In this document: in pieces, positions 1 to 16,212 of the stretch
How positions within the stretch are numbered: position 1 is the first letter of the stretch
How the letters are laid out: the number at the start of each line of letters is the position of its first letter
Source: Candidatus Woesearchaeota archaeon
GTDB lineage: Archaea; Nanobdellota; Nanobdellia; SCGC-AAA011-G17; GW2011-AR18
Length of the DNA stretch: 16,212 bases
Assembly (NCBI GenBank): GCA_964372555.1
Contig: CAYJQZ010000009.1
Location: 1 to 16,212 of the forward strand
Reading direction: 5' to 3'
Notes under the pieces: model-generated
Seen by the model: only the letters and a program-made list of their open reading frames with translations
Databases searched by the model: none
What the model was told of the DNA's origin: nothing
Made by a program: the position numbers and the translations under genes

Positions 1-347
1 ATTTGCGGTGTTGATTGTGAAAAAAACCCCTTGGAGACAAGAAGATTTTGAGCAAGTGTTGTTATTTTTGGTTCATCCCTAAGAAATATGTTGACTGAAG
101 AAATTCTATGAACTGTTGCAAACTCTGTTGTTGGTGTAACCAAACCAGGAGATTCTGCAAGTAGTTCAATTTTTGCTGGTGATGTTGATGTACCTGATTC
201 TCTTACACCAGTAATATTTTGAGTTAGTAATTGTTCTCTGTCTTCTGGTGGTATAAATAAAATATATAATGTCATGAACAAAGCGATTACAATAAGAATT
301 ACTGCTATTGAACTACCTTCTTTTTGTGCTCTTTTGGACTTATACAT
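1..347 (-). CDS. Pilin-like / N-terminally anchored protein, 5' part only (runs off the left edge)
   Basis: Not in the ORF track because there is no stop in the window. ATG at 347-345. My translation is MYKSKRAQKEGSSIAVILIVIALFMTLYILFIPPEDREQLLTQNITGVRESGTSTSPAKIELL... It has a short basic N-terminus ending in KEG, then a ~22-residue hydrophobic helix. A TATA-like box lies 23 nt upstream. The gene is divergent from the prepilin peptidase gene. Confidence 0.5.
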   Translation of the reverse strand, partial: MYKSKRAQKEGSSIAVILIVIALFMTLYILFIPPEDREQLLTQNITGVRESGTSTSPAKIELLAESPGLVTPTTEFATVHRISSVNIFLRDEPKITTLAQNLLVSKGFFSQSTPQ

Positions 348-370
348 CAGGTTTTAAATAGCGCCTTGAA

Positions 371-378
371 TATTTAAA
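371..378 (-). promoter_or_regulatory. Archaeal TATA box (TTTAAATA on the minus strand) for the 347-1 gene; leaderless geometry
   Basis: Plus-strand tatttaaa equals minus-strand TTTAAATA. There are 23 nt between the box and the ATG at 347, which fits a TSS at or next to the start codon. Confidence 0.4.
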
Positions 379-442
379 GGTTTTGTAGATTTTGATTATG
401 AATTTTTGAATAAATAGCTTAGAAAATTCAGTTCAGAGAAAA

Positions 443-450
443 TTTATATA
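443..450 (+). promoter_or_regulatory. Archaeal TATA box (TTTATATA) for the prepilin peptidase gene; leaderless geometry
   Basis: TTTATATA at 443-450 is preceded by a purine-rich BRE-like stretch, agagaaaa. The ATG at 472 lies 21 nt downstream of the box end. Confidence 0.45.
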
Positions 451-471
451 TTAAGATAATAGCTCTATCTT

Positions 472-1335
472 ATGCTATTTTGGTACTTTTTGGTTATTGT
501 GGCTTTGATATGGCTTTTGTTTGCTACTATAACTGATATTAAGAAAAAAGAGGTTCCTGATTGGCTCAACTATAGCTTGGTTATTATTGGTTTAGGAAGC
601 AGGCTGATTTATTCTCTTATAACCTGGGATTTTAGCTATATTTTATTTGGTTTACTTGGTTTTGTTGTATTCTTTGTTTTTGCGCATTTAATGTATTACA
701 CAAAACAATGGGGTGGCGGTGATAGTAAGCTATTAATGGGTTTAGGCGCAATGTTTGGAAATTATGAACCTATTTTCAATGGAATAAATTTGCTTCCCTT
801 TTTAGTTACACTCTTGATAAATATATTTGTAGCTGGAACTTTGTATGGAATTTTATACTCTTTGTTTTTAGGTGTTAGAAATTGGAATAAATTTGCAACT
901 GAATTCAGAAAGAGGAATTTTATGGAGGTAAAAATAATAGGTTTGCTTATTTTTGTTTTAATTATTGTTATTTATTTTGTTTTTAGTAAAGACTTGTCTT
1001 ATTTAATAATTTTATTATTGCTACTCTTATTTTTAGCTTTTGTTTTATTACAGCTAATAAAAATAGTTGAAGATTCTTCCTTGTATAAACTAATTAATAT
1101 AAATCAATTAACTGAAGGAGACTGGTTAGTTAATGATATTGCAAAGAATGGAAAAATAATATGCAAGGTAAGAAATATAGGTTTGACTAAAAAAGATATA
1201 GTTGCTTTAAAGAAAGCTCAAATCAAAAAAGTTTTGGTGAAAGAAGGAATACCTTTTGTTCCTGGATTTTTAATTGGGTTTTTAATAAGTATAATGTGGG
1301 GTGATGTTTTGGCTATTATGGTTGCTTTTTTTTAG
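472..1335 (+). CDS. Archaeal type IV prepilin/preflagellin peptidase (A24 family, FlaK/PibD/EppA-like)
   Basis: Polytopic membrane protein. First catalytic Asp context is TITDIKKKEVPDW. Second is the GxGD motif WGGGDSKLLMGLG. The terminal helix IPFVPGFLIGF is typical of A24 peptidases. A soluble insert (EGDWLVNDIAKNGKIICKV...) sits before the last TM, as in FlaK. Confidence 0.85.
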   Translation: MLFWYFLVIVALIWLLFATITDIKKKEVPDWLNYSLVIIGLGSRLIYSLITWDFSYILFGLLGFVVFFVFAHLMYYTKQWGGGDSKLLMGLGAMFGNYEPIFNGINLLPFLVTLLINIFVAGTLYGILYSLFLGVRNWNKFATEFRKRNFMEVKIIGLLIFVLIIVIYFVFSKDLSYLIILLLLLLFLAFVLLQLIKIVEDSSLYKLININQLTEGDWLVNDIAKNGKIICKVRNIGLTKKDIVALKKAQIKKVLVKEGIPFVPGFLIGFLISIMWGDVLAIMVAFF

Positions 1336-1915
1336 TTTTGTAGAATTCTCTTTTTAATCTATCTTCATCAATTGGTTCTGATTTTGGTTTTTCTTGAGGG
1401 AAATTTTCTATTATCTTTTCTCTTGTTTTGTTTAGCTCTTCTTCTTTTACTTGTTTTCCTTGCCACACTATATTAACAGTGTCATCTTTTGTTCTAGGTA
1501 TTATATTTATTACTAAGTGGTCGAATTTTTGACCTGCTGATTTTCCCTCAGAACCAATTATGTTTACGCCTTCTGAGGTACTTGATAGTGCTATTGTTAT
1601 TTTTTTAATTATTTTACCAATATCTTCTGTTTCCTGTTCATTTAATTGTTGTACGCTCTTTATGTGTCTCTTTGTAAACAACAATGTGTGGCCTTTGTTT
1701 GCTGGATTTATTTCTAATGCCGCCAAGAAATTTGCATCTTCATAGATTTTTGTGATTTTTATTTTACCTTCAGACATTAAGCAGAAAGGGCATTGTGGTT
1801 GTTCTTCTTCAAATTGAGATATGATTTCTTTGGCTTTTGATTCTCTTTCTTCTTCTGGAAGAGATTGTAAGTATTCTTGTATTTGTTCTAGTTGTTCTTT
1901 TGTTAGTTTTGGCAT
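1316..1915 (-). CDS. HIT-superfamily-like protein with a degenerate histidine triad
   Basis: CPFC zinc motif, NKGHTLLFTKRHI, and GQKFDHLVINIIPR, which aligns to the canonical GQxVxHxHxHxIPR. Only the first His is retained. Extra helical N- and C-terminal extensions. The 3' end overlaps the convergent peptidase gene by 20 nt. Confidence 0.65.
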   Translation of the reverse strand: MPKLTKEQLEQIQEYLQSLPEEERESKAKEIISQFEEEQPQCPFCLMSEGKIKITKIYEDANFLAALEINPANKGHTLLFTKRHIKSVQQLNEQETEDIGKIIKKITIALSSTSEGVNIIGSEGKSAGQKFDHLVINIIPRTKDDTVNIVWQGKQVKEEELNKTREKIIENFPQEKPKSEPIDEDRLKREFYKTKKKQP

Positions 1916-1946
1916 TGTTTAACTTTTATGATATATATTAATAAAA

Positions 1947-2774
1947 CTATTGCTTTAGCCTAACCTTCAATGCATTAATCCATTTATGTGGTTCTTTTTT
2001 AGTTAATATTCCTTCAAGATTAAATACGACTAAATTTTTAATACCCCACTTCAAAAATTTATCAAGATCTTTTTCAAAATCTCTTATATTATTATATATT
2101 GGTTCTGTAGTAAAAATCCCGCTGCCAACACAACCCACTGCAAAATATAATTTATCTGAATGATACTTTTTTAATTTCGCTTTTACGTATAGATAATAAT
2201 AAAACATAATTAATTTCCTTAATATCCTGCTTTGGAAGAAAGTTATGTAAAGAAAATGGTTTCTATAAAAATTATCAGTAAATTTTTTATAATTATCACC
2301 ATATGAACTACTTATGAAATTGGGAAATGGAAATCCACTAATAATTATTTTTTTACTTTTGAGAGAATTTATTGTCTTCCATAAATGTTTCCTAGTATCT
2401 CTTTTGTGTCTAAAGGTTTCAAATATGGCATCTTTTACTAATAAATATAATGAAAACTTCTTAAATAATTTGCTTGTATAAGGTATTGGCGGTTCTATGT
2501 CTATCTTCATATCAATCCCATTGAATGTCTTTAATTTGTTAATGTATTCAATTTTAGTAAATTTGGAAAACCAATAACCTTCTTTGAGTGGGAGTGTCGG
2601 CCATGCACCCCAATGTATATATCTATTATCTAATTTCTTCTTCCAAAAGTTATATTCTTTTATATCTTTAGAAGTTACGTACGCTTCTGTTTTAAAATCT
2701 ATTAATTTAATTTTATTTTTGGCTATAACTTTTGGAAATTCGCACCAGAATATTATTTGATCGAATTTTTGCAT
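1947..2774 (-). CDS. Hypothetical protein (275 aa), no motif recognised
   Basis: Long ORF that fills the gap between neighbours and has no competing frame. Lys/Phe/Tyr-rich and cytoplasmic-looking. I could not identify a conserved catalytic motif. Confidence 0.5.
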   Translation of the reverse strand: MQKFDQIIFWCEFPKVIAKNKIKLIDFKTEAYVTSKDIKEYNFWKKKLDNRYIHWGAWPTLPLKEGYWFSKFTKIEYINKLKTFNGIDMKIDIEPPIPYTSKLFKKFSLYLLVKDAIFETFRHKRDTRKHLWKTINSLKSKKIIISGFPFPNFISSSYGDNYKKFTDNFYRNHFLYITFFQSRILRKLIMFYYYLYVKAKLKKYHSDKLYFAVGCVGSGIFTTEPIYNNIRDFEKDLDKFLKWGIKNLVVFNLEGILTKKEPHKWINALKVRLKQ

Positions 2775-2804
2775 AGAATAAAATAAATATGGTGGTTTAA
2801 TAAT

Positions 2805-3080
2805 TTATCCAAGAGCCCTTCTCATGTCGATAACTTCTGCTGAGCTTACACCTTCTATAGAACTTATCTGCTCTGCTAGTTCTTCGGAGCCTTTTGATTC
2901 ATCAATAATAAACATCAGTTTAAGTGCTTTTAATCCAAATGCAACTGGCTCTATCTGATCTTTATCTAAAAGTTCTGCTCCGAATTGATTTCCTACTTCT
3001 TTAGCTTTAGTTCTAATTTCATTTAGGTCTATTTCTGGATCATCAGGCATTATTTTTATAGTTAAGAACATTCTTGCCAT
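2805..3080 (-). CDS. ef1b: Translation elongation factor aEF-1 beta
   Basis: MARMFLTIKIMPDDPEIDLNEI...FGLKALKLMFIIDE...IEGVSSAEVIDMRR is the characteristic ~90-aa aEF-1beta pattern. I use the ATG at 3080. The track ORF start at 3131 is a TTG that lies inside the upstream Zn-ribbon gene. Confidence 0.85.
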   Translation of the reverse strand: MARMFLTIKIMPDDPEIDLNEIRTKAKEVGNQFGAELLDKDQIEPVAFGLKALKLMFIIDESKGSEELAEQISSIEGVSSAEVIDMRRALG

Positions 3081-3084
3081 TTTT

Positions 3085-3258
3085 CTAATTTGGTCCACAA
3101 AAAGAACAACTTGGGCATATGTATCTAGCAACTATTTTTCTACAATGAACACATCTAACTATTTCTGACTGACCACATTTAGGACATTTGAATCTAACAG
3201 AGCCAGTCAAGTTTGTTATTTTAACACTGCAGGATGTGCATGCTAATTCTTTTGCCAT
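3085..3258 (-). CDS. Small Zn-ribbon protein (COG2888-type, four CxxC pairs), the conserved archaeal neighbour of aEF-1beta
   Basis: 57 aa and not in the track. My translation is MAKELACTSCSVKITNLTGSVRFKCPKCGQSEIVRCVHCRKIVARYICPSCSFCGPN. It stops 4 nt before the aEF-1beta ATG. Confidence 0.7.
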   Translation of the reverse strand: MAKELACTSCSVKITNLTGSVRFKCPKCGQSEIVRCVHCRKIVARYICPSCSFCGPN

Positions 3259-3280
3259 TGACGTGGAAACTTTACAAATG

Positions 3281-3288
3281 TTTATAAA
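3281..3288 (-). promoter_or_regulatory. TATA box (palindromic TTTATAAA) for the Zn-ribbon/aEF-1beta operon
   Basis: 22 nt separate the box from the ATG at 3258, which is leaderless spacing. It lies in the 80-nt divergent intergenic region shared with the + strand glycosyltransferase gene. Confidence 0.4.
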
Positions 3289-3338
3289 GTTAACGAATAT
3301 AGAAAGTTTAAAGGAGGAAAAATAATTATTTCTAAATA

Positions 3339-4388
3339 ATGGCTAGAATATTATTTGGTGTTGTGAGCATTGGCTTTGGTCATGTTATAAGGAGCAAAGT
3401 TATAATTGAACATCTTATAGCCAATAAACATGAAGTGTTTATAGTTACAAGTCATAGGGCGTATGACTATATCCGGAAGCATTTTGATAATGTTTACAAT
3501 ATTGAAGGACTGGAAATTATGTTCAGACAAAATTCTATTTTAAACTTAAGGACAATATTAAAGAATTTGGAAAAGGCTTCTAGAAAAACTTATGATAAGT
3601 TAGTCAAAGTAAGGAAAATAATAGATAAATTTGATCCTCAAATTGCTATTACTGATATGGAGACTTTTACTTGTTTTGTTTCTAGAGATAAAAATATTCC
3701 ATTAATTAGTATAGATAATCAGCATTATCTGTTATACGGCAGGTATGGATTTCCTGAAAAATATAGGCTAAGCCATCTTAAGGCTTTGATGATAGTTAAG
3801 GGTTTGGTTTTTAGTGCTAAACACTACTTAATTATGGGTTTGCCTGGACAGAACGTGGAAAATAAAAACCATGTCTTTCAGATAAACTCAATATTAAGGG
3901 ATGAAGTTCTTAATGCAAAACCTAAAAGTAATGACTATGTTTTTGTTTACCAATCAACAAAGAGTTATGATAAATTGATAGAAATACTAAAAAGAATAAA
4001 TTATAAATTTATAGTCTATGGGTTTGATAACGATAAAAAAGTTGGTAACCTTGTTTTTAAAAAGTTCAATGATGGAAAAGAATTTATGAATGATTTAATT
4101 AACTGTAAGGCTGTTGTTACAAATGGGGGTTTTACTTTAATTAGTGAGGCTATATATTTAGAGAAACCTTTGTTGGTTGTTCCTATAAAAAAGCATTTTG
4201 AACAAGTTCTTAATGCATTGTATGTTCAGGAAAACAAATTTGGAGAGTTTTATAGCGATTTAAATGAAAATCATGCAGTTGAGTTTATAATAAATTTGAA
4301 AAAGTATAAATTCGACAAAATAAAGAAATGGAATAATGAGAAAGCATTTATGTTACTAGATATGTTAATAAGAAAGGAAACAAAATGA
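3339..4388 (+). CDS. GT-B fold glycosyltransferase (MurG/GT28-C / MJ1255-like)
   Basis: N-terminal G-rich loop ILFGVVSIGFGHVIRS. C-terminal nucleotide-sugar binding signature VVTNGGFTLISEAIYLEKPLLVVPIKKHFEQVLNA. The stop overlaps the carS start (ATGA). Confidence 0.7.
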   Translation: MARILFGVVSIGFGHVIRSKVIIEHLIANKHEVFIVTSHRAYDYIRKHFDNVYNIEGLEIMFRQNSILNLRTILKNLEKASRKTYDKLVKVRKIIDKFDPQIAITDMETFTCFVSRDKNIPLISIDNQHYLLYGRYGFPEKYRLSHLKALMIVKGLVFSAKHYLIMGLPGQNVENKNHVFQINSILRDEVLNAKPKSNDYVFVYQSTKSYDKLIEILKRINYKFIVYGFDNDKKVGNLVFKKFNDGKEFMNDLINCKAVVTNGGFTLISEAIYLEKPLLVVPIKKHFEQVLNALYVQENKFGEFYSDLNENHAVEFIINLKKYKFDKIKKWNNEKAFMLLDMLIRKETK

Positions 4389-4930
4389 GCCTTGTTTTTA
4401 TAATTCATATTTTGTATTTGTTAATACCTGGTGCATTTGCAAATATGGCTCCTGTTTTATTTAAGAAATTTAATTTTCTTAATTATCCTGTTGATTTTGG
4501 TTTGAAATTTGGAAAAAATAGACTATTTGGAACTAATAAAACATTTAGAGGTTTTTTCTTTGGAATTCTAGGAAGTATTATTTTTGTGTTTATACAGAGA
4601 ATTTTATTTAATTATGAACTATTTAGAAATATTAGTTTAATAGATTACAGTAAAATTAATTTAATTTTATTTGGGTTCTTAATTGGGTTTAGTGTTTTAT
4701 TTGGAGATTTAATTGGAAGTTTTATAAAAAGAAGGTTAAATGTTGGGCCTGGTAAAAGCTTATTTATTGTTGATCAAGTTAATGGTGGAGTTGGGTTTGC
4801 TTTGTTTGTAATTCCATTTTATTTTAAATCTTGGAGCTTGGCTTTATGGATCTTAATTATTTGGACAATTGGACATTTGATAATAAAATATTTTGGTTAT
4901 TTATTGAAAATAGATAAAGAAAAAATATAA
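4385..4930 (+). CDS. carS: CDP-archaeol synthase (CDP-2,3-bis-O-geranylgeranyl-sn-glycerol synthase, DUF46 family)
   Basis: Five-TM protein with PGAFANMAPVLF, NKTFRGFFFG, GDLIGSFIKRR and VDQ motifs, which are characteristic of CarS. Confidence 0.8.
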   Translation: MSLVFIIHILYLLIPGAFANMAPVLFKKFNFLNYPVDFGLKFGKNRLFGTNKTFRGFFFGILGSIIFVFIQRILFNYELFRNISLIDYSKINLILFGFLIGFSVLFGDLIGSFIKRRLNVGPGKSLFIVDQVNGGVGFALFVIPFYFKSWSLALWILIIWTIGHLIIKYFGYLLKIDKEKI

Positions 4931-4949
4931 AAAGAAAAATAGAGGATTT

Positions 4950-5975
4950 TTATACATCCTTAACGCCACTTTCTTCTATGTTAAAAACTATCTCTCCGTC
5001 AGCTAAGTGCGGACTATCAATAAGTTTTGCAACTCTCGTTCCTTTCTTTCCTTTTCTAAGATAAATTCTAGTTTGACTGTTGTGTCCCACTATATGCCCT
5101 CCAATGGCTGCAGTCGGATCTCCAAAGAAAGTGTCTGGTTTTGACATAACTTGATTTGTTACATAGACTACTAAGTTGTAAGCTGTAGCCATTTTACTTA
5201 GTACGTGCATATGTTTATTCAATTTTTGTTGTCTGTCCGCTAACATTCCCCTTCCCGTAAAATCTGCTCTAAAATGTGACATCAATGAATCCACAATTAC
5301 TAATTTCACATTTAGTCCTTCATTTTTTATTAGATCTTCAACTTTCTCTGCAAGAAGCATTTGATGATCACTGTTGAAAGCCCTAGCAACTTTAATATTT
5401 TTTAGAGTTTGTGTTGAATCAAGTCCTAATGATTCTGCCATTTGCTTAACTCTTTCTGGTCTAAATGCACCTTCAGTGTCTATGTAAACACATATTCCCT
5501 CAGCTCCGCCTTTCTCTTTAGACAACTGAACATTTACTGCAAGCTGATGTGCAATTTGTGTCTTCGATGAACCAAATTCCCCAAAACATTCTGTAATTCC
5601 ACCAGCTTCAAATCCTCCACCAAGTAAACCATCAAAGGCCTTACAACCTGTAGTAAGTTTTAATAGATTCTTTCTTCTTTCTAGTAATTCATCACCAGAT
5701 TCAAAACCCATATTCATTGTATCTCTTGCTGCTTTGATAACTTTTCTTGCTGTAGCTTCTGTTAATCCACCAGCTTCAACTAATTCTCCTGGAGATGCAA
5801 CTGCCAAAGACAATAAAGTATCAAATCCTGATTCTTTTAATTTTTCAGCTGTTGCTGGTCCTACTCCTGGCAAATCTTCAACAGAATCAATTTTAACTTT
5901 CTTAGTAATCTTTTCTTCAGGCATAACCTCTTGTATCTGTTCTGTTATTTCAATCTTTCTACTCATTTTCCTCAT
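4950..5975 (-). CDS. radA: DNA repair and recombination protein RadA
   Basis: N-terminal HhH (LPGVGPATAEKLKESGFDTL), Walker A region GEFGSSKTQ, Walker B LVIVDSLMSHFR, and the LNKHMHVLSKMA and GGHIVGHNSQTRIYLRKG blocks. An alternative start is the ATG at 5966, which has GGAGG 9 nt upstream. Confidence 0.93.
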   Translation of the reverse strand: MRKMSRKIEITEQIQEVMPEEKITKKVKIDSVEDLPGVGPATAEKLKESGFDTLLSLAVASPGELVEAGGLTEATARKVIKAARDTMNMGFESGDELLERRKNLLKLTTGCKAFDGLLGGGFEAGGITECFGEFGSSKTQIAHQLAVNVQLSKEKGGAEGICVYIDTEGAFRPERVKQMAESLGLDSTQTLKNIKVARAFNSDHQMLLAEKVEDLIKNEGLNVKLVIVDSLMSHFRADFTGRGMLADRQQKLNKHMHVLSKMATAYNLVVYVTNQVMSKPDTFFGDPTAAIGGHIVGHNSQTRIYLRKGKKGTRVAKLIDSPHLADGEIVFNIEESGVKDV

Positions 5976-6228
5976 CCTCCTCTTTTTCTTCCTGTGCTAA
6001 AAGTAAATCTTCCATTACTTTATTCATCAAAACAATTATTCTTGGTATGTCATGCTTTCTTAATTGGATTGTTGCGTCACGCCATACTCCCTGGTCATCT
6101 TTCCAGCTTTTTCTTAGGCTTACTGTTTTGAAACCTACTATTGTATCGTCTTTTATTTGTCTTTCATTAAGCCAGATTGCAGCCTCTAACTGACCTGACC
6201 TAAACTTCTGTATTGGTCTATTTCCCAT
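5959..6228 (-). CDS. Small protein with a poly-acidic C-terminal tail, co-transcribed with radA; possible PC4/YdbC-like ssDNA-binding fold
   Basis: 89 aa. GGAG is present 9-12 nt upstream of the ATG. The body (FKTVSLRKSWKDDQGVWRDATIQLRKHDIPRIIVLMNKV) resembles the beta-sheet-plus-helix PC4/YdbC pattern. The tail is EEKEEDEENE. The 3' end overlaps the radA start by 8-17 nt. Confidence 0.6.
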   Translation of the reverse strand: MGNRPIQKFRSGQLEAAIWLNERQIKDDTIVGFKTVSLRKSWKDDQGVWRDATIQLRKHDIPRIIVLMNKVMEDLLLAQEEKEEDEENE

Positions 6229-6529
6229 ATTATTTCACACTCCATTGCTTTCGCTTTTTGTTTCAAACCTTATAGAAATAACACTAGCTACGGAAACTTA
6301 CTTCTTACCTCGCTTCCTTTGTTAGGTTTTTATTTCAATGAGGTCTAAATATAGTAATAGTAGGTTTAGTATTTAAACCCTGCGCGCATAACTTGTGTCG
6401 TGTCGCGTATTTGTTTACTGAAAAATATATGTTGGAGAATACTAAAGGCCAGAAATAACCTTTTTTAATGTTTTTTGATCTAAATAATTCTACTATTTGT
6501 TTATATAAATTTATATTCTATAGTATATT

Positions 6530-7174
6530 TTATCTTATGACCTCGTAATCTTTGTTTGTTGGTTTTATATATTCTTTTATCCAGTATAACATTACTTTTA
6601 AGTATCCTTTATTATCAAATCTCCTTGTTGAGCTTATTACTGGGGTTTTTAAAAGTAGAAATTCATTTTCCTTGTTTAATTTTTTTACAAAGTTTCCATC
6701 TTCACCCTTTTTTAGATCACTGAAACCTCCCACTTTAGAAAATACTTCTTTTGTGCAGAATACAATGCCATTTGTAAATGGTAGTGGATATAAATTTTTT
6801 ATAGCCATCATAATCCTGTGCTTTAACTTATTGCTGTCTGGTTTAATTTTGCATGTCCCATAGAATTTTTTGTTTAAAGCATTAGATACTTCTTCTAGAA
6901 CTCCAAATGTTATTTTTGTGTCTGCATCTAGAAATATTAATTTATTATACTTTGATAATTTAACGCCTTCATTCTTAGCTGTTGCCGGACCTTTTCTTTC
7001 TTTAAGAATAACAACTTTATCAGCTAATTTCTCAGCCATCTTATCAGTATTATCTGTACAGCCGTCACATACAACAATTATTTCATAATCTTTAAAATTT
7101 TGAGATTTGATAGAGTTTATTGTTGCTTCTAAATAATTTTCTTCATTGCATGCAGGTATTATTATTGATATCAT
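6530..7174 (-). CDS. Family 2 glycosyltransferase (GT-A)
   Basis: ISIIIPACNEENYLE N-terminus, YEIIVVCDGCTDNT, and the DxD motif FLDADT. Confidence 0.85.
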   Translation of the reverse strand: MISIIIPACNEENYLEATINSIKSQNFKDYEIIVVCDGCTDNTDKMAEKLADKVVILKERKGPATAKNEGVKLSKYNKLIFLDADTKITFGVLEEVSNALNKKFYGTCKIKPDSNKLKHRIMMAIKNLYPLPFTNGIVFCTKEVFSKVGGFSDLKKGEDGNFVKKLNKENEFLLLKTPVISSTRRFDNKGYLKVMLYWIKEYIKPTNKDYEVIR

Positions 7175-7209
7175 CTAATAGCATGTATAGATTAAATTTA
7201 AAAACTTAC

Positions 7210-7653
7210 TCATATTATAAGTAAATACAATATACCAAAAACTATACCGAGAACTAAACCAAATAAAACGTCTATGAAATAATGTTTTTTAAGGTGCATT
7301 CTAGAATAGCCTATTAATAAAGAAATTAATATAAAAAACCCCGTGATTATTGGTTTTTTAATTTCATTTGCTAAAACTATTGCTGTATACATAGAACTCA
7401 TTGTATGCAAACTGGGAAATGATGACGCATTTATCTTTGTAAATAGATTTGTATATTCTTCTTTTTTTGGTCTTTCTTTGAAATAAAACAACCTAAGTAT
7501 AAAGACAAAGGTGTAAGCTATTATTAAACCTAAGGCAAGATAAATTCCTAGTTTGAGCTTACCAATTAAAAGCAAGAAAATTACCAGTATTGTATAAAAT
7601 ACTGCTGATCCTAGATTTGTTATTGCTGTAAAAATGTCTTTTGTTATTTTCAT
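7210..7653 (-). CDS. PAP2-family membrane phosphatase
   Basis: Three PAP2 motifs are present: RLFYFKERP (K/RxxxxxxRP), PSLH (the PSGH position) and SRMHLKKHYFIDV (SRxxxxxHxxxD). Confidence 0.8.
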   Translation of the reverse strand: MKITKDIFTAITNLGSAVFYTILVIFLLLIGKLKLGIYLALGLIIAYTFVFILRLFYFKERPKKEEYTNLFTKINASSFPSLHTMSSMYTAIVLANEIKKPIITGFFILISLLIGYSRMHLKKHYFIDVLFGLVLGIVFGILYLLII

Positions 7654-7654
7654 T

Positions 7655-8128
7655 TTATATTATACTTAATATTTTTGCTGTATAAAATATATCTAATGCA
7701 ATTATTATATAGAATATAAAGAATTCTAATGTTGCGCCCGTTGTCATTGGACCTTGAATTCTGAATGTGGATACTGGATGCAAGAAATTTATACCTTCTT
7801 TTGTTACTGCATCACCAAGTAAGTGTGCTATATATCCAATAGCTACTGTTAGTGCTAAAAAATTAAGATTGAAGTAACTTAATCCAAAAAAAAGTATGAA
7901 AACTGGAAATATTGAATGAAAAAATCCTCTATGTTTAAATATCCATGATATTGGTATTGATATGAAGAAGAATTTTCTTCCTATTTTGCTTTTAGGATGG
8001 TCTATGTCTGGTAAAGAACTAAATATTGTTACTAAAAATACAAATAGAAATGGAAAACTAACCTTAAATATACTTAATGATAATAATCCAATTAGAAATC
8101 CAAAAGCTAGATGTGTTTTAAACAGCAT
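7655..8128 (-). CDS. Membrane-bound metal-dependent hydrolase, YdjM/DUF457 family
   Basis: Contains LPDIDHP, HRGFFHS and HLLGD motifs between TM helices. Confidence 0.75.
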   Translation of the reverse strand: MLFKTHLAFGFLIGLLSLSIFKVSFPFLFVFLVTIFSSLPDIDHPKSKIGRKFFFISIPISWIFKHRGFFHSIFPVFILFFGLSYFNLNFLALTVAIGYIAHLLGDAVTKEGINFLHPVSTFRIQGPMTTGATLEFFIFYIIIALDIFYTAKILSII

Positions 8129-8129
8129 T

Positions 8130-9080
8130 TTACATATTTTCTATTTCTGCTATTAGTGCTTCTGGTTTTGGTTCTTCTAAATTATTAACAACCAATTCTA
8201 TTCTGTTGAACATTTCATTTTTTGTAACCTTACCACGAAGAAGCAACTGTTTGCCTAGAACCTCTTTTTTTATATCTTCGAAATTTTCTTTGTTTGATAG
8301 TAATTTGGTTGCTTGATCTCTAAATAAAACTGCTCTTATATTCCCAGTACCGTCGTCAAAGAAGATATTTACTATTGGTACTTGTTTAGGCGGTACATTG
8401 CCATGTTCTTGGCAATTGAAAATTTCTCCCTGCTGGAATACTTTCCTATTGCATACTGGACACGCGTTATAATGTTTTGGTTCAAATATTTGAACCACTG
8501 TACCTAAAATTTCTACAAATTCTTCTTCATTTAAATCTTTAATTTGTTTTCTTTTTGTTGTGTTTAACTTAACTTCACCAATTGTTTCGTTCTCAGGATT
8601 TATTATTAATTGGGATTTACTTCCTAAATGTAGTTCTTTGAAGCCATTATTATTTTGTTTTGAATAAGCATTATTTACTTTTACTATGTCTCCTTCTTTA
8701 ATTTCTTTAGTTAAATCAATAAGTTTTTCATCCCAAATTACTATTCTTATTGATCCGGTTTCATCCCCCATAAATAATGAACCAATTCTGCCTTGTTTAT
8801 CCTTTTTTTGAAAAGATTTAATTTCATTCACATTTATTACCTTACCAAGAACATTCACAGAATTTAGGCCTACTTCTACTTGCTTTATCTTTAAGGTTTT
8901 ATTTGTTCCATCAAATAATTTTACGTTCAATTCATTTGCAACTATGTGTGCTGCACCTTCTTTAGATATTAAGTCTTGTAGTTCTATTAACTTTTTATTT
9001 ATTTTCTCTTCTATATCTTGTTTAGAAAGTCCTGTTGTCTCTACAATTTTGTTTATGATTGTGTTGTAACCAAGAATCAT
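8130..9080 (-). CDS. Replication protein A (archaeal ssDNA-binding protein, two OB folds plus a Zn finger)
   Basis: N-terminal helical domain (LISKEGAAHIVANELNV). OB fold 1 (VNVLGKVINV...GRIGSLFMGDETGSIRIVIWD). OB fold 2 is interrupted by CPVCNRKV-x10-CQEHG (a C-x2-C...C-x2-H zinc ribbon), followed by FFDDGTGNIRAVLFRD. Confidence 0.85.
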   Translation of the reverse strand: MILGYNTIINKIVETTGLSKQDIEEKINKKLIELQDLISKEGAAHIVANELNVKLFDGTNKTLKIKQVEVGLNSVNVLGKVINVNEIKSFQKKDKQGRIGSLFMGDETGSIRIVIWDEKLIDLTKEIKEGDIVKVNNAYSKQNNNGFKELHLGSKSQLIINPENETIGEVKLNTTKRKQIKDLNEEEFVEILGTVVQIFEPKHYNACPVCNRKVFQQGEIFNCQEHGNVPPKQVPIVNIFFDDGTGNIRAVLFRDQATKLLSNKENFEDIKKEVLGKQLLLRGKVTKNEMFNRIELVVNNLEEPKPEALIAEIENM

Positions 9081-9099
9081 GTTATTCCTAATTTTAATT

Positions 9100-9107
9100 T
9101 ATATAAA
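9100..9107 (-). promoter_or_regulatory. TATA box (TTTATATA) for the RPA-YdjM-PAP2 operon
   Basis: It lies in the 36-nt gap between the stop of the upstream gene (9117) and the RPA ATG (9080), with 19 nt between the box and the ATG. Confidence 0.4.
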
Positions 9108-9116
9108 AAGGTTTTG

Positions 9117-10634
9117 TTATGCATAGTTCGGCGTAACTGTTGCAGATGCACTAGCCATAGTATCTTCACTAAAGTAACATTTATTTGCTTGTTTTGCTTG
9201 GTCATAACCAGCAGAGAGGTATTCATAATGCCACCATTCTCTTCCGTAATTTGCCCAGCCTGCTCTGCACATTATATTACGCAAGTCTCTTATGTCTTGT
9301 TGCGAAGTTCCTTTTTTAAGCTGTACATCTAAAGCACGTCCAGAAACATGCCTACATACAGAATAACGAGGTAAGTCTTCTATAATTGCTAAAGTATTTA
9401 GATCATTTTGTGAAAGCCAATTTCTTGCAGCTTCTATGCGCTGTTGCGTTGTGCCTTCTACGTTTGGTACTCTTTTTTCTAATTCGTATTTATCTTCTAT
9501 TCCAATAGGGCCACATGCTTCAACTCTTCCTGCTAAAAATGCTAAGAATGCGTTACGTTGTGATTCTGATGAACGCGCTGCATCGTTAATTATTATATGT
9601 TGAGATGGATTTGATATAACTTGCCTTATCCTTTCTATCTGCCCAACACTTTCTTGTTTGGCGCAACATGTTGATTTTAAACATTTAACTTCTTCATCTT
9701 GTGGTATTGGAATTAGGCTTTCAGCTAAACCTCTGCATTGGCCTGATGTTGCTATGGCTGTTTCTTCTATAATATTTTCTTCTGCATTAGAATAAAACAA
9801 TTCTTCTTCATAATCATATGTTTCTGTATCTTGATATTCTGGTATTGGTTGTGATGGATTAAATGCTAATTTTATATTCCCTTTGTTTGTCTCTAAGTCT
9901 ACTTTAATTAATTCACCAGACCTAACTATATTTATTGTTGGGAAATATTGTGTTAGTTTAGATTGACATTCACTAAATTCTTTATCTATACAATTTTCTT
10001 GTATCGTGTAGTACAAGTCTCTATATACTGAAAGTGGCGGTCTTGTTGTGCTTGTTAATGGTTTCATAACTAAAACAGAACCTTCTGCGCTTTCTACCGG
10101 TAAGTTTACATCTGATAATGTAATTATTAATTTACTGCCAGAGAATTCTGTATTTATTATATTAGAATTGTTTACATTTTCTGTATATATTTGAGCATAT
10201 TTAATTTGGGTTTCTGGGTTCTCCATATTTAGATCATTTTTATAATCTAGCTGTGTGTATTTACTTTCATATTTATTTATTTTATTTTTAAATTTATTTT
10301 TGAATTGTGATATAAACTCTTGGCTTGGATTTAACACTGGGCATGAATTCCATAATACATAGCCATCTCCTGTTTTTTCGCATCTATTGTTTTCAGAATA
10401 GCCGCCATTGTTTGCTAATGTTTCCCAAGTTTCTTTAGAAGCATATTTTGCAGATAGATCTAAATAAATGTTTATTTTCTCAGATTCATCATAATTCTTA
10501 ATTAAATTTACTGCTCTTAATCCAACTAGGTCTTGTTTGTTTGCTTCCGTTGTACTTATTATGTAAAATAATACAGAGAGTATTACTGCTGTGAATATTA
10601 CGAATATTGGTAAGAAAACTCCTTTTTTATTCAT
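9117..10634 (-). CDS. Class III signal peptide (pilin-like) protein with a C-terminal M15 VanY-like / LAS zinc D-Ala-D-Ala-type peptidase domain
   Basis: Start set at the ATG at 10634 (MNKKGVFLPIFVIFTAVILSVLFYII), which has GAGGA 9 nt upstream. The track start at 10679 is a TTG inside the previous gene. C-terminal motifs are NDAARSSESQRNAF, then CRHVSGRALDV (HxxGxAxD, His codon at 9348-9350), then REWWHYEY (ExxH). Confidence 0.8.
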   Translation of the reverse strand: MNKKGVFLPIFVIFTAVILSVLFYIISTTEANKQDLVGLRAVNLIKNYDESEKINIYLDLSAKYASKETWETLANNGGYSENNRCEKTGDGYVLWNSCPVLNPSQEFISQFKNKFKNKINKYESKYTQLDYKNDLNMENPETQIKYAQIYTENVNNSNIINTEFSGSKLIITLSDVNLPVESAEGSVLVMKPLTSTTRPPLSVYRDLYYTIQENCIDKEFSECQSKLTQYFPTINIVRSGELIKVDLETNKGNIKLAFNPSQPIPEYQDTETYDYEEELFYSNAEENIIEETAIATSGQCRGLAESLIPIPQDEEVKCLKSTCCAKQESVGQIERIRQVISNPSQHIIINDAARSSESQRNAFLAFLAGRVEACGPIGIEDKYELEKRVPNVEGTTQQRIEAARNWLSQNDLNTLAIIEDLPRYSVCRHVSGRALDVQLKKGTSQQDIRDLRNIMCRAGWANYGREWWHYEYLSAGYDQAKQANKCYFSEDTMASASATVTPNYA

Positions 10635-11215
10635 TATATTTTCCTCAGTGCTATGTCTGCTCTTTCTATATTTGTACAATCAAAACAACCAAAGTACATG
10701 GTTACTGTTGCTGTTTCTCCGTTCTCTAGCGGAATAGACATAGATTGAGCTAAATGGCTGTAACTTCCTACCTCAAATACTTCTGGTTCTCCAAGACGCA
10801 AGAAATTATTTTGCCCTATCTTTATATTAAAGTTCCATGTTGCTTCTTTGCTCTTTCTTGTTGCTTCGCTTGTAGCAATTATGCTTGCTGGTTGTCCTTC
10901 TACAACTGGTAATTTGCTTAATAATGTTTTGAGCTCTTCATTTAATTCATCTTTATAATTTTCATCTTTGTAAGCCAATGATATTAATTCTCCTACTGTT
11001 AATGCATTGTTATTTTGTTGTATTGACGTTGGTGACCTAATAATTGCGTTTAATTCTGAACTAGAACTGTATGCTTCTGGTCTTATAACTAAATTTGGTG
11101 ATTGCTTAATTCCTATCACAAAAAAGATAGTGCCAAAAAAAATTAAGATGAGTACTAGCAAGACAACTGACTGAAAAAAATACAGTGGATAACTAATTCC
11201 TTTTTTATTAAACAA
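10634..11215 (-). CDS. Class III signal peptide (pilin-like) protein, unknown function
   Basis: TTG start at 11215 with AGGTGAT (a strong anti-16S match) 5 nt upstream. N-terminus is (M)FNKKGISYPLYFFQSVVLLVLILIFFGTIFFV. There is a C-terminal CFDC pair. It overlaps both neighbours. Confidence 0.7.
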   Translation of the reverse strand: MFNKKGISYPLYFFQSVVLLVLILIFFGTIFFVIGIKQSPNLVIRPEAYSSSSELNAIIRSPTSIQQNNNALTVGELISLAYKDENYKDELNEELKTLLSKLPVVEGQPASIIATSEATRKSKEATWNFNIKIGQNNFLRLGEPEVFEVGSYSHLAQSMSIPLENGETATVTMYFGCFDCTNIERADIALRKI

Positions 11216-11684
11216 GTTTTATCACCTGTGTAATCATGTGGCCAGTTTTTATTTCTCCATTTTGGAAGTATGAAACTAATTCTTTTCTTGTGAGACATTT
11301 GTATTTCTCTAAATTGCTACAGATTGGAAGATAGGATTCCTGACTAATATCTAGATTGCTTGCTGATGTTAATGTATTTCCGTCTATATCATCTACAAGA
11401 ATAACATAACCAAATCCCTCTTTTGAAAAACATCTGTTTAATGTATCAAAATTAATTTTTTGGATGTCTATAATCCCTAGATGTGTTCTAGTTCCGTCAT
11501 TGTAAGCTAAGCAAGAATCAGAATACATTAAGTTTCTAGTTAGTAAAAAAGTTTCGAGGCCTATAGTATCTATGTCTTCGTTTAAGTATCTTAATGTTAC
11601 TATTAAAATAAAGATTGCTACAACTATTACAATCATTAAGTTAACTGCTATCTTTACTATATCCAATATTCCTTTTTTATGCAT
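11208..11684 (-). CDS. Class III signal peptide (pilin-like) protein, unknown function
   Basis: N-terminus MHKKGILDIVKIAVNLMIVIVVAIFILIV. Four Cys in the extracellular part. It has 8-nt overlaps with both neighbours. Confidence 0.7.
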   Translation of the reverse strand: MHKKGILDIVKIAVNLMIVIVVAIFILIVTLRYLNEDIDTIGLETFLLTRNLMYSDSCLAYNDGTRTHLGIIDIQKINFDTLNRCFSKEGFGYVILVDDIDGNTLTSASNLDISQESYLPICSNLEKYKCLTRKELVSYFQNGEIKTGHMITQVIKLV

Positions 11685-12045
11685 TTTTTCTTATTTTTAT
11701 AACATTATTCTGTAATTTTTCTTCTGTAATTTCTATGAGGCTATTTCTTGCACAATGAAATGCTGCAGGTGTTCTTTTTTCTTCTATATAATTTGCTTTT
11801 ACTAAGCACACTTCTTTGTTTATGTCTATTTCAATGCCTTGCTTTGTATTATATTTGTATTCTAATTGGTGGGGTGCAGGTAATGCTGCATCTCTAAGAA
11901 ATGCATAGTCTCTTGATTCTACTCTTAAATTGTGGAGGTGATCGTCTTTTATTCTTGCTGTACCAGCGAGCAGAACTGCTGTTACTATTAAAAGAAAGAA
12001 TAATTCTGTTAATAGCTCTGTTGATATTAATAATCCTTTTTTCAT
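11677..12045 (-). CDS. Class III signal peptide (pilin-like) protein, unknown function
   Basis: Start set at the ATG at 12045 (MKKGLLISTELLTELFFLLIVTAVLLAG), 1 nt after the upstream stop. The track start at 12177 is a TTG inside the SLT gene. Two Cys are present. Confidence 0.65.
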   Translation of the reverse strand: MKKGLLISTELLTELFFLLIVTAVLLAGTARIKDDHLHNLRVESRDYAFLRDAALPAPHQLEYKYNTKQGIEIDINKEVCLVKANYIEEKRTPAAFHCARNSLIEITEEKLQNNVIKIRKNA

Positions 12046-12046
12046 T

Positions 12047-13705
12047 TTATGATGCTGCCTGTAATTCATTATAATATCTTCTTGCAGTCGTAGCGTATGC
12101 TCTTGTTTCATTGCAACAATAATTATTATCATCAATAACGCCTGCCCTGCCCGGTCCTGCATTGTAGCCTGCTGCAATATTTTCTACTGTAAGCGGGATT
12201 CCTCTTCTTGCTAATATTTTTTTAATATAAACAATGTAATCTATTGCTGCGACTACTGCTTTTCTTTCATTAAATCTCTCATCATACAAAGCAAGCTGTG
12301 TTGTTGGTGTTGCACTTCTAAATCTATCAAGCGCTGCCCCATAATTTCTATCACATCCACTAGTAAATTGCACTCCCTGTCCTGTTCTTGGATCTGTTAC
12401 TGGATCTAATACTCTTAAACCAAGGCCTTTGCCTGTGGTTGGCATTATCTGCATTAACCCTGCAGCACCACAATGAGATACTGCATATGGATCCCAGGTA
12501 TTACCTGTCTCTATTTTTACTATAGAAATAACTAATGAGGGATCAACTCCCTTTTCTTCTGCTTTTTGTCTTATGAATGGCATTAGTTCTGACTGTAGTT
12601 CTGATAATGAACTTGGTGTTTGCGCTGCAGTTAATTTACTTATAGCAAAATTATTTGAGAAATCATTAAATGTTGCACTACAAATATATTCTGTTGCTAT
12701 TTCTATGCACCGCAATGGAACCTGTAGCCAGGTATTTCCTTTTTTGTAATAAAGACCTAGGTTTCTTTCTTGTTGCGGTAATTTGTCTACCTTTGTTTTT
12801 GATATTGCTAGTTCTATTTCTGCCCTGCTTACTAAATTTGGATCTATGCTATTGTGATTTTCTATATATCTCTCTGCTGCTTCGAAATTTTCTGCTGTTG
12901 GCTTTGATCCTAGTTCCATAAACTGCGGAGCAGGATAGAAATGACCTGGTTCTCTATTTGTTTCTGTTGTAGTTGTATCTGGCGGTACTGCTAGATCTAA
13001 ATCAAAAAGTGTTGTGAGGCCTTCAATATTAGGAACGCCTTCTGGAACTATAAAGCCTGCTTCTTTTACTTTTACAATTGGTATGTAAGATTTTATTCTA
13101 ATAGTTTCAAAGGTTACAGATAATTTATTTAACAATCCAGTTACGTCTACGGGAGTAACACCACTTCTAGTATAAACAATAGGTTTTGGTGCTTTTTCTC
13201 CTGTTGGACTATTTACTCTAATGGTTTTGTCATCCTTTACAAAACTAAGTACTGTGTATGTTTCTAGGTCTTCAGTAGAAAACTGTTCTGAATTTACTTC
13301 GTCAAAGTTTTTGAATTTATAACAATCATAGGGATCACATTCTACGTTGCCGGTTATTATATTTCTATCAATGTCACACAAACATATTGTTGCTTCTCTT
13401 GGTTGTACTCCTGGGTAGGGTATTTCATTTCCAACTTGCCTTAAACTAAAACTTACTATATTACAATCATTATTATAAAACAAGAACTGAGATGAAGGTG
13501 CACCAGAATCTAGATCCTTAAGTATTTCCTTTAAGCCATTACTACCATCCCAAGATTTACTATTTGAGCAACTTGCTTTATCTGGTAGTAGTATGTCTGA
13601 AAATATTGGTGCTTTCAATACAATTATAATTATTAATAATACAGCGACTATTAAACTAAAAAGTGCATATGTCTGTATATCTATTGACCCCTTTTTATTT
13701 TTCAT
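12047..13705 (-). CDS. Class III signal peptide (pilin-like) protein with a C-terminal SLT/GH23 lytic transglycosylase domain
   Basis: N-terminus MKNKKGSIDIQTYALFSLIVAVLLIIIIV. The C-terminal sequence VISIVKIETGNTWDPYAVSHCGAAGLMQIMPTT...AGYNAGPGR matches the SLT signature E[ST]-x5-P-x-A-x-S-x2-GA-x-GLMQ plus AYNAG. The catalytic Glu codon is at 12509-12511. Confidence 0.85.
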   Translation of the reverse strand: MKNKKGSIDIQTYALFSLIVAVLLIIIIVLKAPIFSDILLPDKASCSNSKSWDGSNGLKEILKDLDSGAPSSQFLFYNNDCNIVSFSLRQVGNEIPYPGVQPREATICLCDIDRNIITGNVECDPYDCYKFKNFDEVNSEQFSTEDLETYTVLSFVKDDKTIRVNSPTGEKAPKPIVYTRSGVTPVDVTGLLNKLSVTFETIRIKSYIPIVKVKEAGFIVPEGVPNIEGLTTLFDLDLAVPPDTTTTETNREPGHFYPAPQFMELGSKPTAENFEAAERYIENHNSIDPNLVSRAEIELAISKTKVDKLPQQERNLGLYYKKGNTWLQVPLRCIEIATEYICSATFNDFSNNFAISKLTAAQTPSSLSELQSELMPFIRQKAEEKGVDPSLVISIVKIETGNTWDPYAVSHCGAAGLMQIMPTTGKGLGLRVLDPVTDPRTGQGVQFTSGCDRNYGAALDRFRSATPTTQLALYDERFNERKAVVAAIDYIVYIKKILARRGIPLTVENIAAGYNAGPGRAGVIDDNNYCCNETRAYATTARRYYNELQAAS

Positions 13706-13744
13706 GTTATTTCAATTATTTAAGAATTAGTGGGTATTTATTTC

Positions 13745-13918
13745 TTATGGTGTTATATTTGATATTAATGCTGATCCTGTTTGTGCTTGGTCCCTTAAAT
13801 TAGAGCCAACTAAATTTCCATATTTTATAACGAAAAAAGCCACTAGGGCTAGGACAATTAAAATTAAAATCGCTATAACTAAGGTTTCAAGTGATAAAGA
13901 AACGGCTTTTTTATTCAT
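13745..13918 (-). CDS. Mini-pilin (57 aa) with a class III signal peptide
   Basis: Not in the track because it is under 60 aa. My translation is MNKKAVSLSLETLVIAILILIVLALVAFFVIKYGNLVGSNLRDQAQTGSALISNITP. Its ATG lies 1 nt after the upstream stop (TGAAATG). Confidence 0.6.
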   Translation of the reverse strand: MNKKAVSLSLETLVIAILILIVLALVAFFVIKYGNLVGSNLRDQAQTGSALISNITP

Positions 13919-13919
13919 T

Positions 13920-14327
13920 TCAACATTGGATACCAGAGCAGTCTACATTAAGACTTCCTGTTTGAGTTATGCCTCTTCTTCCATCATCTGCTGTCAATTC
14001 TGGATTAACACTGGGTGCACATGACATTCTCTTAGGTTTTGTTTCTGGGTTTGCATCATCATCAACTAAAAATGTTTGTTTACAATAACCTGATTCTTTT
14101 TGATTTGTAGAAGGCAGATTCCCTGCACTTTCACATAAACTAGTGCATGTTTGTATTGCTAAATCTTTTGCTTGGCCAGCACTGCCACCAAATAAATCTC
14201 TAACTTTCCCAACAATGCTACCAAAACCGCCTGCAAAGAAAGCAATTAGAATGACAAGCACAACTAAAACAATTATTGCTATAATAATAACATTCATCGG
14301 CATTCCTTGTGCTTTTTTGTTAAACAT
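13920..14327 (-). CDS. Pilin-like protein (135 aa) with a class III signal peptide and a Cys-rich C-terminal domain; candidate major subunit
   Basis: N-terminus MFNKKAQGMPMNVIIIAIIVLVVLVILIAFFAG. Six Cys in the globular part. It is the only gene inside the block with its own TATA box plus an SD-like AGGTG. Confidence 0.75.
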   Translation of the reverse strand: MFNKKAQGMPMNVIIIAIIVLVVLVILIAFFAGGFGSIVGKVRDLFGGSAGQAKDLAIQTCTSLCESAGNLPSTNQKESGYCKQTFLVDDDANPETKPKRMSCAPSVNPELTADDGRRGITQTGSLNVDCSGIQC

Positions 14328-14365
14328 TCATCACACCTTTTAATTAGTGATTATTATAATGTTTC

Positions 14366-14373
14366 TATATAAA
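14366..14373 (-). promoter_or_regulatory. Internal TATA box (TTTATATA), with a downstream AGGTGTGAT Shine-Dalgarno, for the 135-aa pilin-like gene
   Basis: It lies in the 54-nt gap between 14382 and 14327, 38 nt upstream of the ATG. That leaves a ~15-nt leader carrying GGTG, which is complementary to the 16S 3' end. Confidence 0.45.
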
Positions 14374-14381
14374 CCTTTTGG

Positions 14382-16046
14382 TTAGCTTATACATAAAAGT
14401 TGCTGACATTCGTTGTTGCTATAAGCTGATTGATATATTGCCTCTGCTATGATATTCTGTCCTGCTGCATTTGGATGTAAATGATCTCCGCTATCAAACT
14501 CTGGCTTTAGTGCTCCTGCCCCATTATTGAGTGCAGCATATATATTAACAGACATATCTACATTCTCTGCTTCAGTTAAGATCCAATTATTTATACTAAT
14601 AATTTTATTTTGTGTGTATTGATTACATGTCACTGTAGATGATTGATAACCGCCACAAGGAGTTAATGTCAAAGCTATGACTCTCATATTATTTTGTTTT
14701 CCCTTTAGGTACATCTCTGCCAAATTATCTTTTATATCTTGTTCTGGCCCTGCAATGTTGTTTATTCCGCCTTGTATTATTACATCTTTATAATTCTTAG
14801 ATGTTATATCCACATCAAACCTAGCAGACATTGCTGCTGTTCCTTGCCCTTCAATACCATATTCATTGAAAAGTTGAGAACCACAAAGCGAATTTAATCT
14901 TTGGACATATATTCCTGATGCAGTAATTGAATCACCAATAACGCCTGCATCACATTTTGCTGAACCTGTTGGAATTAATGGGGGGTTTAGACCTAGTCTG
15001 CCTCTTTCTTCTGCTATTCTTCTTTGCTGTGCTTGTTCTAGTGTAACAGGGAGCAAACATAAATTATTTTCAAACGGATAGAAATCAATTTCTACATAAT
15101 CATTAAAATTCAATGTTGACAATGGTTGCTGGTCTGCTTGTGCTGTGTTTCTATAGTCTGAAAAACCGCAAGGCGTCTTTGTAAGTTGTTGTGATTTTAC
15201 TTCTTCGTCTTTATAATTAAGTACAAATTTATTATTTTTTAAGTTTATTGAAAAGTCAGCTATTGTTTTTAGTACTGCTGTTGTATATTTACATTCATCC
15301 CTAACATTTGTTTCTAAGCATTTATTTACTATGGATAATAATTTGTCAAATTCTTCAGATGCTATAGTTGCTCCTTCTAATTTTTCACATTTTTTGAGTC
15401 CTGTTGTTGTTGCTTTTGGAACTAGTGCTGATTTTTCGTTGCTAAATTTGTATAATGCTATTCCACTTTCAACATTTATTTCATCACTCCCACTTACATC
15501 TGTAGCAGAATAAATAGTATCTTCTTCAACAAACTGTCTTTCAACTGGTGTAAAGTCTAGTATGTTTAATTTTCCTCCTTCCTGTATTGGATAGCTTAAT
15601 CCTGAATTTTTAAAATATGTAGTGTCTGGTGCATCAATTGGTGTTGTTTTGGTTGTTACTCCACTCGAGAATTCAACTTGTTCTATACTATTTGTTCCAA
15701 AAAATGCTGCTTCATCTACTTCTGCTCCACTGTGAACACGTATTGCTGTGGCCTTATCTCTATTAACAATTTCCATAATATATAATTCCGGTGTTTTAGG
15801 ATAACTAATTTCACAGTAGCATTCTGCTGATAGAGAGAGTTTACATTCTCTATAACTATTTACAAATTCATCATAGAATGGAAGGTCTCTGTTTACGCCT
15901 AATTCTTGTCTTTCCCTGTCTGCTTGACTTTCCCCTAACAAATTTGGTATGGTATTGGATAGAATTATATATACCCAATACAATAAACCAATTACTGCTA
16001 TTATTATCAAAAATAACATTATTGGCTTTCTTAAAGACAATTCCAT
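14382..16046 (-). CDS. N-terminally anchored secreted protein with a C-terminal SGNH/GDSL hydrolase domain
   Basis: N-terminus MELSLRKPIMLFLIIIAVIGLLYWVYIIL is a signal anchor without the KK[GA] motif. SGNH blocks are VIGDSITASG (block I, Ser codon at 14928-14930), YGIEGQG (block II), IQGGINN (block III) and SGDHLHPN (block V, DxxH). Confidence 0.8.
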   Translation of the reverse strand: MELSLRKPIMLFLIIIAVIGLLYWVYIILSNTIPNLLGESQADRERQELGVNRDLPFYDEFVNSYRECKLSLSAECYCEISYPKTPELYIMEIVNRDKATAIRVHSGAEVDEAAFFGTNSIEQVEFSSGVTTKTTPIDAPDTTYFKNSGLSYPIQEGGKLNILDFTPVERQFVEEDTIYSATDVSGSDEINVESGIALYKFSNEKSALVPKATTTGLKKCEKLEGATIASEEFDKLLSIVNKCLETNVRDECKYTTAVLKTIADFSINLKNNKFVLNYKDEEVKSQQLTKTPCGFSDYRNTAQADQQPLSTLNFNDYVEIDFYPFENNLCLLPVTLEQAQQRRIAEERGRLGLNPPLIPTGSAKCDAGVIGDSITASGIYVQRLNSLCGSQLFNEYGIEGQGTAAMSARFDVDITSKNYKDVIIQGGINNIAGPEQDIKDNLAEMYLKGKQNNMRVIALTLTPCGGYQSSTVTCNQYTQNKIISINNWILTEAENVDMSVNIYAALNNGAGALKPEFDSGDHLHPNAAGQNIIAEAIYQSAYSNNECQQLLCIS

Positions 16047-16047
16047 T

Positions 16048-16203
16048 TTATGAACCGAACCTGAATATATCTTTTAATTTATCTAATATAACTCCTGATT
16101 TTCCTCGAAATAGAAATACAATTCCAATTATTATTATTAAAATTATTAGAGCTAATATTAACTTAATTATGATATCGAGTTCTAAATCTGCTTTTTTGTT
16201 CAT
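16048..16203 (-). CDS. Mini-pilin (51 aa) with a class III signal peptide
   Basis: Not in the track. My translation is MNKKADLELDIIIKLILALIILIIIIGIVFLFRGKSGVILDKLKDIFRFGS. Its stop lies 1 nt before the next ATG (TAAAATG). An in-frame ATG at 16212 (MQRMNKKA...) is possible, so the true start and the upstream context are cut by the window edge. Confidence 0.55.
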   Translation of the reverse strand: MNKKADLELDIIIKLILALIILIIIIGIVFLFRGKSGVILDKLKDIFRFGS

Positions 16204-16212
16204 GCGTTGCAT

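What the first reader, a model, noticed from the sequence alone, without database searches (positions are those of the whole stretch)
9117..16212. Nine-gene pilin-like operon carrying a three-enzyme murein-degrading kit in an archaeon with no murein
SEEN: nine co-directional minus-strand genes are packed with 1-nt gaps or 1- to 8-nt overlaps. Eight begin with the same class III signal-peptide pattern followed by a ~20-residue hydrophobic helix: MNKKG, (M)FNKKG, MHKKG, MKKG, MKNKKG, MNKKA, MFNKKA and MNKKA. On the plus strand this appears as a recurring ccttttttat/gcttttttgt...cat string at 10621, 11201, 11671, 12036, 13690, 13906, 14311 and 16190. The three large proteins end in domains with apparently intact catalytic motifs for SLT/GH23, M15 VanY-like and SGNH hydrolases. 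ESTABLISHED: these families cut the glycan strand, cut the stem peptide or cross-link, and remove O-acetyl groups from bacterial peptidoglycan, respectively. Lytic transglycosylases cannot act on O-acetylated MurNAc, which is why bacteria pair them with SGNH Ape esterases. Archaea also use class III signal peptides to display non-pilin cargo in pilus-like surface assemblies, as in the Sulfolobus sugar-binding bindosome. INFERENCE: the flanking genes (RPA, RadA, aEF-1beta, CarS) are archaeal, so the enzymes have no self substrate. The block therefore looks like a pilus- or surface-displayed 'murein hydrolasome' for attacking, attaching to or feeding on bacterial cells. I cannot verify from here whether this architecture has been described before.
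Basis: partly seen in the sequence, partly recalled or inferred. Interest (0 to 1): 0.9.

Follow-up and report, generated by a model that had tools for sequence, protein, structure and literature searches.

The report
Archaeal pilus genes carrying bacterial-wall-cutting enzymes
A tiny DPANN-type archaeon has a conserved pilus-like gene cluster in which three subunits carry enzymes that cut bacterial cell wall, and relatives swap these enzyme modules among the same subunits, which points to a surface device aimed at bacteria.

Summary
Nine co-directional minus-strand genes fill 9117-16212. Eight start with M-x(0-2)-[KR]-K-[GA] followed by a hydrophobic helix, and this motif occurs nowhere else in the six-frame translation of the window. 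The three large proteins end in an M15/VanY-like domain, an SLT/GH23 domain and an SGNH domain, all with intact catalytic residues.

New here: the cluster is conserved and lies beside the RPA gene in at least 12 other Woesearchaeota/Nanoarchaeia contigs. On the five long contigs it follows a T2SSE-type ATPase and a roughly 720-aa polytopic membrane protein. A prepilin peptidase gene lies in the window itself.

The enzyme domains are optional C-terminal add-ons. Some relatives have bare scaffolds; others carry one to five modules (SLT, M15, M23, Amidase_2, SGNH) shuffled among the same three scaffolds. Of 17 extended members of the g5 scaffold family, 14 carry a wall-hydrolase module and none carries any other Pfam domain.

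Best reading: modular pilin-like subunits display murein hydrolases against bacteria.

Caveats:
- The SGNH carrier has no class III motif.
- The SGNH domain resembles carbohydrate esterases, not demonstrably Ape1.
- No pilin family HMM matches.
- Filament incorporation and enzyme activity are untested.

DPANN murein hydrolases are already published. The pilin-scaffold delivery appears not to be.

The parts
9117..10634 (-). g1, 505 aa. MNKKG class III-like N-terminus, a conserved scaffold (aa 1-271, window 9822-10634), a disordered linker (aa 272-291), and a C-terminal M15/VanY-like zinc peptidase module (aa 292-505, window 9117-9761). Motifs: AARSSESQR 352-360, RHVSGRALD 428-436, EWWHYE 466-471.
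   Evidence: AlphaFold model with pLDDT 81.8. Foldseek to VanY 5hnm/5zhf and LdcB 4mph/4ox3, probability 1.0. Motif positions.
10634..11215 (-). g2, 193 aa. TTG start, (M)FNKKG N-terminus plus a hydrophobic helix. Small pilin-like subunit, translationally coupled to g1 (1-nt overlap) and g3 (8-nt overlap).
   Evidence: Orthologues in 7 lineages keep the [KR]-[GA] N-terminus.
11208..11684 (-). g3, 158 aa. MHKKG N-terminus. Small pilin-like subunit.
11677..12045 (-). g4, 122 aa. MKKG N-terminus; the true start is inside a longer mechanical ORF. Small pilin-like subunit.
12047..13705 (-). g5, 552 aa. MKNKKG N-terminus, a Cys-rich conserved scaffold (aa 1-357), and a C-terminal SLT/GH23 lytic transglycosylase module (aa 358-552, window 12047-12634). 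Catalytic Glu399 in KIETG, GLMQ 416-419, GYNAG 513-517.
   Evidence: Scaffold-only homologues end at aa ~357.
13745..13918 (-). g6, 57 aa. MNKKA N-terminus. A very small pilin-like protein: a helix plus a short tail.
13920..14327 (-). g7, 135 aa. MFNKKA|QGMPMNVIIIAIIVLVVLVILIAFFAGGF. The most conserved subunit (51-70% identity; the N-terminal 35 residues are nearly invariant; 6 conserved Cys). Candidate major subunit.
14382..16046 (-). g8, 554 aa. Plain N-terminal membrane anchor with no [KR]-[GA] motif, a conserved scaffold (aa 1-~350), and a C-terminal SGNH esterase module (aa 365-554, window 14382-14954). Ser373 in GDSIT, Gly400, Asn429/430 in GGINN, Asp521 and His524 in DHLH.
16048..16203 (-). 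g9, 51 aa from the MNKKA start. An in-frame ATG (MQRM...) lies at the last bases of the window. Very small pilin-like protein. The cluster runs on beyond the window end.
   Evidence: In relatives the next upstream genes are a ~400-aa class III-type protein, a ~720-aa polytopic protein and a T2SSE ATPase.
472..1335 (+). Prepilin/preflagellin peptidase (Peptidase_A24, FlaK/PibD-like; GGGD motif). Candidate processing enzyme for the eight class III-like N-termini, 8 kb from the cluster.
   Evidence: Pfam PF01478, E=4.3e-15. NCBIfam FlaK_Arch, E=3.3e-17, below the equivalog cut-off.

Best explanation
The block is the distal part of a type IV filament (pilus-like) gene cluster of a Woesearchaeota/Nanoarchaeia (DPANN) archaeon.

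Eight subunits have class III-type N-termini, which the A24 prepilin peptidase encoded in the window would cut after [KR]-[GA]. g7 is the likely main subunit. g9, g6, g4, g3 and g2 are small minor subunits. g5 and g1 are 'modular' subunits: a conserved scaffold joined by a linker to an exchangeable C-terminal enzyme. A ninth, membrane-anchored scaffold (g8) carries a third enzyme.

In this organism the three cargo modules are a lytic transglycosylase, which cuts the glycan strand; an M15B VanY/LdcB-like peptidase, which cuts the stem peptide; and an SGNH carbohydrate O-acetylesterase.

Because the archaeon should have no murein, these enzymes are held on its surface, at or near the filament, to open, grip or digest the wall of a bacterial host or prey.

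Shown:
- domain identities and intact catalytic residues
- the conserved cluster and its ATPase context in relatives
- modular gain, loss and shuffling restricted to wall-hydrolase classes

Inferred:
- cleavage of the N-termini by the peptidase
- incorporation of the subunits into a filament
- murein as the substrate
- bacteria as the target
For: 1. Domains. Pfam SLT, M15 and GDSL_2. Matches to solved MltC/EmtA with the catalytic Glu aligned. VanY/LdcB fold, probability 1.0. SGNH fold with all four catalytic blocks invariant in the family.

2. N-termini. The [KR]K[GA]-plus-hydrophobic-helix pattern is found only at these gene starts in the window. It is conserved in 8 orthologue groups across 8 lineages. 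The g1 model has a 70-residue N-terminal helix followed by an alpha/beta domain and a disordered linker before the enzyme.

3. Machinery. Peptidase_A24 lies in the window. A T2SSE ATPase and a ~720-aa polytopic protein lie directly upstream, on the same strand, in L002, L007, L013, L018 and L021.

4. Modularity. Orthologues of g5, g1 and g8 exist as bare scaffolds of 331, 274 and 360 aa in L002.
- L013 has only g1+M15.
- L007 has g5+M15 and g1+Amidase_2.
- L015 has g8+M15, g5+SLT+M23 and g1+SGNH+M15.
- L017 has g8+SGNH and g5+SLT+Amidase_2.
- L018 has g5+SLT+M23.
- L021 has g5+SLT.

5. Family census. A search of 1.84 billion representative proteins with the g5 scaffold profile finds 89 members. 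Of the 17 that are 500 aa or longer, 14 carry SLT, Amidase_2, M23 or M15, and none carries any other Pfam domain.

6. Coupling. The g5-g4-g3-g2-g1 junctions (+1, -8, -8, -1 nt) suggest translational coupling and a stoichiometric complex.

7. The large proteins are Cys-rich (12, 12 and 14 Cys), as expected for extracellular proteins.

8. Literature. Archaeal peptidoglycan hydrolases kill bacteria experimentally and are 'particularly prominent and diverse' in Nanoarchaeota (PMC12352652).
Against: - No subunit matches a pilin HMM or a solved pilin.
- The ~720-aa membrane protein has no T2SSF/FlaJ match.
- For the window itself the ATPase region is not available, because the contig ends about 400 bp further on.
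- g8 has no class III motif and its scaffold could not be modelled (pLDDT below 50).
- The proteins have no recognisable cell-wall-binding domain.
- M15 scores only at the Pfam threshold.
- SGNH substrates are broad, and the nearest structures are xylan and sialate esterases.
- GH23 also includes some chitinases (own knowledge).
- No expression, activity, host or imaging data exist.
- Absence of murein in this organism is assumed from its taxonomy, not checked on a full genome.
Confidence: 0.6

Rival explanations
1. Anchored or secreted scavenging enzymes, not part of a filament. The class III-like N-termini serve only as export and membrane-anchor signals, as for the sugar-binding proteins of the Sulfolobus bindosome. 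The hydrolases digest free peptidoglycan debris near the cell surface to supply amino sugars and amino acids to an auxotrophic cell. No specific attack on living bacteria is involved.
For: - No pilin HMM or pilin structure match.
- g8 is a plain membrane-anchored protein.
- There is no cell-wall-binding domain, so nothing suggests tight targeting.
- PMC9723730 discusses recycling of cell compounds by Woesearchaeota.
- PibD-type peptidases are known to process non-pilin substrates (PMC4858521).
Against: - The enzymes sit on scaffolds that are conserved, co-ordered and translationally coupled with six small pilin-like proteins.
- In relatives the scaffolds follow a T2SSE ATPase in the same operon.
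- Bare scaffolds persist without any enzyme, so the scaffolds have a structural role of their own.
- Feeding and attack are not mutually exclusive.
Confidence: 0.25
2. Self-directed or archaeon-directed wall remodelling. The hydrolases make room for the filament in the producer's own envelope, as VirB1, FlgJ and EtgA do in bacteria. Alternatively, they act on a non-murein polymer of an archaeal host, such as pseudomurein, glycosylated S-layer or exopolysaccharide.
For: - Bacterial secretion and pilus operons often encode a dedicated lytic transglycosylase (own knowledge).
- The SGNH domain is nearest to carbohydrate esterases with non-murein substrates.
- All cultivated DPANN so far have archaeal hosts (PMC11291902 abstract).
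Against: - Several complete operons work without any hydrolase (L002, L008, L009), so the enzymes are not needed for assembly.
- The module repertoire (SLT, M15B, M23, Amidase_2) is the classic murein set. It includes N-acetylmuramoyl-L-alanine amidase, whose bond does not exist in pseudomurein (own knowledge).
- PMC12352652 finds archaeal peptidoglycan hydrolases almost absent from pseudomurein producers.
Confidence: 0.08
3. Assembly artefact or contamination: a bacterial hydrolase-bearing fragment joined to an archaeal contig near 9080-9117, or hydrolase domains mis-joined to archaeal genes.
For: None found. Total G+C of the enzyme-coding parts is somewhat higher (0.35-0.39) than that of the scaffolds (0.29-0.33).
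Against: - The same g1-RPA junction and the same gene order occur in independent assemblies from NCBI, JGI, ENA and Logan.
- Scaffold-enzyme fusions recur in-frame in many samples.
- GC3 of the enzyme domains (0.19-0.22) matches the rest of the window.
Confidence: 0.01

Closest known systems
Modular type IV pilins of bacteria (e.g. Streptococcus sanguinis PilB with a vWA module and PilC with a lectin module; Raynaud et al. 2021, PMC8179133)
   Same: An N-terminal pilin-type carrier is joined by a short linker to a functional C-terminal module. The modules are exchanged during evolution, giving many architectures. They are thought to sit at the filament tip.
   Different: - The present proteins are archaeal and match no pilin signature.
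- The cargo is catalytic (murein hydrolases) rather than adhesive.
- Up to three carriers in one operon are loaded, and some carry two enzymes in tandem.
- That survey covered bacteria only; 'archaea', 'hydrolase' and 'peptidoglycan' do not occur in its text.
Archaeal peptidoglycan hydrolases used against bacteria (Strock et al. 2025, PMC12352652) and the large murein-like lytic transglycosylase proteins of Woese-/Pacearchaeota (Castelle et al. 2021, PMC8204110; Vigneron et al. 2022, PMC9723730)
   Same: Archaea without murein encode SLT, M23 and other wall hydrolases. Nanoarchaeota are especially rich in them. The proposed uses are attack on, or attachment to, bacteria.
   Different: - Strock et al. 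required a cell-wall-binding domain and looked only at Sec/Tat signals. The proteins here have neither.
- Castelle's fam00969 proteins reach 3,000 aa.
- None of these papers mentions pili, pilins or class III signals.
- Here the hydrolases are modules on subunits of a conserved pilus-like operon.
Sulfolobus bindosome and other non-pilin class III signal-peptide proteins (Szabo et al. 2007, as cited in PMC4858521)
   Same: Class III signal peptides on functional, non-filament cargo, processed by a PibD/FlaK-type peptidase. A dedicated ATPase and membrane protein are present.
   Different: The bindosome cargo is solute-binding proteins for uptake. Here the cargo is cell-wall hydrolases fused to conserved scaffolds and encoded among many small pilin-like genes.
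Dedicated lytic transglycosylases of bacterial secretion, pilus and flagellar systems (VirB1, FlgJ, EtgA, and the R64 PilT-type transglycosylase)
   Same: A GH23/SLT enzyme is encoded inside the operon of an envelope-spanning filament machine.
   Different: Those enzymes cut the producer's own wall to let the machine through, and they are separate proteins. Here the producer has no murein, the enzymes are fused to the subunits, and they are dispensable in related operons.
CPR (Patescibacteria) proteins that fuse a T4SS pilin domain to an SGNH esterase (P0020 from Candidatus Falkowbacteria, and P0021)
   Same: These are the nearest non-archaeal relatives of the g8 SGNH module (32-33% identity). 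They also attach it to a pilin-type N-terminal domain (PF18895). Both groups are ultra-small presumed episymbionts.
   Different: The carrier is different (VirB2-type T4SS pilin against an archaeal scaffold), the domain of life is different, and no multi-enzyme operon was seen there.

Membership tests
GH23 / SLT family lytic transglycosylase (g5 C-terminus) | Match to the SLT domain model above the curated threshold | tested here: met
   PF01464, 47.9 bits against a cut-off of 21.3, E=1.2e-12. phmmer hits to MltC 9vi7 (E=7e-10) and to EmtA.
GH23 / SLT family lytic transglycosylase (g5 C-terminus) | Catalytic Glu in the E-S/T motif, plus the GLMQ and AYNxG motifs | tested here: met
   KIE399TG aligns with the IES of MltC. 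GLMQ lies at 416-419 and GYNAG at 513-517.
GH23 / SLT family lytic transglycosylase (g5 C-terminus) | Produces 1,6-anhydro-MurNAc from murein | not testable with these tools
   Needs enzyme assays on sacculi with LC-MS.
Peptidase M15 (LAS fold; VanY/LdcB-type) (g1 C-terminus) | Match to an M15 model above the threshold | tested here: inconclusive
   PF01427, 27.4 bits against a cut-off of 27, with only 40 residues matched. PF02557 (VanY) is not hit in g1, but it is hit in the distant homologue P0016.
Peptidase M15 (LAS fold; VanY/LdcB-type) (g1 C-terminus) | Zinc-ligand and catalytic pattern H-x6-D ... E-x-x-H, with an upstream Arg | tested here: met
   R354, H429-x6-D436 and E466-W-W-H469 are conserved in all M15-bearing homologues.
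Peptidase M15 (LAS fold; VanY/LdcB-type) (g1 C-terminus) | Fold similarity to solved M15B enzymes | tested here: met
   Foldseek against the PDB: VanY-B 5hnm/5zhf/6a6a (E=3e-4, probability 1.0, TM about 0.5), LdcB 4mph/4jid/4ox3, and Hedgehog 2ibg. Phage 'Peptidase M15B' hits in BFVD.
SGNH hydrolase superfamily (g8 C-terminus) | HMM match, the four conserved blocks (GDS, G, GxN, DxxH), and the fold | tested here: met
   PF13472, 48.7 bits against a cut-off of 32.9. S373, G400, N429, D521 and H524 are invariant in the alignment. Foldseek E=1e-12, TM 0.75 to 3p94.
Ape1-type peptidoglycan O-acetylesterase | Closest relatives by sequence or structure are peptidoglycan O-acetyl esterases or transferases | tested here: not met
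   The best hits are Bacteroides GDSL proteins, acetylxylan esterase 7toh, sialate O-acetylesterase and a PVA esterase. PatB ranks only 40th, and Ape1 is not in the top 50. A role on O-acetylated murein remains possible. The support is fusion to M15 (P0007) and M23 (P0019) and co-occurrence with SLT in 3 operons.
Archaeal type IV pilin / class III signal-peptide protein | Short charged leader ending in [KR]-[GA], followed by about 20 hydrophobic residues | tested here: met
   Met for 8 of 9 genes, unique to these starts in the window, and conserved across lineages. Not met for g8.
Archaeal type IV pilin / class III signal-peptide protein | Match to a known pilin or archaellin family model, or to a solved pilin | tested here: not met
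   No Pfam or NCBIfam pilin family at E<=0.1. The g7 family profile has no PDB hit at E<=10. g9 has only a weak DUF7554 hit.
Archaeal type IV pilin / class III signal-peptide protein | Cognate prepilin peptidase, assembly ATPase and platform protein | tested here: inconclusive
   - Peptidase: present in the window (PF01478).
- ATPase: the window ends before it, but PF00437 lies directly upstream in 5 relatives.
- Platform: a ~720-aa polytopic protein lies in the expected place but has no T2SSF match.
Archaeal type IV pilin / class III signal-peptide protein | Cleavage by the peptidase and polymerisation into a filament | not testable with these tools
   Needs biochemistry, or imaging of an enrichment or culture.
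Modular pilin (carrier + linker + effector module) | Carrier exists on its own in relatives; the effector follows a flexible linker and varies | tested here: met
   Bare scaffolds in L002, L008 and L009. Disordered linker at 272-291 in the g1 model. Module shuffling.

The most novel reading that the evidence does not exclude
Woesearchaeota/Pacearchaeota-type DPANN archaea build a pilus-like filament whose tip complex (g5-g4-g3-g2-g1) is a multi-enzyme 'drill'. It cuts glycan strands, stem peptides and O-acetyl groups of bacterial peptidoglycan, letting the archaeon penetrate or dock onto bacterial hosts. The enzyme set is swapped rapidly to match the host's wall chemistry. This would be the first molecular device for archaeon-on-bacterium episymbiosis or predation, and a new function (wall-degrading catalysis) for type IV filaments.
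Probability: 0.3. Interest if true: 0.85.

Novelty: new variant of a known kind. Interest (0 to 1): 0.66.

Why it matters
No host of any Woesearchaeota or Pacearchaeota is known, and all cultivated DPANN live on other archaea. A conserved surface machine that carries only murein-specific enzymes is concrete, testable evidence that part of this very large group interacts physically with bacteria.

It also suggests a delivery route for the many archaeal peptidoglycan hydrolases that have no Sec or Tat signal (68% in PMC12352652). It extends the 'modular pilin' principle to archaea and to catalytic cargo.

The module inventory of each operon could serve as a predictor of the target wall type. The enzymes are candidates for new antibacterials.

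Tried and rejected
- Exact-sequence look-up of the window's own proteins to extend the contig found nothing on record. Cluster look-up gave no names or accessions. The region beyond 16212 could therefore not be read, and the source taxon is inferred from relatives labelled Woesearchaeota or Nanoarchaeia.
- Pilin identity could not be shown by homology. Pfam, NCBIfam and PDB profile searches of the small subunits gave nothing.
- The ~720-aa candidate platform protein gave no T2SSF/FlaJ hit.
- The g8 scaffold could not be modelled (pLDDT below 50).
- The g1 scaffold had no PDB fold match.
- The hypothesis of an obligatory SLT-SGNH pairing was tested on the operons at hand and not upheld. SGNH is present in 3 of 6 SLT operons.
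- The chimera hypothesis was rejected on synteny and GC3.
- No tRNA or Rfam element lies in the window.
- The literature searches run here found no description of pilin-fused murein hydrolases in archaea. The searched library does not hold most subscription-journal papers.

Full report
**1. Observation**

The window is about 31% G+C throughout. Positions 1-9080 carry plainly archaeal housekeeping genes: HIT, aEF-1beta, a GT1 glycosyltransferase, CDP-archaeol synthase, RadA, GT2, YdjM and RPA. At 472-1335 on the plus strand there is a Peptidase_A24 prepilin/preflagellin peptidase.

From 9117 to the window end, nine minus-strand genes follow one another. I call them g1 (nearest RPA) to g9. They are the reverse complements of MNKKG, (M)FNKKG, MHKKG, MKKG, MKNKKG, MNKKA, MFNKKA and MNKKA.

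In a six-frame translation of the whole window, the pattern M-x(0-2)-[KR]-K-[GA] followed by a strongly hydrophobic stretch occurs seven times. All seven are at these gene starts; the eighth gene starts with TTG. Chance is excluded.

The spacing is -1, -8, -8, +1, +39, +1, +54, +1 nt. The packing is therefore tight within three sub-blocks, (g9,g8), (g7,g6) and (g5,g4,g3,g2,g1), but not everywhere.

**2. The three enzyme domains**

- **g5, aa 358-552.** It matches SLT (PF01464, E=1.2e-12) and solved MltC and EmtA, with the catalytic Glu aligned (KIE399TG). It also has the GLMQ and GYNAG motifs.
- **g8, aa 365-554.** It matches Lipase_GDSL_2 (E=1.6e-12). Ser373, Gly400, Asn429, Asp521 and His524 are invariant among its relatives. 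This part of the AlphaFold model is confident. It superposes on SGNH carbohydrate esterases at E=1e-12 and TM 0.75.
- **g1, aa 292-505.** This was the weakest call (PF01427, 27.4 bits against a threshold of 27). A model with mean pLDDT 81.8 matches VanY-B and the LdcB L,D-carboxypeptidases with probability 1.0, and also Hedgehog, i.e. the LAS/M15B fold. The pattern R354, H429-x6-D436, E466-x-x-H469 is conserved in all homologues.

All three assignments therefore stand.

The specific claim that the SGNH domain is an Ape-type peptidoglycan esterase does not stand on similarity. The top structures are xylan, sialate and other carbohydrate esterases. PatB appears at rank 40, and Ape1 does not appear in the top 50.

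**3. What the relatives show**

The g5 protein has homologues of about 40% identity that are only 331-342 aa long and end exactly where the SLT domain begins. The contigs that encode them carry the same cluster in the same order, next to RPA, YdjM and GT2, with RadA, CarS and GT1 further on.

On the five long contigs (L002, L007, L013, L018, L021) the cluster is preceded, on the same strand, by:
- a T2SSE-family ATPase (PF00437, in some lineages split by an intein);
- a polytopic membrane protein of about 720 aa;
- a further class III-type protein of about 240-410 aa.

All nine window genes have orthologues in these loci. The [KR]-[GA] N-termini are conserved in the eight groups that have them. 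The g8 group never has one. g7 is the most conserved, at 51-70% identity, with an almost invariant KKAQGMPMNVIIIAIIVLVVLVILIAFFAGGF. It is my candidate for the main subunit.

The enzyme domains are optional and mobile. The operons examined carry the following modules.

| Locus | Modules |
|---|---|
| L002, L008, L009 | none; bare scaffolds of 331, 274 and 360 aa |
| L013 | M15 on the g1 scaffold |
| L007 | M15 on the g5 scaffold (50% identical to the window's g1 module); Amidase_2 on the g1 scaffold (E=1.2e-24) |
| L015 | M15 on g8; SLT+M23 on g5; SGNH+M15 on g1 |
| L017 | SGNH on g8; SLT+Amidase_2 on g5 |
| L018 | SLT+M23 on g5 |
| L020 | SLT+Amidase_2 on g5 |
| L021, L022 | SLT on g5 |

A profile of the g5 scaffold, searched against 1.84 billion representative proteins, finds only 89 members. 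About 28 of these are bare and full-length, and 17 are 500 aa or longer. Of those 17, 14 carry SLT, Amidase_2, M23 or M15, alone or in pairs. Three carry nothing recognisable, and none carries any other Pfam domain.

The restriction of the cargo to murein-hydrolase classes is the strongest argument that murein is the substrate. It also gives indirect support to a wall-related role for the SGNH module. That module is fused in single polypeptides to M15 (P0007) and to M23 (P0019), and it occurs in the operon only together with SLT. However, only 3 of 6 SLT operons have it, so the pairing is not obligatory.

**4. Artefact check**

The g1-RPA junction and the scaffold-enzyme fusions recur in independent assemblies from four data sources. 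GC3 of the enzyme-coding parts (0.19-0.22) is the same as that of the scaffolds and housekeeping genes (0.15-0.23). A bacterial/archaeal chimera is excluded.

**5. Mechanism**

I read the locus as the subunit part of a type IV filament system.

- Eight subunits would be processed by the A24 peptidase.
- The translationally coupled g5-g4-g3-g2-g1 set would form a stoichiometric complex. By analogy with the minor-pilin complexes of bacterial type IV pili and type II secretion, I place it at the filament tip or base. This analogy is my own knowledge and is an inference.
- g5 and g1 behave as modular subunits in the sense of Raynaud et al. (PMC8179133): a carrier, a flexible linker (disordered at 272-291 in the g1 model) and an effector.
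- g8 is a membrane-anchored scaffold that holds a third enzyme at the cell surface.

The organism belongs to a group with no murein, and related operons work without any enzyme. The hydrolases therefore cannot be needed for assembly. They most likely act on bacterial walls, to attach to, breach or digest a bacterial host or prey.

Not shown:
- cleavage of the N-termini;
- filament incorporation;
- enzyme activities;
- the identity of the target;
- absence of murein genes in the full genome.

Negative results that weaken the 'pilin' label:
- no pilin HMM or solved pilin matches;
- no T2SSF match for the presumed platform protein;
- no fold match for the scaffolds, and two fold libraries were unavailable.

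**6. Rivals**

- **Surface-anchored scavenging enzymes that use class III signals only for export (bindosome-like).** This remains possible (0.25) and partly overlaps with the main reading.
- **Self-directed or archaeal-host-directed remodelling.** This is unlikely (0.08), given the dispensability of the modules and their murein-specific classes.
- **Artefact.** Refuted.

**7. Comparison with what is known**

Murein-like lytic transglycosylases in Woese- and Pacearchaeota have been noted since 2013-2015. They have been proposed to mediate attachment to, or predation on, bacteria (PMC8204110, PMC9723730). Strock et al. 2025 (PMC12352652) showed experimentally that archaeal peptidoglycan hydrolases kill bacteria and found them especially diverse in Nanoarchaeota. 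That survey required a wall-binding domain and considered only Sec and Tat signals, and 68% of its hits had no recognised signal.

None of these papers mentions pili, pilins or class III signals. Neither the 2016 census of archaeal type IV pili (PMC4858521) nor a 2026 preprint on archaeal type IV filament machineries (10.64898/2026.04.22.720090) mentions peptidoglycan or hydrolases. A three-term search for Woesearchaeota, pilin and peptidoglycan returned nothing.

The enzymes and the ecological idea are therefore known. The coupling of exchangeable murein-hydrolase modules to the subunits of a conserved pilus-like operon appears to be undescribed, within the limits of the searchable library.

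The nearest bacterial relatives of the SGNH module are CPR proteins that fuse it to a T4SS pilin domain. This is a striking parallel in the other group of ultra-small episymbionts.

**8. Verdict**

- Observation: confirmed.
- Interpretation: supported, with the caveats above.
- Novelty: new variant of a known kind.
- Interest: 0.66.

Noticed in passing
window 472-1335 (+): A prepilin/preflagellin peptidase gene (Peptidase_A24, FlaK-like, GGGD motif) lies 8 kb from the cluster. It is the obvious candidate for processing the eight class III-like N-termini.
   Followed up: partly
L002 1-1776, L013 1-1799 (relatives): The T2SSE ATPase upstream of the cluster is interrupted by an intein with a LAGLIDADG endonuclease in some lineages (L001/L002, L013) but not in others (L007, L018, L021).
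   Followed up: no
L007 8202-9213: A nucleotidyltransferase/HEPN gene pair (PF18765/PF01909 and PF05168; a toxin-antitoxin-like MNT-HEPN module) is inserted inside the pilus-like operon between the g8 and g7 orthologues of one relative.
   Followed up: no
P0020, P0021 (bacterial proteins): The closest non-archaeal relatives of the SGNH module are CPR/Patescibacteria proteins (one from Candidatus Falkowbacteria). They combine a T4SS pilin domain (PF18895) with the SGNH esterase. This is a parallel 'pilin + esterase' design in the other ultra-small episymbiont radiation.
   Followed up: partly
P0083: A 2,317-aa protein contains 12 repeats of the Cys-rich N-terminal sub-domain of the g5 scaffold (profile positions 43-168). 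PEGA, PKD and CarboxypepD_reg hits in the same Pfam scan may belong to this protein, but per-protein results were not obtained. If so, that sub-domain is an independent extracellular module.
   Followed up: no
L016 10001-12388 (P0019): Another archaeal contig (TFIIB, S6e, S8e) encodes a stand-alone 795-aa protein that fuses SGNH and Peptidase_M23. It lies outside any pilus-like cluster, next to large vWA and CarboxypepD_reg surface proteins.
   Followed up: no
P0011, P0015: Two homologues of about 700 aa have a class III-like N-terminus, a middle region with an alpha/beta-hydrolase-like GHSGA motif, and the M15 module. They may carry a further esterase type. No Pfam hit was found for the middle region.
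   Followed up: no
window 5959-6228 (-): An 89-aa ORF with no annotation lies directly upstream of RadA. ORFs of similar size (90-94 aa) lie in the same position before RadA in L001/L002 and L021, which suggests a small RadA-linked gene, but no sequence comparison was made.
   Followed up: no
window 3339-4388 (+) and 4385-4930 (+): A GT1 glycosyltransferase (PF13528, with a weak MurG-like GT28 C-terminal hit) overlaps the start of CDP-archaeol synthase by 4 nt. The two genes are also neighbours in L001/L002 and L021, on opposite strands in L021.
   Followed up: no

Follow-up and report, generated by a model that had tools for sequence, protein, structure and literature searches.

A divergent M15-type peptidase module on a pilin-like carrier encoded in a woesearchaeal operon

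Type IV pilins that carry an additional functional module are known from bacteria, for example the PilB and PilC proteins of Streptococcus sanguinis (Raynaud et al. 2021, PMC8179133). The survey of such modular pilins was based on the bacterial IPR012902 motif, does not mention archaea, and found mainly ligand-binding modules along with a single peptidase signature (PMC8179133). Class III signal peptide proteins other than classical pilins are widespread in archaea (bioRxiv 10.64898/2026.04.22.720090), and for bindosome-type systems the preprint text contains neither "peptidoglycan" nor "hydrolase." Enzymes of archaeal origin that are aimed at the bacterial wall have been described as extracellular SLT proteins of Woesearchaeota and Pacearchaeota (fam00969; Castelle et al. 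2021, PMC8204110; Vigneron et al. 2022, PMC9723730) and as secreted peptidoglycan hydrolases that kill bacteria (PLoS Biol 2025, PMC12352652); the terms "M15," "VanY," and "pilin" are absent from the text of the latter paper. Whether the hosts of Woesearchaeota and Pacearchaeota are bacterial or archaeal is debated, and the case for bacteria has so far been built mostly on SLT domains. We found no description in the literature of an M15 peptidase borne on a pilin. Here, we propose that a 505-aa protein is best explained as a two-module surface protein of a woesearchaeote, a DPANN archaeon, in which a pilin-like carrier is joined to a divergent M15 peptidase module.

The gene, its block, and the pilin-like carrier

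The window, meaning the whole stretch of 16,212 nucleotides that was analyzed, contains a block of nine collinear genes (9117..16212), all on the (-) strand, that overlap and are translationally coupled (Table 1). A sequence-only reading had called the reading frame of interest and described it as the last gene of the block. Its translation is indeed 505 aa, and the terminal position holds both here and in four other loci, with RPA always the next gene. We assigned the start to the ATG at 10634 and rejected the longer TTG start at 10679 because the ATG shares 1 nt with the upstream stop codon, a Shine-Dalgarno-like GAGGA lies 9-10 nt upstream of it, and the N termini of homologs coincide at M-x-NKKG. 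An ortholog (P0002) shows 48% identity across the full length of the protein. A bacterial (CPR) source of the contig was ruled out by its archaeal marker genes, which are those for CDP-archaeol synthase, RadA, aEF-1beta, and RPA, and all homologs that carry names are from Woesearchaeota or Nanoarchaeota.

Table 1. Features of the window; residue numbers are those of the 505-aa protein unless another product is named
Feature	Position	Strand	Residues	Remarks
A24-family prepilin/preflagellin peptidase	472..1335	(+)		candidate processing enzyme; PF01478, FlaK
Whole gene	9117..10634	(-)	1-505	carrier and M15 module joined by a linker; closes the block
C-module (cargo)	9120..9743	(-)	298-505	predicted divergent M15/LAS-fold zinc peptidase; profile match aa 298-504; AlphaFold; Foldseek; PF01427
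E466-W-W-H469	9228..9239	(-)	466-469	predicted catalytic base and third Zn ligand; invariant; aligned to VanX E181/H184
REWWHYEY		(-)	465-472	H469 at 9228-9230
H429-x6-D436	9327..9350	(-)	429-436	two predicted Zn ligands; invariant; aligned to VanX H116/D123 (1r44 PDB sequence)
CRHVSGRALDV		(-)	427-437	H429 codon 9348-9350; D436 codon 9327-9329
Helical insertion	9363..9533	(-)	368-424	family specific; between Arg block and His-Asp motif; helices at model residues 93-135
INDAARSSESQRNAF block	9546..9590	(-)	349-363	invariant R354 and Q359; R-x4-Q motif of VanY type
Cys-rich substructure	9651..9737	(-)	300-328	C300, C318, C323, C324; short beta-strands, pLDDT 86-90
CRGLAE			300-305	
CLKSTCCAKQE			318-328	
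Linker	9744..9824	(-)	271-297	acidic; low confidence, not conserved
N-module (carrier)	9825..10634	(-)	1-270	leader, 69-residue helix, and alpha/beta head; model pLDDT 80.5
Hydrophobic segment	10542..10619	(-)	6-31	26 residues; N-terminal half of the long helix; hydropathy scan
Leader MNKKG	10620..10634	(-)	1-5	putative class III (prepilin-type) signal; predicted cut after G5
193-aa pilin-like protein	10634..11215	(-)		MFNKKG leader; position kept in L001, L004, L005, and L007
158-aa pilin-like protein	11208..11684	(-)		MHKKG leader
122-aa pilin-like protein	11677..12045	(-)		MKKG leader; start is the internal ATG 12045
552-aa protein	12047..13705	(-)		carrier B with SLT lytic transglycosylase cargo; PF01464 at its aa 378-434
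57-aa small pilin-like ORF	13745..13918	(-)		MNKKA leader; homolog of L001 7407-7583; absent from the ORF list (<60 aa)
135-aa pilin-like protein	13920..14327	(-)		candidate major subunit; best conserved of the block
554-aa protein	14382..16046	(-)		carrier A with GDSL/SGNH hydrolase cargo; PF13472 at its aa 369-530
54-aa small pilin-like ORF	16048..16212	(-)		start at the very edge of the window

The neighbors in the block are largely pilin-like as well. The 135-aa candidate major subunit showed 57-60% identity across loci, versus 25-47% for the other leader-bearing proteins of the block, and the 54-aa product at the window's edge is 60-70% identical to the products of same-position genes in L001, L004, and L005. 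For the 122-aa protein, a start at TTG 12177 was rejected; the alignment with a 120-aa homolog in L001 begins at residue 54 of that longer frame. Directly upstream of the block in three collinear loci (L001, L004, and the P0004 contig) lie an ATPase gene (PF00437, T2SSE) and, after it, a gene for a conserved polytopic membrane protein of about 725 aa; in the target, the contig ends before that position. The ATPase is most similar to FlaI (1.5e-38), TadA, and BasE. The 725-aa protein has at least 3,948 homologs and gave no Pfam, NCBIfam, or PDB match, with either the single sequence or a 12-sequence profile; these searches did not tie it to the platform proteins of the T2SSF/FlaJ/TadC family. 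The A24-family peptidase encoded elsewhere in the window matched PF01478 (4.3e-15) and NCBIfam FlaK (3.3e-17), with a weak match to the archaeal A24 C terminus.

In the N-module, K3 and K4 of the leader are nearly invariant, and in most family members the next residue is G or A. The combination of a leader and a hydrophobic 22-mer behind it occurs in 33 of the 38 block proteins examined, compared with none of 11 controls. The segment at aa 6-31 is the sole hydrophobic segment of the 505-aa protein in a hydropathy scan, and the AlphaFold model of the N-module has a helix at residues 7-75 (69 residues) plus a globular head, for which a Foldseek search of the PDB returned no significant match. 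Leader, hydrophobic segment, predicted helix, the count in block proteins and controls, the upstream ATPase, and the A24 peptidase support the pilin-like N terminus that had been suggested from the sequence alone. From these features, we infer that MNKKG is a class III leader cleaved by the A24 peptidase. The linker that follows has a pLDDT below 50 in both models, forming the last residues of the one for the N-module and the first residues of the one for the C-module. A combined profile of both modules was dropped when MAFFT spread the tails of N-module-only sequences into C-module columns.

A carrier of this kind need not be part of an extended pilus. The leader and helix might serve only to anchor the protein at the cell surface, whether or not the leader is cleaved, perhaps within a short pseudopilus or surface array, leaving a membrane-tethered or bindosome-like ectoenzyme that digests the wall in a contact zone, or free debris, for amino acids and muropeptides. 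We consider this rather unlikely. The protein does have one N-terminal hydrophobic segment and no further anchor, the head lacks a match to the pilin fold, and the ATPase matches the bindosome ATPase BasE too. Class III signal peptides are also common on archaeal proteins other than classical pilins (bioRxiv 10.64898/2026.04.22.720090). Against this, the fixed operon, with its small and highly conserved candidate major subunit and several genes of minor-pilin size, has the layout of a filament system, and the predicted 69-residue helix far exceeds the length of an anchor, although both of these points are compatible with a short pseudopilus.

The C-terminal M15/LAS-fold module

The sequence-only reading had assigned the C-terminal part to the M15 (LAS) peptidases, a call that stood, and had given it about 160 residues, which proved too few; the module comprises about 208 residues (aa 298-505). 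All of the motifs that it quoted are present where it had placed them. In an alignment of 8 family members that are 37-58% identical to the target's module, R354, Q359, H429, D436, E466, and H469 do not vary. The motifs had been tied to zinc binding and a catalytic base, which the conservation supports; the base itself, which had been left unnamed, is predicted to be E466 within REWWHYEY. A PDB search with the single sequence gave VanX alone, at an E value of 0.18, and a family profile reached VanX (1r44) at 9e-5, with the His and Asp of the family falling on H116 and D123 and the Glu and His on E181 and H184. This mapping was taken from the PDB sequence of 1r44. R354 aligns with an Arg of the VanY-domain protein P0012 and is probably the counterpart of VanX R71.

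Profile searches recognized the module only marginally. The Pfam match was to PF01427 (Peptidase_M15) at an E value of 3.4e-6, with 27.4 bits against a cutoff of 27, and it spans aa 441-480 only (40 residues); among the other family members scanned, P0003 was above the cutoff (28.3 bits) and five were below it (20-26 bits). The three families to which the sequence-only reading had pointed, PF02557, PF13539, and PF08291, gave no match at E<=0.1 in the target and none at E<=0.01 in six relatives scanned, and the distant P0012 alone has PF02557. The module also falls below the equivalog level for VanX (NCBIfam NF033115), scoring 20.6 bits against a cutoff of 320. Thus, the label "VanY-like" holds by structure and fails by HMM, which sees a VanX-type PF01427 over those 40 residues. 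Weak matches to a FAS death domain profile (E values of about 0.2) were judged to be a chance likeness to the helical insertion.

Compared with the PDB by Foldseek, the AlphaFold model of the module (pLDDT 84.3, pTM 0.80) matched only LAS-fold proteins, in agreement with the fold expected earlier. VanY_B ranked first (E value of 7e-5), followed by VanXYc, VanX, LdcB, Ply500, and Hedgehog-N. The best 18 PDB matches are all M15 enzymes, with the Hedgehog N-domain next, at a probability of 1.00 and with TM-scores of only 0.43-0.51 and high rmsd; these moderate TM-scores are probably due to the helical insertion of about 57 residues. In a viral structure library, the model matched M15B phage peptidases. 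Identity to solved M15 members is only 13-17%. Both the conserved residues and the modeled fold support the assignment of the C-module as an M15/LAS-fold zinc peptidase with a putative metal site.

Several features set the family apart. In our alignment, the insertion is missing in VanX and in the VanY-like P0012, and the module ends in a conserved tail, ATVTP[GN]YA. C300, C318, C323, and C324, which are among 8 conserved Cys, are invariant in 8 sequences; the stretch that had been read as a Cys-rich linker is instead a conserved and confidently modeled part of the C-module, the real linker being the acidic segment before it. The module is very rare; of 1.84 billion clusters, 12 matched it at E<=1e-30, and those that are named come from Woesearchaeota or Nanoarchaeota. 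It lies at the C terminus of larger surface proteins in every case except P0028, where it is internal. A recent transfer from VanX was considered as the origin of the module; the bacterial matches in a genome scan cover the ExxH stretch only. Since it was this stretch that had supplied the patterns for the scan, these matches say little about origin.

What such a module does on the cell surface is a separate matter. Hedgehog N-domains retain the LAS fold and a zinc site and are not primarily proteases, and their presence among the structural matches suits a noncatalytic module that would bind peptidoglycan or another ligand as an adhesin, as would the finding that binding modules are the commonest load of modular pilins (PMC8179133). 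We regard this as improbable. None of the catalytic residues, the base Glu and the Arg among them, varies between members that share 37-58% identity with the target's module, the top structural matches are active peptidases, and other catalytic wall hydrolases are found together with the module. The closest relative by sequence raises another question. Similarity is highest to VanX, which counts against a wall-cutting reading; VanX is a dipeptidase, and the wall polymer is not its substrate. DdpX-type dipeptidases have a scavenging role, and the likeness of the module to VanX and to these enzymes fits the nutrient uptake that a tethered ectoenzyme would serve.

Exchange of cargo between carriers and the proposed role

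The N-module and the C-module each occur independently, and the linker that joins them is disordered in the models. The M15 module was found on three different carriers: the N-module, carrier A, and carrier B. The N-module occurs without cargo in P0008-10, L004, and L007 and elsewhere with GDSL plus M15, Amidase_2, or VanY. Carrier A stands alone (377-412 aa) in L001 and L004 and bears M15 in L005/P0018, and carrier B stands alone (328-342 aa) in L001 and L004 and bears M15 in L007, P0004, and P0020. Across carriers, the cargo is thus none, SLT, SLT plus M23, GDSL, GDSL plus M15, Amidase_2, VanY, or M15. Except for GDSL, the identified cargo classes are known to act on peptidoglycan; a role of GDSL in peptidoglycan degradation is only inferred. 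This interchange, in which the enzyme cargo varies and the carriers stay the same, is a wider pattern that the sequence-only reading did not include. Its pairing of the peptidase with the SLT enzyme turned out to be closer than it had guessed, with SLT and M15 in one polypeptide in P0019, P0021, and P0023; in the giant proteins P0023 (2,242 aa) and P0021, the SLT domain is followed by the same M15 module.

A familiar arrangement in bacteria is an operon for a type IV pilus, T2SS, or T4SS that also encodes a specialized lytic transglycosylase, and NCBIfam matches the SLT protein of the window to a lytic transglycosylase of flagellar assembly. The hydrolases might then open the producer's own wall for passage of the filament. 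We found no literature report of peptidoglycan synthesis in Woesearchaeota, the contig is archaeal, and the enzymes are fused to subunits instead of being separate periplasmic proteins. Cargo is missing from most versions of the operon, and L004 has none on any carrier, so it cannot be needed for assembly. The operons devoid of cargo and our finding no published peptidoglycan synthesis in the group led us to set this explanation aside as very improbable. Versions with cargo are rare, and the machinery itself is widespread, with at least 3,948 homologs of its membrane protein; wall degradation is therefore not the core function of the apparatus.

The domain identity, the conservation of catalytic residues, the modularity of carrier and cargo, the synteny, and the linkage to an ATPase together make it fairly probable, in our judgment, that the protein is a modular pilin-like subunit that presents a peptidoglycan peptidase against bacteria. 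In the sequence of events that we envisage, an A24 prepilin peptidase would remove the short basic leader, the hydrophobic N-terminal helix would keep the carrier in the membrane, and the FlaI/TadA-type ATPase machinery would load it into a filament, probably at its tip or close by, if modular minor pilins are a guide. The C-module, tethered by the flexible acidic linker, would then act outside the cell in a zinc-dependent manner. H429, D436, and H469 would hold the metal, E466 would serve as general base, and R354 would stabilize the substrate or the transition state, allowing the module to cleave the stem peptides or the cross-links in bacterial peptidoglycan. The SLT and GDSL/SGNH esterase domains of sister subunits would complete a wall-degrading toolkit used against a bacterium to which the cell is attached or on which it feeds.

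A conserved pilus operon with differing wall-cutting enzymes from genome to genome suggests a filament armed against bacteria. More tentatively, and with somewhat less than even confidence, we consider an "armed" type IV filament of Woesearchaeota in which the minor subunits are swappable mounts for M15, SLT, M23, amidase, and probably esterase domains and the tip enzymatically penetrates the wall of a bacterium that serves as host or prey. If true, such a filament would be a device for attack across domains, for which neither archaea nor bacteria offer a described counterpart, and it would provide direct molecular evidence that some DPANN archaea parasitize bacteria. To the debate over hosts, the locus adds a second class of wall-cutting enzyme, from a very rare and divergent M15 family; a putative delivery route, by way of a class III leader and an operon for a type IV filament that adjoins a FlaI/TadA-type ATPase; and an evolutionary pattern, the swapping of cargo among fixed carriers, of the sort that typifies effector systems under selection driven by the host. 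The C-module may also have practical interest as a new lytic enzyme scaffold.

Comparison with known systems

The C-module resembles VanY, VanXY, LdcB, and VanX (MEROPS M15, clan MD, LAS or Hedgehog/DD-peptidase fold) in its H-x6-D and E-x-x-H motifs, its conserved Arg, and its VanY-type R-x4-Q, as well as in its predicted fold, and its substrates probably belong to the same class, the peptide portion of peptidoglycan. It differs from them in being marginally recognized by HMMs, over the ExxH stretch only, and in its low identity; in adding the invariant Cys-rich substructure, the insertion, and the tail; and in being archaeal and carried on larger surface proteins. With the secreted archaeal hydrolases that kill bacteria, it shares an archaeal origin, a modular build, and a proposed aim at bacterial peptidoglycan; those enzymes, however, use Sec/Tat signal peptides and known binding domains and come mostly from Halobacteria and similar groups (PMC12352652). 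The large extracellular SLT proteins of fam00969 belong to the same lineage and have the same proposed role of degrading or binding the bacterial wall, but those reports describe only the transglycosylase domain, and term searches of their text did not find the M15 module, the pilin-type leaders, or the ATPase operon (PMC8204110, PMC9723730).

Bindosome-type systems are similar in that nonpilin functional domains bear a class III signal peptide and rely on an A24 peptidase as well as on an ATPase of the FlaI/TadA family, and the ATPase here matches BasE. Their cargo consists of solute-binding proteins encoded beside ABC transporters, whereas here it consists of hydrolases encoded inside a filament operon. 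The S. sanguinis proteins PilB and PilC offer a parallel in architecture, with a carrier, a short linker, and a grafted module, encoded among the minor pilins of a type IV filament operon (PMC8179133). Unlike those bacterial modular pilins, the target is archaeal, its leader lacks the bacterial N-methylation motif, and the cargo of the system consists of wall hydrolases. The idea of modular pilins is thereby extended to archaea and to catalytic cargo, with the further difference that the same cargo moves between three nonhomologous carriers of one operon.

The C-terminal M15 module

The target is a 505-amino-acid protein with a two-module architecture, and each motif quoted in the sequence-only reading was found in the translation where that reading had placed it. 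The ORF finder's longer proposal, starting at a TTG at 10679, was rejected in favor of the ATG at 10634, since this ATG overlaps the upstream stop codon by 1 base, is preceded by GAGGA, and gives the N-terminus M-x-NKKG found in all homologs.

Pfam models PF02557, PF13539, and PF08291, named in the sequence-only reading, did not match the target in a Pfam scan, and NCBIfam VanX models scored far under their cutoffs. The assignment to the M15/LAS peptidases was borne out by a match to PF01427, the VanX-type Peptidase_M15 model (E value of 3.4e-6; 27.4 bits against a cutoff of 27; residues 441 to 480 only), by invariant motif residues, and by a predicted structure matching LAS-fold enzymes. A profile built from seven family members matched the VanX crystal sequence 1r44 (E value of 9e-5), aligning the family H-x6-D with VanX H116/D123 and E-x-x-H with E181/H184, which are the zinc ligands and general base of VanX. 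In an alignment of eight sequences, whose members are 37 to 58% identical to the target's module, R354, Q359, H429, G432, D436, E466, W467, W468, and H469 were invariant, as were six cysteines (C300, C318, C323, C324, C456, and C486). A purely adhesive, noncatalytic module is therefore unlikely, because the catalytic residues are among those that never vary. The sequence resembles VanX around ExxH and VanY-type enzymes around R-x4-Q, and we assign it to no subfamily.

The AlphaFold model of residues 290 to 505 was confident (mean pLDDT of 84.3; pTM of 0.80). Its significant PDB neighbors were exclusively LAS-fold proteins, VanY_B (E value of 7e-5), VanXYc, VanX, LdcB, and Ply500, with Hedgehog N-domains ranking after the LAS enzymes, and its best matches in a viral structure library were M15B phage peptidases and endolysins. 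TM-scores against LAS structures were moderate (0.43 to 0.51), which we attribute to three family-specific additions (see the table). The Cys-rich stretch, previously read as a linker, belongs to the module; the linker proper is residues 271 to 297, an acidic region modeled at low confidence. By its catalytically intact signature and predicted fold, the C-module is thus a divergent M15/LAS zinc peptidase. The C-terminal tail, modeled at low confidence, is kept in the closest M15-module subfamily (C-termini of homologs P0002 to P0024), and the giant proteins described below have a similar one; it may be a sorting signal, an active-site lid, or an interaction motif.

The module is exceedingly rare: of all 1.84 billion cluster representatives searched with a profile, 216 matched at E values of ≤1e-3, 30 at ≤1e-10, and 12 at ≤1e-30. 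The full module occurred in 2 of the 185,579 species-representative genomes scanned, both Woesearchaeota, and bacterial matches in that scan covered the ExxH stretch only. The earlier suggestion that target and SLT enzyme together cut the glycan and peptide parts of murein was supported as to the pairing, with joint cutting a putative role: the M15 module directly follows an SLT domain at the end of transmembrane-anchored or giant proteins (P0019, P0021, and the 2,242-residue P0023). They are apparently the "large SLT proteins" noted before in Woesearchaeota and Pacearchaeota (PMC8204110). Giant, mostly unannotated proteins bearing the module are P0023, in which it is C-terminal behind the SLT domain, P0024 (2,023 residues), P0035 (2,190 residues), and P0028 (1,603 residues), in which it is internal (675 to 890) with more than 700 residues beyond. 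A partial match at 46% identity lies at 10001 to 10213 of contig L009, labeled uncultured Methanosarcinales archaeon, and falls in the module's C-terminal third (positions 128 to 192).

The pilin-like carrier and its leader

Residues 1 to 270 form a separate family, found without cargo (P0008, P0009, and P0010), ahead of GDSL plus M15 (P0003), Amidase_2 (P0005), or VanY (P0012), and with an alpha/beta-hydrolase-like domain before M15 (P0007 and P0011). In P0007, P0011, and P0022 the middle region (about residues 200 to 480) is a cargo-like domain between carrier and M15 module; it carries a GHSGA nucleophile-elbow-like motif, resembles an alpha/beta hydrolase, and had no match in Pfam.

The family starts with a short basic leader, usually ending in Gly or Ala and followed directly by about 25 nonpolar residues. 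The N-module model (pLDDT of 80.5) predicts a single continuous helix from residues 7 to 75 that leads into an alpha/beta head, an arrangement that follows the general lollipop plan of type IV pilins; a Foldseek search of the PDB with the head returned nothing significant. Leader, hydrophobic stretch, predicted helix with head, and the filament-like operon together uphold the initial description of a pilin-like N-terminus.

A leader pattern ([KR]1-3[GA] within the first 14 residues, then a 22-mer that is 73 to 100% nonpolar) was present in 33 of 38 block proteins from four loci versus 0 of 11 other window proteins. Carrier A, the first large subunit, begins MELSLRKPIML in the window and has no Gly or Ala in its leader in 4 of 4 loci examined, where RK, or a lone K in L005 and L004, precedes the hydrophobic stretch; the A24 peptidase may not process this carrier or may cut it in another way. 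Counting from the predicted cleavage site, a single acidic residue falls at +2 to +8 in most other subunits, and D/E occurs at +1, +3, and +5 in the smallest ORFs. Carrier C (the target's N-module) and the 135-residue candidate major subunit are free of acidic residues over the first 10 positions. The bacterial type II secretion tip pseudopilin GspK similarly has no Glu5. We give this likeness little weight, because archaeal pilins are not known to conserve that position.

The block, its cargo, and putative filament machinery

The window is AT-rich (about 30% GC) and archaeal, encoding CDP-archaeol synthase, RadA, aEF-1beta, and an RPA-type single-strand-binding protein; the target's named relatives come from metagenome-assembled genomes of Candidatus Woesearchaeota or Nanoarchaeota. 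An A24 prepilin/preflagellin peptidase lies on the same fragment as the block.

Features of the target, its block, and the surrounding window
Feature	Target residues	Window position	Strand	Remark
Block gene 1, 54 aa		16212..16048	(-)	Small pilin-like ORF; starts exactly at window edge
Block gene 2, 554 aa		14382-16046	(-)	Carrier A, GDSL cargo
Block gene 3, 135 aa			(-)	Candidate major subunit
Block gene 4, 57 aa		13918..13745	(-)	Small pilin-like ORF
Block gene 5, 552 aa			(-)	SLT cargo
Block gene 6, 122 aa			(-)	
Block gene 7, 158 aa			(-)	
Block gene 8, 193 aa			(-)	
Block gene 9, 505 aa		9117..10634	(-)	Target, last gene
INDAARSSESQRNAF motif	349-363		(-)	
CRHVSGRALDV motif	427-437	H429 codon 9348-9350; D436 codon 9327-9329	(-)	
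REWWHYEY motif	465-472		(-)	Holds E466, H469
Cys-rich strings	300-305, 318-328		(-)	
Cys-rich beta-hairpin region	Start of C-module			Family-specific addition
Helical insertion	368-424			Roughly 57 residues; family-specific addition
Tail ATVTP[GN]YA	498-505	9120-9143	(-)	Family-specific addition, conserved
RPA-YdjM-PAP2-GT2		6530-9080	(-)	Downstream of block
ORF, 275 aa		1947-2774	(-)	No Pfam match
ORF, 89 aa		5959-6228	(-)	No Pfam match

The target does close the block, as first read: in the window, the block starts at the contig edge and ends with it, and gene order is identical in L001, L004, L005, L007, and the P0004 contig. Where genes are tightly packed, the distances between them are +1, -8, -8, and -1 nucleotides. 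The two smallest ORFs, below the 60-residue minimum of the ORF list, have MNKKA leaders and keep their operon positions in L001, L004, and L005. Downstream, RPA-YdjM-PAP2-GT2 always comes next, with order and strand unchanged between the window, L001, L004, and L007, so that synteny is tight. Where contigs reach further upstream, two genes precede the block, a PF00437 ATPase, with best NCBIfam matches to FlaI (1.5e-38), TadA, and the bindosome ATPase BasE, and an adjoining polytopic membrane protein of about 725 residues (L001, 2079 to 4256; L004, 2054 to 4228). The leader-bearing proteins of the block thus form a collinear operon with a link to a FlaI/TadA-family ATPase. An array of enzymes that is anchored at the surface or resembles a bindosome, with no extended pilus, is a plausible though less likely reading.

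For this very well conserved membrane protein, homologs number at least 3,948; those with names all belong to the Woesearchaeota/Nanoarchaeia lineage, and identity is 50 to 80% among the 120 matches listed. The protein had no Pfam, NCBIfam, or PDB match and no T2SSF/FlaJ kinship detectable by the sequence methods applied. Its position and topology suggest a platform protein, and it may represent a highly divergent, unrecognized family of these. Inteins with LAGLIDADG endonuclease domains were seen in the T2SSE ATPase of L001 (1 to 1799) and RadA of L004 (18902 to 20843).

Aligning the loci showed that cargo is interchangeable among carriers. Carrier A bears GDSL in the window, M15 in L005 (P0018), and nothing in L001, L004, and L007. 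Carrier B bears SLT in the window, SLT plus M23 in L005, M15 in L007, P0004, P0006, and P0020, and nothing in L001 and L004. Carrier C bears M15 in the window and L001, GDSL plus M15 in L005, and Amidase_2 in P0005, and is without cargo in L004, L007, and the P0004 contig. In L006, a more distant locus, Amidase_2 and M15 are borne by separate genes. Except for GDSL/SGNH, all identified cargoes belong to enzyme classes known to act on peptidoglycan; the best solved relatives of the GDSL/SGNH cargo are generic GDSL/SGNH hydrolases, and it may serve in peptidoglycan de-O-acetylation.

Proposed function and known systems

For a filament-borne enzyme, we propose that the leader would be cleaved after G5 and that the ATPase machinery would load the target by its hydrophobic helix, probably near the filament tip, a location put forward for modular minor pilins (PMC8179133). 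Together with the SLT enzyme and esterase of sister subunits, the tethered peptidase would then attack a bacterial wall. An archaeal host and the many cargo-free versions of the operon make it unlikely that these hydrolases remodel the host's own wall.

Neither the papers cited below nor our other, non-exhaustive searches of the literature outside subscription journals describe this M15 family, archaeal wall hydrolases with pilin-type leaders, or swappable hydrolase cargo in an archaeal type IV filament operon. The ingredients of the arrangement, M15 peptidases, modular pilins, class III binding proteins, SLT proteins, and hydrolases, are each known separately. Modular pilins are described in bacteria (PMC8179133), class III signal peptide binding proteins in archaea (bioRxiv 10.64898/2026.04.22.720090; PMC4858521), SLT proteins in Woesearchaeota (PMC8204110; PMC9723730), and secreted peptidoglycan hydrolases in archaea (PMC12352652).

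Follow-up and report, generated by a model that had tools for sequence, protein, structure and literature searches.

Pilin-like carrier proteins in a Woesearchaeota operon bear predicted, interchangeable murein hydrolase domains

Proteins with SLT domains in DPANN archaea have been noted as anomalous, since murein synthesis is not known from archaea (PMC8204110). The question raised by the 16,212-nucleotide stretch of Candidatus Woesearchaeota DNA analysed here (the window) is what such an enzyme is for when its N-terminus resembles that of a pilin and its gene lies in a pilus-like operon. Our reading, which we consider probable, is that the protein belongs, as a modular extracellular effector, to a type IV pilus-like (type 4 filament) system of DPANN archaea of the Woesearchaeota/Nanoarchaeia type, in which pilin-like carriers present interchangeable murein hydrolases to bacterial walls.

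The protein, here called carrier B-SLT, has 552 residues and is encoded at 12047–13705 on the minus strand; the reading frame has an ATG start, its N- and C-terminal sequences are exactly those quoted in the first-pass annotation, and the assignment is backed by the translation and by orthologues in syntenic operons. It begins with the leader MKNKKG (13688–13705, minus strand), a putative signal of class III (prepilin-type) with K-K-G at its end, recognised from motif conservation in the family, and continues with SIDIQTYALFSLIVAVLLIIIIV. Residues 7–30 (13616–13687, minus strand) form a polar spacer, SIDIQTY, and a hydrophobic alpha-helix, which spans residues 11–30 in the AF2 model. There follow a Cys-rich, beta-rich conserved carrier module (residues 31–356; 12638–13615, minus strand), defined by its roughly 40% identity to P0002-P0004, and a family-1 lytic transglycosylase (SLT) domain (residues 357–552; 12050–12637, minus strand), identified by Pfam, by phmmer against the PDB, by invariant columns and by AF2 modelling with Foldseek. 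The protein contains 12 cysteines, at residues 46, 81, 108, 110, 123, 128, 333, 342, 412, 451, 530 and 531.

The C-terminal part is an intact predicted family-1 lytic transglycosylase. The PF01464 profile search proposed in the first-pass annotation returns an SLT match at residues 378–434 (E=1.2e-12, 47.9 bits against a cut-off of 21.3). The alignment covers profile positions 3–57 of 117, the N-terminal half only, because the domain carries an insertion: the spacing from GLMQ to YNAG is 98 residues in carrier B-SLT versus 48–54 in small bacterial SLTs, an excess of about 45 residues. The same annotation had placed the catalytic glutamate at residue 399, and the codon at 12509–12511 (minus strand) is indeed GAG; in phmmer alignments with solved structures, E399-T400 falls on the 'IES' catalytic Glu of MltC (9vi7, 4c5f) and of EmtA/MltE, which makes E399 the predicted catalytic general acid. 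The substrate-binding motifs, the GLMQ block (residues 416–419) and the YNAG block (from residue 514, within GYNAGP at 513–518), are likewise intact, and all invariant columns of a 30-sequence SLT alignment are kept (E399, S410, G-L-M-Q, Y-N-A-G-P and an E-T motif). Against solved structures the domain is only some 18% identical. An AF2 model of residues 357–552 (pLDDT 74.9, with the insertion modelled at low confidence) has MltC, MltE, MltF and Slt as its top Foldseek matches (probability 1.0, TMq ~0.57), and the predicted domain is thus a lysozyme-like alpha-helical fold. NCBIfam adds a weak match to a flagellar assembly lytic transglycosylase, and PHROG endolysin and lytic tail protein families also match the domain.

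The part preceding the SLT domain is more than a pilin-like N-terminus: the fusion partner is a conserved carrier protein of about 356 residues found in Woesearchaeota/Nanoarchaeia. The first-pass annotation had described some 350 residues with no recognisable domain, and Pfam does find nothing there; the region nevertheless belongs to a conserved family, with C46, C81, C108 and C128 invariant among 44 members. P0002-P0004, to which the module is about 40% identical, are proteins of 331–342 residues that end where the module ends. A full-length AF2 model built from a 4-sequence alignment (pLDDT 53) shows a helix at the N-terminus and beta-rich regions after it, and it has no Foldseek match at E<=0.001.

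Whether the N-terminus merits the description 'pilin-like' depends on the kind of evidence consulted. Its leader pattern and operon context support the term: a short basic leader precedes a hydrophobic helix of about 20 residues, the hallmark of archaeal type IV pilins and class III signals, and K at position -3, K or R at -2 and G or A at -1 are kept in 40 of the 44 family members, which are otherwise 20–44% identical. Curated models do not recognise it, however. No Pfam or NCBIfam model for pilins or class III signals matches any of the eight N-termini of the operon at E<=10, and the nearest Pfam match at that setting, among these N-termini and the small pilin-like proteins, is DUF7554 to the 51-residue protein (E=0.0065, below threshold). 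The FlaFind pattern, as we take it to be, would fit only about two of the eight operon leaders. The polar spacer between K-K-G and the helix has a median length of 5 residues in the family; a polar spacer of about this length between a putative cleavage site and the helix is atypical for canonical archaeal pilins.

The gene lies in a tightly packed, syntenic operon in which eight consecutive genes have K-K-[GA] leaders; gaps between neighbours do not exceed 54 nt and overlaps reach 8 nt. All run on the minus strand. The small members found by leader scan and by their orthologues are mini pilin-like proteins of 51 residues from MNKKA (16048–16203; orthologues of 53–54 residues in all loci) and of 57 residues, also with an MNKKA leader (13745–13918), and a 158-residue pilin-like protein with an MHKKG leader (11208–11684). 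Pilin-like proteins of 135 residues (MFNKKA leader, 13920–14327), 54–70% identical to their orthologues, and of 193 residues (FNKKG leader, TTG start, 10634–11215), assigned from orthologues, accompany them, as does one of 122 residues (MKKG leader, 11677–12045). For this last protein, orthologues of 118–124 residues start at the equivalent position, and the TTG start listed at 12177 is probably spurious. At the other end of the window, on the plus strand (472–1335), Pfam, NCBIfam and motifs identify an A24 prepilin/preflagellin-type aspartyl peptidase, a candidate for leader cleavage. Both catalytic aspartates are present (D22 and GGGD84), with matches to Pfam Peptidase_A24 (E=4.3e-15), weakly to Arc_PepC_II, and to NCBIfam FlaK_Arch at E=3.3e-17, which is still far below the equivalog cut-off. 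Archaeal markers in the genome context comprise RadA, aEF-1beta, CDP-archaeol synthase, RPA and this FlaK-like A24 peptidase; the window contains no tRNA or Rfam features.

Two further proteins of the operon repeat the plan of carrier B-SLT with different enzymes. Carrier A (554 residues; 14382–16046, minus strand) consists of an N-terminal TM helix, a conserved module of about 350 residues and a C-terminal SGNH/GDSL esterase domain, on the evidence of Pfam, orthologues, motifs and SGNH matches in the PDB. Its SGNH domain (nt 14385–14966) scores 48.7 bits with Lipase_GDSL_2 (E=1.6e-12, cut-off 32.9) and retains blocks I, III and V as GDS371, GGINN426 and DHLH521, and residues 29–359 of the protein are orthologous to unfused proteins of 346–375 residues. 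Its start is a plain TM segment (MELSLRKP...) that lacks the K-K-G motif. Carrier C (505 residues from MNKKG; 9117–10634, minus strand) joins a conserved module of about 270 residues to a C-terminal M15 (LAS/VanX-type) metallopeptidase, again from Pfam, orthologues and motifs; residues 1–269 are orthologous to unfused proteins of 274–291 residues. The Peptidase_M15 score is barely at threshold (27.4 bits, cut-off 27), and phmmer found no PDB match for the M15 protein. Within the domain (nt 9120–9827), the motifs for the Zn ligands and the catalytic Glu, H429-x6-D436 (H429-VSGRAL-D436) and E466-W-W-H469, are intact, and it is 50% identical to an M15 domain that sits on a different carrier, B, in the related locus L008.

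This last case is one instance of a wider pattern. A word-indexed homologue search with the full protein gave only 3 relatives, none with SLT, and the fused relatives came to light only in an exhaustive search of representatives; related-locus scans with a 4-sequence alignment gave 3 loci from genomes and 5 from metagenomes. The relatives are Woesearchaeota/Nanoarchaeia MAGs. Among the 44 carrier-B members, unfused proteins of 318–347 residues occur alongside fusions to SLT, SLT+M23, SLT+Amidase_2, Amidase_2 and M15, so that, as in modular pilins, the same N-terminal module is found alone and with differing C-terminal domains. By Pfam, SLT is present in 10 of the 44, Amidase_2 in 6, M23 in 3 and M15-type domains in 3–4; no recognised catalytic domain of another substrate class occurs in these proteins, all recognised additions being murein-specific. 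Carriers A, B and C bear SGNH, SLT and M15 respectively in the window; M15, SLT+M23 and SGNH+M15 in L009; and nothing, M15 and Amidase_2 in L008. In five distinct orthologous operons (L001, L004, L006, L013 and L014) all three carriers are unfused and no hydrolase is present. As judged by sequence comparison, the carriers are constant across the lineage and the predicted catalytic domains (SLT, M23, Amidase_2, M15, SGNH) are interchangeable, a trait shared with polymorphic effector systems. Directly upstream of the syntenic operon, the relatives encode an ATPase of the T2SSE family and a membrane protein that crosses the membrane 9 or more times; the latter is a putative platform protein without a T2SSF Pfam match. 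The ATPase and platform genes are absent from this 16-kb contig.

The SLT domain is not a recent import. The first-pass annotation had looked to a phylogeny of the SLT domain alone for signs of domain-level horizontal transfer, and the outcome went the other way: the nearest relatives are SLTs of K/N/I-rich, presumed DPANN proteins. In a rough NJ tree (BLOSUM62 distances, no bootstrap, taxa judged from amino-acid composition and leaders only), the domain falls in a clade of 13–19 members made up exclusively of K/N/I-rich proteins, which includes all carrier-borne SLTs in the tree and domains of K/N/I-rich proteins of 1220–2242 residues (P0055, P0058). An indexed search with the SLT domain gave weak matches (E>=1.7e-8) to small bacterial-type SLTs, from which no donor clade is identifiable. 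GC3 is the same in the two halves of the gene (0.185 versus 0.189) and uniform across carriers and catalytic domains, which rules out recent horizontal transfer of the SLT; raw GC does differ (0.386 in the SLT part versus 0.331 in the carrier part), and because GC3 is equal this difference reflects amino-acid composition. A search of 2.9 million viral contigs found no relatives, and chromosomal synteny with RPA, YdjM and RadA is kept in the relatives; a viral origin was ruled out on these two grounds. On the evidence of GC3 and, for the SLT, of its neighbours in the tree, the catalytic domains are long-standing residents of the lineage.

Three predicted wall-cutting enzymes attached to proteins of a pilus-like cluster, with different ones at the corresponding positions in relatives, point to a surface machinery with which the archaeon may attack bacteria or feed on them. 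We envisage that the leader MKNKKG and its hydrophobic helix insert in the membrane and that the A24 peptidase, whose gene lies 11 kb away, probably removes the leader by cutting behind K-K-G. The Cys-rich carrier module of about 330 residues would act as an anchor within the filament, or at its tip or base, and the filament itself would be built from the operon's own small pilin-like proteins. Outside the cell, the SLT domain would cleave the MurNAc-beta-1,4-GlcNAc linkage of bacterial peptidoglycan with E399 as general acid, leaving 1,6-anhydro-MurNAc ends; the M15 peptidase of carrier C would act on peptide stems; and the SGNH esterase of carrier A, whose substrate may be O-acetyl-peptidoglycan or a lipid and which is possibly a de-O-acetylase, could unmask the MurNAc C6-OH for the transglycosylase. 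Together SLT, M15 and SGNH would constitute a complementary set for dismantling murein, turned on a bacterial cell in order to attach to and penetrate it, to prey on it or to harvest its wall material. A more pointed version, which we put forward as tentative, is that the type IV pilus-like filament serves as an enzymatic harpoon or drill whose three pilin-like carriers present reshuffled murein hydrolases and breach the walls of bacterial hosts or prey; the set would then be combinatorial and rapidly reshuffled, drawing on enzymes that cut glycan strands and stem peptides, on an amidase or cross-link cutter and on a de-O-acetylase. The first-pass annotation had argued for an external bacterial target, and this inference is much strengthened by the hydrolase-free operons, by the murein-specific swaps and by the presence of M15 and SGNH on neighbouring carriers.

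Several observations would also sit with enzymes that never enter a filament. The three hydrolases could be surface-anchored ecto-enzymes on the archaeal membrane, each held by an uncleaved signal anchor (N-in, C-out); their task would be to degrade peptidoglycan where two cells touch, or to obtain amino sugars and amino acids from wall fragments and necromass. The silence of the pilin models, the polar spacer after K-K-G, the absence of K-K-G from carrier A and a carrier fold unmatched by fold search are all as this account would have them, and DPANN biosynthesis is reduced, with scavenging presumed (PMC8204110, PMC10936187). Yet a mere anchor has no need of the G or A after two basic residues that is kept in 40 of 44 members, the genes sit among small pilin-like genes in an operon conserved after the T2SSE ATPase in relatives, and the window contains an A24 peptidase; we therefore regard anchored ecto-enzymes as rather unlikely. 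The substrate could also be something other than murein, namely chitin, an archaeal host surface glycan, pseudomurein or the cell's own glycoproteins, given that MltE and MltD have been crystallised with chito-oligosaccharides and that the goose-type lysozyme fold is related to SLT (PDB entry descriptions among the Foldseek matches). What makes this improbable is the company that the SLT domain keeps: in relatives the same carriers bear Amidase_2 (MurNAc-L-Ala) and also M23 and M15 (peptide bonds of D-amino acids). The bonds targeted by Amidase_2, M23 and M15 are absent from chitin and pseudomurein. Most known DPANN hosts are archaea (PMC8204110), which favours a non-murein substrate, but lineages that make pseudomurein contain few of the archaeal peptidoglycan hydrolases (PMC12352652).

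The remaining accounts fare worse against the same comparisons. A housekeeping SLT of the VirB1 or FlgJ-like kind, opening the cell's own wall polymer locally for assembly of a pilus-like machine, would accord with the weak NCBIfam match to a flagellar assembly enzyme, and bacterial SLT genes often sit in pilus, flagellum and secretion operons. Because orthologous hydrolase-free operons exist, though, the pilus-like system should not need an SLT in order to assemble; five distinct operons have no hydrolase domain at all, and the domains added elsewhere cover up to four types of murein bond, which resembles demolition rather than a local gap. Moreover, no archaeon is known to make murein, and a housekeeping role seems to us very improbable. 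An artefact is scarcely credible, be it misassembly into a chimera, contamination with bacterial DNA or a lysin of viral or prophage origin. The higher raw GC of the SLT part and the PHROG matches hint that way, and against them stand the continuous reading frame, equal GC3 in both halves, recurrence of the SLT fusion in independent assemblies (P0036, P0037, P0039, P0043, P0045), the RPA/YdjM/RadA synteny and the lack of viral-contig relatives. We accordingly retain a filament-borne effector directed at bacterial walls as the preferred reading.

The idea that DPANN SLT proteins are aimed at bacterial walls and the existence of bactericidal archaeal hydrolases are already published; the combination of a pilus-operon carrier with swappable domains appears undescribed in the literature searched. 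That any DPANN archaea might live on bacteria, and not on other archaea, has so far had the 'anomalous' SLT proteins as its sole genomic hint. With the present locus, the hint becomes a definite system open to testing, with a conserved operon, three carriers, a candidate peptidase and a catalogue of interchangeable domains. Murein-specific domains are present or absent between otherwise syntenic genomes, and the system offers concrete markers for predicting which Woesearchaeota/Nanoarchaeia target bacteria. The suggested delivery route, a class III signal and a type 4 filament, is one that would escape any survey limited to Sec and Tat signals. The concept of the modular pilin would come to include archaeal proteins and lytic enzymes, and the catalytic domains, whose source is unexplored, are candidate antibacterials. 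Were the tentative harpoon version true, the system would be a dedicated apparatus for attack or episymbiosis by an archaeon on a bacterium, and the first type 4 filament to be armed with enzymes.

Each element of the system has counterparts elsewhere. In its predicted fold and in the Glu of E-S/T, G-L-M-Q and A-Y-N-A-G-P, the domain resembles the family-1 lytic transglycosylases Slt70, MltC, MltE/EmtA and MltF; unlike these, it is archaeal, lies behind a pilin-like carrier and has the insertion of about 45 residues. SLT enzymes are tied to machines in VirB1, IagB and FlgJ of T4SS, T3SS and flagella, with VirB1-type enzymes acting on the producer's own wall, while VgrG-fused hydrolases of the T6SS and phage tail lysins place interchangeable wall-degrading domains on a constant delivery module. 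By analogy, the present SLT would likewise be genetically tied to a filament system and its domains swappable, although the delivery modules are not homologous and an archaeon would be expected to lack such a wall of its own.

Within archaea, large extracellular SLT-domain proteins have been described in Pacearchaeota and Woesearchaeota as fam00969 (Castelle et al. 2021, PMC8204110), where Rinke 2013 and Castelle 2015 are cited as also dealing with such proteins, and action on bacterial walls has been proposed for the SLT proteins of DPANN archaea (PMC8204110, PMC10936187). The lineage and the proposed role, binding or degrading bacterial murein, are shared with carrier B-SLT, and we infer that the giant proteins clustering with its SLT (P0055, P0058) are fam00969 members. 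That family, however, consists of giants of up to 3000 residues not reported in pilus operons, whereas here the SLT is swappable on a 330-residue carrier. The archaeal peptidoglycan hydrolases Woldo and Danwoldo (Halogranum salarium) kill bacteria experimentally, and such hydrolases are especially prominent in Nanoarchaeota (PMC12352652). They too have murein-specific catalytic domains, of the M23 or glucosaminidase type, in company with Sec or Tat signals and peptidoglycan-binding domains (PMC12352652); the window's carriers bear a pilin-like leader or TM start instead, from which their export would follow. In that survey 68% of archaeal peptidoglycan hydrolases have no recognised signal, and its searched text mentions no pilin or class III link for them (PMC12352652).

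[quoted passage not shown] In architecture, the parallel is with the modular type IV pilins of bacteria, such as PilB-vWA and PilC-lectin of S. sanguinis (Raynaud et al. 2021, PMC8179133). The survey in that work covers bacterial IPR012902 pilins and does not mention archaea or peptidoglycan; most of the modules that it reports are adhesive, and one type is a peptidase (PMC8179133). Carrier B is much larger than those pilins and is not recognised by pilin models, but it shares with them an N-terminal carrier, here pilin-like, a grafted C-terminal effector and many swappable architectures.

The minus-strand gene at 12047-13705 exists as an open reading frame of 552 aa whose translation has the termini given in the first-pass annotation, and the intact lytic transglycosylase (SLT) domain claimed for its C-terminus is borne out. 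Residue 399 is the Glu (GAG, nt 12509-12511) that had been proposed as catalytic and it lies under the known catalytic Glu in alignments, while the GLMQ and YNAG blocks begin at aa 416 and aa 514. The Pfam SLT profile (PF01464) scores 47.9 bits, above its cut-off of 21.3. When phmmer was run against solved structures, E399 aligned to the catalytic Glu ('IES' motif) of MltC and EmtA/MltE; compared with 29 aligned SLT homologues, the protein keeps all of the invariant columns (E399, S410, G-L-M-Q, Y-N-A-G-P and a C-terminal E-T). For aa 357-552, the AF2 model (pLDDT 74.9) retrieves MltC, MltE, MltF and Slt at a Foldseek probability of 1.0. On all sequence criteria the domain appears competent for catalysis. 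The GLMQ-to-YNAG spacing, 48-54 aa in small bacterial SLTs, is 98 aa here. The insertion of ~45 aa that lies within this region (12212-12457 on the minus strand, aa 417-498) has a high content of Pro, Gly, Thr and Arg, includes C451 and is modelled by AF2 at low confidence; long spacings of 86 and 74 aa are also found in the two related carrier-type SLTs with measurable motifs.

The approximately 350 residues that precede the SLT domain do contain Cys, as had been noted, but they are not merely an anonymous stretch, since aa 1-356 form a conserved module, here called carrier B. Three proteins of 331-342 aa found in an indexed search match this region at ~40% identity and then end, and about 47 family members are present among the best 150 matches of an exhaustive representative search. 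Across a 44-member alignment C46, C81, C108 and C128 are invariant and C110 and C123 nearly so, a pattern consistent with an extracellular module stabilised by disulfide bonds. Of the 44 members, 40 begin with M-x(0-6)-K-[KR]-[GA], followed by a polar, often acidic spacer (median 5 aa) and a hydrophobic helix of ~20 aa. Sequence and comparison place an intact family-1 lytic transglycosylase on a predicted exported, Cys-rich carrier.

Carrier B is one of three such proteins in the window, all of which exceed their unfused orthologues in length through C-terminal additions. In carrier A (14382-16046, minus strand), the part shared with unfused proteins of 346-375 aa is aa 29-359, and the addition is an SGNH/GDSL esterase (motifs GDS371, GGINN426, DHLH521). 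In carrier B, whose unfused counterparts have 331-337 aa, the shared part is aa 1-356 and the addition is the SLT. In carrier C (9117-10634, minus strand), aa 1-269 correspond to unfused proteins of 274-291 aa, and an M15 peptidase (H429-x6-D436, E466-W-W-H469) has been added. The additions differ between related loci. Carriers A, B and C bear M15, SLT+M23 and SGNH+M15 in L009, and nothing, M15 and Amidase_2 in L008. L012 has only an SLT, on carrier B, and carrier B of L010, a contig too short for carriers A and C, has Amidase_2. All three carriers are without an added domain in L001/L007, L004, L013 and L014, as are carriers A and B of L006, where the contig ends at carrier C. The M15 domains of L008 carrier B and of carrier C in the window share 50% identity, so this domain has moved from one carrier to another. 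Pfam finds SLT in 10 of the 44 carrier-B members, Amidase_2 in 6, M23 in 3 and an M15-type domain in 3-4, with no catalytic domain of another substrate class among them, and 14 of the 16 members that reach 500 aa have a recognised murein hydrolase domain. These syntenic-locus and domain tallies, the central finding, indicate that the carriers are constant and their catalytic 'warheads' polymorphic; between them, the warheads are predicted to attack murein at its glycan strand, MurNAc-L-Ala link, stem peptide and cross-links. In L009, SGNH and M15 share a single polypeptide, so a role in wall degradation or modification is plausible for the SGNH domain; it might, for example, act like Ape-type esterases and strip off O-acetyl groups by which lytic transglycosylases are blocked. 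A lipase role is a possible alternative.

The carriers belong to a run of nine minus-strand genes from 16212 down to 9117, separated by gaps of at most 54 nt or overlapping by at most 8 nt. A K-K-[GA] leader opens eight of the nine, the exception being carrier A (554 aa), which has a plain TM start. In order, the genes encode a mini pilin-like protein (16048-16203, 51 aa, K-K-A leader), carrier A, a pilin-like protein of 135 aa, a second mini pilin-like protein (13745-13918, 57 aa), carrier B, three pilin-like proteins of 122, 158 and 193 aa, and carrier C (505 aa). The ORF call for the 122-aa gene (11677-12177, minus strand) uses a TTG start that would place its first 131 nt inside the 3' end of the SLT gene; its orthologues and an MKKG leader point instead to the ATG at 12045, 1 nt past the SLT stop codon, as the true start. 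The two mini proteins, each a leader, a helix and a tail of ~20 aa, are kept in all syntenic loci; they are possibly major filament subunits and their size is reminiscent of Flp/Tad pilins.

Synteny of the operon is one-to-one in L001/L007, L004, L006, L008, L009, L012, L013 and L014, and the same set of RPA, YdjM and glycosyltransferase genes follows it in each. Where relatives have longer contigs, two genes immediately precede the operon, one for an intein-containing T2SSE-family ATPase and the other for a 721-724-aa membrane protein with at least nine predicted TM segments, in which no T2SSF match was found. Neither gene is on the window contig. Together with the operon they make up the arrangement expected of a type 4 filament system. 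The ATPase (L001:1-1776, L002:1-1776, L004:1-2161) is ~1280 aa long, and its intein combines Intein_splicing and LAGLIDADG_3 homing endonuclease domains. The window does encode an A24 prepilin-type peptidase (472-1335, plus strand) that retains both catalytic Asp motifs (D22, GGGD84). Divergent from it is a further gene with a basic leader and helix (1-347, minus strand; MYKSKRA, then QKEGSSIAVILIVIALF...), cut by the window start. Unarmed relatives, those without hydrolase domains, have a 517-aa leader-bearing operon protein (L001:5154-6707) with a C-terminal Laminin_G_3 (concanavalin-like lectin) domain, possibly an adhesin and a second type of modular pilin-like protein. In one relative, L004, a VapB-antitoxin-like gene and a 207-aa ORF (9099-9922) interrupt the operon just upstream of carrier B.

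Among the genes of the window (GC 0.31) are those for RadA, aEF-1beta, CDP-archaeol synthase, an RPA-type ssDNA-binding protein and the FlaK-like A24 aspartyl peptidase, which weakly matches the archaeal C-terminal extension. The contigs on which relatives of the SLT protein were found bear the titles Candidatus Woesearchaeota archaeon, Candidatus Nanoarchaeia archaeon and 'archaeon nzgw40'. This gene set and these titles identify the host as a DPANN archaeon of Woesearchaeota/Nanoarchaeia type. ORFs at 1947-2774 (275 aa) and 5959-6228 (89 aa), both on the minus strand, have no Pfam match.

Nesting of the SLT domain within bacterial or phage clades had been raised as a sign of horizontal transfer; a rough NJ tree of 110 SLT domains identified no donor and grouped the window domain in one clade with sequences from K/N/I-rich proteins only (13-19 in all). 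The best matches to the domain alone (70-115 bits) are carrier SLTs (P0036, P0037, P0039, P0043, P0045, P0051) and SLTs on K/N/I-rich proteins of 1220-2242 aa (P0055, P0058); below these, generic SLTs level off at 55-65 bits. The giant proteins may belong to fam00969, a group of large extracellular SLT-domain proteins known from Pacearchaeota and Woesearchaeota (PMC8204110). Raw GC is higher in the catalytic than in the carrier parts of all three carrier genes, but GC3 is equal (0.175-0.211), so the excess reflects amino-acid composition. These data indicate an old acquisition followed by shuffling inside the lineage. The 1220-aa P0055, from a related MAG (GCA_053531355.1; L011:1-16420), combines a DUF4344 metallopeptidase, SLT and Metallophos. 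Its gene has other giant ones (2023 and 1309 aa) around it, of which one encodes CBM96 and GH5-like domains; they make up a separate cluster of putative large extracellular enzymes.

Sequence and comparison across loci show a conserved operon with a recurrent K-K-[GA] leader, an A24 peptidase in the window and interchangeable, apparently murein-specific domains. We propose that the hydrophobic helix would insert the SLT protein in the membrane, that the A24 peptidase would cleave its leader after G6, and that the carrier would then join a filament assembled out of the 51-, 57- and 135-aa pilin-like proteins, or its tip or base, from which SLT, M15 and SGNH could attack bacterial peptidoglycan in concert. 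A VirB1-like role of the SLT on the cell's own wall is argued against by the orthologous operons without any hydrolase, which instead favour an external target; the bacterial target suggested in the first-pass annotation is thereby supported and extended. The main rival, which we regard as unlikely though far from negligible, is that the proteins are membrane-anchored ecto-enzymes serving a contact zone or the scavenging of wall debris, and it differs from the filament reading in how the enzymes are presented, with the same substrate. The small residue after the dibasic pair is retained across family members only 20-44% identical, which argues for a processing site and against a mere positive-inside anchor. 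The leader and helix of the N-terminus described earlier as pilin-like do follow that pattern, but curated pilin and class III models did not match these N-termini and the carrier fold was not established by structure model and fold search, so 'pilin-like', and with it the pilus link of the carriers, is what we infer from pattern and context.

The core idea, that DPANN enzymes act against bacterial walls, is anticipated in the literature: DPANN SLT proteins and the proposal that they act on such walls have been published (PMC8204110, PMC10936187), and one hydrolase survey describes exported archaeal peptidoglycan hydrolases that kill bacteria and are prominent in Nanoarchaeota, with Sec and Tat signals tallied and 68% of the hydrolases without a recognised signal (PMC12352652). 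In the literature searched we found no description of a conserved pilus-like operon with three carrier proteins, of a polymorphic murein hydrolase set on such carriers, of domain movement between them, or of armed and unarmed orthologous operons side by side. The architecture is unexpected to specialists in DPANN biology and type 4 filaments, and with this locus it can be tested directly whether, and in what way, bacteria are the target of some DPANN archaea. Among known systems, non-pilin archaeal proteins with class III signals have been described (PMC2910488), and the modular pilins of bacteria consist of a carrier pilin with a grafted effector (PMC8179133).
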